Shown piece by piece: positions 1 through 64,000 of a stretch of 64,000 nt of DNA (the first letter of the stretch is position 1; every line of letters begins with the position of its first letter). The position numbers and the translations under genes are program-made. Below the pieces are notes generated by a model. That model was not told the origin of the DNA, made no database searches, and saw only the letters and a program-made list of their open reading frames with translations. Source of the DNA: Actinomycetales bacterium (lineage in GTDB: Bacteria > Actinomycetota > Actinomycetes > Actinomycetales > CAWJMD01); the NCBI GenBank assembly GCA_047974565.1, contig JBKECN010000077.1, forward strand, positions 9,723 to 73,722, read 5' to 3'.

Positions 1-764
1 ATGGCGTCCAGATAGACCGTGCCGGTGGCCGCGTAGAGCAGGGCGACGCCGAGCAGGGTGAGTCCGAAGGAGGCCACCGAGACCATCAGCAGCCGGGTCG
101 CGGCCAGGGCCGCGGTCGGTGTGCGGGCCGCCCCGACCAGGCCGATGACAGGTAGCGAGGCGGTCTCCAGCGCCACCACGAGGGTCAGCAGATCGCGGCT
201 GGCGATCACCGCCAGGGTTCCGGCGGTGGCCGCGAGCAGCAGCACCCAGAACTCGTGCCGGCTCAGGCTCGACTCCGCCACGACCGGGTCCTCGACGGCG
301 AGCAGGACGATCACCGCTGCGGCCACCAGGGTGATGAGTTGCAGCCCGGTCAGCACGCCGCCGGAGGCGAAACTGCAGCCTCCCGCGGTACAGAAAGTCT
401 GGGTGGGTGCGGCCCGCAGCGCCGGCAGCAGGGAGATCGCCGCCAGCGCCAGGCCGGCCAGGGTGACCCCGTCCAACAGTCGGTTCCGGCCCCGGCGCTC
501 GTGAGGATCGATGCCGCGGCCTGGGCGGGCGCCGTCCAGTGTGCCGGGCAGGATCGATCCGGTCTCCGCCGGCGAGGGGCCACCGGTGGTGCGGGTGGCG
601 CTCAGCGCTGCTGTTGCCGGTGCCGGACGTGACGTCGCGCGGTCGGGCCCGGCGGGGTTCGCGCGGGCCGGCAGCAGCGCCTGGAGCAGCAGCACCGCGA
701 GCGCGGTGGCGCAGGTGAGTGCCACCGGGGCGATGGCCAGCCAGTCGACCGATTGGACGCTCAT
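1..764 (-). CDS. nuoN: NADH-quinone oxidoreductase subunit N, N-terminal part (gene continues past the window start)
   Basis: Minus-strand frame is open from the window edge to ATG 764-762. N-terminus reads MSVQSVDWLAIAPVALTCATALAVLLLQALL..., hydrophobic and antiporter-like. The ATG lies 3 nt after the nuoM stop (769-767), in the operon position expected after nuoM. Confidence 0.75.
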   Translation of the reverse strand, partial: MSVQSVDWLAIAPVALTCATALAVLLLQALLPARANPAGPDRATSRPAPATAALSATRTTGGPSPAETGSILPGTLDGARPGRGIDPHERRGRNRLLDGVTLAGLALAAISLLPALRAAPTQTFCTAGGCSFASGGVLTGLQLITLVAAAVIVLLAVEDPVVAESSLSRHEFWVLLLAATAGTLAVIASRDLLTLVVALETASLPVIGLVGAARTPTAALAATRLLMVSVASFGLTLLGVALLYAATGTVYLDA

Positions 765-766
765 GC

Positions 767-2560
767 TCAGCCCACCCCCAGCAGGGCGCGCACCGCCGGG
801 CCGGTCAGGGCGAGCAGCGTCCCTGGGGCCACCCCGAAGCCGACGATGAAGAACACCAGGGGGGCCACCACGCCCACCTCGATGCCGGTCAGGTCCTGGG
901 CCGCCGAGTCCGGCTCCGCGTCCGAGTGGATGGACGGAGCGGGCGGCGCGGCCGTCGACGAAGCCTTGGCGGCTCCGGGCGGATGCGGCGCCGACGCAAC
1001 GGCCGCCGGGCCGACGGCGGCTCCTACGGGCACCCCGGCTGCCGGGTCGGTGTCTTGGGGCTGACTGGCGTCCTGGGGCTGGGGGGCGGCGTCTTGGGGC
1101 TGACTGGCGTCTGGGGGTGACCACACCAGGGTCGGCGAGGGTCCCTGCCAGATGAGGTACAGCACCCGCAGCAGATAGGCACCGGCCAGCACCGTGCCCA
1201 GGGCCGCCAGGACCGACAGCACCGAGCCGATCCCGGCCAGGCGAGGTGAGTTCCAGGTGCCGATCAGGACGAGGATCTCGCCCCAGAAGCCCGCCAGGCC
1301 CGGCAATCCGAGGCCGGCCGCCGAACCGAGGGCGAGCGTCCAGCCCAGCCGGGGGTGGGAGTCCCGCAGACCCGCCGGCAGTGCCCGCAGGTCCGCACTC
1401 GCGCGAACCGTGGCGGCCAGGTGCCGGTGCTTGAGCATGCCCACCACCCAGAACAGCAGGGAACTGATCAGCCCGTGCGCGATGCCGACGAACAGGGCCC
1501 CCTGGATCGCCGCCGGGGTGCCTGCCGCCACCCCGAGGACGACGAATCCCATGTGGGCGACCGAGGAGAAGGCGATGAGCCGCTTGAGGTCAGGTTCGAC
1601 CAGGCACACCAATCCACCCCATAGGATGCCGGTCACTCCCAGCGCGGCCAGACCGACGGCCAGGGCCTGCACGCCCTCGGGGACGAAGCCGACGGCGATC
1701 CGCACCAGACCGTAGGACCCGAGTTTGAGCAGCACGCCGGCCAACAGCACCGACCCGACCGTGGGAGCGATGGTGTGGGCGGGCGGCAGCCAGGAGTGCA
1801 GCGGCCACATCGGCACCTTCACGCCCAGGCCGATGATGAGTAGCAGGGCGACGATCGCCTGGGTCGACAAGGGCAGGCGGGGACCGGCGGCGGCCACCGC
1901 CTCGAATCCGGTGCTGCCGACCGCACCGGCCAGCAGCAGCAGGCCGAGCAGCATGATCGCCGACCCGAGGGCGGTGTACAGCACGAAGGTGGTGGCTGCC
2001 CGGCGGCGTCGGACCTGCTGGGACTGTTGGTCGGTGGCGTCCGGGTCCCCGCCCCACCGTCCGATGAGCACCCACATCGGTGCCAGGACGGCCTCGAAGG
2101 CGATGAAGAAGACGATGAGGTCCCGGGCCGTGAAGGTCAGCAAGGCTGCCGAGTGAGTGGTGGCGAGCACCGCGACCAGGCCCGCGGACGGCGCCCGACG
2201 GCCGGTCTCGCCCGGCAGGGCGTCGTCCGCGCTGAACCACAGGTAGCAGCAGCCCAGCGTGGTGAGCAGGCTGGTCAGCAGCACCAGCGGCGCGGTGATG
2301 CCGTCCCAGCCGAAGTGCAGGCGAGGCCCCAGCGAACCCATCCAGGCGAGGTCGATGCTCGCCACGTCCGAGCCGCTGCGCCAGGGCACGGTCAGCGCGA
2401 GCAGGCCCAGTTCGAGGATCAGGGTGAGCAGGCTGGTGGTGAGCGCGGCGGCGATCGCCACGTCTGGCCGGCGGCGGCTGCATGCCGCGACCACCGCGCC
2501 CACTGGCGGCAGGGTGAGGACGGCGAGCAGCAGGAGGGTGCTCAGGACGGCGTCGCTCAT
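767..2560 (-). CDS. nuoM: NADH-quinone oxidoreductase subunit M, with a low-complexity insert before the last TM helix
   Basis: ORF 767..2623 trimmed to ATG 2560 (MSDAVLSTLLLLAVL...), which forms an ATGA overlap with the nuoL stop. Antiporter-like motifs are present (LHFGWDGITAPLVLLTSLL; WLPPAHTIAPTVGSVLLAGVLLKLGSYG). A repeat segment PQDAAPQPQDASQPQDTDP lies near the C-terminus. Confidence 0.9.
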   Translation of the reverse strand: MSDAVLSTLLLLAVLTLPPVGAVVAACSRRRPDVAIAAALTTSLLTLILELGLLALTVPWRSGSDVASIDLAWMGSLGPRLHFGWDGITAPLVLLTSLLTTLGCCYLWFSADDALPGETGRRAPSAGLVAVLATTHSAALLTFTARDLIVFFIAFEAVLAPMWVLIGRWGGDPDATDQQSQQVRRRRAATTFVLYTALGSAIMLLGLLLLAGAVGSTGFEAVAAAGPRLPLSTQAIVALLLIIGLGVKVPMWPLHSWLPPAHTIAPTVGSVLLAGVLLKLGSYGLVRIAVGFVPEGVQALAVGLAALGVTGILWGGLVCLVEPDLKRLIAFSSVAHMGFVVLGVAAGTPAAIQGALFVGIAHGLISSLLFWVVGMLKHRHLAATVRASADLRALPAGLRDSHPRLGWTLALGSAAGLGLPGLAGFWGEILVLIGTWNSPRLAGIGSVLSVLAALGTVLAGAYLLRVLYLIWQGPSPTLVWSPPDASQPQDAAPQPQDASQPQDTDPAAGVPVGAAVGPAAVASAPHPPGAAKASSTAAPPAPSIHSDAEPDSAAQDLTGIEVGVVAPLVFFIVGFGVAPGTLLALTGPAVRALLGVG

Positions 2561-5500
2561 CGCATCGCCCCCGCGAGGGTGAGGACCAGGATGCCCACCA
2601 GTACCGCGGCGGCCCCGACCCACGCCAGGTAGTCGCTGATCCTGCCGGATTGGAATCTGACCAACTGCCTGCCGAGACCGGCCAGCAGGCTGGGAGCGCT
2701 CACCCAGGTGCCGATCACGGCTTCGTCGCCGAGGGCGATGAGCCTGGCCAGTGCCCGGACCGGGCGTACCACGACGACCTGCTGCACGCGCTGGTAGCCG
2801 AAGCCTCCGGCAGCCACGGCGCGCAGGCCGTCGGGGAGCCGGGTCGCGACATCACGGTGTCCGGCCGGGCCGCGCAACAGGCCGATCGCCACCCCGGCCA
2901 CCGCCAGCACGATCCCGACCAGCGAGGTGAGCCAACCGATCTGATAGCCCTGCAGACCCGGGGCGACGAAGGCCAGGGCTCCCCCGGCGACCGTGAGGAC
3001 GGCCAGCAGGACCAGGGGTCCCAGGATCGAGCCGCCGACCGCCGGCCCCGGGACCGGGGCTGGTGGAGGCAGTGGCGGCACCGGCGGCTTCGGGGGTCGT
3101 TCGGCGCGGGTCGGGGCCGGCCGCGAGGTAGCTGACTGCGGGGTAGCTGAGTGCGGGGTAGCTGAGTGCGGGGTACCTGATGGCACGGCCCCGGGGGCCG
3201 GAGCGGGCTGGGCGGCCCCAGCCGAGAGGCGGACCGGGGAACCTGCGGAGCCGGTGGTCGGAGAGCCGGTTGCCGGAGGACTGCCGGAGCCGGTGGCCGG
3301 GAGGCCGGTTGCCGGAGAACTGCCTGCGCCGGGGGCCGGCGCGCCGCGGTCGCCGATGGGCTGGGTTGACCCGGGGGCTGCGTACTCGGCGCGACCCGTG
3401 GCGGCGCCGTCATCGGGCGTGCCCGCGCCGGGTTCCGGGAGGCGTCGCTGCCCGGCGACCGCTCGAGCCAGTCGGTTGGGCAGGCCTCGTGGCCCCGGTC
3501 GCTCCTGGCTTGTCGCCGGCCCGCTTTGGGTGCCCGCTGCGGCCCCAGCACCCGGCCGGTCGGCTGCCGGGGAATCGAGCCGGTCCGTGCGGTGGCCGGG
3601 AGCACTCCCGGTGGGCGTGTTGTCGCGGGACTGACCCGCTGCCGGGTCCGGGGATTGGTCGGGCGACGGGTCGGACACCCGGGAGACCAGCCGGGAGTGC
3701 GGACGCGAGGCATCGAGCGGACGGGTCGTCCAGGTCTGGGGCCGGTCGTGGCCGAGGGCCTCGGTGGGTTGGTTGCGAGGGTCCGGCTGGGACTGGCCCG
3801 GTTGAGGCGAGCCCTCAGACGGGGTGGCGGGCTGGGCCATCGGCGGTCGGACGGCACCGGGCCGAGCGACTCCCTGGCCCGCGGCGCCGGGTTCCTGCTG
3901 CTGTTCGTGCTCTGCGGCGTCGTGTTCGCGTCGCCACCGGCGTCCGGCGAGCCGTCGGGAGTGCGCATCCTCGTGGCCCGACTCCACCCGCCGACGCGCC
4001 TCCTGCCGCTCGTATTCGCGCTTGGCGCGGCCCTCGGCGCTCCACCGCGGCGGCCTGGCGGTGTCCAGGTGTGCGATCAGGTCCCAGTCCTGCACGTCGC
4101 CGTGCGAGTCGACGAAGGTCAGCGTCTCGTCCGGGGTCGAGTCGGCAGCCGGAGCCGGCGGCGGAGCGAATTGCGGCCCACGCCTCTCGGCGGAATCGCC
4201 TGTACCAGAATCACTTTCGACGTCAACCGGACCCACTGAGGCGCCTGCAGGAGCGTCGATCGGGCCTACCGTGGCGCGGTCGGCTCCGCCCGGGAGGGCT
4301 GCTGAGCCCTGCCCGCCGAGAGTCTCGGTGTGACCGGGGGCGTCGGTGTCGGTGCCGTCACCGGTTTCCGCCTGGCCGATGGTGCCCGCAGACCGCGTCG
4401 GCGGCGATGGTGAAGCTGGCGGCGCTGGTGAAGATGACTGTGCGTTGTCGGTCGGCTGCTGGGCCTCGATGCTGTCGTCGGCGAGGTAGCGAACCGGCTC
4501 GCCCGGGCCGTCCTGTGCCACGGCACCGGCGCTGTCCGCAAGGGCTGCTTGGGCCGCAGCGCCGCCGGCCGGGGCCACCGCCACCGCGTCCTGGGCGTGC
4601 GGGCCACCCGAGGAGGCCCCCGGAACTGCCTGCCGGGCGGGGGCAAGCCCAACCGGCTTGGTCAGGTCCAGCCTGGTGAGGGCACCGAACAGCCGTCCGG
4701 AGTAGGTGGCGGTGAGCAGCGTGGTGAGCCCGAGGCTGACCAGCACCGCCAGGGCCAACCACCCTGGCAGCAGGCTCTCGCCGTCCGAATACGCGTGGTG
4801 CGCGGCGGTGAGCACGCCTTCCTTGCCGACGAAACCGGCCAGCGGCGGCAGGGCAGCGAGCCCGGCGAGGCCGATTCCCAGCAGCACCGTCAGGCGCGGT
4901 TCACGACGTCGCAGGTCTGCCAGGCCGGCCAGTTTCGTCGTGCCGAAACGCACCGAGATGGCACCCGCGGTGAGGAAGAGCAGCGCCTTGAAGGCGGCGT
5001 GGGCGAGCATGAGCATGATCGCGGCCACCGGCCCCGCGGTCCCGCCCAGGGCGAGGGCGGCGAGCATCACCGCGATCTGGCTCACCGTCGACCAGGCCAG
5101 CACCCGTTTGAGGTCGTCTGCGCACAGTGCGGCCAGTCCCGCGGCCAGCATCGAGACACAGGCGATGACGCCCAGCAGGCTCATCGCCACCGGCGCCGCG
5201 CTCAGCAGCGCACCGAGCCGGAAGAGCACCACCACACCCGCGGCCACCATCGTCGCGGCGTGAATCAGGGCGCTCACCGGGGTGGGGCCTTCCATCGCGT
5301 CCGGCAACCAACCCTGCAACGGGAACTGCGCCGACTTTCCAGCCACCGCGATGACCAGACCCAGCGCGGCCACCGTGACTGCGACGGGGTTCGGGCCCGG
5401 CGCGGCCTGGCCCGGTTCGAGCGCGGAGAGCAGCGCGGGGATGTTGGTCGTCCCGACGGCCTGGTAGGCGGCGAGTACGGCCACGATGAATCCCACGTCG

Positions 5501-6048
5501 GCCAGCCGGGTGACCAAGAAGGCCTGCAGGGCCGCGCGACGGGCAGCGGGACGCTCACTGTGATGCCCGATGAGCAGGTACGACGCGAATCCCATCACCT
5601 CCCAGCCCACCAGCATCAGCAGCAGGTCCTGGGCACCGACCACCAGCAGCATCGCGGCGCTGAACAGTGAGACGGTCGCGGCGTACGGGGCGTACCGCAG
5701 CGGGCCGGTGTCGCCGTGATGGGGCACCAGGTACCCCACGGAGTACACCTGCACGCACAACGCGACGACCGCGACGGCCACCACGACCAGACTGGTGGTC
5801 GGATCGAGGTCGTAGCCGAGGGTGAGGGTCTGCGACCCCACATCGAGCCGACCCAGGGTGACCGGTTCGCAGGCCTGCGACCAGCACGATCCGGCCAGCC
5901 CGAGCGCAGCAGCCAGGCTCACGATCCCGCCGGTCACGGCGATGCCGGCCGCGGCACCCCGGTGCCGACGACCCACCGGCAAGCCCACGGCTGCGGCCAG
6001 CACCGGCGCGAGCACCAGGGCAAGGAGCAGAAGCTGTGCAGTGCTCAT
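2557..6048 (-). CDS. nuoL: NADH-quinone oxidoreductase subunit L with an internal low-complexity insertion of about 500 aa
   Basis: Single 1163-aa ORF. Residues 1 to about 470 are NuoL-like (GWEVMGFASYLLIGH; WLPDAMEGPTPVSALIHAATMVAAG). The last ~180 aa look like the TM15, lateral helix and last TM region (GFGYQRVQQVVVVRPVRALARLIALGDEAV...YLAWVGAAAVLVGILVL). ATGA overlaps occur at both gene ends. Confidence 0.9.
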   Translation of the reverse strand: MSTAQLLLLALVLAPVLAAAVGLPVGRRHRGAAAGIAVTGGIVSLAAALGLAGSCWSQACEPVTLGRLDVGSQTLTLGYDLDPTTSLVVVAVAVVALCVQVYSVGYLVPHHGDTGPLRYAPYAATVSLFSAAMLLVVGAQDLLLMLVGWEVMGFASYLLIGHHSERPAARRAALQAFLVTRLADVGFIVAVLAAYQAVGTTNIPALLSALEPGQAAPGPNPVAVTVAALGLVIAVAGKSAQFPLQGWLPDAMEGPTPVSALIHAATMVAAGVVVLFRLGALLSAAPVAMSLLGVIACVSMLAAGLAALCADDLKRVLAWSTVSQIAVMLAALALGGTAGPVAAIMLMLAHAAFKALLFLTAGAISVRFGTTKLAGLADLRRREPRLTVLLGIGLAGLAALPPLAGFVGKEGVLTAAHHAYSDGESLLPGWLALAVLVSLGLTTLLTATYSGRLFGALTRLDLTKPVGLAPARQAVPGASSGGPHAQDAVAVAPAGGAAAQAALADSAGAVAQDGPGEPVRYLADDSIEAQQPTDNAQSSSPAPPASPSPPTRSAGTIGQAETGDGTDTDAPGHTETLGGQGSAALPGGADRATVGPIDAPAGASVGPVDVESDSGTGDSAERRGPQFAPPPAPAADSTPDETLTFVDSHGDVQDWDLIAHLDTARPPRWSAEGRAKREYERQEARRRVESGHEDAHSRRLAGRRWRREHDAAEHEQQQEPGAAGQGVARPGAVRPPMAQPATPSEGSPQPGQSQPDPRNQPTEALGHDRPQTWTTRPLDASRPHSRLVSRVSDPSPDQSPDPAAGQSRDNTPTGSAPGHRTDRLDSPAADRPGAGAAAGTQSGPATSQERPGPRGLPNRLARAVAGQRRLPEPGAGTPDDGAATGRAEYAAPGSTQPIGDRGAPAPGAGSSPATGLPATGSGSPPATGSPTTGSAGSPVRLSAGAAQPAPAPGAVPSGTPHSATPHSATPQSATSRPAPTRAERPPKPPVPPLPPPAPVPGPAVGGSILGPLVLLAVLTVAGGALAFVAPGLQGYQIGWLTSLVGIVLAVAGVAIGLLRGPAGHRDVATRLPDGLRAVAAGGFGYQRVQQVVVVRPVRALARLIALGDEAVIGTWVSAPSLLAGLGRQLVRFQSGRISDYLAWVGAAAVLVGILVLTLAGAMR
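3128..3180. repeat. 15-bp tandem repeat (gtagctga[c/g]tgcggg, 3 copies plus a partial one) inside the nuoL insert
   Basis: Read directly: gtagctgactgcggg gtagctgagtgcggg gtagctgagtgcggg gtacctga. It encodes HSATPHSATPQSATS on the minus strand. Confidence 0.85.
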
Positions 6049-6437
6049 CGCCGACGAGTCCCGATCCGGTCGGCCGCGGGGACGCTCGGCGACCGCTGGT
6101 CGGCGTCGGCCGAACCTGGGTCGGCCACGGTCGCGGTCTCGGTGAGGTCGATGCTCGAGCGGGTCCGGAAGAGCAGCAGCACGACCGCGAGGGCGAGGCC
6201 GACCTCAGCGGCGGCCACGGTGATCGCGAAGAGGGCGCCGACCTGCCCACTGAGCAGCCCACCGCCGAGTCCGGTGGCTGCGGCCCTGGCGTCGCCGACG
6301 ATGAGGACGAGGACGGCGGCGTTGACGAGCAACTCGGCGCCGACGAGCACCATGATCGCGTTGCGGCGCACCAGAATGCCGAACACCCCGACCCCGGCCA
6401 GCAGCGCCGCCAACACACTCGGCCACACCAGACTCAC
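6045..6437 (-). CDS. nuoK: NADH-quinone oxidoreductase subunit K
   Basis: Long ORF 6045..7526 trimmed to GTG 6437, which forms a GTGA overlap with the nuoJ stop. Sequence [47 protein letters not shown]... is NuoK-like. The stop overlaps the nuoL ATG (ATGA). There is a C-terminal tail of about 30 aa. Confidence 0.85.
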   Translation of the reverse strand: MSLVWPSVLAALLAGVGVFGILVRRNAIMVLVGAELLVNAAVLVLIVGDARAAATGLGGGLLSGQVGALFAITVAAAEVGLALAVVLLLFRTRSSIDLTETATVADPGSADADQRSPSVPAADRIGTRRR

Positions 6438-6982
6438 GCCACGCCCTCCCCCGGCTGGCCCTCCTCGCCGGCACTCGCGCCGGTGGCCCGCGGTCGACTC
6501 AAGGACACCGCGGCGACGAGGGCCGCGAGCAACAGGATGGAGATCAACTCGAAGGGCAGCACCCACGAGGTGAAGACGGCCGCGCCGATGGCGGTCGGTC
6601 CGCCGTGGGCGCCCAGCCCCGGCACCCGCATCGGCTCGAGGCCCAGGAGGGCGAAGAGGACGAGAGCCGAGACCCCGGCGGCCACCACCGCGGACAGCAC
6701 GACGCGGGGACCGCGCAAGCTCAGGTCGGACGATGGGGTGATCGGCGCCCGGGTCAGCATCAGCGCGAAGAGCAAGAGCACGACGACGGCGCCCACGTAG
6801 ACCAGCAACTGCACCAGACCGACCACCTCGGCACCCATGGCGAGGTAGAAGGCCGCCAGCGAACCAAGGCTGACCACCAGCCACAACGCTGCGTGCACCA
6901 CCTGGCGGGAGAGCACCGCAGCCAAGGCACTGAGCAGGGCCAGCCCGCCCACTCCGGCCAGGAGGATGTCGAGTCCGGTCAT
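6434..6982 (-). CDS. nuoJ: NADH-quinone oxidoreductase subunit J
   Basis: 182-aa ORF reading [76 protein letters not shown], NuoJ-like. It sits between nuoI and nuoK with overlapping stop/start codons. Confidence 0.85.
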
Positions 6983-7980
6983 GACGAGCCTCCCTCCGGT
7001 GAACTCGCCTCGGTCGAGCCGGCCTCGGTCGAGCTGGCCTGGACGTCCAGGTTCCGCAGTGAGGCATCCACGGCGTCCCCGGCCGCAACCTCCCCGTCCG
7101 CGACGGTGCGTCCACCCCCGGCAGGGCGATCGCGCCCACCCGAACGCTCGCGCGCGGCCGGGCCGCCAACTGCTCCCGGGCCTTGGCCGGGGGCCGGACG
7201 CTCAGCGCGGTGAGGACGTTCACCGCGGGCCACAGGCTCGCCACCGACTTGGCGCTCACCACCAGCAGCACGCTCACCACGGGCTGGGCGCTCACCACCA
7301 GCAGCACGCTCACCACGGGCCGGACGCTCACCACGGGCCGGACGTTCAGGGCGCGCTCGCACCGGCCGCTCGCCGGCCCCGGCCTTGCCGTCGCCACCCG
7401 CGGCAGGCCGGGCGGCCCTGGGCGGCCGGGTGGGCGGCGCCAGTTCCTTGGCCTCGGGCGCACCGGGATCGAGCGCGGGCGGGGGCGGCACCGTCCACAT
7501 CCACTCCCGCAACTGATCCAGTTCATGGGTCAACGCCGCCACGTCGGTCGTGGAGTACTCGAACTGCGGGCTCCAGAAGAGCGCGTCGAACGGACACACC
7601 TCGATACAGATGCCGCAGTACATACAGAGCGAGAAGTCGATGGCGAACCGGTCCAGCACATTGCGCTGCCGGGCCCGGGCTGCCCCCTCGACCTGCACCG
7701 ACTCCTTGTGCGAGTCGATATAGATGCACCAGTCGGGGCACTCGCGGGCGCACAGCATGCACACGGTGCAGTTCTCCTCCAGCAGAGCGATCACTCCGCG
7801 GCTGCGTGGCGGCAGATCCGGTGCGTGGTCGGGATACTCGGCGGTCACCGTCTTGCGGGTCAGGGTCCGCAGGGTCACCGCCAAGCCGCGGGCCAGGCCG
7901 TCCAGTGCCTTACTCACCGCAGCCCCCTCCCCGCCCACCGCAGACCCCGGCCCGCCCACCGCGGGCCCCGGCCCACTCAC
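6979..7980 (-). CDS. nuoI: NADH-quinone oxidoreductase subunit I (2x[4Fe-4S] ferredoxin) with a repeat-rich C-terminal extension of about 150 aa
   Basis: Two CxxCxxCxxxCP motifs ([24 protein letters not shown]) and a PPRSRG motif. The C-terminus carries [26 protein letters not shown] repeats. The start is uncertain (ATG 7980 or an internal GTG near AAVSKAL). Confidence 0.85.
7253..7342. repeat. 18/36-bp tandem repeat within the nuoI 3' extension
   Basis: Two 36-nt units (cgctcaccaccagcagcacgctcaccacgggc[t/c]gg[g/a]) at 7253-7288 and 7289-7324, followed by an 18-nt partial unit. Read directly from the sequence. Confidence 0.85.
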
Positions 7981-8061
7981 CGCAGGCCGGTCCCCGACGA
8001 CCCGCAGCCGATCGACCGCGGGGACGAGCCACTCGTGGCTGAGCCATCAACGTCACGTCCA

Positions 8062-9021
8062 TCACCCCAGCGCCCAGACCACGACGGCGGTGAGCACCAG
8101 TTGCGCCAGCGCTACCGGAACGAGCACCAGCCAGGCCAACGACTGCAGCTGATCGGCACGCAGCCGCGGCCAGGCCACCCGGATCCACAGGATCACGAAG
8201 GCCACCAGCGCGCCCTTGAGCAGGGTCCACAGCCAGCCCAGCGCCTCGGAGAACGGCCCCGCCCAGCCGCCGAGGAAAAGCACCGCGAAGAGAGCGGAGA
8301 AGAGCACGATGCCGGCGTACTCGGCGAGCAGGAAGAAGGCGAACCGCAGTCCCCCGTACTCGGTGTACGGGCCGAGCACGAGTTCGGCGTCGGCGATCGG
8401 CATGTCGAAGGGCGGTCGCTGCAGTTCGGCCACCCCGGCGACCAGGAAGACGATCGCCGCAGGGGCCTGCCAGAACAACCACCACCAGTGCCAGCTCTCG
8501 GCGATGACGATGAGGTCCAGTGAGCCGGCCGCCATCGCCACCGAGGTGGCCGCCAGCACCAGCGGCAACTCATAACTGAGCAACTGCGCGGCCGTGCGCA
8601 GCCCCCCGAGCATCGAATACTTGTTCCCGCTGGCCCAGCCCCCCATGAGGGTGCCCAGCACCCCGACCGCCGAGGCCGCCAGCACGAAGAGCAACCCGGC
8701 GTCCAGGTGGGCGCCGACCACCAGCGGACTCAGCGGCACCGCCACCATGGCGACCAGGTAGGGCACCAGGGCCACCCCCGGGGCGAGCGCGAACACCGTC
8801 CGGTCAGCGGCCGCGGGGGTGACCGCCTCCTTCTGCAGGAACTTCACACCGTCCGCGACCAACTGGGCCCACCCATGGAAGCCACCGGCGTACATCGGTC
8901 CCAGGCGGCCCTGCATGTGCCCCATCACCTTGTGCTCCAACTGACCGACGAGCAGTGGCAGCACAAGGAAGGCCGCCAGCACGGCGACCGAGCGCAGCAA
9001 CACCTCCAGCCACAGGGGCAC
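8062..9021 (-). CDS. nuoH: NADH-quinone oxidoreductase subunit H
   Basis: 319-aa ORF reading MPLWLEVLLRSVAVLAAFLVLPLLVGQLEHKVMGHMQGRLGPMYAGGFHGWAQLVADGVKFLQKE..., a typical NuoH N-terminus, followed by a polytopic membrane protein. Confidence 0.9.
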   Translation of the reverse strand: MPLWLEVLLRSVAVLAAFLVLPLLVGQLEHKVMGHMQGRLGPMYAGGFHGWAQLVADGVKFLQKEAVTPAAADRTVFALAPGVALVPYLVAMVAVPLSPLVVGAHLDAGLLFVLAASAVGVLGTLMGGWASGNKYSMLGGLRTAAQLLSYELPLVLAATSVAMAAGSLDLIVIAESWHWWWLFWQAPAAIVFLVAGVAELQRPPFDMPIADAELVLGPYTEYGGLRFAFFLLAEYAGIVLFSALFAVLFLGGWAGPFSEALGWLWTLLKGALVAFVILWIRVAWPRLRADQLQSLAWLVLVPVALAQLVLTAVVVWALG

Positions 9022-9162
9022 GGGACGAGCCTAGCCAACTCGACCCAAAAGCCCGCGGGGTGGACCATCACGAAAGGTGGATCGCTCGCGAACTGCACGA
9101 ACCGGTAGACATCGCTGGCGGCCCGGAGGAACATGATCCCAGGAGACGCCTTCTTTGCGTGG

Positions 9163-9198
9163 TCTGTCTCGGTCTGTGCGGAATCTGTCTTGTCTGTC
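9163..9198 (+). promoter_or_regulatory. Four phased TCTGT(C/G) direct repeats in the nuoH / SBP divergent intergenic region (candidate regulator-binding array)
   Basis: TCTGTC at 9163, TCTGTG at 9173, TCTGTC at 9184 and TCTGTC at 9193, giving spacings of 10, 11 and 9 bp. The array lies 60-95 nt upstream of the SBP start at 9259. Confidence 0.35.
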
Positions 9199-9258
9199 GG
9201 GGTTCGCAGAGAGAACAGTGGGCCGCGCGAACGTCGGGATGCCTGACAGGAGGTCACG

Positions 9259-10602
9259 GTGCAACGTCGTCTCGGTGGATGGGTGCTGGCCCTGGCGGTA
9301 CTGGTGGGAATGGTTGCCGGATGCAGCAACCAGGACGCGGCCCGCAACGACGACGTCGTAACGATTCGTTGGCTGATCGGTTTCGGCACCGGACTCGAGG
9401 CCGGCCAACTCGAGGTCGAGCAGGGCCTGGTCGACCAGTTCAACGCCACCCACGACGACGTCCAGATCGAGATCGTCGTTCGCGAACTCTTCGCCGGCTC
9501 CCCGGAGTGGGACGAGGTCAAGGCGTCCGACGAGGCACCCGACATCATCGGCCCGATCGGGCAGTCCGCCGCCCTGGACGCCAAAGACGATTGGCTGGTC
9601 CTCACCCGCGAAGAACTGGGCGACGTGGAGTTCGAACCTGCGACCTTGGAGAGCGTGGCGGTCGACGGCGGGTATGCCGGGGTGCCCATCGGGGTCTACC
9701 CGTCGATGATGATCGTCAACCGCAAGGCCTTTGCCGAGCAGGGTCTGGCGCTTCCGCCGGACCGGTTCGGCGACCCCTACCAGGGCCAGACCTGGGACTG
9801 GGACGCGGTCAGTGGCCTGGCTCGTCAACTCACCCTAGACGCAGACGGCAACCACCCCGGCGACCCGGGTTTCGTCCCAGCGCGGACCAGCCAGTTCGGA
9901 TTCGCCTCCCAGTACGTGATCACCCCGGTCTTCGGGCAGTCCTTCGGTCAGGGACGCGCGGAGGTCGCCAACGGGCGGATGGAGCCACCGCCCGGCGTGA
10001 TCGATGGATGGCTGTGGCTGCGGGAACGGATCTACGTCGACGAGACCGCTCCCAACCAGTCCGAGATCGGCTCCGACCTGCTGGACGAGGGCAGTCCCTT
10101 CACCTCCGGCAACGTGGCGATGGCGATCGCGTACTCCTGGGCATTGCCGCCGGTTGCCGAGTCACCGGTCGCCCCGGAGGTGAACTTTGCGGTACCGCCA
10201 TCGCACGACGGCGTTTCCCAAGTCCCTTATCACTTCGACGAATTCAAGGTGCTGTCCACCACGCAGCATCGCGCCGAGGCCGTCGAGGCGATGCAGTTCC
10301 TGCTCAACCAGGACGAGGGTGACCTGTTCACCGCCTGGGGCCCGGTGCCTGCTCGCGTCGACCTGCAGAGTCGCTATGTCGAGACGATGCAGGCCGAGTT
10401 CCCGGGGAGCAACTTCTCGGACGAGTTCCTCGACCAGTTGCTGACCCACCTGTCCGTGCCTTCACCCGAGAACGGCATGTCGCTGACCGGGGCTGAGGAC
10501 GCCGCGGACCAGTTCAGTGCCGACCTGCTCGGTAACCCCGACAAGGATCCCAACCAGATCATCGACGACTTCCTCGTCGCACTCGCCGCTGGGAACGAGT
10601 GA
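9259..10602 (+). CDS. Extracellular solute-binding lipoprotein (ABC-transporter SBP family 1-like)
   Basis: Signal peptide plus lipobox (MQRRLGGWVLALAVLVGMVAGC|SNQD). Length (447 aa) and composition fit sugar-type SBPs. No permease or ATPase gene lies next to it. Confidence 0.75.
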   Translation: MQRRLGGWVLALAVLVGMVAGCSNQDAARNDDVVTIRWLIGFGTGLEAGQLEVEQGLVDQFNATHDDVQIEIVVRELFAGSPEWDEVKASDEAPDIIGPIGQSAALDAKDDWLVLTREELGDVEFEPATLESVAVDGGYAGVPIGVYPSMMIVNRKAFAEQGLALPPDRFGDPYQGQTWDWDAVSGLARQLTLDADGNHPGDPGFVPARTSQFGFASQYVITPVFGQSFGQGRAEVANGRMEPPPGVIDGWLWLRERIYVDETAPNQSEIGSDLLDEGSPFTSGNVAMAIAYSWALPPVAESPVAPEVNFAVPPSHDGVSQVPYHFDEFKVLSTTQHRAEAVEAMQFLLNQDEGDLFTAWGPVPARVDLQSRYVETMQAEFPGSNFSDEFLDQLLTHLSVPSPENGMSLTGAEDAADQFSADLLGNPDKDPNQIIDDFLVALAAGNE

Positions 10603-10605
10603 GCC

Positions 10606-13284
10606 GTGAGGCCGCCGCGGGCGATCACCCCCGCCGGTGTGCGGCGGTCGCTCCGCTCTGTGCGCGGACGGCTGCTGCTCGTGGTGATGCTCGCCGGGCT
10701 GATGCTCGTCGGCGTGGGTGTCGTCCAGGTCCGCTCCAGCGTGCAGGTCGCCACCAGCGCAGGTCGCCTGTCCGCCCTGGCCGACGAACTCGACCGGTTG
10801 CTCATCCTGCGGGCCGCGCTCGGCGAGGAGCATATGGTCACCATCTTGGGCCATCTCGGCGTGACCGCAGAGATCATCGGCACGTCGAGTCGCGATCTGC
10901 GGATCGAGCGGGTCCGGGCACGCACCGACGAGGCGATCCGCGCCACCGACGTGCTGCCCCGGGATCTGCTCACGCTGCAACTGGCCCGCAATCCAGGCGG
11001 CTTCGGCGACGAGTACGTGAATCTGCGCCTCTACCGCGACCTTTCGGATCAGGTGAGCCGCAAGATCGACCAGCTGACATCGCAGATGCGCGATTCCCTC
11101 ATCCTGCTCGGTGAGCCGGAAGCCGGGGAGTCCCTGGATCGGCTGGAGGCGATGAGCGAACTCGACCTGTACACCGGACAGGTGGTCATCGACCTCGTCG
11201 ACCTGTGGTTCGCCGACCCCGTCGACGACAACCCCCGGTCTGCTCGCCTCGATGCCTCACTGCGAAACCTGGACGAAGCCAGCGCCGGGCTGGCCCCGCT
11301 CGCCCCCGACACTTGGGACGGGGACGTGCCACCCTGGCTGTCCGCTCCCGACTTCGACCAGGTGACCGAGGACGCGTTCCGCGGGCAACGCGTGCGCAGC
11401 GGGGCGGCGGCGACCCCGACCGTGCTGAACGGACTCGTCCAGGGGGTCGAACGGTCCAGCGAGATGACGACCTTCGTCCGGAACCAGGCCGAGTTGGATC
11501 TGGGCGTCGTAGCCCGCGTCGCGGGTACCGCACGGCAGCAGGCGCTCGCGGTCGCCATCGGCCTGCCGCTGTTCATGCTGGCACTGCTCGGGTTGGCGCT
11601 GTGGCAGGCCCGGGTCGTGGTGCGTCCACTGCGTCACCTGGGGTCGGCAGCCATGCGACTGCGCGACGGCCAGACCGACGCTCTGGGCCTGGAGAACGTG
11701 CGGGGCACACCGGAGGTGGAGGCCACCGCCGAAGCTCTGGCAGCTGCCGCCCAGTCCTTGGACGTGCTCAAACACAAGGCGGCCCTGATCGCGCGGGGCG
11801 ACGTCGCAGGGGCGCAACTCCAGGAGCCGGTGCCAGGCGATCTGGGGCGTCTCTTCGACGAGGCGGTGACCACCTTCACCACGACGGTGCGAGACCGGAT
11901 GGAACTGGCGCAGCAGATGGAGTTCCGGGCCCGGCACGATCACCTGACCGATCTGTTGTCCCGGGGCGCGGTGCTGGAGTTCCTGCAGCAGGCGGTGGCC
12001 GATCGCGACACGGAACTGGCGGTGGCGCACCTCGACCTGGAGCAGTTCCGGGAGTTGAACAGCGTGTTCGGGATGCCCACGGCCGACCAGGTCCTGGTCG
12101 AGGTGGGCAAGATCCTGGACGAGATGACCCGCGCCAGCGGAGGCGCCGCCGGCCGGTTGGGTGCGGACGAGTTCCTCATCGTGCTCGCCGGAGATCAGGC
12201 CGCCTCACGGATCCATGAGCGAATGGCCTTCGTGGTCAACGAGATCGAACATCGGGCCGGGGCTGCCGACTGCATCACCTCAGTGCGGGCTCGGGTAGGT
12301 GTGGCGGTGCGCACCGGCGAGGAGGATCCGGCCGATCTGGTGCGGATGGCCACGCATGCCTCGGACGAGGCCAGAGGTCAGGTGCACGGCGCCGTGGTGA
12401 GCTTCGACGACGCCAGCCGCGCTCGGGTGGAGGCGGACCGGGAGTTGGAGGTCGCGCTGCGCGAGGCGGTCTCCACCGGGCAGGGCCTGGCCCTGTGGTT
12501 CCAGCCGCTGGTCGACGCCAGGACCGGCCGGGCCCGCGGAGTGGAGGCATTGTGCCGGTGGGACCGTCCCGGCTACGGGCGGGTATCTCCGGACCGGTTC
12601 ATCACGATCGCCGAGCGCTCCGACCTCATCGTGGAGTTGGACAACTGGGTGATGGACCAGGCGATGGCGCAGCTGGCCGCCTGGAACCAGGACCCCGAGT
12701 TGAGCACGCTGATGATGTCGATCAACATCTCCGGACGCCACGCGGCCAAGCGCTCGCTGGTGCCGACCGTGCAGAGCTGGCTACAGCGGCATGCTGTGCC
12801 ACCGTCCCAAGTGATGCTGGAGCTCACGGAGACCTCCCTGGCAATCGACCTGCGCGGGGTCAGCGAACGGCTGGCGCGGCTTCGGGCTATGGGAGTACGG
12901 GTTGCCGTGGACGACTTCGGCACCGGCTACACCGGGCTCGGGCAGTTGCGGACGCTGCCGATCGACGAACTCAAGCTGGACCGGTCGCTGCTTCCGCACA
13001 TCAGCACCGACCCGGAGGCGTGGCGGCTGCTCTCGCTGGTGTGCGGGCTGGGGCACCTGCTGGACGTGTCGATCGTCGCCGAGGGGGTGGAGACGCAATT
13101 CCAGGTGGGACGGCTGCAGGGGCTCGGCGTCGATCTCATGCAGGGCAACCTGTTTGCTCTGCCGATGCCTCCCAGGCAGGCGACCGGCTGGCTGCTGGAG
13201 AGTCTGCGCGAGCAGTCGCGAGCGACCCGGATCGTGGGTCTGGATTCTCCGAGCGTCACCGGCCGTCCCCGTCACCTCCCGTGA
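10606..13284 (+). CDS. Membrane sensor protein with HAMP, degenerate GGDEF (GADEF) and EAL domains (c-di-GMP turnover)
   Basis: GTG start 4 nt after the SBP stop. It has an N-terminal TM segment and a second TM followed by HAMP-like VVRPLRHLGSAAMRL. RLGADEF lies at 12160-12174. EAL lies at 12544-12552, with DDFGTGYTGLGQL and VAEGVETQ motifs. Confidence 0.85.
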   Translation: MRPPRAITPAGVRRSLRSVRGRLLLVVMLAGLMLVGVGVVQVRSSVQVATSAGRLSALADELDRLLILRAALGEEHMVTILGHLGVTAEIIGTSSRDLRIERVRARTDEAIRATDVLPRDLLTLQLARNPGGFGDEYVNLRLYRDLSDQVSRKIDQLTSQMRDSLILLGEPEAGESLDRLEAMSELDLYTGQVVIDLVDLWFADPVDDNPRSARLDASLRNLDEASAGLAPLAPDTWDGDVPPWLSAPDFDQVTEDAFRGQRVRSGAAATPTVLNGLVQGVERSSEMTTFVRNQAELDLGVVARVAGTARQQALAVAIGLPLFMLALLGLALWQARVVVRPLRHLGSAAMRLRDGQTDALGLENVRGTPEVEATAEALAAAAQSLDVLKHKAALIARGDVAGAQLQEPVPGDLGRLFDEAVTTFTTTVRDRMELAQQMEFRARHDHLTDLLSRGAVLEFLQQAVADRDTELAVAHLDLEQFRELNSVFGMPTADQVLVEVGKILDEMTRASGGAAGRLGADEFLIVLAGDQAASRIHERMAFVVNEIEHRAGAADCITSVRARVGVAVRTGEEDPADLVRMATHASDEARGQVHGAVVSFDDASRARVEADRELEVALREAVSTGQGLALWFQPLVDARTGRARGVEALCRWDRPGYGRVSPDRFITIAERSDLIVELDNWVMDQAMAQLAAWNQDPELSTLMMSINISGRHAAKRSLVPTVQSWLQRHAVPPSQVMLELTETSLAIDLRGVSERLARLRAMGVRVAVDDFGTGYTGLGQLRTLPIDELKLDRSLLPHISTDPEAWRLLSLVCGLGHLLDVSIVAEGVETQFQVGRLQGLGVDLMQGNLFALPMPPRQATGWLLESLREQSRATRIVGLDSPSVTGRPRHLP

Positions 13285-13362
13285 AGCCCGGGGTAGCGGG
13301 CCCGACCGGGCAGGATCGTGCCTGCCAGTGGCCACCCGGTGGGGGCTTGCCGCAGGGTCGCT

Positions 13363-14220
13363 TCAGGGGTCGCGCGGGCCCCACTCCGCCGGGTCGGGCA
13401 CGGCGGGCGGCAGCGCCTTGCGCCGGGACGGGGCGCCGTGGCCCTCTCCAGGTTCCTTGGCCCCGGGCCAGGGTTTGGCGGCCCGGGCGGCAAGCTGGAA
13501 GGACTTGCGCAGCGGGGTGCCCTCGAATCCCTCCGGAAGCAGCAGCGGACGCAGACCGGCGCCCGATCCGTCGTCGAAACCGGTGAAGTCGACCCCGAAC
13601 ATCTCGAAGGTCTCGCGCTCGTGCCAGGCCGCACCCCCGAACAACGGGGTCAGCGAGGCCAGCCTCAGCGGCGGGTCAGCCACCCGGGTGCGGACCAGGA
13701 GCCGGCGCAGCGGTCGGCCGGGTGAACCCGCTGCGGTGACCGTGGGCAGGCAGACGAGGTGGGCGACCACGTCGACCCCGGCCGGGTCGGCGTCCCACTG
13801 GTCCACCGCGGTGAGCCAGTCCAGGTAACTCCATCCGGCATCGCGAGCGACGGCCACCGCCTCGAACCAGGTGGGGGCCGGCACGTCCACGCAGGGGGTC
13901 CCGGCGGCGTCGTCGATGGTGACCTCGACCGGCCAGGCCGGAAGGTCGCCGTATCCGGGGGGCGCGCCGGTGCCGTCACCCGGACCCGTGCCGCCATCCG
14001 GGGCCGCACCTTCGTCGGGGGCCCTGCCGCCGTCAGGGGCCGCGCTGGCGTCAGGTGCCGCGCTGGCGTCGGTGGGCGCGCTGACGTCACGTGCCGCGCT
14101 GACTTCAGGGGGCGCGCTGACGTCAGAGGGCGGGCTCGCGGACGAGGACCTCGACGGGTCGGGACGCTCGCCGGCCGCGGAGCCGGCGGACTCGTCCGGC
14201 GATCTGGGGGGTACGGTCAC
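13363..14220 (-). CDS. nuoC: NADH-quinone oxidoreductase subunit C (30-kDa subunit) with a repeat-rich N-terminal extension
   Basis: ORF 13363..14649 trimmed to GTG 14220 (GTGA overlap with the nuoB stop). The NuoC-like core reads [26 protein letters not shown]...[17 protein letters not shown]. The first ~95 aa are [11 protein letters not shown] repeats. Confidence 0.85.
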
Positions 14221-14840
14221 CGGGTGTGCCCTCCCGGCGAGCGGGACGTGCGGTACCGGTCGGCGAGGGTCTCGTCGGCGATCTTGTTCTGCAGCGTGAC
14301 GATGCCGTGGAGCAGCGCCTCGGGCCTGGGCGGGCACCCGGGAACATAGACGTCCACCGGAATGATCTGGTCGACACCCTTGGTGACGCAGTACGAATCC
14401 CAGTACGGCCCACCGGAGTTGGAGCAGGAGCCGAACGAGATCACGTACTTGGGCTCGGGCATCTGGTCGTACAGTCGACGAATCGCGGGGGCCATCTTGT
14501 CGCTCACGGTGCCCGAGACCACCATCAGGTCCGCCTGCCGGGGCCCGGGCGCGAAGGGGATGACGCCGAGCCGGATGAAGTCGTGCTTGGCCATCGAGGA
14601 GGCGATGAACTCGATGGCGCAGCAGGCCAACCCGAAGTTGAAGACCCACAGGCTGTATCGGCGACCCCAGTTGAGCACGAAGCGCATCGGCTTGATCGCG
14701 GCCGGTTGCAGTCCGCCGATCCGTGGCGCCGGGTCGTCCGGGGTCGCCATCGGCTCTCCCGGGCGGAGCACGGGCATCGGCAAAGGCGTGGGGGTCGCGG
14801 CGGGCCTACCAGCCTGGTCGTTGGCGTCCTCGGTCGTCAT
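14217..14840 (-). CDS. nuoB: NADH-quinone oxidoreductase subunit B (cluster N2 subunit)
   Basis: ATG 14840 forms an ATGA overlap with the nuoA stop. Motifs [24 protein letters not shown] and [11 protein letters not shown] supply the four N2-cluster cysteines. Confidence 0.9.
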
Positions 14841-15232
14841 GTCCACCTCAGCACCCCGGCCCGCCAGGCGTAGACCAGGGCGACGGCCAATACGCCGAGG
14901 AAGACCCCCATGGTCACCAGGGTGGGAAGGCCGAGCAGGGCGACGACGGTGGCCCAGGGGAACAGGTAGACCGCGTCCACCGCGAACACCACGTACAGGT
15001 AGGCATAGAGGTAGTACCGGATGTTGAGTTGCTGCCAGCCGGCACCGACCGGGTCGACGCCGGATTCGTAGGTGAGGGATTTCGCGCGGGTGGCGTGCTG
15101 GGGTCGCAGCAGCCGGTTGGCGGTCATCCCGGCAAGCACGAGCACGATGCCGACGGCCACGACGGTGGCCACCACGAGGTATCCCCTCGGGTCGCCGGCC
15201 GTGCCGATGAGCACGCTGGGCTGCCAGGTCAC
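14837..15232 (-). CDS. nuoA: NADH-quinone oxidoreductase subunit A
   Basis: 131-aa ORF containing [40 protein letters not shown], a typical NuoA core. Confidence 0.9.
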
Positions 15233-15310
15233 GCTGACGAGCGTACAAGGGTGCCTGCGCGAAGAATCATCTGTGGGCGGAATGCGTTTCCAGCCGGCCA
15301 GCCGCGACCT

Positions 15311-16024
15311 ATGCTCGCGAGCATGGGTCAGACGCCGTCTTCGAACACTTCGAGCGACCGCGCCCTCTACCGCACGCCGCGTCGCTGGGGGTCGCTCACT
15401 GGGCAGGGACCGACCTTCGACCCGGAACGGGCCTCCCCTTCGGCGTCCGGTTCGGGCCGGGTCACCGACTCCGACCAGATGATGGTCTCGGGTCGGACGA
15501 CGGGGCCGCCACAGCGACTTCAGGCGGCGCCCGGCGCCCTGGCACTGCCCGCGCGCCGGTCAACCTCAGGCGCCCAGCTGGCAGCCGAGGGGCCGGCGAT
15601 CCCCGGCATGCAAGCCGAGCCAGGCAGGCAACCGACCTCCGTCCGCCAGGCAGCACCCACCGGCCGACCGAGGCCGGACGCTCGGATGACGAACTCACCA
15701 GTGGCTACCGGGACTGGCCCGGTTTCAGTGGCCCCCGCGCGCAGCCGTGACCTTCTGTGGCGGGAGGCCGTCGGTGACGCCTTGCGCCAGAATCGGACCC
15801 GACGAGGGGAGCGGCTGGTGGACGTGGCCGGGCGTGCTGGGGTGGCCGCGCAGTACCTCTCGGAGATCGAGCGGGGGCGAAAGGACCCGTCGTCCGAGGT
15901 TCTGGAAGCACTCTCGGGCGCACTCGACCTGAGCGTGGAGCAGCTCGCGTCCCAGGCCGTACGTCGACTCGGCGCCCAGACCGGCCCGGCCGATCGACAC
16001 GAGGGATTCCTGCTGGCCGCCTGA
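15311..16024 (+). CDS. XRE-family HTH transcriptional regulator, ClgR/PopR-like (start uncertain)
   Basis: The C-terminal ~100 aa read EAVGDALRQNRTRRGERLVDVAGRAGVAAQYLSEIERGRKDPSSEVLEALSGALDLSVEQLA, resembling actinobacterial ClgR. Candidate starts are ATG 15311, ATG 15323 or ATG 15686. The N-terminal region is P/S/G-rich. Confidence 0.7.
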   Translation: MLASMGQTPSSNTSSDRALYRTPRRWGSLTGQGPTFDPERASPSASGSGRVTDSDQMMVSGRTTGPPQRLQAAPGALALPARRSTSGAQLAAEGPAIPGMQAEPGRQPTSVRQAAPTGRPRPDARMTNSPVATGTGPVSVAPARSRDLLWREAVGDALRQNRTRRGERLVDVAGRAGVAAQYLSEIERGRKDPSSEVLEALSGALDLSVEQLASQAVRRLGAQTGPADRHEGFLLAA

Positions 16025-16056
16025 CTCGATGCCAGGCTGGACGGCCACACAGCAGT

Positions 16057-16446
16057 CCACTGAACGGTTTTGCGTCTCACAGACACATTTCCGTACACCC
16101 GACGGCCCGGTCCCCCGCCAGGCCACCCAAACCGCGCAAACCCGTAGAGGGACAAGGGCCTGGCCGTGCGCGGCCGCGAGCACCCGGCGCCCATGTCCAT
16201 GGCCATGGACAGCCCACACCCCGGTTCGGCCCCATAACCACACCCACTGAACGCTTGTGCGTCTCACAGACTCATTTCCGTACACCCGGCAGTGCCCTCG
16301 CCCCAGCACCCGCGTAAACCGCACGAACCTCCACTCGACCAGGAGCGGACCCGGCACTGCCGCGAGCACCCGGCACCCACCCCGGTTCGGCCCCACAACC
16401 ACACCCACAGAACGCTTTTGCGTCTCACAGACACATTTCCATACAC
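16057..16446. repeat. Three imperfect copies of an intergenic repeat with a ~43-nt conserved core
   Basis: Cores lie at 16057-16100, 16244-16286 and 16404-16446 (consensus CCAC[T/A]GAACG[G/C]TT[T/G]TGCGTCTCACAGAC[A/T]CATTTCC[G/A]TACACC). Copies 2 and 3 share the upstream flank GCGAGCACCCGGC.CCCA...CCCCGGTTCGGCCCCA.AACCACACC. The core contains the palindrome TGCGTCT-CAC-AGACACA. Confidence 0.85.
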
Positions 16447-16502
16447 CGAACAGCACCCTCGCCCCAGACCTCACACTGGCAAGCGACAACAGGGTGCCGT
16501 CC

Positions 16503-17132
16503 TCACAGCAGGTCAACCGTGCCGGCTCCGGAGCGCAGCCGGGTGATCTGGTCGCGGCTGGACACGATGGCGTCCACCACCCCGTACTCCAGTGCGTCCT
16601 GCGCGGTGAGGATCAGGTCGCGTTCGGTGTCGGCGCGAACCTGCTCGGGGGTCTTGGCGGTGTGCCGGGCCAGGATGCCCTCGAGCATGGTGCGAACCCG
16701 TTCGACCTCGACGGCTTCGACGATGAGATCCGGGATGGCACCGCGTTGCTGGGCGGCCGGAGCCCCGATGACGACCCGGCCGTGCGGAAGGATCGCGCGA
16801 CTCCCGGCGGCGCCTCCGGCCAGCAGCACCGCGGCCGTCGACACGGCTTGGCCGACGCAGGTGGTGTGCACCTCGCACCGGACGAACTGCATCGCGTCGT
16901 AGATCGCCAGCATCGAGGGGATCGATCCGCCGGGAGAATTCAGATAAAGCTGCACCGGCTCAGGGCTCTCCGACTCCAAGTGAATGAGTTGGGCGATGAC
17001 GGCATTGGAGACGCCGTCATCGATGCTCGTGCCGAGATAGATGATCCGGTCGACGAGCAGCCGGCTGTACACGTCCACGGTGCGCTCCCCCGCCGGGCCG
17101 CGGGTCGTGACGTAGGGAATCGTGTAGCTCAT
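16503..17132 (-). CDS. ClpP-family protease subunit paralogue lacking the catalytic histidine (ClpR-like)
   Basis: ORF trimmed to ATG 17132 (ATGA overlap with the upstream clpP stop). ClpP-like throughout (VYSRLLVDRIIYLG, LNSPGGS, ADTERD). The expected (M/L)xHQP motif reads VVIGAP instead; the Gly123 codon is at 16764-16766. Confidence 0.8.
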   Translation of the reverse strand: MSYTIPYVTTRGPAGERTVDVYSRLLVDRIIYLGTSIDDGVSNAVIAQLIHLESESPEPVQLYLNSPGGSIPSMLAIYDAMQFVRCEVHTTCVGQAVSTAAVLLAGGAAGSRAILPHGRVVIGAPAAQQRGAIPDLIVEAVEVERVRTMLEGILARHTAKTPEQVRADTERDLILTAQDALEYGVVDAIVSSRDQITRLRSGAGTVDLL

Positions 17133-17779
17133 GCTCGGCCACCCTCGACACGGGTGCGGCTCAGTCCAGATGCACCGAGTCCCACCGGATGCCTGGACGA
17201 CGGCAGCACCTCGTCCAGGCTGGTGATCAGCCGGTCGACGAATCCGTACTCCACGGCCTGCGCCGCGTCGAACCATCGATCACGTCGGGAGTCCTGCTCG
17301 ACCGTCGCCACGTCCTGTCCGGTGTCCTCGGCCACCAGAGCCAGCACCGTGTCGCGGGTGGCCCGCAGGTCGTCGGCCTGGATCGCGATGTCCATGGCAG
17401 TGCCACCGATGCCGGCACTTCCCTGGTGCAGAAGCACTTTCGAATGCGCCATGGCATAGCGCTTGCCGAGGGTGCCCGAACTCAGCAGGAACTGCCCGGC
17501 GCTGTACGCCATCCCCAGGTTCACCGTGGCCACGTCGTTGGGGATCGCGCGCATGGTGTCGCGGATGGCGAGCATCCCGGGCACCGAGCCTCCCGGCGAG
17601 TTGATCAGGAGGCAGATGTCGGCGCGCGGGTCCTCGGCTGCCAGCACGATGAGCGCAGTGCACACCCGGTTGCTGTTCCAGTCCTCCAGTGGCTCACCGA
17701 GCAGGATCGTCCGGCTGTCCAGCAGCCGGCGGTAAAGGTCGTCGTCCAGGCCTGCGCCGGGGCGGTAGGTGTCGGTCAT
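17129..17779 (-). CDS. clpP: ATP-dependent Clp protease proteolytic subunit (Ser/His/Asp positions present)
   Basis: 216-aa ORF with LINSPGGSV (Ser), VLLHQGS (His) and DSRRDRWF (Asp) in ClpP-like spacing. Confidence 0.85.
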   Translation of the reverse strand: MTDTYRPGAGLDDDLYRRLLDSRTILLGEPLEDWNSNRVCTALIVLAAEDPRADICLLINSPGGSVPGMLAIRDTMRAIPNDVATVNLGMAYSAGQFLLSSGTLGKRYAMAHSKVLLHQGSAGIGGTAMDIAIQADDLRATRDTVLALVAEDTGQDVATVEQDSRRDRWFDAAQAVEYGFVDRLITSLDEVLPSSRHPVGLGASGLSRTRVEGGRA

Positions 17780-17918
17780 GGGTCCACGATGCGCCCGCTC
17801 GCAGCGGCCTCGGGGCCGGTGCTGCTGTGGGCAGTGCTGCTGTCAGCAGCGCGGGTACCCACGGTGGGATATACGCAGGAGGCGACGGCCGCCGAGCCTG
17901 CCAGCGCCCGGCCCCTGC

Positions 17919-19172
17919 TCAGGAGGCCACGCCATGCTGGTAGTCGCGAGGCTCCATCACCCGGGAGACCAGGTAGCCGATGACGATCCCCCAGAAGGCC
18001 GCGCTGATGTTGAAGATCGTCAGGCCGGAGATGGTGACGACGAAGGTGACCAGGGAGCCGAGGGTGTAGGAACCGCTGAAGGCCGCCACGAACGCCCCTT
18101 GCAAGGCCCGCAGCATCGCGATGCCACCCAGGGCGAGGATGAACTCCGTCGGGGTGGCGAGCATCAGCCGGGTCAAGGTCGGCGCCAGCACCGCGGTGCC
18201 CAGGGCGAGCGCCCCGTACACCAGGGCGCCGGTGTACTGCCGGTCCTTCTCCCCGCTGGAGGTGAGGATGGCATTCGTGGGGCCGGTAACGCAGGCGCTG
18301 ACGGCCCCGAAGACCGCGTTCAGCAGGCTGAAAAGCCCTGATGTGGCGGCGAAGACGTTCACCGGTGGCTCGTGCCCGGCTGCCCGCAAGACAGCGATCC
18401 CCTGGCCGTTCTGCACGATCAAGACGGTGATCGCCAGTGGCACGACCAGTTCGAGCATGGCCTGGACGGTGAAGTCCGGGGCGGTGATGACTGGCGCGGC
18501 CAGCCATGGCCCGGACGAGCCGGACCACTGGAACTGGCCGGTGATGAGCACTGCGACCACGCCGATCACCAGGGCGCCGAGCACCGGCGGCATCAGCCGG
18601 GCCAGGCCGGGCAGGGCGGACAGAGCGATGAAGCCGATCACCATCGGGGCGGCGACGGCCGGGTTCGTCTGCACGGAGGTCACCAGATCGGTTCCAAAGC
18701 GCAGGAACACGGCGGCGACCATGGCCATGACGATCGGCATCGGGATCGCCCGCATCACCCGGCGCATCAACCCGGAGAGCCCCAACCCCAGGCACAGCAG
18801 GCCGGTGGCGTAGAAGGCGGCCACCACCTCCGGCCACGACAGATGCTGCAGCGAGGGGCCGAGCAGCACCGTCCCGGGAATGGACCAGGCGTAACCGAAG
18901 GGGCGTCGGTACAGCAGCGACATGGTGATCGTCGCCAGACCTGCGGACAGGAACATCCCGAAGATCCACGACGCCAGCTCCGCCCCGCTCAGCCCGCCGG
19001 CCTGGCCCACCGCCAACACCACCGCGACCGGTCCGGACGCGGAGAAGATGTAGCCGATGAGCCCGTTGGAGGCGTAGTGCGGGCCGAGGTCGCGACGCAC
19101 GTCGCGCAGGCCGGCCGGCGGGCCCTCGGGCCTCTCCAGGACGTGCCGGTGCTCGGTCACGGTGGCGGACAT
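17919..19172 (-). CDS. benE: Benzoate/H+ symporter BenE-family membrane transporter
   Basis: Long ORF 17919..20168 trimmed to ATG 19172 (MSATVTEHRHVLERPEG...). Polytopic protein containing GLIGYIFSASGPVAVVLAV and VTGPTNAILTSSGEKDRQYTGALVYG, BenE-like. Confidence 0.8.
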   Translation of the reverse strand: MSATVTEHRHVLERPEGPPAGLRDVRRDLGPHYASNGLIGYIFSASGPVAVVLAVGQAGGLSGAELASWIFGMFLSAGLATITMSLLYRRPFGYAWSIPGTVLLGPSLQHLSWPEVVAAFYATGLLCLGLGLSGLMRRVMRAIPMPIVMAMVAAVFLRFGTDLVTSVQTNPAVAAPMVIGFIALSALPGLARLMPPVLGALVIGVVAVLITGQFQWSGSSGPWLAAPVITAPDFTVQAMLELVVPLAITVLIVQNGQGIAVLRAAGHEPPVNVFAATSGLFSLLNAVFGAVSACVTGPTNAILTSSGEKDRQYTGALVYGALALGTAVLAPTLTRLMLATPTEFILALGGIAMLRALQGAFVAAFSGSYTLGSLVTFVVTISGLTIFNISAAFWGIVIGYLVSRVMEPRDYQHGVAS

Positions 19173-19397
19173 CGGTGTCGTGCTCCTACGGGTGTGCTGG
19201 CTCCGGAATCGAATCCCGGTCCCACGACGCCCGGGCCACCTCATCACACCATCGATCTCGCCGAGGGGCAGCACCCTGGTCGCCCAGTAGAACCTGGGGT
19301 GGGGGTACCCGGGTGGCCCAGGGTGGGCGATACCAGGGTGAGGCGCGGGTGGAGGGGATCGCCCCGCGCATGCCGACTCGCCCGGGTGAATGATGAG

Positions 19398-20186
19398 ATG
19401 GACGCCATGACGAACCAGACCATGCAGCAGCCCTCGCCCACCCGTCGGCGTGCAGTCGTGACGGGAGCGAGTTCGGGGATCGGCGCGGCCACGGTGCGTC
19501 AACTCGTGGCCGACGGCTGGTCGGTGCTTGCGGTGGCCCGGCGTCAGGAACGCCTGGACGCCCTGGCCGCCGAGACCGGGTGCGACATCCTGGCCGCGGA
19601 CATCACCTCCGACCAGGACGTGGCCCGGATCGTGCAGGCCGCCGGGCCGGACGCAACCACCCTGGTCAACAACGCCGGCGGGGCCCGCGGCACCGAGACC
19701 GTCGCCGAGGCGGACCTGGACAAGTGGCAGTGGATGTACGACGCGAACGTGCTGGGCACGGTGCGCCTGACCAAGGCGATGCTCCCGGTGATTCGCTCGG
19801 CCGGTGGAGGCACTCTGCTGTTCGTCTCCTCGATCGCCGGACACCTCACCTACGAGGGCGGTGCCGGGTACTGCGCCGCCAAGCACGCCGAGACCGTCAT
19901 CGCCGAGACCCTGCGGTTGGAACTCAACGGTGAGCCGATCCGGGTGATCGAGATCGACCCCGGGCTGGTACACACCGAGGAGTTCTCGCTGCGCCGCCTC
20001 GGTGGGGACCAGGCTGCTGCGGACAAGGTTTACGCCGGCGTCCCCGATCCTCTTGTCGCCGACGATGTGGCCGATGCCATCGTCTGGACACTGACCCGTC
20101 CCGCCCACGTCAACATCGACCAACTGGTGATCAAGCCGGTGGCGCAGGCCGCCCCGCACAAGACCCATCGCGTCCCGCAGAGCTGA
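19398..20186 (+). CDS. Short-chain dehydrogenase/reductase (SDR)
   Basis: ATG 19398. Motifs VVTGASSGIGAAT (TGxxxGxG), NNAG and YCAAK (YxxxK). Confidence 0.85.
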   Translation: MDAMTNQTMQQPSPTRRRAVVTGASSGIGAATVRQLVADGWSVLAVARRQERLDALAAETGCDILAADITSDQDVARIVQAAGPDATTLVNNAGGARGTETVAEADLDKWQWMYDANVLGTVRLTKAMLPVIRSAGGGTLLFVSSIAGHLTYEGGAGYCAAKHAETVIAETLRLELNGEPIRVIEIDPGLVHTEEFSLRRLGGDQAAADKVYAGVPDPLVADDVADAIVWTLTRPAHVNIDQLVIKPVAQAAPHKTHRVPQS

Positions 20187-20321
20187 TCTGCCTCACCCGG
20201 CGAATGCGCGAACCTTGGTGAGCCCCTACCAGACTGACCCCTGACAGACACGTCACATAACAACTCAACTCACACCAGCGTGTCGGCTTTGGTTGGTGGG
20301 CGCCGACCTTACCGTCGTGGC

Positions 20322-20492
20322 ATGGACGAGCAGAACGCCGAGGCGCAAGCACTACCGGCACGGACCTTGGTCGACACCCGGCAGGATGTACGCCCCTCTT
20401 CGGCCAACCCGCGGGACCAGATGACGGGCGAGGAACTCACCTCGGACGACCTGGAACGCACCCTGGCGGCGCTGCGCAGCGTACGGGTCTGA
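20322..20492 (+). CDS. Small hypothetical protein (56 aa)
   Basis: ORF reading MDEQNAEAQALPARTLVDTRQDV...ERTLAALRSVRV. A hairpin plus T5 terminator follows 12 nt downstream. No recognisable family. Confidence 0.3.
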   Translation: MDEQNAEAQALPARTLVDTRQDVRPSSANPRDQMTGEELTSDDLERTLAALRSVRV

Positions 20493-20504
20493 GTCCCCCC
20501 TCAG

Positions 20505-20523
20505 GCCGGGCCCCCGGCTTTTT
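20505..20523 (+). terminator. Rho-independent terminator-like hairpin with a T-tract
   Basis: GCCGG-GCCC-CCGGC followed by TTTTT. Read directly from the sequence, between convergent genes. Confidence 0.5.
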
Positions 20524-20552
20524 GATCCGATGCCTACGGCCCGGCTAGGGCC

Positions 20553-21275
20553 TTACCCAGACACATCCGGATCCACACCAGCCGCTTGCTGGCGCAGGTT
20601 GATGAGCCGGGCAAGCCACGACGTGAACAATTGCGTCTCGGGTTGGCCAAGGGCCTCAGGATTGGCGGCGGCATACTCGAGCAGGTCATACGCCCCAGGT
20701 GCTTCTTGACGCAGCATGGGACCCGTCCCGGTGATGGCGCTCAGGGCGCCCTCGCGCACCGCGACGGAGAGCGGACGGTCCTCTCCCAGGATGATCTGAC
20801 GAAGAGTGACGCCGATGTTCGTGACCAGCACGTGAGCTGCGGCTTGCTCGGCGGGCACCACTAACCTTCCCTGCTCACTGGCCCTGCGGGTGAGTTCGCG
20901 CAGGAGTTCACTCGGCCGTGATTGCGGCGCCGGCGAGTACCCGGGACGCACCGTGCCGTACATGAGGACGTAGAAACCCGGGTTGGCCAGGCCGAAGGCC
21001 ACGTGGGTATCCCATCCCTGCCGAAGATCCTGGACGGGATCTCCCGAGCTCTCGGCTTCGGCCTTCTCGGCGAGATACAGGTCGAACCCTCGCTCGACGA
21101 CCGCGTCGAGAAGACCCTGCTTGTTGCCGAAGAAGTGGTACAAGGTTGGCATCTTCACCCCAACTCGGTCACAGATGGCCCGCAGCGAGACGTCCTGACC
21201 TGGGGAGGCCGCGATCAACTCAGCGGCAGCGTCCAACAGCCGACTCCGGGTCGCCCCCGACTCCTCCGGCGCCAT
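20553..21275 (-). CDS. TetR-family transcriptional regulator
   Basis: The N-terminal HTH reads TRSRLLDAAAELIAASPGQDVSLRAICDRVGVKMPTLYHFFGNKQGLL, a typical TetR_N domain. Confidence 0.9.
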   Translation of the reverse strand: MAPEESGATRSRLLDAAAELIAASPGQDVSLRAICDRVGVKMPTLYHFFGNKQGLLDAVVERGFDLYLAEKAEAESSGDPVQDLRQGWDTHVAFGLANPGFYVLMYGTVRPGYSPAPQSRPSELLRELTRRASEQGRLVVPAEQAAAHVLVTNIGVTLRQIILGEDRPLSVAVREGALSAITGTGPMLRQEAPGAYDLLEYAAANPEALGQPETQLFTSWLARLINLRQQAAGVDPDVSG

Positions 21276-21295
21276 CTGGTCATCCTAGGCTGTAT

Positions 21296-21321
21296 CGATG
21301 GTATACATATACATATCATCG
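21296..21321. promoter_or_regulatory. Imperfect 26-bp palindrome in an AT-rich divergent intergenic region (probable TetR operator)
   Basis: CGATGGTATACAT|ATACATATCATCG matches 10 of 13 positions per half-site. It lies between tetR (start 21275) and the SDR gene (start 21342). Confidence 0.5.
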
Positions 21322-21341
21322 AAATATCGAGGAGTTGGCAC

Positions 21342-22112
21342 ATGACACTTCCTTCCAAGCAAACGGCAGACCTGACCGACAAGAACGTCCTCGTCGCAGC
21401 GGGAGCCAAGAACCTCGGCGGCCTGATCAGCCGCCGCGTGGCGGCCGCCGGAGCCAATGTGGCCATCCACTACAACTCCGACTCGACCGAACGCCAGGCC
21501 CAGGAGACTCTCGCGGACGTGGAGCTTCTGGGCGCTCGAGGAGTGCTGTTGCGTGGTGACCTCACCCGGCCGGCGAACGTGCGGACACTCTTCGGCGATG
21601 CCGAGGCCGCCCTGGGCCCGATCGACGTCGCGGTCAACACCGTGGGAAAGGTGCTGCGTAAGCCCATCGTCGACACCACCGAAGACGAGTACGACTCGAT
21701 GTTCGACATCAACGCCAAGGCCGCCTACTTCTTCATCAAGGAAGCGGGTCTGCACCTGGCCGACGGGGGGAAGATCATCACGATCGTCACGTCGCTGCTG
21801 GCGGCATTCACCGACGGCTACTCGACATACGCCGGGGGGAAATCCCCGGTCGAGCACTTCACCCGGGCCGCTGCCAAGGAGTTCGCCAGCCGCGGTATCT
21901 CGGTTACCGCGGTGGCGCCAGGCCCGATGGATACCCCGTTCTTCTATGGTCAGGAGACGCCAGAACGGGTCGCCTTCCACAAGTCTCAAGCCATGGGCAA
22001 CCAGTTGACCTCCATCGAGGACATCGCACCCATCGTCACCTTCCTGGCCACCGACGGTTGGTGGATCACCGGGCAGACAATCTTCGCTAACGGCGGCTAC
22101 ACGACCCGTTGA
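21342..22112 (+). CDS. SDR-family oxidoreductase
   Basis: ATG 21342 with GGAG 8 nt upstream. Sequence contains VLVAAGAKNLGG, YAGGK and PGPMDTPF. Divergent from tetR. Confidence 0.85.
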   Translation: MTLPSKQTADLTDKNVLVAAGAKNLGGLISRRVAAAGANVAIHYNSDSTERQAQETLADVELLGARGVLLRGDLTRPANVRTLFGDAEAALGPIDVAVNTVGKVLRKPIVDTTEDEYDSMFDINAKAAYFFIKEAGLHLADGGKIITIVTSLLAAFTDGYSTYAGGKSPVEHFTRAAAKEFASRGISVTAVAPGPMDTPFFYGQETPERVAFHKSQAMGNQLTSIEDIAPIVTFLATDGWWITGQTIFANGGYTTR

Positions 22113-22145
22113 ACCAGGCCCCTCACCTAGAAAGCACACAACGAT

Positions 22146-22478
22146 ATGACTAGCAATCCCGTCATCCCAGAGCCCGTCGCCTCCTTCATTCAGAAGGTGA
22201 ACGACCATGATCAGACAGGTTTTCTCGACGCCTTCACCGACGACGGCGTGGTCGATGACTGGGGGCGAACCTTCACCGGCAGGCAGGAGATCGCCGGGTG
22301 GAGCGAGGTGGAGTTCATCGGCTCCAAGGGCGTGTTGACCGTGGAGAAGGTCAGCGTCGCCGGCAGCCAGGTCACGGTGGAGGGCGACTGGCGCTCGAAC
22401 CATGCCAACGGGCAGTCGAGGTTCGTCTTCGAGGTCGCCGACGACAAACTCTCCAGGATGACCATCCGGCAAGGTTGA
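22146..22478 (+). CDS. NTF2/SnoaL-like small protein
   Basis: 110 aa, containing FIQKVNDHDQTGFLDAFTDDGVVDDWGRTFTGRQEIAGW, typical of the SnoaL-like fold. Confidence 0.65.
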   Translation: MTSNPVIPEPVASFIQKVNDHDQTGFLDAFTDDGVVDDWGRTFTGRQEIAGWSEVEFIGSKGVLTVEKVSVAGSQVTVEGDWRSNHANGQSRFVFEVADDKLSRMTIRQG

Positions 22479-22582
22479 GGCCCGCGCAGCACGCGCCCCG
22501 GAAGTGCCCAGCCCTTGTGCAGGGCCGTCACCGGTTGCCAGGTTCGTGAGCCGCCCCCGCGGGCCCTACGCTTGAGCGCGCT

Positions 22583-24376
22583 ATGGCACATCTACTGGGG
22601 GCCGAGGCCCTGCACCTGGAGTTCCCCACCACCGTCGTCTTCGACTCGGTCTCCCTCGGCGTGGACGAAGGCGACCGGATCGGCGTGGTCGGACGCAACG
22701 GCGACGGCAAGTCGAGCCTGCTGGCGATGCTGTCCGGTGCCTTGGAGCCACAGTCGGGGCGGGTGACCCGGCGCAGCGGGGTGCGCTTCGGGGTGCTCGG
22801 CCAGGGTGACGACCTCGACCCGGCCATGACGGTGGCCGAGACGATCGTCGGTGATCGTCCCGAACATGAATGGGCCGGGGACCCCCGGATCCGCGAGGTG
22901 ATCGCCGGACTCGTCGCCGACATCGCCTGGCAGGCGCGCACCGCGGACCTCAGCGGTGGCCAGCGTCGCCGGGTGGCCCTGGCTGCCCTGCTGGTCGGTG
23001 ACTGGGACCTCATCGCGCTCGACGAGCCGACGAACCACCTCGACGTCGAAGGCATCTCCTGGCTCGCCGAGCACCTCAAGCGGCGGTGGAGTGCGTCGGC
23101 GGGTGGCCTGCTCGTCATCACCCACGACAGGTGGTTCCTGGACGAGGTGTGCACCCGCACCTGGGAGGTGCACGACGGCATCGTCGAGCCCTTCGAGGGT
23201 GGGTACGCCGCCTACGTGCTGCAGCGGGTCGAGCGTGATCGGATCGCGGCGTCCGCCGAGACCAAGCGGCAGAACCTCATGCGCAAGGAACTGGCCTGGC
23301 TGCGACGGGGCCCACCGGCCCGCACGTCCAAGCCAAGGTTCCGGATCGAGGCCGCCAACGCTCTCATCGCCGATGTGCCTCCAGTGCGTAACCCCGTTGA
23401 GCTGCAACGCCTTGCAGTGGCCCGGCTGGGCAAGGACGTGGTTGACATCGAGGACGCCGGAGTGAGTTTCGGCGACCACGAAGTGCTGCGCGAAGTGACC
23501 TGGCGGATCGGCCCAGGCGAACGCACCGGGATCCTCGGCGCCAACGGGGCCGGCAAGTCCACCCTGCTCGGTCTGGTCACCGGGTCAATAACCCCGACGA
23601 GCGGACGGGTCAAGCGGGGCAAGACCGTCCGGGTCGCGATGCTCGACCAGCAGTTCAGTCAACTGGACGAGATCCGCGCCGACCGGGTGCGCGAGGTCCT
23701 CGCCCGCACCAAGACCACCTTCACCATCGAGGGCCGGGACACCACCCCGGCGCAACTGCTCGAACGCCTGGGCTTTGCACGCGAACATCTCTCGGCCCGG
23801 GTCGAGGATCTGTCCGGTGGCCAGAAACGACGGTTGCAACTGCTCATGCTGCTGCTCTCCGAGCCGAACGTCATCGTCCTGGACGAGCCGACCAATGACG
23901 TCGACGCGGACATGCTGGCGGCCACCGAAGACCTACTCGACTCGTGGCCCGGCACCCTCATCGTCGTCTCGCACGACCGGTACCTGCTCGAGCGGGTCAC
24001 CGACCAGCAGTACGCGATCCTGGACGGGCGGCTGCGGCACGTCCCGGGCGGTGTCGATGAGTATCTGCGGCTGCGGCACGAGCAGGGCACGTCGCCCGTG
24101 AGCTTCTCGGGCGGCACCGCTGAGCCCACGCCGGCGCGTGGCCCGGACACGCTGACCGGGGCGGACCGGCGTGCCACTCAGAAGGAGATCGCCTCCATCG
24201 AGCGGCAATTGGACAAGCTGCACGCCCGGGTGCAGAAGGCTCACCAGCAGATGGTCGAACACGATCAGAGCGACTATGCAGGCCTGCTGAAGATCGGCGA
24301 CGACCTCAAACGGCTCGAGGCGGAGGCCGGTGGCCTGGAGGAGCGCTGGCTGGAACTCTCCGATCTGCTGGAGTGA
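22583..24376 (+). CDS. ABC-F family ATPase (two ABC domains, no TM domain)
   Basis: Two Walker A motifs (GRNGDGKSS, GANGAGKST), two signature motifs (LSGGQRRR, LSGGQKRR) and a C-terminal coiled-coil tail. Confidence 0.9.
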   Translation: MAHLLGAEALHLEFPTTVVFDSVSLGVDEGDRIGVVGRNGDGKSSLLAMLSGALEPQSGRVTRRSGVRFGVLGQGDDLDPAMTVAETIVGDRPEHEWAGDPRIREVIAGLVADIAWQARTADLSGGQRRRVALAALLVGDWDLIALDEPTNHLDVEGISWLAEHLKRRWSASAGGLLVITHDRWFLDEVCTRTWEVHDGIVEPFEGGYAAYVLQRVERDRIAASAETKRQNLMRKELAWLRRGPPARTSKPRFRIEAANALIADVPPVRNPVELQRLAVARLGKDVVDIEDAGVSFGDHEVLREVTWRIGPGERTGILGANGAGKSTLLGLVTGSITPTSGRVKRGKTVRVAMLDQQFSQLDEIRADRVREVLARTKTTFTIEGRDTTPAQLLERLGFAREHLSARVEDLSGGQKRRLQLLMLLLSEPNVIVLDEPTNDVDADMLAATEDLLDSWPGTLIVVSHDRYLLERVTDQQYAILDGRLRHVPGGVDEYLRLRHEQGTSPVSFSGGTAEPTPARGPDTLTGADRRATQKEIASIERQLDKLHARVQKAHQQMVEHDQSDYAGLLKIGDDLKRLEAEAGGLEERWLELSDLLE

Positions 24377-24453
24377 CCTGGAAGGCGATACGTCATGGGC
24401 ACGGGCGGGCGACAGGGCGATCCGTCACCCGATGGCAGGCACCCGTTGCGCGC

Positions 24454-24897
24454 TCATTGCTGTTGCTGCCGTGTCGCTTCCACGTGTAGCGCGGCGACGG
24501 CGAGTTCGTGGTCCTGAGTCGACTCCAGCCCGGAGACGGCCAGAACCCCGACCACACACCCACTCACCACGATCGGCACCGCACCTCCGTACGGGGCGTA
24601 CTCGCCGCGAGTCAGCGCGAAGTCCTCGAAGAAGGCGGGATTGTGCTGCACCAGATCGTGGTAAACGGCCAGCGACGAGCGAGCGAAGCGCCTGACCACC
24701 CGGGACTTGCGTTCGGCCCACCCGTCGTTGTCGGCGCTGGTTCCGGGCATGGCGGCGTGGAATACCCGCTGCTCGCCGAGGGTGATGCTCACCACGACGG
24801 CGTGGCCGTCGCGACGACACGTCTCGACCAGGGCCCTTCCGAGCTGCCAGGCCTCGTCGTGGCCGAAGCGGGTCAACTGTACGGGTTCATGGTTCAT
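24454..24897 (-). CDS. GlcG/HbpS-like (DUF336, UPF0303-like) putative heme-binding/degrading protein
   Basis: ORF trimmed to ATG 24897. 147 aa containing GGAVPIVVSGCVVGVLAVSGLESTQDHELAV, typical of DUF336. Confidence 0.6.
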   Translation of the reverse strand: MNHEPVQLTRFGHDEAWQLGRALVETCRRDGHAVVVSITLGEQRVFHAAMPGTSADNDGWAERKSRVVRRFARSSLAVYHDLVQHNPAFFEDFALTRGEYAPYGGAVPIVVSGCVVGVLAVSGLESTQDHELAVAALHVEATRQQQQ

Positions 24898-24949
24898 CTG
24901 CTGTTCCCCTTGTCGATCAGTGTGGTTGACCACGGTCCTGGCGGAGTGC

Positions 24950-25951
24950 TCACTCGCCGTGGGGATCTGCGTCGAGGACGACCACCGCCTTGCCCCCGAC
25001 CCGGCCGGCCTCCATGTCCTCATGAGCGGTGACGATGTCGTCCAGCCGATAGGACTTGCCCACCGGGATGACCGCGCGTCCGTCGGCCACGGCGCCCAGG
25101 AACTCCTGCAGGGTCTGGGATGACAGGTCGTTGGCCTCACCCGAATAGGCGGTGAGGCGAACACCGTTGGGCAGCCAGTCCATCGGATAGAAGTCGGGGA
25201 TCGACCACTGGTCGGACAGCATTCCGGTGAAACACACCACTCCACCGGTGCGCACCGCGGTCAGGGTGTCCTTCATCACGTTCGCCCCCACGAGTTCGAC
25301 CGCACCGTCGACGTCCTCGGGCAACAGCGCGCGCAGCGCGGGTGCGATCGAGCCATCGTCGATGAGGATGTGGTCGACCCCGACCGACTCCAGCAGCGGA
25401 CGGGCCTGAGCCCGTCGCGTGGTGGAGTACACCGTCATTCCCCGCAGTTTGCCCAGCACCGCCAGGGCAAGACCGATCGAGGAGGTTCCACCTCGGATCA
25501 GTAACGACTGCCCCCGTTGGGCCTGCAACCCCACACGCAGCGACCCGTCGGCGGTCTGCAGCATCTCCGGGACCGCGCCCAACTGCGCCCAGGACAGCGA
25601 ACTCGTAAAGGGCAGAACCTGCGAGGCCGGGACGACGACGTACTCGGCATAGCCTCCATCGAAGGTCCGGCCCATCCCTCCCATCATCGTCATCACCCTC
25701 GTCCCCGAAACGAACTCGCCACCGGGAGCCGATTCGACGATGCCGGTGGCCTCGATCCCGGGAATCCGGGGGAAGGACCCGGTGGAGGCCATCCCCCGCC
25801 GGAAGTGCAACTCGGATCTGTTGAGGCCGAACGCCTTCACGCGAATGCGCACCTCGCCGTCGTCCGGTTCAGGGATCGGCACCTCGCTGATCTGCATGAT
25901 GTCGGGCGGACCCGGCTCGGAGACGACAACAGCGCGCATGGTCTGGTTCAT
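24950..25951 (-). CDS. Zinc-type alcohol dehydrogenase / quinone oxidoreductase family protein
   Basis: ORF trimmed to ATG 25951 (MNQTMRAVVVSEPGPPDIM...). MDR-family layout with RVKAFGLNRSE and a nucleotide-binding loop IRGGTSSIGLALAVL. Confidence 0.8.
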   Translation of the reverse strand: MNQTMRAVVVSEPGPPDIMQISEVPIPEPDDGEVRIRVKAFGLNRSELHFRRGMASTGSFPRIPGIEATGIVESAPGGEFVSGTRVMTMMGGMGRTFDGGYAEYVVVPASQVLPFTSSLSWAQLGAVPEMLQTADGSLRVGLQAQRGQSLLIRGGTSSIGLALAVLGKLRGMTVYSTTRRAQARPLLESVGVDHILIDDGSIAPALRALLPEDVDGAVELVGANVMKDTLTAVRTGGVVCFTGMLSDQWSIPDFYPMDWLPNGVRLTAYSGEANDLSSQTLQEFLGAVADGRAVIPVGKSYRLDDIVTAHEDMEAGRVGGKAVVVLDADPHGE

Positions 25952-26206
25952 GACAGTGCCTCCGGGTGAGGGCGGTGAGGGTCGGGGCCGGACGTGGCCG
26001 TCCGGCGGGTGCCGGGCAATGAGCGAGGGCGCGGACGAGGCACCCGCACGTACCGCAAGGTCAGCCATGGCGTGGGTCGGCAGGTCGACCGAGGAGGTCC
26101 GGCCGGCGGCAGGGCACCGCCGGTGCGGTGGGGCCGTCCCCACGAGGTGTGCCAGGTGGCAGCGGGCGTGCAGCCGGCGGGGTCATCGGTCATTGGACGC
26201 CGGGAC

Positions 26207-27421
26207 CTACCGCGGACGCACTCGGATGGTGAATCCGGTGAGTTTGTAGCCCTCGACGAGTTCCTCCCATTGGACACTCGGGGGGCTGACCAGGGTGACG
26301 TCCTCGACCAGCAGCCGGCTCAGCAGCACCTCGGTCTCGGCGATCGCCAGGAAGTTGCCGGGGCACCGATGCTGTCCTTCACCGAAGCTCAAGCCCTCGG
26401 GCCGGGTGGCTGTCGGCAGTTCGCGTGCGGGGCACAGCCGATCCGGCTCGGTGCCGAAGACCTCAGGGTCGACGTTCGTCACCCGCAGGTACAGGTCGAG
26501 CAGGGCTCCCTTGGCGATCTGGTAGGTCCGGCCGTCGGCGCTGAGGGTGAAGTCACGGTCGGCTCGTCGGTGCAGGTGCCCGACTACTGGCTCCAGGCGG
26601 AGGATCTCCAGCAGGATCGCGTGCCGCTTGGGGGTGTCGGCGGCCTGGAAGTCCGCCCGCAGCTGCTCGTTCTCCAGCAGATGCCACAGGGCCACCTGGA
26701 GGAACTCGCGGGTGGTGATCATCCCGGCCGCACCGTAGGTGATGCACTCGGTGACGATCTCCACCTCGCGGTAGCCGCTGTCCAGGAGGTGCGAGATGAC
26801 GTTGTGGCCTGGCTGGGCCCGGTTGGCACGAACGGCGGGGTGCACGTCCCGCCACCAGAACCACACGGTGCGGGAGTTGGAGATGAGGAAGGTTCGCACC
26901 TGCTGGAACCGGGAGACCCGTTGGCCGGGCAGCACCGCCGGGACCGCGAAGAGCCTGCCCAACCTGATGGCGAGCCCGTCCACGTCGTGAACTCCGAGGC
27001 CGATGACGTGCGCGGCGATGCGCACCGACAGCCGATAGGTCTGGGCGGTGAAGTCGCTGACGTCCTCGGCCAGCATCGCGGCGACGATCTCCTCGGACGC
27101 CTCCTCGATCACTGGCCGGTGAGTCGTCTGCACCGCCTTGGGGGTGAAGTACTGGGCCACCTTGGTGCGGTAGGCGCGGTGGTCCTCACCGGTGCCGTAC
27201 AGGATCGGCAGCCGCAGGCCCTTGAGCTGGGAGGCCAGGTACTCGGCGTTGAAACCGGACTGGGTGGTGGCATCGTTGAGCCGCAGCACCTCACGGGCCA
27301 GTGCGTGGGACCGGATGTGCCACACATCGCCGATCAACTCCACGGGTGGGCTCACCCGCTCCCCTGCACGGTCGACCCGACGATCCGAGTAGGGGCATTC
27401 AACCTCGGGTTCAGCACTCAC
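26207..27421 (-). CDS. Cytochrome P450
   Basis: Heme-binding loop FGEGQHRCPG and an ExxR motif (EILR). Start taken as GTG 27421, 4 nt after the ispE stop; the start is uncertain. Confidence 0.85.
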   Translation of the reverse strand: MSAEPEVECPYSDRRVDRAGERVSPPVELIGDVWHIRSHALAREVLRLNDATTQSGFNAEYLASQLKGLRLPILYGTGEDHRAYRTKVAQYFTPKAVQTTHRPVIEEASEEIVAAMLAEDVSDFTAQTYRLSVRIAAHVIGLGVHDVDGLAIRLGRLFAVPAVLPGQRVSRFQQVRTFLISNSRTVWFWWRDVHPAVRANRAQPGHNVISHLLDSGYREVEIVTECITYGAAGMITTREFLQVALWHLLENEQLRADFQAADTPKRHAILLEILRLEPVVGHLHRRADRDFTLSADGRTYQIAKGALLDLYLRVTNVDPEVFGTEPDRLCPARELPTATRPEGLSFGEGQHRCPGNFLAIAETEVLLSRLLVEDVTLVSPPSVQWEELVEGYKLTGFTIRVRPR

Positions 27422-27425
27422 GGCG

Positions 27426-28337
27426 CTACGTTCGCACAGGTTCGACGAATCGTGCCCCGTGCACCGGACCGGTGACCCGTACCACGTCGCGACACACCTT
27501 CGCCGCGGACAGGGCAACGGACAGATCGAGGGCCTGCTCGGCGTCGGCGACGAGGAAGACCACGCTGGGCCCGGAGCCCGAGACGATGCCTCCGAGGGCT
27601 CCATCGGACAGGCCTACTTCGAGAGTCCTGGCCAGGGAGGGCATCAGACTGATCGCCGCCGGCTGCAAGTCGTTGTGCAGGTGCTGGCCGAGCGCATCGG
27701 CATCGCCCCGGCGCAGCGCGACCATGAGGGCGTCCGGGATCTCCAGGGGCGCCAACTGTCGGCCCTTGCGGAGCCGGTCGAGTTCGGCGTAGACCGCGGG
27801 GGTGGACAGCCCATCCTCGGCCAGGGCCACGACCCAGTGATAGGTGCCTCGGGTCATCGCAGCCGTCAATTGCTCGCCGCGGCCGGTACCGACCGCGGTG
27901 CCCCCCACGAGACAGAAGGGCACGTCCGATCCCAGCCGCGCCGCCAGGCCGGCCAACTCGGTCCGGCCCAGCCCGGTGTCCCACAGGTGGTCGCAGGCGA
28001 GCAGGGCCGCGGCGGCGTCGGCGGATCCCCCGGCCATGCCACCGGCCACCGGGATCCTCTTGGCGACGGTGAGATTGGCCCCGGCGGTCACTCGGGTGCG
28101 TCGGGCCAGCAAGCGGGCGGCTTTGACCGCGAGGTTCGTCCGGTCGTCGGGCACCTCCCCCGCCTGCGCCCCGTGCGTGGTGATCGTGATCACCTGGTCG
28201 GGGACGGCGATGAGCTCGTCATACAGGGAGACGGCTTGAAAGACGGTGGCCAGGTCGTGGTACCCGTCGGGCCGGGGGGCTGACACGCGCAGGGCAAGGT
28301 TGATCTTGGCCGGTACCCGCACCCGCACCTCACGCAC
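27426..28337 (-). CDS. ispE: 4-diphosphocytidyl-2-C-methyl-D-erythritol kinase
   Basis: 303 aa reading MREVRVRVPAKINLALRVSAPRPDGYHDLATVFQAVSLYDEL, with the GHMP-kinase motif IPVAGGMAGGSADAAA. Confidence 0.9.
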   Translation of the reverse strand: MREVRVRVPAKINLALRVSAPRPDGYHDLATVFQAVSLYDELIAVPDQVITITTHGAQAGEVPDDRTNLAVKAARLLARRTRVTAGANLTVAKRIPVAGGMAGGSADAAAALLACDHLWDTGLGRTELAGLAARLGSDVPFCLVGGTAVGTGRGEQLTAAMTRGTYHWVVALAEDGLSTPAVYAELDRLRKGRQLAPLEIPDALMVALRRGDADALGQHLHNDLQPAAISLMPSLARTLEVGLSDGALGGIVSGSGPSVVFLVADAEQALDLSVALSAAKVCRDVVRVTGPVHGARFVEPVRT

Positions 28338-28634
28338 GACTCGACCCTAGCCTGAACCGGGTTGGGGGTGGGCACGTGGCTCTGCGGGGCCGGTGGTTCT
28401 GCGGGCCGATGTGCCGTTCGCTCCCGGTGGAGACCGCGGTGGCCGCAGGTAGTACGTCCACGAGCTGGAGGCCGAAACGGGGTGCCGAAGTCGCGATGTG
28501 TGACGACGTCCGCGGCCCCAGGCAGTTGCCGACCCGATACGCCGCTCCGCTCCCGCGCCGTGAGGCTCCGCCCGCGGGGTGGGCGCCGACTGTTCCCGGC
28601 GAGTGTCGTGGCATCAGGCCAGTAGCCTGGTCCG

Positions 28635-29495
28635 GTGGGTGAAGGGTTGCTGGGGCCGAGCCAGGTGCGGGCGCTGGCCCAGCAGGTGGGAGTGCGGCCC
28701 ACCAAAACCCGGGGCCAGAACTTCGTGGTGGACGCGAATACGGTTCGTCGGATCGTCCGGGAGGCTCGGCTGACCCCCGGCGAGCAGGTGCTCGAGGTCG
28801 GCCCAGGCCTGGGCTCGCTGACCCTGGCGCTGTTGGAGGCCGGGCATCCGGTGACGGCAGTGGAGATCGATCCGGTTCTCGCGGGGGCCCTGCCCGCGAC
28901 CGTGTCGGCCAGGCTCCCGGGGCTGGCGGAGGGGCTGCGACTGATCACCGCGGACGCGTTGCAGGTGGACACCCTGCCCGAGCCCCAGCCGACCGCGCTG
29001 GTGGCGAATCTGCCGTACAACGTCGCGGTCCCGATCCTGCTGACCCTGCTGGCCAGGTTCGAGTCTCTGACGGGGGCGCTGGTCATGGTGCAGGCCGAGG
29101 TCGCGGACCGGCTGGTCGCCGGACCCGGCAGCCGGACCTACGGCGCTCCCTCGGCGAAGATCGCCTGGTACGGCACCGCGGAACGAGTGGGCGAGGTGTC
29201 GCGTTCGGTGTTCTGGCCGGTGCCCAATGTGGACTCCACGCTCGTACGAGTGACCCGGGGATCGGCGCGCGGCAGCGAGGCCGAGCGGGACCGCACCTTC
29301 GCAGTGGTCGACGCCGCCTTCGCCCAGCGGCGCAAGACACTGCGAGCCGCCTTGACGAGTTGGGCCGGGTCCGCGTCCAGGGCGCAGCACCTGCTGGAAG
29401 CCGCCGGGGTGGACCCGGGATGGCGTGGTGAGCGGCTCACCATCGACCAGTTCCACGCGATCGCAGCCGAGCAGGAGTGCCCGACCAGCACCTGA
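28635..29495 (+). CDS. rsmA: 16S rRNA (adenine1518/1519-N6)-dimethyltransferase
   Basis: GTG start. Sequence contains [31 protein letters not shown] and [12 protein letters not shown]. Confidence 0.9.
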
Positions 29496-29634
29496 CAGCC
29501 ACCTCGTCCCGAAGTTCAGCTGATCCCGACAAGGCGCGCAGGCGCCAACGGCATGCCAACGTCGTCACATACCGCGACCTTGGCATACCGCTGTCCGCGG
29601 CCAGAGGTCACCGCAGCGCGACTAGGCTTGCGGC

Positions 29635-31434
29635 ATGACGCATGTGCTCTCCGCAGTTGCCTGGCCGTACGCCAACGGCCCCCGACATATCGGCCACGTT
29701 GCCGGTTTCGGGGTTCCGTCCGACGTGTTCAGCCGGTACATGCGGATGGCCGGGCACGACGTGCTGATGGTCTCCGGCACAGACGAGCACGGCACGCCGA
29801 TCCTCGTCCAGGCCGAGCACGAAGGTGCCACCCCGCGGGAGCTGGCCGACCGGTACAACCGGATGATCGTGGAGGACCTGGCCGCCCTCGGCCTCTCGTA
29901 CGACCTGTTCACCCGCACCACCACCCGCAACCACTACGCGGTCGCCCAGGAACTCTTCCTCGGCAACTGGCGTAACGGCTACATGATCGAGGAGAGCCAG
30001 CGCGGAGCGATCTCGCCGTCCACCGGGCGCACCCTGCCGGACCGCTACATCGAGGGCACCTGCCCGCACTGCGGCTACGACTCGGCGCGGGGAGACCAGT
30101 GCGACAACTGCGGACGCCAGCTCGACCCGGAGGAACTCGGCAACCCCCGATCCCGGATCAACGGCGAGACCCCGGAGTTCGTCCAGACGACGCACTTCTT
30201 CCTCGATCTGCCCGCGCTGGCCGAAGCCCTGTCGACCTGGTTGCACGAGAAGGAGGCGGACGGGCTGTGGCGACCCAACGTCATCCGGTTCTCGCTCAAC
30301 CTGCTGGACGACATCCGGCCCCGGGCGATGACCCGGGACATCGACTGGGGCATTCCGGTTCCTCTGGAGGGCTGGATCGACAATCCGAACAAGCGGTTGT
30401 ACGTCTGGTTCGACGCCGTGGTCGGGTACCTGTCGGCCTCCATCGAATGGGCCCGGCGCAGCGGCGACCCGGACGGCTGGCGCAAGTGGTGGAACGACCC
30501 GGAGGCACTGTCCTACTACTTCATGGGCAAGGACAACATCACCTTCCACTCCCAGATCTGGCCGGCTGAGTTGCTCGGCTACGCCGGCAAGGGCTCTCGT
30601 GGTGGCGAGCCTGGTGTCTACGGTGAACTGAATCTGCCCACCGAGGTGGTCTCGAGCGAGTTCCTCACCATGGAGGGCAAACAGTTCTCCTCCTCGCGTG
30701 GCGTGGTGATCTATGTGCGAGACATGCTCTCGCGCTACCAGCCGGACGCGCTGCGGTACTTCATCTGTGCCGCCGGACCGGAGAACCAGGACACCGACTT
30801 CACCTGGGCCGAGTTCGTCCGGCGTACCAACGACGAGTTGGTGGCCGGCTGGGGCAATCTGGTGAACAGGACAGCAAGTCTCATCCACAAGAACCTGGGC
30901 TCCATCCCGGAGCCGGGTGAGCTGACTGCCGAGGACGAGGCACTGCTGGCGACGAGTGCTGCGGGCTTCCAGGCCGTGGGCTCGCTGCTGGAGAACCACC
31001 GGCAGAAGCAGGCCCTGGCCGAGGCGATGCGGATCGTCGGCGAGGTGAACCGCTACCTGTCAGACACCGCCCCGTGGGCCCTGAAGAAGACTGACCCAGC
31101 GCGGATGGCCACCGTTCTTCACGTTGCGGCACAAGCTATCTCGGACTGCAACACGCTGCTGGCACCGTTCCTGCCGCACTCCGCGCAACGGGTGCACGAG
31201 GCCTTCGGACGCACCGGCGTGTTCGCGCCGATGCCGCAGATCGTCGAGGTGGACGACCTCGACGGCGAGGGCAGTTACCCGGTGCTCATGGGCGACTACA
31301 GCCAGGTGCCGCGCTGGGAGTCGACGCCGATCGTCCCGGGCACGCCGGTGGCCAAGCCCACCCCGGTCTTCACCAAGCTCGAGACCTCGGTGGTCGATGA
31401 CGAGCTGGCCAAGATGCGAGACGAGGCGGAGTAG
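29635..31434 (+). CDS. metG: Methionine--tRNA ligase
   Basis: 599 aa with a HIGH-type motif ([14 protein letters not shown]), a Zn knuckle ([18 protein letters not shown]) and a KMSKS-type loop (KQFSSSRG). Confidence 0.9.
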
Positions 31435-31441
31435 CCGCCCG

Positions 31442-32305
31442 ATGGCAGAGCGACAGCAGCGCAAGGACTCTCACGTTCGGCCGCCACTGCCCGAGCCGTT
31501 GCCCGATGGTTTCGCGGTGGTGGACAACCACGCCCACCTCGATCACGAGGCGGACGACGACACGGTGCGAGCCCTGCTGTCGGCGGCCCGCGAGGTGGGC
31601 GTCGACCGCCACGTCAGCGTCGGCTGCGACCTGGATTCGGCACGATGGACGGTCGGTGCGGTGCAGCGTTTCCCCGAGGTGCTGGGCGGCGTGGCGATTC
31701 ACCCGAACGAGGCCCCCCGGCGTGCGGCAGCCGGTGACCTGGACGAGGCGCTCGCCGAGATCGAGCGCCTGGCGGGCCATCCCCGGATACGCGTGGTGGG
31801 TGAGACGGGCATGGACACCTTCCGCACCGACTTCGCCGACACCGCAGCGGCGGCCGCTCAGGAGGCGTCCTTTCGGGCCCACATCGAGTTGGCCAAGCGG
31901 CTGGACAAGCCGATGCAGATCCACGACCGGGACGCCCACGAGGAGGTGCTGGCGGTGTTGGCCGACGCCGGCGCTCCCGAACGCACTGTGTTTCACTGCT
32001 TCTCCGGGGACGCCGAGATGGCCCGTCTCTGCGCCGGGCAGGGGTGGCATGTCTCGTTCGCCGGCCCGGTGACCTTCAAGAACGCCGCCGGTCTGCGGGC
32101 GGCACTGGCCGAGGTCCCGCTGGAACTGCTTCTCGTCGAGACGGATTCGCCGTACCTGACCCCGATGCCGTACCGCGGGCGGCCGAACTCCGGTTATCTG
32201 GTGCCGTTGACCGTCCGGGCGATGGCCGAGGTGCTCGACCTGCCGGTGGAGCAGGTCTGCCAGTCGATCTCGGCGAACAGTGAGGCCCTCTACGGACCGT
32301 GGTGA
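31442..32305 (+). CDS. tatD: TatD-family metal-dependent hydrolase
   Basis: ATG 31442. Sequence contains VDNHAHLD, GETGMD, IHDRDAHEE, FHCFSG and ETDSPYL. Confidence 0.85.
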   Translation: MAERQQRKDSHVRPPLPEPLPDGFAVVDNHAHLDHEADDDTVRALLSAAREVGVDRHVSVGCDLDSARWTVGAVQRFPEVLGGVAIHPNEAPRRAAAGDLDEALAEIERLAGHPRIRVVGETGMDTFRTDFADTAAAAAQEASFRAHIELAKRLDKPMQIHDRDAHEEVLAVLADAGAPERTVFHCFSGDAEMARLCAGQGWHVSFAGPVTFKNAAGLRAALAEVPLELLLVETDSPYLTPMPYRGRPNSGYLVPLTVRAMAEVLDLPVEQVCQSISANSEALYGPW

Positions 32306-32350
32306 GGCGAGCGCGGACACCCCACTGCGATGCCCGCACTCAGCACCAGG

Positions 32351-34375
32351 TCAGGCGCGGCGGATCCGCAACTTCTCCCCGCTCACCGTCGCCCCGGAGA
32401 TCCGTCGCAGCGCGGCCGAGGACAGCTTGGCGCCGATCTCCACGGTGGAGTGACCGTCGAAGATGTCGATCCGGCCGAGGTCCGACCCGGCAAGCCCACC
32501 CTCCCCGGTGATGGCACCGACGATGGCGGCCGGCCGAACGCCGTGGCGCCTGCCAACCTCCACCCGGTACCGCACACCGAGTGGGCCGTCGTGCCGGGTG
32601 CGACGCGGTTCACGCCGCGGGCCCACCGGACCACGATCTGCGCCCGCGGGGGCACGGTGGCGTCCGGCGCCCCGTCCGGCTCGGCCGGTGCCATGACCGG
32701 CCCAGTCTCGTCCGCCTCGGCCTGACTCTGCCCGGGTGTCGCGCCCGTCCGCGTCGGTGCCGCGACGGGCACGCTTTGCGGAGGGCGCCATGCGCGGGGC
32801 ACCGTCGTCGCCGGCGGCGCTGGCCAGCAGCGCGGCGGCCAGATCCTCGACGGTCAGGTCGTTCGCTTCGGCGAATGCACCGAGTTGCTCCTTGAACAGG
32901 GCGATCCGCTCGCCTTGGAGCCGGGAGGCGGCACTCTGCATCAGCCGCGTCGTGCGATGGGCGGCCAGATCGGCGGCGCTGGGCGGCACGATCTCGGTCA
33001 GGTCGGCGCCAGTGGCGCGCTGAATCACCCTGATCTTGAACGTTTCTCGCGGCGTGAAGAAGGTTACGGCCTTGCCATTGCGGCCGGCCCGGCCGGTGCG
33101 CCCGATCCGGTGGACGTAGGTCTCCGGGTCGCGTGGGGCGTCGAAGTTGTAGACCGTGCCAATCCGCTCCACGTCGAGCCCGCGAGCGGCAACATCGGTG
33201 GCGACCACGACGTCCAGGCTTCCCTCGCGAAGCCGGCTGACGATCCGCTCGCGTTCACGCTGGGGTACGTCCCCGTTCAAGGACGCCGCCGCGACCTTGC
33301 GGGCCACCAGGGCGGTGGCCACCTCCTCGCACGCGGACTTGGTGCGCACGAAGACGATGCTGGCCGCTCCCGGCTGCTCGCGCGCGGGTCCGCCGTTCGG
33401 AGCAGCCGATTGGGCGGTACCGCGGGTCAGCGCATCGAACTCGAGCAGCCGGGACAGGGCATCCACCTTGGCGGGGAACGGGACCACCGCGTAGGTCTGC
33501 TCGACGGTGCCGGTGGTGAGGGTCTGGGTGCGGATGCTCACGTCCACCGGACGGTTGAGGTGAGCCGAGGCCACTGCCCGGATGGCCGGCGGCATGGTGG
33601 CCGAGAACAGTGCCGTCTGGCGTCCCTCAGCGGCTGTGGGGGCGTCGCGCAGAATCCGGTCCACGTCCTCGGCGAAGCCCATGGTGAGCATCTCGTCGGC
33701 CTCGTCCAGGACGAGGAAACGCAGGTCGGACAGGCGCAGGGTGCCACGGTCGAGGTGATCGATAACCCGCCCAGGCGTGCCGACGACGACTTGGGCGCCC
33801 CGCGCCAGCGCCTGCCGCTGGGGGTGGAAGGGGGAGCCTCCGTACACGGTGACGAAGCTCAGCCCCTTGAGGCCGGTTGCGAAGGATTCCAGGGCCGCGC
33901 TCACTTGGAGGGCGAGTTCGCGGGTGGGGCACAGGACGAGCGCCTGGACGGTGTCCAGCCGCGGGTCGATCGCGGCCAGCAGGGGCAGGCCGAAGGCTGC
34001 GGTCTTGCCGGTGCCGGTCTGGGCCACGCCGGCCACGTCACGTCCGTCGAGCAGCGCCGGGATGGCGGCCGACTGGATCGCGGTCGGGGAGGTGAAGCCG
34101 AGTGCCGCTACGGCGCGCGAGATCGGGCGAGGAAGGTCGAAGTCGGTGAAGCGGGGCAGGTCGTCCTGCTCTGCCGGCGAGCCCGGCTCGACGATGGGGC
34201 CCGCCGAGCGGCCAGCGGTGCCGGAGGTGGAACTGGCGTGGGCAGTGGACGATTCGCTGGAGGAGTCAGTGATGGATGAGTCAGTGATGGATGAGTCGTC
34301 GATGGTGGGGAGGGCAGGCTCGGGCGAGCTGCCGTCCCAGGTGGGGACGTGCGTCATGAAATACGTGCCAATCAT
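32351..34375 (-). CDS. DEAD-box ATP-dependent RNA helicase with a C-terminal DbpA-like RNA-binding domain
   Basis: Motifs AQTGTGKT, VLDEADEM, SAT and HRIGRTGRAG. It has an R/G-rich linker and the C-terminal sequence GAITGEGGLAGSDLGRIDIFDGHSTVEI. The start is ATG 34375 or 34357. Confidence 0.9.
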   Translation of the reverse strand: MIGTYFMTHVPTWDGSSPEPALPTIDDSSITDSSITDSSSESSTAHASSTSGTAGRSAGPIVEPGSPAEQDDLPRFTDFDLPRPISRAVAALGFTSPTAIQSAAIPALLDGRDVAGVAQTGTGKTAAFGLPLLAAIDPRLDTVQALVLCPTRELALQVSAALESFATGLKGLSFVTVYGGSPFHPQRQALARGAQVVVGTPGRVIDHLDRGTLRLSDLRFLVLDEADEMLTMGFAEDVDRILRDAPTAAEGRQTALFSATMPPAIRAVASAHLNRPVDVSIRTQTLTTGTVEQTYAVVPFPAKVDALSRLLEFDALTRGTAQSAAPNGGPAREQPGAASIVFVRTKSACEEVATALVARKVAAASLNGDVPQRERERIVSRLREGSLDVVVATDVAARGLDVERIGTVYNFDAPRDPETYVHRIGRTGRAGRNGKAVTFFTPRETFKIRVIQRATGADLTEIVPPSAADLAAHRTTRLMQSAASRLQGERIALFKEQLGAFAEANDLTVEDLAAALLASAAGDDGAPRMAPSAKRARRGTDADGRDTRAESGRGGRDWAGHGTGRAGRGAGRHRAPAGADRGPVGPRREPRRTRHDGPLGVRYRVEVGRRHGVRPAAIVGAITGEGGLAGSDLGRIDIFDGHSTVEIGAKLSSAALRRISGATVSGEKLRIRRA

Positions 34376-34668
34376 GGGAAAGTCGCCGACTCTGCGGCGA
34401 CTGGTGGGTGGGCGAGCCCGGCTGCTACGCCGGCGCGGTCGCGCGCACCCTCAACCATGGGCCTGGCGACAACACTCGAAGAACGCCATCCAGTGTACCG
34501 GTCTCCGGGAGCCCGACTGACCACCAGCCTGGTCAGTGGTCGCCGCTGGCCCGGTGCGAAGCGTCCCGCGGTACCTCAGGATCACGGTTCCGGTTCCACG
34601 CCGGCGCCTCACCCGTGGCCGCTGGTGCCTCGCCCATGGCGATATCCCGCACGTCCTGCGGTCGAGGG

Positions 34669-35457
34669 TCAGCGGACGACCAGCGCCCCGGCCAGGCCGA
34701 CGAAGAGCGTGCCCAGCACCCTGTCGATACCCCGCCTGGCCCGGGCGTATCCGGCCTGGACGGTCGGGGCGCCCGCCAGAACGGCGGTGAAGGCGAACCA
34801 GAGCACGGCCAGCAGGACCATCGACGCGGCCACCGCCACCTTCTCCCCCGTGCTGGTGTGGGCGGGCATCAGGCTGGCAAGGAGGGCGCCGAAGAACACC
34901 AGTGCCTTCGGATTGGCCAGATTCGTCAGCAGACCCAGCCGGTAGGCAGCCCACCAGGACCGGGTGGCGCCCGCGGCGGATGCCTCCGGTGTGCCGACCG
35001 AGACGGACTTCGCGCTCTCCACCGGGACGGACCCGACCCCGACCCTGTTCGCAGCCGGTGCCGCGTCGACGGCTGATGCCTGGTCGACGGACGAAGCCTG
35101 GTCGACGGACGAAGCCTGGTCCATGGCCCCGGCGTCAGCGCGCTGCGGTGGGCTCGTCCGGCGGGTGTGCCAGAGGATGAGCAGGCCGTAGCCGGCCAAG
35201 AAGGCCGCCCCGGCGATCCGCAGGCCCTGGTACAGCCCCGCGTGCGCGGCGATCAGCACGGAGATGCCGGTGAGCGCCAGGATGATCCAGCAACTGATGC
35301 CGCTCACGACGCCGGCTGCCACGAAGAGTCCGTCCCGACGCCCGTACTTGGCTCCGGAGCGCAGCACGGCGACGAAGTCGGGTCCGGGTGAGGCGACGGC
35401 GATCGCCCAGGTGATCAGCAGCGCCAGCCAGGCAGCGGTGGTCACTGGCTCCTCCAT
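34669..35457 (-). CDS. LysE/RhtB-family amino-acid exporter with a repeat-containing central loop insert
   Basis: N-terminus LALLITWAIAVASPGPDFVAVL and C-terminal half LLTNLANPKALVFFGALL are LysE-like. The central loop carries DQASSV-DQASSV-DQASAV, encoded by an 18-bp tandem repeat at about 35078-35125. Confidence 0.8.
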   Translation of the reverse strand: MEEPVTTAAWLALLITWAIAVASPGPDFVAVLRSGAKYGRRDGLFVAAGVVSGISCWIILALTGISVLIAAHAGLYQGLRIAGAAFLAGYGLLILWHTRRTSPPQRADAGAMDQASSVDQASSVDQASAVDAAPAANRVGVGSVPVESAKSVSVGTPEASAAGATRSWWAAYRLGLLTNLANPKALVFFGALLASLMPAHTSTGEKVAVAASMVLLAVLWFAFTAVLAGAPTVQAGYARARRGIDRVLGTLFVGLAGALVVR

Positions 35458-35913
35458 GGGTTGAGGCGGGATCGACTCCCGCGGTTGGGCCCGTCCGTGA
35501 CGCCGAGGGTGGCGCCGGTCGGCAGCCTCGTGCGAAACGGTCGCAGAGGCACATTCTGGTGCGCTGAGCCTCGTTCTGCCTAACAGATCCCACCTTCGCG
35601 AACCGCGACGGATTCAGACGAACTCCCGGCTGGCCATGGCAACCGCAACCGGGAGTCGGCCGGTCCAGGGCGTGCCATGACAACCGGATCCGCGCTGGCG
35701 TGGCGGGCGTCACCACTCCCCGCCTTGCGCCGATCACCTCCCACTCGCTCGATTCCCGCACCAGGGTCGGTCTCGCACGCAAGCCGGGACAGCACGAAAA
35801 CCAGGACTGCACGGACGGGCGACGACGGCCAGCAGGGTTTTACGCCCCTCGCGCCGCAAAAGTCACAACCCCAACCGCCCTTGACGCCCGTCCCACTGGC
35901 ACGATGACGTCCC

Positions 35914-36765
35914 ATGGCCGACAAGAAGCAACCCAAGCTCAGCAAGAAGGTGTACGAGGCCGAGTTGCTGCGCCTGCAGCTCGAACTTGTCAAGATGCAG
36001 GAATGGATCAAGGCGGAGGGTCAGCGACTCGTCGTCATCTTCGAGGGCCGCGACGCCGCCGGTAAGGGTGGGGCGATCAAGCGGATCACCGCCTACCTCA
36101 ACCCCCGCGTCGCCCGGGCGGTGGCACTGCCCGCGCCGACCGAGCGGGAACGTACCGAGTGGTACTTCCAGCGCTACGTGCCGCACCTGCCTGCCGCCGG
36201 CGAGATCACCCTGTTCGACCGGTCCTGGTACAACCGGGCGGGTGTGGAGCGGGTGATGGGGTTCTGCACCCCCGAGGAGCACCGCCGGTTCCTGCACCAG
36301 GCGCCGATCTTCGAGCGGTTGCTCGTCGAGGACGGGATCATGGTGCGCAAGTACTGGTTCTCGGTTTCGGACACCGAGCAGGAGCGACGCTTCAAGTCAC
36401 GGCTGGTCGACCCGATGCGGCGGTGGAAGTTGTCGCCGATGGACCTGGAGTCGATCTCGCGGTGGGAGGAGTACTCCCGGGCCAAGGACGAGATGATGGT
36501 GCACACCGACATCCCCGAAGCGCCCTGGTACGTGGTGGAAAGCGACGTCAAGAAGCGGGCGCGGCTCAACATGATCGCCCACCTGCTGTCCGTGGTCCCA
36601 TACACCGACGTGCCCCAGCCCGAGTTGAACCTGCCCAAGCGCCCAGCGTCCACCGGGTACAAGCGCACCCCGCGCTCGCTGCAGAACATCGTCAAGGATC
36701 ACTCGGCCACTCTGGATCTGCCCTCGCCCAAGCCTGCCTCGGTCAAGGGGACCAAGCACAAGTAA
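35914..36765 (+). CDS. ppk2: Polyphosphate kinase 2
   Basis: 283 aa containing VVIFEGRDAAGKGGAIKRI (Walker A), FDRSWYNRAGVERVMGF and RWKLSPMDLES. Confidence 0.9.
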   Translation: MADKKQPKLSKKVYEAELLRLQLELVKMQEWIKAEGQRLVVIFEGRDAAGKGGAIKRITAYLNPRVARAVALPAPTERERTEWYFQRYVPHLPAAGEITLFDRSWYNRAGVERVMGFCTPEEHRRFLHQAPIFERLLVEDGIMVRKYWFSVSDTEQERRFKSRLVDPMRRWKLSPMDLESISRWEEYSRAKDEMMVHTDIPEAPWYVVESDVKKRARLNMIAHLLSVVPYTDVPQPELNLPKRPASTGYKRTPRSLQNIVKDHSATLDLPSPKPASVKGTKHK

Positions 36766-36862
36766 CCGGCTCCTCACCGGCAGGCCGGGCCGGGGCAGCA
36801 CCACCAGCACGGGCCACGCTCGTGCGGGTGGTCGTCCGGCTGGTTGGCGCGAGCCGGCGTCG

Positions 36863-37987
36863 TCAGTTCTGGGTGGCCGACCGGTGCACTCGTGCGCGAT
36901 CGCCGGAGCCGGGGGCGAAGACCCACCGGTCGCGGCCCGCGTGTTTGGCCTGGTACAGCGAAGCATCGGCGGCTGCGGTGAGTCGCCAGATCCACTCGGC
37001 GCCCTCCCCCGCGGCGGCTTCGGCCACCGCCACCCCCACCGAGCAGGTGGGGCGTACCGGTGGGCCCTCGTCGGTGGGCACCCGGACCGAGCCGACAGTG
37101 GCATGCAGCCGCGCGGCCATCCGTTCGGCATCCAGCCGTCCGTCCACCCAACTGAGCACGAGGATCTCCTCGCCCCCGGTTCGCGCCGCGACGTCGGCGG
37201 CCCGCACACAACCACGAACGGCGTCCGCGACCGCCAAGAGCACGTTGTCGCCCACCTGGTGCCCGTGGGAGTCGTTGATCTCCTTGAAGTGGTCGAGGTC
37301 GAGCACGAAAGCGGCCACCCACTGCTTCTCGCGCACCGCACCAGCGACGAAGATCGGGGCGTGATCGTCGACGAAACGACGGTTGGCCAGGCCGGTGAGC
37401 GGATCGGTGTTGGACAGTTCCCGCACCCGGATGAGCGATTGCTCGGCCCGGCGCCGCAGCATCCACGTGCCGTACCCGGTCAGCACGAGCGCGGTGGTGT
37501 TCCAGGCCACCTGAATGCCCCAGATCAGCAGGTCGTCATAGGCGCGGACGGTGGCGACACCGAGCACGAACGGGGTGAGCGCACATTGGAGCATGAACGG
37601 CCCACGGCCCAACAACATCGCGGCGAAGATCATCGGGATGACGAGCATCACGGGGCTGGCGAAGCGCAACGGATCGTACGACGCCCACCCCGCCACCCCG
37701 CAGACGATGTTGGCGTTGATCACCAGCAGCGGGAACAGGCAGCGCCGCCACCGGTAACGAAGGCTGAGGGCGGTTGCCAAGACGGTGATGCCCAGCACCG
37801 AGGCGCTGAACAGGACCGACGGGAGCCCGGGCCGCAGCGCGCCGGGTACCACCAGGCTTGACTGGGCGATGACCGAGAGGATGGCGGCGAAGATTCCCAG
37901 GCGACGGGTCCAACCCGGCGTCATCCAAGCGGCGAAATCAGTGCGCGAGCGGTTGCCCGTCACACCGAATCCCGTCACCTGGTCCAC
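36863..37987 (-). CDS. Membrane-anchored diguanylate cyclase (GGDEF domain, GGEEI variant)
   Basis: About 180 aa of N-terminal TM region, followed by DPLTGLANRR...DLDHFKEINDSHGHQVGDNVL...RTGGEEILVL. Confidence 0.85.
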   Translation of the reverse strand: MDQVTGFGVTGNRSRTDFAAWMTPGWTRRLGIFAAILSVIAQSSLVVPGALRPGLPSVLFSASVLGITVLATALSLRYRWRRCLFPLLVINANIVCGVAGWASYDPLRFASPVMLVIPMIFAAMLLGRGPFMLQCALTPFVLGVATVRAYDDLLIWGIQVAWNTTALVLTGYGTWMLRRRAEQSLIRVRELSNTDPLTGLANRRFVDDHAPIFVAGAVREKQWVAAFVLDLDHFKEINDSHGHQVGDNVLLAVADAVRGCVRAADVAARTGGEEILVLSWVDGRLDAERMAARLHATVGSVRVPTDEGPPVRPTCSVGVAVAEAAAGEGAEWIWRLTAAADASLYQAKHAGRDRWVFAPGSGDRARVHRSATQN

Positions 37988-37990
37988 ACG

Positions 37991-38893
37991 TCATCCCCTC
38001 GAGCCACCGGCAGCGATAACCGCCTCATAGAGGTCTCTCGTGCTAACTCCGGTGCCCCTTGACACTCTTCTGGCTGCTTCCCTCAGGCTGATACCTGTTC
38101 GGCGTAAGGTTTCGACGTCAACCACCAATTCCGCCAGAGCCACGCTCGCTGGCGGGGCTCCTGCGACGACGAGGGTGATTTCGCCTAAGACCTCGCGCTC
38201 AGACCATTTGAGTAGTTCCGCCAGAGTCCCCCGCACCACTTCTTCGTGCGTCTTCGTAAGTTCTCGACACAACGCGGCTTGTCGGTCTTGACCAAAGGTC
38301 TCCGCCATGGCCTGCAGCAGGCTCCGGACCCGGTGCGGCGCCTCGAAGAACACCATCGTGCGCGGCTCCTGCGCGAGCGACTGCAGGGCACGACTGCGCT
38401 CGCCGGGCTTGCGCGCCGCGAACCCCTCGAAGGAGAACCGGTCGGTGGGCAGACCACTGACGGCCAGGGCCGCGAGAACGGCGGACGGCCCGGGCACACA
38501 GGTGACGATCACCCCCGCCTCGATGGCTTCGCGGACCACGCGGTACCCGGGGTCCGAGACAGAGGGCATCCCGGCGTCGCTGACGATGAGCACCGTGGCA
38601 CCGGCCAGGGCTCGTTGCACCAACCCGGCCGCACTGCGCGACTCGTTATGGTCGTGATGGGCCACCACGTGGCCGCGCGGGGTGATGCCAAGGCCGACCA
38701 ACAGCCGCCGGAGCCGCCGCGTGTCCTCGGCCGCGATGAGGTCGGCCTCAGCCAGGAGTTCACACAGTCGCGGCGAGGCGTCCATCCGGTCGCCGATCGG
38801 GGTGGCGGCCAGGACGATGCGCCCGGACTGCCCCGCGGACACGCGCGCCGCGGGCATGGGGGCCGGCGCGCCGGCCTCGCTGTTGCTCGACAT
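37991..38893 (-). CDS. rsmI: 16S rRNA (cytidine1402-2'-O)-methyltransferase
   Basis: Long ORF trimmed to ATG 38893. Sequence contains LAATPIGD, AAEDTRRLRRLL, SDAGMPSVSDPG and FFEAPHR. Confidence 0.85.
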   Translation of the reverse strand: MSSNSEAGAPAPMPAARVSAGQSGRIVLAATPIGDRMDASPRLCELLAEADLIAAEDTRRLRRLLVGLGITPRGHVVAHHDHNESRSAAGLVQRALAGATVLIVSDAGMPSVSDPGYRVVREAIEAGVIVTCVPGPSAVLAALAVSGLPTDRFSFEGFAARKPGERSRALQSLAQEPRTMVFFEAPHRVRSLLQAMAETFGQDRQAALCRELTKTHEEVVRGTLAELLKWSEREVLGEITLVVAGAPPASVALAELVVDVETLRRTGISLREAARRVSRGTGVSTRDLYEAVIAAGGSRG

Positions 38894-38968
38894 GCCCCCA
38901 TCCTGAACCCACCCGCCCACAGTCCGGGCATCCTCGGCCCTGTCAGCGGCCAGTCGTACGATTCCCCG

Positions 38969-40552
38969 GTGTCCATCACCCTGCAGGCGCCACCCCGCGC
39001 GGAGCCGTCCCGGCTCGGTTCTGGTGAGGCCCGGCTGCGCTGGTGGCTGAGCGGGCCCCGCTCGCGTGACCTGCTGTGGGGGTGGCTGGGTCCGCTGCTG
39101 GTGGCAGTGCTGGCCGGGGTCCTGCGGTTCTGGAACCTGGGTCGCCCGCATCAGCTGGTCTTCGACGAGACGTACTACGTCAAGCAGGCGTACACCCTGC
39201 TGGTGAACGGCTACGAGAACCAGTGGCCGAAAGACGCCGATCAGCTGTTCACCGCGGGTCAGCCGAACTCCTTCCTGGAGGCGCCTGACCGCACAGTCCA
39301 CCCGCCCGTGGGCAAGTGGATGATCGCCTTCGGGGAGTGGCTGTTCGGTATCGACTCCTCGGTCGGCTGGCGGTTCTCGGCGGCGTTGGTGGGCACGCTG
39401 ATGGTGCTGATCCTGGCCCGCACCGCGCGCCGGATGTTCGGCTCCACACTGCTGGGCTGTACCGCGGGCCTGCTGCTTGCGGTGGACAGCCATCACCTGG
39501 TGATGAGCAGAACAGGCATCCTCGACATCTTCCTGGCTTTCTGGGTGCTGTGCGCTTTCTCCCTGCTCGTCCTCGACCGCGATCACGCCCGCGACCGAAT
39601 AGCCCACCAGCTCTCGCTCGACCGCTCCGCCGTGGCGGGCCTGGGGCCGTGGTTCGGGGTACGGCCGTTGCGATTGGCCGCTGCGGTCTGCCTCGGCCTG
39701 GCGTGTGGGGTCAAGTGGTCCGGGTTGTATTTCCTGGCCGCCTTCTGTCTGCTCACCGTGTTCTGGGACTACTCGGCGCGTCGAGCGCTGGGGGTGCGTC
39801 AGCCGTGGTGGGGAATGGTCGTGAAGGACGGCATCCCGGCGGCGTTGACGATGTTGCCGGTGGCGGTGCTGACCTACCTGGCGACGTGGATCCCGTGGAT
39901 GGCTTCGGACAGGTCGTACTTTCGCCAGTGGGGTGCGGAGAATCCTTCTGACACCTGGGTGCCTGACGTGCTCCGCTCGCTGTGGCACTACCACGCGGAC
40001 ATGTGGCAGTTCCACACCACGCTGTCGAGCACGCACCCGTACATGAGCAAGCCGTGGGCGTGGTTGTTCAACACCCGGCCCACCTCCTTCTTCTACGAGG
40101 GGCCGAAACAGGGCGAGGACGGGTGCACGGTCGAGTTGTGCTCCAAAGCCATCACCTCGGTGGGCAATCCGATCGTGTGGTGGGGGGCCGCGCTGTCGAT
40201 CGGGGTGCTGGTCGTGGTGTGGATGGCCCGCCGGGACTGGCGGGCCGGGGCCATCCTGATGGCCTTCGCCGCCGGTTGGGCGCCCTGGTTCCTGTATCCG
40301 GAGCGGACGATCTACTCGTTCTATGCGGTGGCCTTCGTCCCCTACCTGGTCTTGGCGCTGACCTTCGTGCTCGGGATGATCCTGGGCGGCCCGGGCATGG
40401 GTGCCGAACGCAGGATGTGGGGAGCCGCCGTCGCCGGCGGCATCGTTGTCCTGGCGGTCCTGGTGCTGGCCTTCTTCTGGCCGGTGCTCACCGCCGAGGT
40501 GATCCCGAACCCGGCCTGGCAGACCCGGATGTGGCTGCCGTCCTGGGTGTGA
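38969..40552 (+). CDS. pmt: Dolichyl-phosphate-mannose--protein mannosyltransferase (PMT family)
   Basis: ORF 38246..40552 trimmed to GTG 38969 (start uncertain). Sequence contains LVFDETYYVKQAYTLL and HPPVGKWMIAFGEWLFG; polytopic. It is divergent from rsmI, as in mycobacteria. Confidence 0.8.
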   Translation: MSITLQAPPRAEPSRLGSGEARLRWWLSGPRSRDLLWGWLGPLLVAVLAGVLRFWNLGRPHQLVFDETYYVKQAYTLLVNGYENQWPKDADQLFTAGQPNSFLEAPDRTVHPPVGKWMIAFGEWLFGIDSSVGWRFSAALVGTLMVLILARTARRMFGSTLLGCTAGLLLAVDSHHLVMSRTGILDIFLAFWVLCAFSLLVLDRDHARDRIAHQLSLDRSAVAGLGPWFGVRPLRLAAAVCLGLACGVKWSGLYFLAAFCLLTVFWDYSARRALGVRQPWWGMVVKDGIPAALTMLPVAVLTYLATWIPWMASDRSYFRQWGAENPSDTWVPDVLRSLWHYHADMWQFHTTLSSTHPYMSKPWAWLFNTRPTSFFYEGPKQGEDGCTVELCSKAITSVGNPIVWWGAALSIGVLVVVWMARRDWRAGAILMAFAAGWAPWFLYPERTIYSFYAVAFVPYLVLALTFVLGMILGGPGMGAERRMWGAAVAGGIVVLAVLVLAFFWPVLTAEVIPNPAWQTRMWLPSWV

Positions 40553-40613
40553 GCCGCGCCGTTACCGGTTAGGGGTCGCAGTGGCCGGGTGCTACCCTTG
40601 GTCGTCGTCTCAA

Positions 40614-40686
40614 GGGGCTGTAGCGCAGCTGGTAGCGCACCTCGTTCGCATCGAGGGGGTCAGGGGTTCGAGTCCCCTCAGCTCCA
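40614..40686 (+). tRNA. tRNA-Ala (anticodon CGC)
   Basis: Hand-folded 73-nt cloverleaf: acceptor GGGGCTG/CAGCTCC with G3:U70, D arm GCGC-AGCTGGTA-GCGC, anticodon arm CCTCG-TTCGCAT-CGAGG, T arm AGGGG-TTCGAGT-CCCCT, discriminator A. No CCA is encoded. Confidence 0.9.
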
Positions 40687-42338
40687 CCCCACGCACAAGG
40701 CTCGAACCCTTGCCAACGTCAATGTTGGTAGAGGTTCGGGCCTTGTCGGCATCTGCGGCCCAGGTCAGCGCGTTGGCGTTGACCTGCGGGTCGAGCAGCA
40801 TTTCTAAGGGCCGGTTGTGCTCGACGCGCAGCTCGTTGTCCTCGTCGATGAAGACCTTGGTGAAGAACGCCTGGTTGCAAAGCCGCCGGTTCGTGTCGTC
40901 GCAGCGGGCGTAGATGTCGGCGCAGTTCGCGAGCAGCCCGAGCGCGTCGTCGAGGTGGGCTCGGGCGTCGGCGTAGTCGCCATAGTGGGCGTCGATGCGC
41001 CGGGTAACTTTGTCCAGTTCACCCGTGATGCGGTCCTGTTCGCGTTTGAGCACGGTGAGCGGGATGGCGTCGGCGTAGTGGGCTTGCATGAGCCGGTCTT
41101 GCTCACCTTCGAGCCGGTCACGGTTCGCGGCGAGCCGCGCGAGTTCGTCGGTTTCGGCGGCCATGAGGCGGTCGAACTCGTGGTGCAGCATCCCGGCGAG
41201 CGCGTCCTGCTGGGCTGGGGTGATCTGGACGCGCTTGTAGTAGTCCTCGACGAGCTCTCGACATCGTCGATGAGCATGGCCTGGCGGGTGCAGTCGGTGC
41301 GCTTGGAGTGCCGACCGGAGCACACGAAGTAGCAGTGGACGTTGCCGTGGCGGTTCTTCGCGTTGGAGACGATGAGCCGTGAGCCGCACTGTCCGCAATG
41401 GATCGTGCCCTTGAGGTAGTGGCCGTGCACCTGGGTCGCTTCGACGGCGCACTGGTGCGCGGTCAGCACCGACTGGACCTGGTACCAGACCTCGGCAGGG
41501 ACCAGCGCTGGGTGGTTGCCCTTGTAGCGGGTGCCTCGGTAGATGACATCGCCCTTGTAGTACGGGTTGGTAAGCATGCGGTGGACACTGGACACGGCCA
41601 GCGGCTTCGCTGGCGCTTCGGCGTCGGCAGGCTCCGCAGCCCCCGCGAGGTGAGTTCGTCGTGGAGTTGGCTGACGCTCCAGTCCCCGGAGGCGTACGCC
41701 TTGAACGCCCACTCGATCATCGGTGCCCGCTCCGGGTCGAGTTCGATCGTGCGCAGCTCACGTCCCAACTCGTCGCGCGTGCGGACATTGAGGTAGCCGA
41801 TGGGTGCCTTCCCGTTGGTGCCACAGCCGATGGCTTTCTGGTTCATGCCTTTGGCCACCTCGGTGGCCAGGTTGCGGCTGTAGAACTCGGCGATCGTGGA
41901 CATGATGCCGTGCAGCAGCATCCCCGAGGGGGTCTCGTCGATGTTCTCCGTCGCGGAGACGAGCATGACCCCGCACTGTTGAAGGGCGAGGTGAATGCTC
42001 ACGTCGTCGGCGCGGTTGCGGACGAGCCGGTCGACCTTGTGGACGATGCAGTAGGAGACCTTGTTTGCCTTGACGTACTGGATCATCCGCATCAGCTCGG
42101 GCCGGTCCGAGGACTTGGCCGAGGCCCCGGCGTCGATGAACTCCTCGACGACCCCGGCCCCGAGCTGATCGGCCTTTCGTCGGGTGGCTTCGCGTTGCGC
42201 GGGGATCGAGAACCCCTCGTCGGTGCCGCCCTTCTCCGCCTGTTCTCGGGTGGATACCCGCAGGTAGGACACCGCGACAGCATCGCCCCTGGGTGGGTCG
42301 ATCAGGCTGGCCGTTGGATCGTCGGCGACGGCGGTCAT
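40687..42338 (-). pseudogene. Large serine recombinase, disrupted by two frameshifts
   Basis: ATG 42338. The N-terminus AVSYLRVSTREQ...VHKVDRLVRNRADD is the resolvase catalytic domain. The sequence continues in a second frame after PTPKR (about 41615: ...PAKPLAVSSVHRMLTNPYYKGD, Zn-ribbon CGQCGSRL) and in a third frame after AMLIDDVE (about 41262: ...LVEDYYKRVQITPAQQ). The last frame reads on into antisense tRNA-Ala. Confidence 0.8.
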
Positions 42339-42522
42339 CGGGGGCTCACTCTCACGCGGTTCGACCCCTCGCGCTCTCCGTTGCCGTGGGAGGGGTGTTG
42401 ATCGTGAGAGCAGCCGATGAAGGCTGTAGGGCGAGACCCGGATCGGGTCTCGGTGCGTGTTGCCCGTCGGATGACGAGGTTTGAGCCACAACACCCCGCA
42501 TCGCGAGGCTTGTGCGTTGATT

Positions 42523-42750
42523 CTATCTGGCCGTCTCGGACACGGCCAGGGCAACCGAGTCCGTGCGGTACGTGTCGGCTGCTCGGGCCGCCGCGCGGGC
42601 GACTCTGCTCTCACCTGTTTCCTGCAACGTCAGACGGATGAGGACCTCGGCGAGCTTGTGCAGGTCGGCGCGGTCGCGGTGCACGGCTCGGACGGAGAAC
42701 GACCGCTCCTCGTACGGGCGGCGGTCGGTCTTCTTGGTGTATCGGCTCAT
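42523..42750 (-). CDS. Hypothetical small protein (75 aa)
   Basis: Intact ORF in the ICE gene string (MSRYTKKTDRRPYEERSFSVRAVHRDRADLHKLAEVLIRL...). No family recognised. Confidence 0.4.
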   Translation of the reverse strand: MSRYTKKTDRRPYEERSFSVRAVHRDRADLHKLAEVLIRLTLQETGESRVARAAARAADTYRTDSVALAVSETAR

Positions 42751-42754
42751 CGGT

Positions 42755-43351
42755 CTATGGCGCTTCGTCGTCGTCGCCGAGGGTCGCGTAGAACTCGTCC
42801 TCAGCTTCCTGGCGCTTGCGGACCTGGGCGATCACGAGCTCGACAAACTCGGTGTCGCTGTCGTCGAACTTCACGTCCTCAATCGGGGCCTGTGGCTCTT
42901 CGCCGGGCCAGAACGCCTGACGGGTCGGGCGGTCTCGATCGCCGCGCGTGCCGCAGGCTGTGACCCAGTAGCGGACCCGTTCGCGTGCGTCGGCGAAGTC
43001 GCGGTGCCAGCCGAGCGGTGCTGACCCAGCCTGCTCAGGGTCGTATGCGGCGAGCCAGTGCAGATGCAGCGCGGAGAGCTCCCACACGAGTTCTGGGTGG
43101 TGGTGCCAGAACGGCGGGACGACCAACGCCTGGAGGCCGTAGGTGAGGCGAAGCCAGTCCACCCACCGGTTGAGTGCGAGCCATTCCTGTTCTAGCTCGT
43201 GTGCTGTCAGCAGGCTCCAGTTCACCGGGTGTGGGGGCTCAGGCAGATCGGCGTTCGTGACGCGTGGTGGTCCATCGAACACGTCGGGTTCGTCGGCTTC
43301 GGGCAGATCGGAGTCACGCAGCTCAGGATGCTGTTCGCTCATGGTCGTCAC
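42755..43351 (-). CDS. Hypothetical ICE protein with acidic termini and a Trp/His-rich core
   Basis: 198-aa ORF tightly packed between neighbouring ICE genes. It has protein-like composition (ELEQEWLALNRWVDWLRLTYGLQALVVPPFWHHHPELVWEL). Confidence 0.55.
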   Translation of the reverse strand: MTTMSEQHPELRDSDLPEADEPDVFDGPPRVTNADLPEPPHPVNWSLLTAHELEQEWLALNRWVDWLRLTYGLQALVVPPFWHHHPELVWELSALHLHWLAAYDPEQAGSAPLGWHRDFADARERVRYWVTACGTRGDRDRPTRQAFWPGEEPQAPIEDVKFDDSDTEFVELVIAQVRKRQEAEDEFYATLGDDDEAP

Positions 43352-43357
43352 CGCTGG

Positions 43358-43801
43358 TCACATGCTGACGGCCGAGGCCTGCGCCGTCGGCGTCGATCGC
43401 TGCGGCGGCTCGTAAGCTGTGGCCTCGCGAGTCATCGAGTTGCGGGGTGAGCGGTCCACCTCGTAGCGGGTGCGGGCCGCGTCGTGGCCGATCTTCTTGG
43501 CGACGAACTCCTCGGTCTCGACCGCCTGGCCATTGCGCTCGTAGTTGACTTCGCGCGTGTATCCCTCGGCGACGAAGTTGTCGCCCGGAACGAAGTTCGC
43601 GTGGGCGTGCTCGGCGGAGCGGCCGAACATCACGAGGTGGTGGTAGGTCGTCTCGGTCTGTGTGAACGAGCAGTCCTCTTCGCGGCGGAAGTGCTCCTTC
43701 CCGATCCGGGCGAAGAACCGTGCGTCTCCCTTGGCGGTCTGCGTCAGCAGCGGGTCGGAAGCGATGAACCCCGAGAGTGACTCCTGCGTGTGAATGGCCA
43801 T
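43358..43801 (-). CDS. ssb: Single-stranded DNA-binding protein (OB fold), ICE-encoded
   Basis: 147 aa reading ESLSGFIASDPLLTQTAKGDARFFARIG...TYHHLVMFGRSAEHAHANFVPGDNFVAEGY..., SSB-like. It lacks an acidic DDDIPF-type tail. Confidence 0.7.
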   Translation of the reverse strand: MAIHTQESLSGFIASDPLLTQTAKGDARFFARIGKEHFRREEDCSFTQTETTYHHLVMFGRSAEHAHANFVPGDNFVAEGYTREVNYERNGQAVETEEFVAKKIGHDAARTRYEVDRSPRNSMTREATAYEPPQRSTPTAQASAVSM

Positions 43802-43849
43802 GAGGCTGTCCTCCTGATCTCAGGCGGCCAGTCCGTCGTGGCCGCTGCA

Positions 43850-45640
43850 TCAGGCAGGTGCGCTCCCGCACCCCACGCCCGCGTCAGGGTGCGGGGCGGC
43901 GTAGCAGGGCTTCGAGTTCGGTGCGGTCGTTGCGGACTGGGCGGCGTCGGGGCGGTCGGGCCAGGGGCGTAGGTCGGTGACGATGGGTGGCGCGGAGCGC
44001 AGCATGGTGATCCCGGTGCCAAACGGAAGAGTGCGGATGCGGTCGGGCGGCAGGATCGGGACGCGCCGTATGGAGCGCTGGTTTGAGCGGGTGCCGCGGT
44101 CGCCGAGGGTCACGCTGTCGGTGTACTCGTCGCATTCGCCGATCAGGGTGGAGAGGTCTTGGAGGTCACGACTGTTGGATGCGCCGCCGAGGATGATCTT
44201 GACGATGCTGGCGTCCCAGATCGCCCCGGCTTGGTGCTCGCTCCACCGGTCGCGGGCTTGAGCGAGGCACTGCAACACCGGCATCGTGGTGATCCCTGTG
44301 CCACCACCTTCAGCCATCAGCGACGGGAGGGGCGCGAGGTTGCCGATCTCGTCCAGCGCCAGCAACAGCGGCGGGTCGAGTCGGGCTCCGGGTGAGCGGG
44401 CGGCGAGACGGCGCGCGGTTTCGATGAGGTCCTCCACGAGCGCGGCGGACGCGCCGGCCCCGGCTCCGGTGGCGAGCAGATAGAGCGTGCCTTGCTGGGT
44501 GAGGAAGGTTTCGGGGTCGAAGTGCTCGTTGGGGCCGGGTGTGACGGCATCGAGCACTCGGGGGTCGGCGAGGGCTGCGAGTGCGAGGGAGACGCCTTGC
44601 CAGATGCTGTCGCGGGTCTTGGGGTCGGCGTCGATCATTGCGCCGAGCGAGTCGCCCCAGCCCATCGCGGCGTTCGGGTTCGAGTTCAGGATCGCGACCG
44701 CCTCGGCAGCAGCGCTGAGGTCCAGAGTCCACCGGAACAACTCAGCAGGAGGACGACCGTCAAGAGCGGCGGCGTGCAGCAGCGCCTGGAGGGCGGTGCG
44801 GGTCTTGCCTTCCCAGAACCCGCCAGACTCCACACCCCCGAAGGAGAGGCCGGTGGCGGCAGCAAGTCCATTGGCGCGGATCATCGCGGTCAACGGGTCC
44901 TCACACCCGCGCACGGGTGACCAGCGCAGACCAGCGGGGATGCCCTCGGCCAGGTGTTGCGGGTCGAACACCGCGACCGGCCCACCCTTCCGACGGCGAG
45001 CTCGCAAGGTGGCGGTGAGGTTGTCTGGCCTGGTGCTGGTGGTGACGACGGCTCCGGGGGCGTCGAGGATCGCGTTGATGACAACGTGCAGACCCTTGCC
45101 CGAGCGGGGCGGGCCGATCAACAGGATCGAGTCCTCCACCGACGCCCACACCCCCGTGCCACGACTGGCCCCGAGGAGGTAGCCGACATCCGCAGGTGTC
45201 GGCGTCTCCAGTGACGGTCGCAGCGTTCCGGCACGATGCAGGAGTGCTTTCGCCGATGCCGTTGTCTTCACCTCGTGCGCAGTCGAGATCCCGGCGAGGC
45301 GATGCGGGTCGGTCTCGGTCTTCCGGTTGTGGCGACGCAGCAGCATCCACACCCACGCGACCCCGACGACGAGCGCCGCGAGCAGCAGGGTCGTGACGAT
45401 CCAGTAGACGACCGGGCTGAGACCTTCCGCGTCGAGTACCCCGGCGGGGTCGGTGGGGTTGAACAGCACCCCGAGCCCCGATGCCGGTCCTGCCGCTGGT
45501 TGGGGTGTGCCGGAGAGGAACGCGGCGACCGATCCGGCGCCGCGCAGAGCAAGGGCGAGGCCGAAGGCTCCGATCAGGGCGATGAGGGCGGCGTTGGTGA
45601 GTTCGTCGCCCATACCCCCGCCGCGTTGTGTCTGGCTCAT
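43850..45640 (-). CDS. Type IV coupling protein (TraG/TraD/VirD4 family)
   Basis: 596 aa with N-terminal TM helices, Walker A GPPRSGKG and Walker B LLLALDEIGN. ATGA overlap with the upstream ORF. Confidence 0.85.
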   Translation of the reverse strand: MSQTQRGGGMGDELTNAALIALIGAFGLALALRGAGSVAAFLSGTPQPAAGPASGLGVLFNPTDPAGVLDAEGLSPVVYWIVTTLLLAALVVGVAWVWMLLRRHNRKTETDPHRLAGISTAHEVKTTASAKALLHRAGTLRPSLETPTPADVGYLLGASRGTGVWASVEDSILLIGPPRSGKGLHVVINAILDAPGAVVTTSTRPDNLTATLRARRRKGGPVAVFDPQHLAEGIPAGLRWSPVRGCEDPLTAMIRANGLAAATGLSFGGVESGGFWEGKTRTALQALLHAAALDGRPPAELFRWTLDLSAAAEAVAILNSNPNAAMGWGDSLGAMIDADPKTRDSIWQGVSLALAALADPRVLDAVTPGPNEHFDPETFLTQQGTLYLLATGAGAGASAALVEDLIETARRLAARSPGARLDPPLLLALDEIGNLAPLPSLMAEGGGTGITTMPVLQCLAQARDRWSEHQAGAIWDASIVKIILGGASNSRDLQDLSTLIGECDEYTDSVTLGDRGTRSNQRSIRRVPILPPDRIRTLPFGTGITMLRSAPPIVTDLRPWPDRPDAAQSATTAPNSKPCYAAPHPDAGVGCGSAPA

Positions 45641-46155
45641 TGGAACCGCCGAATCGCCGTCGTGCCCGATATGCGCCCGAACAGGATCGCCTCGCCCGTC
45701 GAGCCGGGCGGGAGGTCGTCGAGATCGACCAGCGCCCGGGCCATCCCAGTGTGGGCGGCGTCAGTGTGGCTCACGATGACCGCTACGGCAACATCCTCAC
45801 CAGGCACGAAACCCTCACCCTCCACCTCCATGAGCCACAGGGGACGCGGGCTGGCGGCGCGGCGACCTCGCCGCGTGCCCGGCACCGGTGCCTGCTCGGC
45901 TGCTCGTGCGGGTGGGGTTGGTTTGCGGGCGTGGATGATGTCGGTGAACACGCCACCGTCGCACTCGCGGACCTCGACCCGCACCGAGACAGTGCGGTCC
46001 TTCGTGATCTCGTCCATCAACGGCCCGAACGTCGCCCGAGTCCACGCACCCGCAGCAGGTTGCGGATGGACGATGCCATCGACGGCTGCGGTTAGGGTGC
46101 CGTCCGCGGCGACGGTGACGACCACGTTGGGCAGATCGACGGGCACCTCGGGCAC
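45637..46155 (-). CDS. Hypothetical ICE protein (start uncertain; currently fused in-frame to the upstream ATPase reading frame)
   Basis: The C-terminal 171 codons of ORF 45637..47979 (PEVPVDLPNVVVTVAADGTLTAAVDG...) are protein-like and precede the coupling-protein gene. A candidate GTG start lies at about 46155. Confidence 0.45.
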   Translation of the reverse strand: MPEVPVDLPNVVVTVAADGTLTAAVDGIVHPQPAAGAWTRATFGPLMDEITKDRTVSVRVEVRECDGGVFTDIIHARKPTPPARAAEQAPVPGTRRGRRAASPRPLWLMEVEGEGFVPGEDVAVAVIVSHTDAAHTGMARALVDLDDLPPGSTGEAILFGRISGTTAIRRFQ

Positions 46156-46189
46156 GTGATCGCGGGAGTGGTGTGTGGGCGTGAGAGGT

Positions 46190-47673
46190 TCATCGGTGAC
46201 CCCCAGCCGCGCGAGAGCTCGTATCGAACAGGGCGAGTTCGGCGGGGTGGAGTTGGTGCTGGTGACGAAGCTCCTGGCCTTGATCCGCCAGAGCCCTTGG
46301 CCGACGCCCAGGTTCGGGAGGAGTTGCTGCTCGGTGCCGGTCAGGCCGAGCGCGGAGGCGGCGGGTCCGAGCTGGTCGGGTTCCTGCCGGTACACGATCC
46401 GTGTCTCTGCGTTCGCCAACAGGCTGTTGGCGAGGGAGCGCATGGCGGAGCCTTGGTCGCCGACGTTGTCGAGGTCGGTGAGCTTGTGGAAGATCAGCAT
46501 GTTCGCGATCCCGTAGTGCCGGGCGAGCCGCCAGTGCGCATCCATCCGACGCAGCAGCGCGGGGTGGGACATGAGCCGCCAGGCCTCGTCATAGATCACC
46601 CACCGCTGCCCACCATTCGGATCAAGCAAAGCGGACTCCATCCACGCTGACGAGCACGTCATCAACACCGAAATCAGCGTCGAGTTCTCCGTCACCCGCG
46701 ACAGGTCGAGGGAGATCATCGGCAGACTGGGATCGAAGGTCACGGTGGAGGGACCGTCGAACAACCCGGCGAGGTCACCGGCCACGAGTCGGCGCAGAGC
46801 GTGTCCGCCGCGGCGTCCGTCTTCGGCGAGGCGGCCGTCGGGGTCGGTGCTGAGAGCCAGGATGCGATCGACGATCATCGGGAGGATCGGCACCTCGTTC
46901 TCCCGCACCGTCTGCGTCAACGCCAGGTCGATCGCGGTGTGCTCCAACGGCGACAGCCCGCGCGCGAGAACGGTCTCCGCGAGTGCGCCGACCAGGTCGC
47001 GCCTGCGGGCGGCGACGGTGGAGGCCCACTGCTCGTCCGACAGCCCGGACGGGCGGTGGCCCTCGTCGAGCGGGTTCAGCCGCGTATTGAGTCCGTGACC
47101 AAGGACGATAGCTCTGCCGCCGACAGCGTTGGCGACGGCGGTGTGCTCGCCCTTCGGATCGCCGGGGACGTAGACCCTGCGGCCGAACGGCAACGACCGT
47201 GTGTAGAGAGACTTCGCAAGACTCGACTTGCCGGAGCCGACGATCCCGGCCAACACAACGTTCGGAGCGGTGATGATGCCGCGCGCGTACAGCACCCACG
47301 GGTCGTAGACGAACGAGCCGCCGGAGTACAGGTCTTGGCCGACGAACACCCCATCGGCACCGAGGCCTCCTTCGGCGACGAACGGGTACGCCCCCGCCAG
47401 CGTGGCGGAGGTGTACTGGTGCCGTGGGAGCCGGAACCGTCCCGGCGTTCGGAGCTGTGCCGCTCCCGGCTCGCCGCTCTTGGGCAGGTAGATCGTGGCG
47501 CGTCGCTCCGCCCGCTCAGCCTCGGCCTGTGCTTTCGCGGCGGCGAGTTCGGTCTTGCGTTGCTCGGCGTGGAGTCGGGCTTCGGCGCGGCGGCGCTGTG
47601 TGCGGAGCTTGCGGCGTTCCCTCGACGGCGCGACCAGCACGGCCGTATGCAGCCGCTCGCGATCCTGGTTCAC
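46190..47673 (-). pseudogene. VirB4/TraC-like conjugation ATPase with a frameshift about 25 codons before its natural stop
   Basis: GTG 47673 follows GAGG. Walker A is GIVGSGKSS and Walker B is VIYDEAW. After ...WRIKARSFV the listed frame turns non-homologous, while another frame reads HQHQLHPAELALFDTSSRAAGGHR-stop (TGA 46192-46190). Confidence 0.7.
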
Positions 47674-47677
47674 AGTC

Positions 47678-48070
47678 TCAGCCTCGTGATTCGCGGATCG
47701 CGGTGATCTTGGCGGGCTCGAACCACGACCTCGACTGCTTCGGCTGCGGCACGTCATGACGCTTGGGTGCACCCGGCGAGGAGTACGAGACCAGCAGTTC
47801 CGGCCCGTCCCGTGTCGGCGACGACTCGTCAATCGGTTCGGCGCTCGCGTCGGGTTGGGGGTGGCGGCGCAGCAGTGAGACGTACCCCAGGTGCGGGTTG
47901 ACGACTTCAGCGAGCCGGTCGTAGGCCTGATCGACCAGACGAGCCGACCGGCGCAGCTCCTCCGCTGCCACATGGGCATCCTGCACTCCGGCTGTCGAAG
48001 AGGCGGTGCCGTCGCGGTGGATCAACGTGGTGTTCCTCCAAGGAGACGAGGCCGACCGTCCGCTGCGCAT
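47678..48070 (-). CDS. Hypothetical small ICE protein upstream of the ATPase (start uncertain)
   Basis: ORF ending 4 nt before the ATPase GTG. The protein-like part is AAEELRRSARLVDQAYDRLAEVVNPHLGYVSLLRRHPQP...WFEPAKITAIRE. Possible starts are 48070, 47986 or 47971. Confidence 0.45.
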   Translation of the reverse strand: MRSGRSASSPWRNTTLIHRDGTASSTAGVQDAHVAAEELRRSARLVDQAYDRLAEVVNPHLGYVSLLRRHPQPDASAEPIDESSPTRDGPELLVSYSSPGAPKRHDVPQPKQSRSWFEPAKITAIRESRG

Positions 48071-48613
48071 CCTCGGCGAGCTGGGGCATGTCGATGCGGT
48101 GGAGTACCTCGCGCAGTGGGACTACGGCCAGGAGACCACGCAGGCGGCACTTAAGAACGGGTACGTCTACGACGAAACCGGCGAGGGCACGAACGACCGG
48201 GTGATGATCTCCGGCGACTACGCCCTGAGGCGGGCTCAGGATGCCAGGCGATCCGTCCCGCCGCCACGAAGCCTGCGTGGTTTCCGTCGTCGTGGAAAGC
48301 GTGCGCGGCCTTCCGCTCGTGAATGTCAGCGAGCTGTTCCAGCACCTGGTGCAGCGACCGCATCCCCGAAGAAAGGTAACCGATCACCCGTACATCTGTA
48401 CGGGCTGATCGAACGTGCGGCTCGCGTGCGCGAGACCCCGCAAAGCCTCAGACACCTCAGCGGCGTCGGTGGAATCGAAGAACGTGGGCATGGTCGGCCT
48501 CCTGAGTCGTGTGACTCGAAGGTGCGCGCCCAAGACCGTGGTAGAGTACTCATCACAGAGCGGGCGCCATTGATGGGCTAGAGGATCGGAACCTCAGTTC
48601 GCACAAAAACAGT

Positions 48614-48681
48614 GGAGACCCAGGTTCGACTCCTGGCTCCGGCGAAGCCGGATGTAGCTCAATGGGTATAGAGCCCCCGTG
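48614..48681 (+). other. tRNA-like fragments in permuted order: T-arm plus 3' acceptor strand, then 5' acceptor strand plus D-arm
   Basis: GGAG-AC-CCAGG-TTCGACT-CCTGG-CTCCGGC-GAA-GCCGGAT-GTAGCTCAATGGGTATAGAGC-CCCCGTG. It has a canonical T-loop (GGTTCGACTCC) and a D-arm-like segment, but I could not fold a complete cloverleaf. Confidence 0.4.
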
Positions 48682-48687
48682 TTCTTT

Positions 48688-49566
48688 TCACCACGACGCT
48701 GCGGTCCAGTGCCCGGACTGTCTGGCGGCTAGTTCGAGTTCTTCTGCGCTCAGGTTCAGCCCGCCGAGGTAATAGAAACGTGCGAATCCCAAGAGTCCCC
48801 GCTTCCACTGCCTGCTGTTGCGAGGGTGCTCAGCAGATTCGGCAAAGTCGGCGACGGCGATCCCGGCCCAGGTTTCTCTGCTGAGCTTCTGCCCGAGAAC
48901 CTCGTTGATGCGCCGCGCGGCCTCCTTGGTGACGGCGAAAGCTGCGATCAGATGGCCGATCGTGAAGTGCAGCTTCCCCTCGGTCATCATCGAACTGAGC
49001 GGCCCCATCGTCAGTTGTTCCCATCTCTCGCGTTGCGCCTCGGTCAGTGAGCCCAGAACATCTGTCACTTCCGCTGTCACTTGGCCCGCATGATGAATCT
49101 GAGCGTTCCGAACGCAACGAAGCACGTGGAAGAGTGGGACGACGTCAGCTGGCTCGTCGACACCTGCGGCATCGAAGAACGTCTTGTGCATGCGTCCAGC
49201 GTTCAAAGCCCCCCACGCCTGCGACACCGTGTGGCCTGCGTCCTCCAGCATGGTGATTGCGTCTTTGACGAAGGCCTCATAGACAGCCAGCGCGTACGGA
49301 ATCGCCACTGCCGCCAGATGAGCATCGGCGTCGAGGAGGAGTTGCGACGCACGGTCCGGTAGGAGGTTAAACCGGTCGATATCCTTTACCGCCGGAAACA
49401 ATCCGGGAAGCTGATGAGGAGAACCGCTGTGCAGCTGGAGATTGTGCGCTGCCAGTCGAGAGCCCGCAAGGAGCGCGATCATGGCATTGTTCGCCTCGAC
49501 CCGCGCGTCTACATAGGCCCGGTACCTCGCAAAGTTGATCTCGCTCACACCTCCAGTTTCGCTCAT
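48688..49566 (-). CDS. HEPN-motif protein (putative RNase / abortive-infection-type cargo)
   Basis: ORF trimmed to ATG 49566 (MSETGGVSEINFARY...). It contains LRCVRNAQIHHAG, which matches the HEPN Rx4-6H signature in its usual hRxxRNxxxH context. GC is lower than in neighbouring genes. Confidence 0.5.
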   Translation of the reverse strand: MSETGGVSEINFARYRAYVDARVEANNAMIALLAGSRLAAHNLQLHSGSPHQLPGLFPAVKDIDRFNLLPDRASQLLLDADAHLAAVAIPYALAVYEAFVKDAITMLEDAGHTVSQAWGALNAGRMHKTFFDAAGVDEPADVVPLFHVLRCVRNAQIHHAGQVTAEVTDVLGSLTEAQRERWEQLTMGPLSSMMTEGKLHFTIGHLIAAFAVTKEAARRINEVLGQKLSRETWAGIAVADFAESAEHPRNSRQWKRGLLGFARFYYLGGLNLSAEELELAARQSGHWTAASW

Positions 49567-49621
49567 CGCCTCACCGGTCGCGGCGCGTCGGTCCAGATGA
49601 TCGTGCCCAGCGGCGGCAAGA

Positions 49622-51087
49622 TCACACCCGACGGCACAGCGGCAGCGCTGCGGCAGTGAACGCGGCGGCTTGCTGGCCGACGAGGAGACGGGTCTCACAC
49701 GAGGCCTGAATCGCGGCTTGCTCGATTGCGGCGACGGCGGCGTCGAGTTCCTCCACGGTGGGTGCGGAGATGGCGATGAGGCCGGTGTAGCGGAGGATGC
49801 CGTGGCCGGCGGTGAGGTCGGCTTCTTGTTGGAGCACGTCGTGGTATTCGGCGGTTTGGGAGGCGTCTTCGATCTGGCCGATCTTCGCTCGTTGGGCTTG
49901 GTCGGAGATGTGTTCGACTTTCTTCTTGCGGATGTCGCGGGCGGCTCGGTCGGAGCGCATCGGGGTGCAGATCAGCGAAAACGACCGCTGAATACCGGTG
50001 GACAGCAGCACCGGCGACAAGAACCCCGGATACACGAGCGAGCGTGGCCACTCACTGACCCACAGCACCGCGTGGTGCGCGGAGTCGGTGCGCAACCGTC
50101 CCCAGGTTTCGGTGACCGCGACCGGACCCGCGGTAGCGAGCGACTGACCGAGCTGGCCATGGCGTTCCAGGGTGGCGGCGATGGCGGGGTCGTAGGCCGA
50201 GCGCAGCATGACCGCGATCTGTCCTGGCGTGAGCCAGCCCGACGGTGCGAGGTCGGCGGAGCGGAGCGCGGCGACCAGCGTGTTCATCTCCTGACGCAGC
50301 ACGTTCGCCGCGCCCCGGATGCCGCCGCCCGCGGTTCTGATCTGCCTGGCCGCCGCCTTCATATCCAAGGAGAGAGACAGCGTGGTGGCGTGGCGTTCAC
50401 CGGCGGGTCCGGCGCGTTCGATCAACTCGGCGTAGGTATCAGCGGCCCATGACCCGTCGGGGGTGCCGTGGGCTGCCCACCACTCGGCAAGCCCGGTGCC
50501 GGAGTCCGGCAGGGTGCGCTCCAACACCTGCAGGGTGGCGACGCGGCCGGAGCGGCAGACGGTCGCGAGCACGCGACCCCAGGAGGTGACGCGACGTTCC
50601 TGTTCGCCGGGGTCGAGGAGCACGATTGCGGGATGGCTGACCTCACAGACCACGGTCAGGGTCGCGGCGTGGGGGTCGTGGATCATCCCGACCCCGGTGT
50701 CGGGGTCCTCGAACTCCCGCAGCCTGGCCATGTCGCCGGGCAGCGCGAGGGTCCCGACAGGACGGGGGACAACGATTCTGCGCTGGTAGAGCAACTGCCC
50801 GCCGGTGGTGCGCCACAGCCACCAGCACGTCACCGGCAGCCACTCTACGATGGGTCGGCCTGCGATGGGTATCCAGGTCAGCGCAGCGGAGAGTACCCAG
50901 ACGGGTGCGGTGTAGGCGAGGAGCATCCCGCCTACGGCGTAGAACGCGCCGATCAGCGTGGCTCCGCCGATGGCGAGGGTGATGGCTGTGTTAGGGAGAG
51001 GCCGAGGAGGATGCCTCGGCGGGTGAGGCGGGAGAACTTCACCGGCACGAGATCGCCCGCGCTACGCGGGTTCTGATTCGAGGTCAC
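49622..51087 (-). pseudogene. SCO6880-like conjugal-transfer membrane protein with an N-terminal frameshift
   Basis: GTG 51087 gives VTSNQNPRSAGDLVPVKFSRLTRRGILLGLSLTQ, then a stop. The sequence continues in another frame as AITLAIGGATLIGAFYAVGGMLLAYTAPVWVL... (ORF 49622..50926). The shift lies near 50988. Confidence 0.7.
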
Positions 51088-51091
51088 GGGT

Positions 51092-52502
51092 CTACTCCTT
51101 TGGCGCGCGTGGCGCAGGCGGCGTGGGCTTCGGCGGGGGCGCGGGATCGCTCCTCGGCGCGGGCGGTGCCGGACTTGACGACAGCGGCGCTACCTGAGTG
51201 GGCGCAGCCGGGGGCTGAGCGGCAGGCGGTGGCGGTGGGGTCTGGGCGGCGGCATCCGCGGCGTGCTCGCCTTGGGCACCGAGCGCGGTTCCGGCTTTCG
51301 GCCCGGCAGTGGCGACTCCCTTGGCGACCTGAGCGCCGACGACCACGGCAGCAGCGGGTCCAGCAGCAGCGGCACCACCGCCTGCGGCTGCACCGCCACC
51401 GGACGCAGCGGCACTTCCACCTGATGCACTGGCACCGCTGCCTGCTGATGCTGCGGGCTTGGGCGCGGGCGGCGTACCGCCTCCACCTCCACGGCCAGCG
51501 CCACCACTACTGGAACTGCCGGTGCCGCCTGCGCCGTCGAGTACCTTCTTCGGCTCGGCTCCGCCGCCTGCGCCTCGTCCGGGGACGGGGATGGGCCGGT
51601 TGAGGGCGTATTTGGCGTCTTGTTCGGAGCCGATGGCGTGGTACATGTCGAAGCCGACGAACGCGATGAACTTGTAGGTCAGGTACGGGGCGAACGCGGC
51701 CATCGCCATCAGGACGATCCCGGCGATGAGGTCGCTGATCGAGGCCAGGTCGGCGTCGATGGGTGCCGGGTGATCGCGACCAGGAACATCACGACGAGCA
51801 CGAGCTTGGAGCAGATCAGCGCGACGACGAACATCGCCCACTTCCCGATCCACCCCCGCGAGGCGTCCCACGACGCGCCACTGAAGGCGAGTGGGGCGAA
51901 CACGATCGCGACCAGCAGCAGGGCTTGCGTACGAGGAGGGAGAGCCAGACGATGGCGGCGGCGGTGATCGCGAGGCCGGCCATGAAGATCGTGATGATCG
52001 CCCCGACTCCGGGGGCGGCAATGTTGATCCCGACCAGGCCGGTGGCGAGGAGGGCGATCTTGTCGCCCATCGAGTCGGTGGTCTCGCCTGCGGCTTGGAC
52101 GATCCCGATGCACAGCTGGTCGACGACCTCCAGAAGAAGGGCTGTCAGGGTGATGACGACGAACGACCCGAGGACGGACTTGGCGAGGCCGAGGGCTGCG
52201 CGGGTAAGGGCGGTGGGGTCGCGTCGGATGAGGCCGGTGATGAGTTGGAGGCAGAAGAAGATCAGCATCACGAACACCGCGACGCCGAACAGCAGGTTGT
52301 AGACGCTGACGTAGCCGGGCCGGGTGACATCGACGAGGGTGGTGGTGTCGAACACCGACCAGACCGCCTCGAACAGCCAGCCCGCGGCGGCTCCCATGGC
52401 TTGGGCGAGCCAGTCGAACGGGGCCGCGACCAGTGTGGCGGCCCCTTCGCCGACGGCATCGCAGACCGAGGAGATTACCGGGATGTCGCACACGCTCATC
52501 AC
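51092..52502 (-). pseudogene. TrbL/VirB6-like polytopic T4SS membrane protein split over three frames
   Basis: Frame a (52502 to about 51931) ends at ...AAIVWLSLLVRK. Frame b reads ALLLVAIVFAPLAFSGASWDASRGWIGKWAMFVVALICSKLVLVVMFLVAI. Frame c (from about 51775) reads PIDADLASISDLIAGIVLMAMAAFAPYLTYKF... followed by a G/A/P-rich tail. Confidence 0.75.
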
Positions 52503-52533
52503 GAACCACCAAGCCCTTCTTGACGACGCCGGG

Positions 52534-52807
52534 TCAGACTTGCTGGCCGACGTTCCAGAAGAAGTTGAAGAGTGACACCGACGCGCCGCAGATCACCGCC
52601 GCGCCGCAGGAGACGAGGACGCCGATCTTCCCCCGCGACGCCAGGTGCGGGTTGCTGGAGTTCGCGCCGAAGCCCCACACGATCGCGGAAACGATCAGCG
52701 CGAGGACGGAGGGGATCAGGCCGATGGTCATCACCGCGCCGACGATCGTGCGCAGCTGGTTGATCCCCGGCAACCCATTGGGTGTTGGGGTCGATGTTGA
52801 TGTCCAT
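52534..52807 (-). pseudogene. Small two-TM ICE protein (DUF6112-like) with a frameshift after codon 9
   Basis: ATG 52807 gives MDINIDPNT, then an out-of-frame stretch. The homologous-looking sequence NGLPGINQLRTIVGAVMTIGLIPSVLALIVSAIVWGFGANSSNPHLASRGK... runs in another frame that has no start codon of its own. Confidence 0.6.
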
Positions 52808-52969
52808 CGGCACCAGGCCGACGACGGGCAGAACGGTAGCGGTGAGCAGATCGAACACGGTAGGTCTCCTTGGCGAGCGGCGGCCCGGCAGCGCGGATGC
52901 GCAGACGGGGTACACGCCATAGGTGCACCGGTCGTGCCCTCTAGCGATAGCGACTACCAAGCCGACTGA

Positions 52970-55449
52970 GCGACTGAGGAGTGGCGTACTCGAGCCACCG
53001 CGATCCTCGGCCGCGAGGCGACTCGTTGGGCGATGGATGTGACCGACAACGACCGGCCGTTGCTGTTGCGGGCCGATGACATTCCGCTCGACGTGGTCCG
53101 CGACATCGGCAGCACGGTCGTCGAGACGGTTGGTGAGAAGCGTTCGACCTGGCGCAGGTGGAACCTCATGGCCGAAGCGACGAGGCAGACGATGGGGTGG
53201 CGCTTCGCCACCATGAACGATCGTGAAGCGGTGATCGCGATGGTCACCGACGCCGCCCAGCTCGCATCCCTCCGGCTCATCCCTCCCGAGCTCTCGCTCT
53301 CGCCCCTGGTGTTCCGGCGCGACCACGGCATGTCGGTGTTCCGTCCGGTCAACTCAGCGGTCTTCACCTCCGAGGGGCACTCGCTGCGGAGGACCGGCTG
53401 CTCGACCGCTCCCGTGACCTCACTGGCCTGACCGTCACCCTCGCGACCGTCGAGAAGATTGCCCGCAACCCAGACGCGGACGGGCTGGTACTGGGTGAGG
53501 ATCAGGCCGAGGCGTTGACGCGGATCGCGGTGTCGGGGCGGATGCTCGATGTGCTCGTCGGCCCCGCCGGGGCGGGCAAGACCACCGCCATGAACGCGCT
53601 CCGCCGAGCCTGGGAGGCCGAGCACGGCAGAGGCTCCGTGGTCGGGCTCGCCCCGTCGGCGGTGGCCGCGCAGGTCCTCGCTGACGATCTCGGGATCGAG
53701 ACTGAGAACACCGCGATGTGGTGGCAGAACCACCTCACCAACGGACACACATTCCTGCCTGGGCAGTTGGTCATCGTCGACGAAGCCTCCCTCGCCGGCA
53801 CCCTCTCGCTGGACCGAATCACCGGCCTTGCCCAGCAGGCGGGCGCGAAGGTGCTGCTCGTCGGTGACTACGCCCAGCTTCAATCGGTCGATGCCGGGGG
53901 CGCGTTCTCCATGCTTGCCCGTGACCGCACCGACACCGTCGAACTCATCGACGTCCACCGCTTCCACCAGCCGTGGGAGAAGCTCGCCTCCCTCGACCTG
54001 CGCCACGGCCACACCTCCGTGATCGACAACTACCTCGCCCACGGCCGCATCCAGGACGGCGACACCGAGACCATGACCGACGCCGCCTACACCGCCTGGC
54101 GGGCCGACCGAGACGCCGGACACATCACCGTCCTGATCGCCGAAACCCGAGAACAAGTGACCGCGCTCAACGAGCGCGCCCGCGCTGACCTCCTCATCGA
54201 CGAGACCCTCACCCAGGATCAAGAGGTCGAGCTGCACGACGGTAGCCATGCGGGTGTCGGGGACACCGTCATCACCCGCCACAACGACCGGAAGATCACG
54301 GCCAGCAACGGCAACGACTGGGTGCGCAACGGCGACATCTGGACCATCACTGACGTTCGAGGCGACGGAAGCCTCACCATCCGCAGACCAGGCCGCTCCT
54401 ACGGCGGCGCGATCGTGCTGCCCGCCGCGTACGTCGCCGAGCATGTCGATCTCGGATACGCCGTCACCGCGCACCGAGCCCAAGGCGTCACGACCGACAC
54501 CGCCCATGTTCTGGTCGAGCCGACCGCGACGAGGGAGAACTTTTACGTCTCCATGACCCGAGGCCGTGCCGCGAACAATGCCTACGTGATCCTTGACCGT
54601 TCCGACGATCACCAGCAGCCGCACCCCGGCGACGACCCGAACGCGAGCAGCCGCAGCGTCCTGACTGGAGTGCTCCAGCACGTCGGAGCGGAACTGTCCG
54701 CGCGCGAGACGATCACCGCCGAACAGGAACAGTGGGGCTCGATCGCGCAGCTCGCCGCCGAGTACGAGACCATCGCGGCCGCCGCGCAGCACGACCGTTG
54801 GGCATCCCTCGTCCGCGCATCCGGCCTCACCGCCGAGCAAGCCCAAGCCGCGGTCGAGTCCGAAGCCTTCGGCCCACTTACCGCAGAACTCCGCCGCGCC
54901 GAAGCCAACCACCACGACATCGATACCCTGCTCCCACGCCTGGTCCAGTCGCGTGGGTTCGGAGACGCCGACGACATCGCCGCCGTCCTCCATTACCGAG
55001 TCGCCCGAGCAACCTCACGACCCGCTGGATCGGGCCGAGCCCGCAAAGCACCGCGCCTCATCGCCGGACTCATCCCACACGCAGACGGCGTGCACGATAG
55101 CGAGATGCGGGCCGCGCTCGACGAGCGAGAAGCACTCATCGAAGCCCGCGCCGACGCCGTCCTCGACGGCGCCCTCACGGACAACGCACCATGGTCGAGA
55201 GCGCTCGGCACACTGCCCCGAGGCCCCAGCCGCGCCGCGACCTGGCGGAAAGCCGCACGAGTAGTCGCCGCCTACCGAGACCGCTACCGCATCACCGGCG
55301 ACACCCCGCTCGGAGCACCGCCCGTGTCCGAGGCACAGAAGATCGACGCAGCCAGAGCAGGAGCAGCACTTGACAGCGTCCGACAGGTTGCGCAGACCGC
55401 GCTGGCGCTCGCCCGTCAAACGTCGGGCCGGGTGGGTCCGACACTGTGA
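52970..55449 (+). pseudogene. MobF/TrwC-type relaxase remnant: 5'-truncated and frameshifted, with the helicase part intact
   Basis: The frame opens only at 52970 (ATEEWRTRATAILG...RSTWRRWNLMAEATRQTMGWRFAT), so no relaxase catalytic domain is present. A frameshift lies at the G4 run at about 53375. The sequence then reads ALAAEDRLLDRSRDLTG...VLVGPAGAGKTT (Walker A), LVIVDEASL and a UvrD_C-like YAVTAHRAQGVT. Confidence 0.8.
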
Positions 55450-55515
55450 CTCTCCACCAGCCCCTCGTGGTTGGACCGGTACCGGCTGTTAAAAGTGTTG
55501 GCTCAGGGAGTCGGC

Positions 55516-57294
55516 TCAGGGACTCGCTGTTACTTCTGTGATCGGCCCGTTCGCTACGCCGGGTTCAAGGGTGACGACTGGCTGGTAACGTGCACCATCG
55601 CTTGAATTGGCCTCCCACTCATACACGATGGTTCGCAGAGTGTTGAGATGGCGCCCGACGAGAACAGCCATCGCGAATGGGCCGTGGAAGGCGAGGTGTA
55701 CCTCGGCCCGTCCCTGACTCGCGGAGAGCTTCTTGACTTGCTGCGCGATGGCTGCGCTGAGACGAGCTGCTTCTCGCGGGTCGATTCGTTCTGTACTCCC
55801 AAGTGAGATGATCTCGGCTGCGTCGAATCCATTGGCTGAGTCGTTCACAAGCTGTTCGAAAGCGGTCCGATCTGCATGCGGCGTCAAAGTCACGAAGATC
55901 GCCACGCGATGTTGGAGTTCTGCCGTCCGATCTGGTTCGGGTTGCGCGGGCTCGATTGTCAGTTCGGTGTTATGTGGGTCATCGTCGGGCGCGGCCGACG
56001 TCCAGGCATTGTCCTCCAGATCGATCACGATCACTTTGCCGATCTTCGTTTCGGGCAGCGCCGCGCCAACCGTGAGGCCGACTGCCAAGTGGGCTCCGCC
56101 CGATACACGTACGCTCTTTGCTCCGGCCGCGTACACGGCATCGCTGGTCAGCGGGAGCGTCTTCTGGAACAGCTCCAGCCCTGCACGGGAAGGAAGCCGC
56201 CCGTCGTCCGACGGTTTGAGTCGGATGTGAAGGTCCTCCTCGTCGGCGTCAAGGGCAGATGATGTAGGGCGGCTTTGCACGCGAATCGTGAAATCACGTC
56301 CTTCTGCGCGAATTCTCGGCTTTCGTTGCTCGATGCGGTGCATGAGGAGGTCGCGCACGATCTCGACTTCGCCCGACGGCTGACGCATGTTCGCTTGCTT
56401 CTTGTCGGCCAGGGTTCGTGCAGGCGCGAGTCGCAGGAGCCGATCCGGGGCGTCGTAGTCACACCTCAATTCATCGCCTGCCCGTGTAACCGTGTTCGCG
56501 ATGCACAGGCTGAAGTTGGGATCGGCATCGAGCTGGAGCAGACGTGGCAGTTCGCGTTCACGGACGATGTCGCTGTGTGCGATGTCGGGGGTGATGACGA
56601 GCACGCCTGCCGAGAGACCTCGGGTGAGCGCCTGTTCGAGGCGGTCGGTGGTCGTGCCGGGTCGAAGGTCCGTGTGATCTCTCCACACGACAAGCCCGGC
56701 AGCCCTGAGCAAATCCTCAAGAGCGTCGGCTTGCGCGGTGCCGTCTGATTGGCGGTACGAGATGAATACTGGGCCGTCGCCGCGAACGGCACCATCCGGT
56801 AAAGGACCGAGGGGAGGGAATCTCGAAGGAGGGAAAGAGACGACTGCTTCCTTCATTGTGGTCCTCCCGAACCGTTTGCGTTGGGCGATGAGGCCGAAGA
56901 ACGCACCGGTTGGGCCAGGCGCAAAGACGAGCAGCGCGATCGGAGTGGAACTGACCTTGGCGGTCGCACGCATCGCTGCGTGATCTACGGTGCTCGGTCC
57001 GGATGGGGCTGGGTGGCTGTGCCACTCACCGACGTAGCCGATCGGATCGTCGTCAGCTCGTTGCTCCAGAAACTCCTGCAAGAGCTCGTCCGCGCGAATG
57101 TCGTCGCGAACGTACCTGTTCGTCGTCGCCCTTTGCCCTTCAACAACCAAGGCGTGAGTTGCCACAATGGTGCCGTTCTCCTGATAGCCGAGGAGGATGC
57201 CACCAGTCTCCAGAGGAAGGCGGTTCGCTGTCTCGAAGGCGATGCTCTCATAGGCATCGACTCGGAGATCGATATGCGATGGCGGACGAGTCAT
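55516..57294 (-). CDS. Fusion protein: Cap3-like JAB/MPN metalloprotease + TIR + SAVED (CBASS effector fused to the deconjugase)
   Basis: 592-aa uninterrupted ORF. Residues 1 to about 150 are JAB-like, with ETGGILLGY and the JAMM motif HSHPAPSGPSTVD (56983-57021). Residues about 175-300 are TIR-like (VFISYRQSDG...GVLVITPD...RERELPRLL). Residues about 310-592 are SAVED-like, ending HLAFHGPFAMAVLVGRHL...IVYEW. ATGA overlap with the Cap2 stop. Confidence 0.75.
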   Translation of the reverse strand: MTRPPSHIDLRVDAYESIAFETANRLPLETGGILLGYQENGTIVATHALVVEGQRATTNRYVRDDIRADELLQEFLEQRADDDPIGYVGEWHSHPAPSGPSTVDHAAMRATAKVSSTPIALLVFAPGPTGAFFGLIAQRKRFGRTTMKEAVVSFPPSRFPPLGPLPDGAVRGDGPVFISYRQSDGTAQADALEDLLRAAGLVVWRDHTDLRPGTTTDRLEQALTRGLSAGVLVITPDIAHSDIVRERELPRLLQLDADPNFSLCIANTVTRAGDELRCDYDAPDRLLRLAPARTLADKKQANMRQPSGEVEIVRDLLMHRIEQRKPRIRAEGRDFTIRVQSRPTSSALDADEEDLHIRLKPSDDGRLPSRAGLELFQKTLPLTSDAVYAAGAKSVRVSGGAHLAVGLTVGAALPETKIGKVIVIDLEDNAWTSAAPDDDPHNTELTIEPAQPEPDRTAELQHRVAIFVTLTPHADRTAFEQLVNDSANGFDAAEIISLGSTERIDPREAARLSAAIAQQVKKLSASQGRAEVHLAFHGPFAMAVLVGRHLNTLRTIVYEWEANSSDGARYQPVVTLEPGVANGPITEVTASP

Positions 57295-58757
57295 TCGTGA
57301 CTCCTCACTGCGCCGATCGACAGGTCTCGCGTTTCCCCCGCTGGGTGGAGAGGGCGACCGACGAGTAGGTCGACGGTGTGACGCACGGTCGCTGCGGCCG
57401 CCTCAATCACCGCGTAAGGGGGCGTCGGAGAGATGGGACTGCCACAGCCGGCTTCGAACAGTTCAGACTCAGGCTGGTCGACAACGACGGACGAGGGTGG
57501 CAGCGGTTCGGCGCCGTCGAGCGGTGGCAGCACATCGATTCGGTAGCTCGTGCCGCCATTCTGGATCGCCGATGAGATGATTCGCCTGGACAACGCCCGT
57601 GCAGTGACATGGAGGAGCGCAGTGGTGGCGAAATCGGCGGTCGCGTCCACCACGAGATCGTGGTCGCTCAGAAGCTCGACAGCTTCGTCACCCGAGGTGA
57701 GTGCGTGATCGACCACCGTGACGTTGGCAGCTGCAACCCCATTGCGGTCAACCAGATGCTGCTTGACCGCCGCAACCTTTGACCGTCCCACAGCTTCAGG
57801 GCCGACAAGGTGACGGACAAGATTCCCTGGCATAACTACGTCACCATCGAGCAGGGTGAGATTTTGAACACCGGAGCGCACGAGCATGTCCGCGACAAAC
57901 GAGCCGAGGGCTCCGACGCCCACAACTGCGACTCGACGTCCGCGGAGCTCGGGAGCGAGCAGACCTGAGCGCGCGGCCTTGGCGGCATCGGTGTCGGCAC
58001 CTGAGCTCAGGCGTCTGACCGCGATGCCGCCATCCACGGTAGGCCACACTTCGAGTGTGATTGCGCCGTCGTGAGAGCCACGTCTGTATATCAGCACCAC
58101 GATCTCAATCGTGTGGTTGCGAATTCTGCGGTCTAGGTCGACGCTGGGGTTGATACGAGCGGAGATGTCGTCCCATGATCTTGGGGGCACGTTTACATCG
58201 CCGAGGTTGGCAACGTATCCGAAGCGATCCTTGCTGTGCTTCGAGGACTTCGCTGGCTTGGTGCCGCCAGCAATCCGCATGAGGTTGTTCGCTGCCGGGC
58301 GGAACCGAACGAATCCGCTGGGATATCGGGTCAGGTCATCGTAGAGATAGAGTCGCTCATCCCCTGAGGGCTCGAAGTAGCGGTCGAGGTCGAGGTCAGG
58401 CCGGTCGTCTGGCCATCCTGCTGCCGCCTGCTCGAACCAGGCGGCGACGTGTTCGAGGAACGCGGGCGCCTCGGTCCACCACAGTCCTTCGTGATCGTCT
58501 TCGGCGACCAAGCACAGCGATCCGTCCAGTTCCCGGTGCCAGGACCACGCGACCGCTTCTGAGTCGAGCGGAACCACGCGGGGTGGCTGAAAGGGATAGC
58601 GGGCATGCAACTCCATGAGAACCTCGGTGGCGCCTCCGGGGTGAACGATGGTCCCTCGCCAGCCGTTGTCATCCTCCGTGAAGCCCGCTCGGATCAGCCC
58701 TTCCTCGAAGTGCTGTCGTGAGTATGCGACGTAGTCGTCGTACTCGGTGAGGGTCAC
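57291..58757 (-). CDS. cap2: CBASS Cap2: E2-like plus E1 (ThiF/adenylation) fusion protein
   Basis: 488 aa. The N-terminal UBC-like region contains YPFQPPRV and a Cys in DGSLCLV. The E1 domain has VVGVGALGSFVADMLVRSG...LLDGDVVMPGNLVRH and a Cys in EAGCGSP. GTGA overlap with the CD-NTase stop. Confidence 0.8.
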   Translation of the reverse strand: MTLTEYDDYVAYSRQHFEEGLIRAGFTEDDNGWRGTIVHPGGATEVLMELHARYPFQPPRVVPLDSEAVAWSWHRELDGSLCLVAEDDHEGLWWTEAPAFLEHVAAWFEQAAAGWPDDRPDLDLDRYFEPSGDERLYLYDDLTRYPSGFVRFRPAANNLMRIAGGTKPAKSSKHSKDRFGYVANLGDVNVPPRSWDDISARINPSVDLDRRIRNHTIEIVVLIYRRGSHDGAITLEVWPTVDGGIAVRRLSSGADTDAAKAARSGLLAPELRGRRVAVVGVGALGSFVADMLVRSGVQNLTLLDGDVVMPGNLVRHLVGPEAVGRSKVAAVKQHLVDRNGVAAANVTVVDHALTSGDEAVELLSDHDLVVDATADFATTALLHVTARALSRRIISSAIQNGGTSYRIDVLPPLDGAEPLPPSSVVVDQPESELFEAGCGSPISPTPPYAVIEAAAATVRHTVDLLVGRPLHPAGETRDLSIGAVRSHE

Positions 58758-59764
58758 CCGAAGGTCCTCGTGCCCGCCGGGACGGTCCGTGCGCCAGCCG
58801 AGATGGCGGACGCGCGCTTCGACCCGTCCTCATTGAATCCCGGCGGCATCGGAAACACCGTCTCGTCGTCCCCGTTCTTGCCCAGCAGTCCCTGGAACGC
58901 CAGCGCGGCTTTACCCTCGTCCTCCTCGTCGAGCGCTTCGCGTGCGGCTTCCGCAGCGTCAGCGAAACGTGCCTTCGCTGCATCCAGCTCATCATCTGTT
59001 GCACGAATGCTGATGGTGTGCCCCGGCAGGGTGGGGTCGTTCACTCCGATGCCGAAGGTAACGTAGTCGTTGACGATCTTGCTGACCTCTTCGAGCGCAG
59101 AGGCGTAATACTCTGCGTGATCGTTGCCCGAGACCAAGCCGGAGGCGAAGGCTTGGTACGTCGCGACTTCGATGAAGAACCCGCCAGGCTTCTTGCCGGC
59201 GCCGAGTATCGAGCGTCGGGTCTGACGGAGCAGCTTCACCGTGGGAACGTAGTAGCCGTCATGCGAGGCGTTCATTTCACTCGACAGCGACGTGAGCTTC
59301 TCCGGATTGGTACGCACCCACTCGTCCTCATCGCCCTTCTGAGGGATCTCCCACGTCTCACCATCCCAGTAAGGGCGGGCAGGCACCGCGTCGACATACA
59401 GGTCGTACTCGGGGAACGACACCTGCAGACTGCGATCCTGGCGCTTGGTTCGCCGGTGACCATCGTCATCACTCCCGAACTCCGCATGCAGGACGGTGAA
59501 GAATCGATCGAGGATGTCTTTCGACGTGACGTCGCTCGGTAGGTCCGGGAGCCGCACGAACACGTCAACGTCTTTGACTCGCTTGATCGACACGTTCCTC
59601 TTGTACGAGCCGATCAGCACCGGGTCCACTCCGTACTCGGCGAGCTTCGTGTCGGCTTCGAGTGCATCCCGCACCAGCCGGTGTGCCTCTGGCGCGTTGG
59701 CCTTGTCATCGCCGGGCTCGATGGAGCTCAGCGCATCCTTGAACTGCTGCTTGAGGTGAGCCAT
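58754..59764 (-). CDS. cGAS/DncV-like nucleotidyltransferase (CD-NTase)
   Basis: 336 aa with the Pol-beta NTase signature IGSYKRNVSIKRVKDVDVFV (GS...DxD) and a third acidic residue in YVDAVPA. The C-terminus ends ...TRTFG. GGAGGG lies 4 nt upstream of the ATG. Confidence 0.8.
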   Translation of the reverse strand: MAHLKQQFKDALSSIEPGDDKANAPEAHRLVRDALEADTKLAEYGVDPVLIGSYKRNVSIKRVKDVDVFVRLPDLPSDVTSKDILDRFFTVLHAEFGSDDDGHRRTKRQDRSLQVSFPEYDLYVDAVPARPYWDGETWEIPQKGDEDEWVRTNPEKLTSLSSEMNASHDGYYVPTVKLLRQTRRSILGAGKKPGGFFIEVATYQAFASGLVSGNDHAEYYASALEEVSKIVNDYVTFGIGVNDPTLPGHTISIRATDDELDAAKARFADAAEAAREALDEEDEGKAALAFQGLLGKNGDDETVFPMPPGFNEDGSKRASAISAGARTVPAGTRTFG

Positions 59765-59856
59765 CGGGCCCTCCGATCTTGTTGTGACTGTCTTGGACTT
59801 CTCTGAGCCTGCCCCATGTCACCGACACTTCGGCGAGCATGAATGGCAGGGGCGTA

Positions 59857-59973
59857 CTACTTCTTGCCGCGCTTGCCGGTGCTCTCGTTGGTCGTGGTCT
59901 TCGGGTGACGCTTCACCGTGGACTGCTTCACGAACCGACCCGTGACCGCGCTGCGCCCTCGCTTGCTTGCCAT
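59857..59973 (-). CDS. Small basic protein (38 aa) at the head of the CBASS transcription unit
   Basis: ATG 59973 is preceded by a purine-rich stretch, AGGGGGTGAGGAGT. The sequence is MASKRGRSAVTGRFVKQSTVKRHPKTTTNESTGKRGKK. It lies 92 nt upstream of the CD-NTase on the same strand. Confidence 0.45.
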   Translation of the reverse strand: MASKRGRSAVTGRFVKQSTVKRHPKTTTNESTGKRGKK

Positions 59974-60158
59974 ACTCCTCACCCCCTCTACCTCACACTC
60001 GGTGTCCTGGCCCCGGATTGGAGCCTGTCGCGACTGTATCAGCAAAGCGTCAGCGCCATGCAGGAGACACGCCATGTCGTGTCAGCAACGAGTCAGCGCG
60101 CTACGCTTACGCTCATGGAACGGAGACGCGCCGAGGTGGCTAACGCAACGAGGACAGC

Positions 60159-60659
60159 ATGACAGGGACCTCCGACACTTCACCGGGTGTGGAACGGCTC
60201 GACGTAACGCAACTTGGCGCGATGCTCCGCGAGCGCCGTGGGAAGCTGTCGCTTCGTCAAGCCGCTGCCGAAGCTGGCGTTAGCTTCAGCACCTTCACCC
60301 GCATCGAGGCGGGTGCTCAGCCTGACCTGACCTCATTCACGCTCTTGTGCGCTTGGCTCGGTGTCTCGCCCGGGCAGTTCTTCATGCCGACGGCGTTGCG
60401 GGAGATGGCGCCGATCGATGAAGCGATCGCGCACCTTGCTTCCGATCCGCGCCTTGAGCCCGATGCTGCATCCAAGATCGCAGAGATGCTGCGCAGCATG
60501 TATGACGCGCTAGCCAAGGCACCGGCTCGGCGCCAAGTGGTTGCTTGCCACCTTCGGGCTGCTTCGATGCTTCGCCCCGGGGTGCCCGAGCGTCTCAACT
60601 CGCTCTTGGGGGACATGCACGACAAGTTGGCGGCACGCGTTGCCGCCGGGGAACTGTGA
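60159..60659 (+). CDS. XRE-family HTH regulator (CapH-like or ImmR-like)
   Basis: 166 aa with the HTH LGAMLRERRGKLSLRQAAAEAGVSFSTFTRIEAG and a C-terminal helical domain. It is divergent from the CBASS operon. GTGA overlap with the next gene. Confidence 0.8.
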   Translation: MTGTSDTSPGVERLDVTQLGAMLRERRGKLSLRQAAAEAGVSFSTFTRIEAGAQPDLTSFTLLCAWLGVSPGQFFMPTALREMAPIDEAIAHLASDPRLEPDAASKIAEMLRSMYDALAKAPARRQVVACHLRAASMLRPGVPERLNSLLGDMHDKLAARVAAGEL

Positions 60660-61207
60660 CGCTACGGCGCGGGTTCAAGGCAGAAGCCGAGCGCGAGGCG
60701 GCGAGAGTTCGGAAGGAACTCGGTCTTGCCTCGCACGATCGCCTTGACCCGCGCGACCTCGCCAAACACCTAAAGGTATCGGTCGTCAACGCCGGTGACT
60801 TGGTAGATATCCGCGACCTCGAAGAGCTGGAGCGACTGCAAGCCTTCGCCTTTTCCGCTGCCACCTTCGAGATCGATGATCGTCGGATCATTGTCGTAAG
60901 CCCTCTCCGGACACCAGGTCGACAGAACAGCGATATCGCGCACGAACTGGCCCACATCATGTTGAAGCACGACCTCGCTGAAATCCGCGAACTCAACGGG
61001 ATGCCCTTCCGAACCTGCAAGCCGGACGAGGAGGAGGAGGCTACGGCCTTCGGGGGCACGCTTCTTCTCCCGCGCCCACTCCTTCTCAGCGCAGCGCGCC
61101 GACGAACCCCTGTCGACCAGATCGCCGGCCAGTACGACGTCACCGTCGAGATGGCACGGTTCCGTTACAACACCACGGGTGTCGCCAAGCAGGTTGTGTC
61201 TCGATAG
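60656..61207 (+). CDS. ImmA/IrrE-family zinc metallopeptidase (CapP-like or ImmA-like)
   Basis: GTG 60656. The HExxH motif is IAHELAHIML, with a downstream EEEATAFGGTLLLP typical of the ImmA/IrrE family. Confidence 0.8.
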   Translation: MTLRRGFKAEAEREAARVRKELGLASHDRLDPRDLAKHLKVSVVNAGDLVDIRDLEELERLQAFAFSAATFEIDDRRIIVVSPLRTPGRQNSDIAHELAHIMLKHDLAEIRELNGMPFRTCKPDEEEEATAFGGTLLLPRPLLLSAARRRTPVDQIAGQYDVTVEMARFRYNTTGVAKQVVSR

Positions 61208-62199
61208 CTGGGCCGAGAGCGATCCGTGGCCGTTGACTGCCGCAGTGCAGCTTGGCGACCGAATGCGCTCGTATCGTCGGGATCGTTTCTGTGCGCGACC
61301 AAGGACTGGACATCCCCTGCGTCGGTGACCAGCCTCGCGAGACCACTCTGTACGAGGTGGTGTGGGCCGACACTCGTCGCGCTCGCGACGGGGCCAGGGA
61401 CGGCGCCGACTGCGCGGCCGAGTTGACTTGCGTTGTGTGCGACCTTCATCGATCCCGACCGCGCGCCTGCCTCAACCACGACAGTTGCTGCGGATAGCGC
61501 TGCCATCAACCGCGCACGGGCCAGGAACCGATGGCGGGTCGGTGTTGCACCTGGTGCCACTTCGCTGACCAGAAGACCGACATCGGCGACACGACCGAGC
61601 AGTTCGCTGTGGCCCGCTGGATACGGGCGATCAACTCCGTTCGCCAGGACTGCGATGGTGTCGCCACCGATCGCGAGCGCCGCGCGATGGGCAGCGCCTT
61701 CAATGCCGTAGGCACCGCCTGCGACGACGATCCGCTCGGCGGCAGCCAGATCGGAGGCGAGCGTCCCGGCAACGTGCTCGCCGTAGGAGGTTGCGGCTCG
61801 CGCGCCGGTGACGGTCACGAGGTCGGCGAGCGGGCGTGCGAGGAACGACGAGGCTCCGCGAGTCCACAGCACGTAGGGAGCCCGCTCACCAAGATCGCTG
61901 AGCGAGCCGGGCCACCCGTCGTCGCCGGGGATCAGGACGCCGAGCCCGGATCGTCGTGCTTGGAGGAGACGCTCGTCAAGTGAGTCAATGCCCGGAGTGG
62001 AGAAGCGTCCGCGCCAGACTCGGGCGTCAACGTCGCCGAGGCCAGGTACAGGGCTGTCGGACTCAGCCAGCCGCAGAGTTTCGACGCCGCCGACCGTGGC
62101 GAGCAGGTGACCCGTCACTGCGTCGTCCGGTTCAACGAGCATCGACAGCACCATTCGCGCGGTGCGCTCATCTCCTGCAATCTCACTCAAGCTCGGCAT
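61165..62199 (-). CDS. dprA: DNA-processing protein DprA/Smf
   Basis: ORF trimmed to ATG 62199. The sequence GARAATSYGEHVAGTLASDLAAAERIVVAGGAYGIEGAAHRAAL...VLANGVDRPYPAGHSELL...VVEAGARSGSMKVAH...AVPGPV is DprA Rossmann-domain-like. Its 3' end overlaps the ImmA-like gene by 43 nt (convergent). Confidence 0.8.
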   Translation of the reverse strand: MPSLSEIAGDERTARMVLSMLVEPDDAVTGHLLATVGGVETLRLAESDSPVPGLGDVDARVWRGRFSTPGIDSLDERLLQARRSGLGVLIPGDDGWPGSLSDLGERAPYVLWTRGASSFLARPLADLVTVTGARAATSYGEHVAGTLASDLAAAERIVVAGGAYGIEGAAHRAALAIGGDTIAVLANGVDRPYPAGHSELLGRVADVGLLVSEVAPGATPTRHRFLARARLMAALSAATVVVEAGARSGSMKVAHNASQLGRAVGAVPGPVASATSVGPHHLVQSGLARLVTDAGDVQSLVAHRNDPDDTSAFGRQAALRQSTATDRSRPSYRDTTCLATPVVL

Positions 62200-62392
62200 G
62201 GTCGTGTTCCTCTCGGGCTCCTGCCTGAGAGGTGCGCAGAGAGCAGCCAGGTCTTCCGTGCGAGCCAAGCCCGGCGTAGAGTGGAAGACGAGGCAGGTTC
62301 TCCTCATATTGCGGGTCCTCCGGGACGGCCCTCGGGCGCTCATACACGTTCTGCCTCCTCGACGGAGAAACACGTGTGTTGAGAGGGCTGCC

Positions 62393-62758
62393 ATGTTCCG
62401 CTTCATCTGGACGCTCAGCGTCCGTACCCGCGACTTCCTCCACCGCTACATGCCGAGTAACCGGCTGCTCGCTGCCATCCGCACGCGGCGCGGTCTCAAG
62501 TGGGGGCTCCCCGCGATGCTCGTCGCCGCCCCGTACGTCCTTGTCGCAACCATCTGCTCCAGCCTCGTCGCCGACGGCGGCCCCGGCTGGCTTCACCTGG
62601 TCGTGCTGTGGGGGTGCTGGAACGCCTTAAAGTTCATCCTCATGGGGCCGGTCAGCGTCGTGCTGCTCGTCCGTGTGCGTATCCGTGAGGCGTTGATCCG
62701 TCGCGACCAGCGGCGCGAGGCGCGTGCCGAAGAGCGTGAACCGCTCGTGCTCGCGTAG
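62393..62758 (+). CDS. Small membrane protein (2 predicted TM helices)
   Basis: ATG 62393. The sequence is MFRFIWTLSVRTRDFLHRYMPSNRLLAAIRTRRGLKWGLPAMLVAAPYVLVATI...LVVLWGCWNALKFILMGPVSVVLLV. No function recognised. Confidence 0.5.
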   Translation: MFRFIWTLSVRTRDFLHRYMPSNRLLAAIRTRRGLKWGLPAMLVAAPYVLVATICSSLVADGGPGWLHLVVLWGCWNALKFILMGPVSVVLLVRVRIREALIRRDQRREARAEEREPLVLA

Positions 62759-62783
62759 GCCCTCGCCCAGGGAACATCGCGGG

Positions 62784-63030
62784 TCAGGAGGCAGTGGCCA
62801 TCCGGCTGCGTCGTCCACCGCCCTCGCGAATCGGAACGCCATGCTCGGTCAGCGCACGGCGAACTGCCTGAGGCCCCGCACCGACCTTCAAGCCGACCTC
62901 TACCAGCGTCAACCCGCTGTCGTAGAGGTCGGCTGCTTCGTGAATGCGGGAAGGGTCGAATCGTCCGCGGCGGATCGGGACCTTCCGCCGCGTCAGATGC
63001 TCCGCGACCGTCCGACGGTGGATGCCGAAC
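62784..63030 (-). pseudogene. HTH-domain gene fragment without an in-frame start (resolvase/Tn-associated double-HTH type)
   Basis: The minus frame reads ...GRLAFGIHRRTVAEHLTRRKVPIRRGRFDPSRIHEAADLYDSGLTLVEVGLKVGAGPQAVRRALTEHGVPIREGG-stop (TGA 62786-62784). An in-frame stop lies just upstream. The likely N-terminus (RDAAAVVADLGTIPPG) is in another frame, across a G6/C6 homopolymer at 63041-63046. Confidence 0.4.
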
Positions 63031-63284
63031 GCTAATCTCCCGGGGGGATCGTGCCGAGGTCAGCGACGACCGCTGCCGCGTCGCGACATGTTCATGTCTG
63101 GCATCGTCGAGTCTTCTTGCGGCGTGTGTGCCAACGCTGCAACGGCTGGCAGGAGACTCACGCCGCCTCCAGTTGCCTCGGCCATGCCGAGTGTCGATTG
63201 AGGGTAGAACGGATCCAACCCAGGATGCTTCAGTAGCGTATGTATCTACTAGCTCGTTCTCGCCAACTCGGATGGAGGTTAGCC

Positions 63285-64000
63285 GTGACTAGAACTCCCG
63301 TTCTCGTCTGGGGTTCGTGCTGGTTCGACGAGGAACCAGCCGTTCTTGTCAAGACCGCACGGGCCATTGAGCATGCGATCAGCGTGCTAGACATGCGAGT
63401 AATCTCGGTGGTGTTCGACGCCCGGCACGACCGTTTATCCGAAGCGCGGCAGGTCTTGGTGTCGAACGGGATCGACGTCCTCTCGCACGATGTGGCGGCG
63501 TATCCCAACAAGAACCTCGGGGTGGCGATGATCACCGCGTTTGCCGGAGAGCGGGAGGCGGATGTCGTTGCAGTGGTCGACCCTGACTGGGCGCTCGATG
63601 ATGTCGACCAGTTCGTGTTGGACTCTTGGGCCCCTTGCGCCGTGCTGAAGCAGCAGGCGTCCTGCCTGACATCAGCCCGTGGGCAGGCCGTGCGAACCGG
63701 CTTGTCGGTGAGCCTGCGATGCGGCTTTTCCGTCCTGGGATGTGGGATGTGGTGAAGACGCCGTTTCCCGGCGCCGTCGCAGCAAGCTTATCTGTGCTCG
63801 CCAACGCAACCACCTCCGACGGGTACCGATACGACTGGGGCGGCGAGTGGACCATAGCCGACACTCTCTGGACCACAGGGAGTGTCCGGTGCCCCCCGCT
63901 CGGGATGGTTAATGTACGCCATCGACCCACATCGTCAAAGGCGGGCGATGCGTTCCAAATCTGGCGCGCAGTCCTTGCTGGAGCAAAGCGAGATGTACTA
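63285..64000 (+). pseudogene. Glycosyltransferase-like gene (tentative), apparently frameshifted; continues past the window end
   Basis: GTG 63285 follows GGAGG. The sequence VTRTPVLVWGSCWFDEEP...VVAVVDPDWALDDVDQFVLD then runs to a stop at 63755. Another frame, open from about 63600 to the window end, reads ...LGPLRRAEAAGVLPDISPWAGRANRLVGEPAMRLFRPGMWDVVKTPFPG... Confidence 0.4.

Follow-up and report, generated by a model that had tools for sequence, protein, structure and literature searches.

Canonical type II CBASS operons, as described from E. cloacae, V. cholerae, and B. cereus WPySW2 (the last in PMC11153139), encode a CD-NTase that ends in Gly, a Cap2 E2+E1 fusion with two catalytic cysteines, a separate JAB isopeptidase, Cap3, and a phospholipase or nuclease effector. 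The TIR-SAVED effector of Microbacterium ketosireducens (Mke; PDB 7QQK, Hogrel et al. 2022) belongs to a type II CBASS and is a stand-alone protein of 433 aa that is activated by 3',3',3'-cA3 with filament formation, with Arg388 and Trp394 belonging to the cA3 pocket and the stacking interface (bioRxiv 10.1101/2022.05.04.490601, from which we take the roles of the TIR residues). The CBASS of E. coli MS115-1 has two DNA-damage-responsive regulators, CapH and CapP, an HTH repressor and an M78/ImmA-type peptidase that are encoded upstream on the opposite strand, CapH being cleaved by CapP under stimulation by ssDNA or DNA damage (bioRxiv 10.1101/2022.04.27.489752). Further, PADLOC and DefenseFinder hold a SAVED_TIR_JAB family (PDLC02013, PDLC00727), and in the E2-E1-JAB triple fusions of the "6a" systems the JAB domain is likewise joined to a neighboring operon gene.

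The locus described here lies in a stretch of 64,000 nucleotides from an Actinomycetales bacterium (GCA_047974565.1, contig JBKECN010000077.1), which we refer to as the window. Its operon comprises four genes, in order of transcription:

59857-59973, minus strand: 38-aa basic ORF (MASKRGRSAVTGRFVKQSTVKRHPKTTTNESTGKRGKK), the operon's first gene, with a strong ribosome-binding site
58754-59764, minus strand: CD-NTase, 336 aa
57291-58757, minus strand: Cap2, an E2+E1 fusion of 488 aa with a GTG start
55516-57294, minus strand: fused JAB-TIR-SAVED protein, 592 aa, one ORF

An earlier note, made from the sequence alone, had read the last three of these genes as a translationally coupled, type II CBASS-like operon. 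The three ORFs lie where it placed them, with both of the 4-nt overlaps that it reported (GTGA at 58754-58757 and ATGA at 57291-57294), and the motifs that it cited, GS...DVD in the first ORF and a JAMM motif followed by FISYRQSDG in the 592-aa ORF, are seen in the translations. Its annotation as a CD-NTase, an E2+E1 Cap2, and a Cap3-type JAB in cis with TIR-SAVED is borne out by profile HMMs, AlphaFold, and Foldseek. However, the operon was drawn too short, as the 38-aa first gene and a divergent CapH/CapP-like pair had been left out. The low GC content that it had estimated by hand also holds qualitatively (62.2% GC, versus 73.1% in window positions 1-8000); since the mobile-element segment from 41 to 64 kb has 61-70% GC throughout, the operon is not an isolated GC island. 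Terminator-like matches at 59763 and 55508 were only weak or on the wrong strand. The intergenic region gave no sigma-70 promoter when scanned, a result that carries no information in an actinobacterium of high GC content.

The Gly-ended CD-NTase, the two-Cys Cap2, and the JAB isopeptidase are common to this locus and canonical type II CBASS, whereas the fusion of Cap3 to the effector and the TIR-SAVED nature of that effector set it apart, the gene order being cyclase, Cap2, and then Cap3-effector. The CD-NTase matches SMODS in Pfam (7e-14) and, over its full length, the PADLOC cyclase PDLC00810 (5e-160), and among solved structures it comes closest to the CD-NTases 9sa4/9sa5 (1e-24). None of its active-site residues (G52-S53, D65xD67, and D125) varies across the related operons (15 of 15). 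Its Gly-terminal tail reads ...VPAGTRTFG, and a C-terminal ...RT(F/Y)G is likewise found in 15 of 15. Cap2 matches the PADLOC E1-E2 model PDLC00844 over its full length (1e-216), ThiF in Pfam (6e-25), and the Cap2 structures 7tsq/7to3 in the PDB (3e-13), as well as, weakly, Prok-E2_A (0.008, under the gathering score). The protein has one cysteine in each part, C82 (E2) and C438 (E1), and no others; both are kept in 15 of 15 operons.

The 592-aa protein is divided as follows:

56836..57276, minus strand: Cap3-type JAB/MPN+ domain, aa 7-153; JAMM residues E29, H92, H94, S101, and D104
56770..56835, minus strand: fusion junction, aa 154-175
56494..56769, minus strand: predicted TIR NADase domain, aa 176-267
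55564..56307, minus strand: predicted SAVED cyclic-oligonucleotide sensor domain, aa ~330-577

Pfam places Prok-JAB at aa 15-117 (2e-9), TIR_2 at aa 176-249 (3e-8), and SAVED at aa 392-576 (1e-23), the last with an NCBIfam SAVED match of 1e-26, and the AlphaFold model (pLDDT 74.8) contains three folded domains; together with Foldseek, these results confirm the JAB, TIR, and SAVED domains that the earlier note had proposed. The TIR-SAVED part closely resembles the Mke effector, both in Foldseek (7qqk_A, E 1.4e-34, target-normalised TM 0.81) and in sequence (aa 165-588 align with PDB 7QQK, E 5e-80), and the window protein differs in having a JAB domain of ~155 aa ahead of it. The catalytic Glu, the D-L pair, and the cA3-site R/W are common to both: in the 7QQK alignment, E248 corresponds to Mke E84 and the BB-loop residues D209-L210 to D45-L46, all being invariant in homologues, and in the SAVED domain R554 corresponds to R388 (at least 90% conserved) and W560 to W394 (invariant). 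By this likeness, the cA3 specificity of the Mke effector may extend to the window system.

The fusion of Cap3 to the effector had been put forward as an undescribed architecture, and this claim does not stand. PADLOC-DB v2 (2023) contains two full-length HMMs for JAB+TIR+SAVED, namely (i) PDLC02013, "SAVED5--SAVED_TIR_JAB", to which residues 1-589 align with profile positions 1-583 of 584 (E=0, 1098 bits), and (ii) PDLC00727, "Effector TIR", to which the same residues align with positions 1-589 of 590 (E=0, 1113 bits). From end to end, this family shares all three domains and their order with the window protein, which is an ordinary member and in which we detect no difference from it. Public databases contain at least 120 clusters, at 90% identity, of fused proteins of ~590 aa and hundreds of fused homologues. 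The clusters come from many genera of actinobacteria and from one alphaproteobacterial MAG, and the three-gene order is shared by 17 genome loci, that MAG among them; at the 50% level, about nine fused clusters occur amid roughly 100 unfused ones. The closest relatives are a metagenomic protein (97% identical) and a Citricoccus protein (85% identical). A full-text search, with Millman et al. 2020 and Burroughs et al. 2015 outside its scope, found no paper on a JAB-TIR-SAVED or Cap3-effector fusion. The earlier note had allowed that a catalogued, common fusion would remove its claim of novelty, and the PADLOC models and the hundreds of fused homologues do so: the JAB-TIR-SAVED fusion is a catalogued, widespread architecture that is already known, and it should not be promoted as new.

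How the fusion may have arisen is suggested by its unfused relatives. Both the tails of stand-alone JAB proteins (P0340, P0354, and P0367) and the heads of TIR-SAVED proteins (P0247 and P0253) align at the junction, which indicates that no extra linker domain was added. In a split sister operon (L045-L050), which resembles the Mke operon type, the JAB and TIR-SAVED genes overlap by ATGA. The fusion is thus best explained, from these alignments, by a merger of adjacent, coupled genes through stop-codon loss in an ATGA-type overlap, with both activities probably kept. Unfused TIR-SAVED proteins (P0247, P0248, P0253, P0254, and P0279) interleave with fused forms in one branch of a crude NJ tree, suggesting easy interconversion and functional equivalence. 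Among the long TIR-SAVED relatives (520-1200 aa), we found no JAB elsewhere; one is a CHAT-TIR-SAVED protein, and the rest have unassigned extensions.

The fusion, kept from 97% to 40% identity, could nevertheless carry a functional meaning invisible to sequence analysis, and the earlier note had proposed such a meaning. The tether would impose a 1:1 stoichiometry and hold the deconjugase on the filament, or take it away from the CD-NTase once the filament forms, in which case effector activation would feed back on CD-NTase priming. The fused form does persist over that range (97% to ~40%) in two phyla with its JAMM, TIR, and SAVED residues intact, and a junction segment, L-G-P-L-P-x-G-A-V, is well conserved within the close family. 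We nonetheless consider such a role unlikely, given the interleaving of fused and unfused forms, the lack of any added linker or new element, and the translational coupling that the split versions already possess; moreover, the full-text literature search found no report of such effector-priming coupling. The E2-E1-JAB fusions differ in the partner of the JAB domain, which there is Cap2, its antagonist, and here the effector. The natural split and fused versions, which share the same mobile-element backbone, provide a clean system for asking if the placement of Cap3 matters.

A second alternative, that the JAB domain has ceased to be a deconjugase and now serves as a degenerate scaffold or caps the TIR domain to autoinhibit it, appears very improbable. 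In its favor, the NCBIfam Cap3 equivalog NF050170 scores under its cutoff (2.5e-4; 21 bits versus 200 bits), and the JAMM motif, E29...H92-S-H94-PAPSGP-S101-TV-D104, has an H94-S101 loop with one residue fewer than that of 9ILD, the solved Cap3-like peptidase to which it was aligned. Yet none of the five JAMM residues varies among 29 fused homologues and, as inspected by eye, all are kept in all eight representatives of 40-57% identity; about 20 PADLOC JAB models match the domain (best 9e-14); and its fold matches active MPN+ enzymes in Foldseek, with Rpn11 (5u4p_B, target-normalised TM 0.74) and CSN5 among the matches. Cap2-containing CBASS systems normally carry a JAB gene, and this operon has no second one. 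Finally, it is hardly credible that cap3 and the TIR-SAVED gene were joined into the 592-aa frame by an error of sequencing or assembly, or by a frameshift that arose recently in this strain: a single indel could create the fusion from 4-nt-overlap split versions like those of the sister operon, but at least 120 independent clusters, as well as 17 loci from different genera, share the same ~590-aa frame, and divergence among the homologues is spread across the junction.

Returning to the merged-gene reading of a type II CBASS, the locus also resembles E. coli MS115-1 in its control genes, which lie upstream on the opposite strand:

60159..60659, plus strand: putative CapH-like XRE-family HTH repressor, 166 aa, divergent from the CBASS operon
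60656..61207, plus strand: CapP-like ImmA/IrrE (Peptidase_M78) metallopeptidase, 183 aa, with HExxH as HELAH
60036..60099, no strand: candidate operator, a 21-nt direct repeat and a 9+9 nt palindrome

The GTG start of the CapP-like gene overlaps the capH stop (GTGA). The CapP-like protein matches Peptidase_M78 in Pfam (5e-15), and its best PADLOC match is capP (PDLC04141, 2.6e-13). The CapH-like protein matches HTH_31 (2e-8) and HTH_3 (4e-6) in Pfam, whereas PADLOC capH (PDLC04142) is a weak match (0.003) and not the top one; this match and the gene position point weakly to CapH. A phmmer search of the PDB with both proteins gave no relevant matches, and the CapH/CapP assignment hence draws on Pfam, PADLOC, and gene position. 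Both are close to their counterparts in L045, the CapP-like protein being 94.5% identical to the product of the same-position 183-aa gene and the CapH-like protein 94.6% identical. A repeat search delimited the candidate operator, in which the repeats 60036-60056 and 60079-60099 (86% identical) flank a palindrome at 60066-60083, and a 3-way alignment showed the region to be conserved in L045.

Read by homology, the parts of the locus suggest the following course. The CapH-like repressor and the CapP-like peptidase would most likely hold the operon repressed, until DNA damage or ssDNA de-represses it, as has been shown for CapH/CapP in other systems. Cap2 would adenylate and conjugate the C-terminal Gly336 of the CD-NTase through E1 Cys438 and E2 Cys82, yielding a primed CD-NTase, and the JAB domain (E29, H92, H94, S101, and D104) would undo this conjugation in the manner of Cap3. 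Upon infection, the CD-NTase would produce a cyclic oligonucleotide signal, probably cA3 or another cyclic trinucleotide, whose binding between head-to-tail stacked SAVED domains would allow the TIR domains to form active NADase sites (E248); the resulting NAD+ depletion would abort the infection. The messenger, the conjugation and deconjugation steps, and the NADase activity are transferred from relatives at ~40-50% identity for the Mke effector and at ~1e-24 for the nearest solved CD-NTase. We regard it as highly probable that this explanation holds as a whole, that is, type II CBASS cargo with an anti-phage function under CapH/CapP-like control, with a mechanism as in its homologues and a fusion produced by gene merger.

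A conjugative element that has partly decayed carries the CBASS operon as cargo; the mobile-element context comprises TraG/VirD4, a serine recombinase, a relaxase remnant, and a tRNA-Ala. Within the window, a regulator module and a cargo operon form a mosaic, and the 38-aa ORF is the point at which they cross over.

This ORF, situated between the regulators and the cyclase, distinguishes the locus from the CapH/CapP arrangement of E. coli MS115-1, and the CapH/CapP literature that we checked makes no mention of it. Eleven related loci carry it in the same place with 76-97% aa identity, no other gene of the locus is as well conserved in the most distant relative, and its variation falls mostly on third codon positions (23 of 25 vary, versus 10 first and 8 second positions). 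The core of the protein reads GRSA[VI]TGRFVKQSTVKRHPKTT[TV]NE. It belongs to an unnamed family of 142 clusters in a single-sequence search, for which a 41-aa orthologue served as query, and of at least 1,753 in a profile search; Pfam, NCBIfam, and PADLOC give no match. Rfam finds the tRNA as its sole match, indicating that no known riboswitch or leader RNA takes the place of the ORF. AlphaFold predicts a beta-beta-alpha-beta fold (pLDDT 78 overall, ~88 in the core), and Foldseek with this model returned nothing significant (best E=0.6). We took that best match, to a beta-beta-alpha piece of the Sda1 nuclease, for a coincidence, since the His that would be catalytic shows no conservation.

The family also heads other operons adjoining HTH/M78 regulators, including CBASS with fused or split TIR-SAVED or with patatin, Bub-type ubiquitination, DUF2188, and TIR operons, and an E2-E1-JAB triple fusion (L055) likewise lies behind the small ORF. 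It is possible, although we would not call it probable, that the 38-aa protein, as the first gene product behind the regulated promoter and one better conserved than the enzymes encoded after it, is an unrecognised functional component of CapH/CapP-type-controlled operons, with its near-identical DNA serving as a homologous hinge for the exchange of regulator modules and cargo operons, as in this window. Such a protein could act as a nucleic-acid-binding sensor or co-regulator, or as a lysine-rich acceptor for Cap2.

The Cap3-effector fusion is thus striking in the raw sequence, yet it represents a common actinobacterial CBASS subtype, and the side observations may outweigh it. Among them, the 38-aa ORF is a lead worth following: its conservation at the heads of many different defense operons beside HTH/M78 regulators hints at a component still missing from the CapH/CapP regulatory module, and the recombination seam that it occupies suggests a concrete mechanism for swapping defense cargo between regulators on conjugative elements.

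At its core, the operon consists of three minus-strand ORFs, whose positions in our ORF listing agree exactly with those in the earlier note:

58754-59764, minus strand: CD-NTase (the cyclase), 336 aa; Pfam SMODS, PADLOC-DB cyclase model PDLC00810 (5e-160)
57291-58757, minus strand: Cap2, an E2+E1 fusion, 488 aa with a GTG start; Pfam ThiF, PADLOC-DB E1-E2 model PDLC00844 (1e-216)
55516-57294, minus strand: fused JAB+TIR+SAVED protein, 592 aa; PDLC00727 ("Effector TIR") and PDLC02013 ("SAVED5--SAVED_TIR_JAB")

The GTGA and ATGA overlaps are present at the minus-strand junctions (...TTCGG GTGA CC... and ...CACGA ATGA CTCG...), and the translations contain the motifs quoted in that note. All three proteins are matched end to end by PADLOC-DB models, with PDLC00727 and PDLC02013 each covering residues 1-589 of the fused protein (E=0 for both). 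Pfam detects in the second ORF a below-threshold Prok-E2_A match besides ThiF, and resolves the fused protein into Prok-JAB (aa 15-117), TIR_2 (aa 176-249), and SAVED (aa 392-576). In the CD-NTase, Gly52-Ser53, Asp65, Asp67, Asp125, and a tail ending in ...RT(F/Y)G are invariant in 15 of 15 operons, as are the only two cysteines of Cap2, namely Cys82 in the E2 part and Cys438 in the E1 part. The operon, which had been described as lower in GC than its host, has a GC content of 62.2%, while the first 8 kb of the window stand at 73.1%; the direction of that remark is correct, but reduced GC extends over the entire 41-64 kb segment and is not confined to the operon.

An AlphaFold2 model of the fused protein, built on 29 homologues (mean pLDDT 74.8, pTM 0.66), places an alpha/beta domain at aa 7-153, joined through a short connector to a TIR-like domain (aa 176-267), which a helical bridge links to a SAVED domain extending to aa 576. 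The top Foldseek match of this model in the PDB is 7QQK, the TIR-SAVED filament subunit of Microbacterium ketosireducens (Mke; E 1.4e-34, target-normalized TM 0.81), which also aligns by sequence to aa 165-588 (E 5e-80), whereas the N-terminal domain matches the MPN+/JAMM deubiquitinases Rpn11 (TM 0.74) and CSN5. The three proposed domains are thus borne out, and the N-terminal domain does model as an MPN+ fold. Its JAMM residues (Glu29, His92, His94, Ser101, and Asp104) are invariant in 29 fused homologues and visible in eight representatives of 40-57% identity. The catalytic and ligand residues match their counterparts in Mke TIR-SAVED, where the residue roles were described by Hogrel et al. 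(preprint, 10.1101/2022.05.04.490601): Glu248 and Asp209-Leu210 of the TIR domain (Mke Glu84 and Asp45-Leu46) are invariant, and in the SAVED domain Arg554 (Mke Arg388) is at least 90% conserved and Trp560 (Mke Trp394) invariant. Because of these HMM matches, the fold, and the conservation of catalytic and ligand residues, the locus has, as far as sequence can tell, every mark of a type II CBASS, one in which the effector's N-terminal domain is predicted to take the role of Cap3. Domains, HMMs, and residues alike support the original annotation of a type II CBASS with a Cap3-effector fusion.

The architecture itself, which the earlier note took to be undescribed, is not new. It has a dedicated HMM (PDLC02013) in a 2023 defence-system library, abundant homologues, and a conserved operon; the locus belongs to a catalogued CBASS subtype and is unremarkable within it. 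Searching 5.8 billion sequences with the fused protein returned 344 matches. Each of the best 120 (identity 65-97%) is a JAB+TIR+SAVED protein of ∼590 aa, in most cases labelled "SAVED domain-containing protein", and the genera represented are Citricoccus, Brevibacterium, Herbiconiux, Nostocoides, Kribbella, Microbacterium, Kocuria, Glaciihabitans, Frigoribacterium, Streptomyces, and Corynebacterium. When one genome per species was scanned, the gene order CD-NTase, Cap2, fused effector turned up at 17 loci, one of them in an alphaproteobacterial MAG (Terricaulis) with 49% identity. The literature that we searched, which did not include the two comparative-genomics papers likeliest to list it, contained no description or test of a JAB-TIR-SAVED fusion; the architecture is, as far as can be seen, catalogued yet functionally unstudied.

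In a library of 50%-identity representatives, about nine fused clusters (572-595 aa, with matches spanning almost the whole protein) stand against ∼100 ordinary TIR-SAVED clusters (∼420-450 aa). A crude neighbor-joining tree of the TIR-SAVED part, drawn without support values, placed all fused representatives in one branch with unfused ones interspersed, and this interleaving suggests that fusion or fission happened more than once. Since the C-terminal tail of the closest stand-alone JABs and the N-terminal head of the closest stand-alone TIR-SAVEDs both align to residues ∼150-170 of the window protein, the fusion brought in no extra sequence. In a split sister operon on metagenomic contigs (L045-L050, genes at 7001-11923), the E2 (204 aa), E1 (432 aa), JAB (175 aa), and TIR-SAVED (434 aa) proteins are separate, and the JAB and TIR-SAVED genes share an ATGA overlap. 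Loss of a stop codon between translationally coupled neighbors is the simplest origin of the fusion.

Upstream of the cyclase lie a regulator pair, a repeat region, and a small ORF; the regulators and the mobile-element context had been overlooked in the earlier note:

59857-59973, minus strand (that of the operon): basic ORF of 38 codons with a strong ribosome-binding site, lying between the regulator pair and the cyclase; product MASKRGRSAVTGRFVKQSTVKRHPKTTTNESTGKRGKK
60036-60099, between capH and the operon: 21-nt direct repeat (GTATCAGCAAAGCGTCAGCGC and GTGTCAGCAACGAGTCAGCGC) around a 9+9-nt palindrome, conserved in L045
60159-60659, divergent from the cyclase: CapH-like XRE-type HTH protein, 166 aa; weak PADLOC capH match (0.003)
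60656-61207, divergent from the cyclase: CapP-like Peptidase_M78 protein, 183 aa, with a HELAH motif; PADLOC capP is its best match (2.6e-13)

The M78 gene overlaps the stop of the HTH gene by GTGA, and the pair has the same upstream, divergent arrangement as CapH/CapP, which de-repress CBASS following DNA damage (bioRxiv 10.1101/2022.04.27.489752). The repeats are plausible candidate CapH operators. CapH, CapP, and the small ORF are all missing from six related fused-CBASS loci (L010, L012-L015, and L017), and this joint absence indicates that the three are gained or lost as one unit, apart from the three CBASS genes.

The small ORF occupies the same position in 11 of 17 related loci (tblastn), with actinobacterial copies 87-97% identical. 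In the Terricaulis MAG, the most distant relative, no other gene of the locus is as well conserved: it is 76% identical, versus 65% for the cyclase, 51% for Cap2, and 49% for the effector; differences in the core between this copy and that of the window are nearly all synonymous. Across 18 different DNA versions, variation is seen at 23 of 25 third codon positions, versus 10 first and 8 second positions; the copies were located by peptide pattern, a way of sampling that restricts which non-synonymous changes can be seen. The ORF has no name in Pfam, NCBIfam, or PADLOC, and its family, comprising 142 clusters by single-sequence search and at least 1,753 by profile search, is annotated "hypothetical" throughout; one UniRef member of the family is called "Multidrug transporter", apparently in error. 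The AlphaFold model is a compact beta-beta-alpha-beta unit (core pLDDT ∼88), for which the PDB offers no significant structural match. In five database members (P0391, P0394, P0400, P0403, and P0448; 64-97 aa), the ∼25-aa core is duplicated in tandem and therefore behaves as a repeat module.

Nor is the small ORF restricted to this CBASS subtype. Eight of nine sampled contexts have, adjacent and divergent, either an HTH gene and an M78 gene or a fusion of the two; the divergent genes of the ninth (L053) have no Pfam assignment, and a tenth locus (L060) has the small ORF without any such context. The small ORF is followed by (i) a fully split CBASS of cyclase, 204-aa E2-like protein, ThiF, JAB, and TIR-SAVED in L045-L050; (ii) a fused CBASS in L051 and L052 (Streptomyces and a metagenomic contig) and in L056; (iii) a patatin CBASS with an E2-E1-JAB triple fusion in L055; (iv) a Bub-type ubiquitination operon in L058; and (v) a TIR-containing cluster in L053. 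In L059 nothing follows it, and a DUF2188 gene precedes it. The CapH/CapP literature that we searched makes no mention of a small gene of this kind.

The two sides of the small ORF have different closest relatives. CapH and CapP of the window are ∼94.5% identical in amino acid sequence to those of L045 (DprA more loosely, at 71%), where the cargo is a different, fully split CBASS whose cyclase gives no BLAST match and whose other proteins are 33-40% identical to those of the window. Conversely, the cargo is 88-97% identical to that of loci L001-L005, whose CapH and CapP are just 31-35% identical to the window's. In a three-way DNA alignment (window ∼59857-59990, L045 6560-7560, L001 4900-5900), sequence on the regulator side of ∼59990 matches L045 only and that on the cargo side of ∼59857 matches L001 only, while the ∼130 bp in between, made up of the small ORF and its ribosome-binding site, are near-identical to both. 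A crossover within this segment, common to all three, explains the mosaic: the locus is recombinant and the seam falls within the small ORF, which is direct evidence of regulator/cargo shuffling at this spot. The small ORF may be conserved because of a role as recombination hinge, or it may serve as a hinge because it was conserved already.

The surroundings of the operon are those of a mobile element:

40614-40688: tRNA-Ala
41463-42614, minus strand: serine recombinase
43850-45640, minus strand: TraG/VirD4 coupling protein
45637-47979, minus strand: 780-aa ORF with no Pfam match
52973-55449, plus strand: TrwC/TraI-type relaxase-helicase remnant, convergent with the CBASS operon
61165-62199 (start corrected), minus strand: DprA (DNA_processg_A), flanking the operon and convergent with capP

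The features from 40614 to 47979 are hallmarks of a conjugative element. The relaxase-helicase matches just residues 378-1191 of an intact relative, and its reading frame shifts near 53320-53374; the sequence upstream of it yielded no TrwC catalytic domain. The expected site of the relaxase N-terminus is occupied by a lower-GC patch (48000-52500; ∼63% at 48-50 kb) with several 190-434-aa ORFs without a Pfam match, which may be the insertion that broke the relaxase. DprA, for which the mechanical ORF call (to 62406) is probably ∼69 codons too long at the N-terminus, overlaps the capP 3' end by 43 nt; since the same overlap occurs in L045-L050, it travels with the CapH/CapP regulator module. Given the relaxase remnant, TraG/VirD4 protein, serine recombinase, and tRNA-Ala around it, the CBASS is cargo of a conjugative element that looks partly decayed.

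By analogy with characterized systems, CapH would repress the divergent promoter and CapP would lift this repression upon DNA damage, while Cap2 would activate and conjugate the C-terminal glycine of the cyclase, a conjugation that the JAB domain would undo. Infection would trigger synthesis of a cyclic oligonucleotide, likely a trinucleotide such as cA3 because the Mke-type pocket is conserved; ligand-bound SAVED domains would then stack head to tail, forming composite TIR NADase sites, and the resulting loss of NAD+ would abort infection. Being fused, Cap3 and the effector are necessarily equimolar, which is all of the fusion's effect that sequence can demonstrate. That it also tethers Cap3 to the effector, or creates feedback between them, as had been proposed, we consider unlikely.

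The split sister operon of L045-L050, on the same element backbone, provides a natural pair for comparing split with fused effectors. The lead to carry forward is the unnamed small protein, together with the recombination seam, that heads operons beside CapH/CapP-type regulators.
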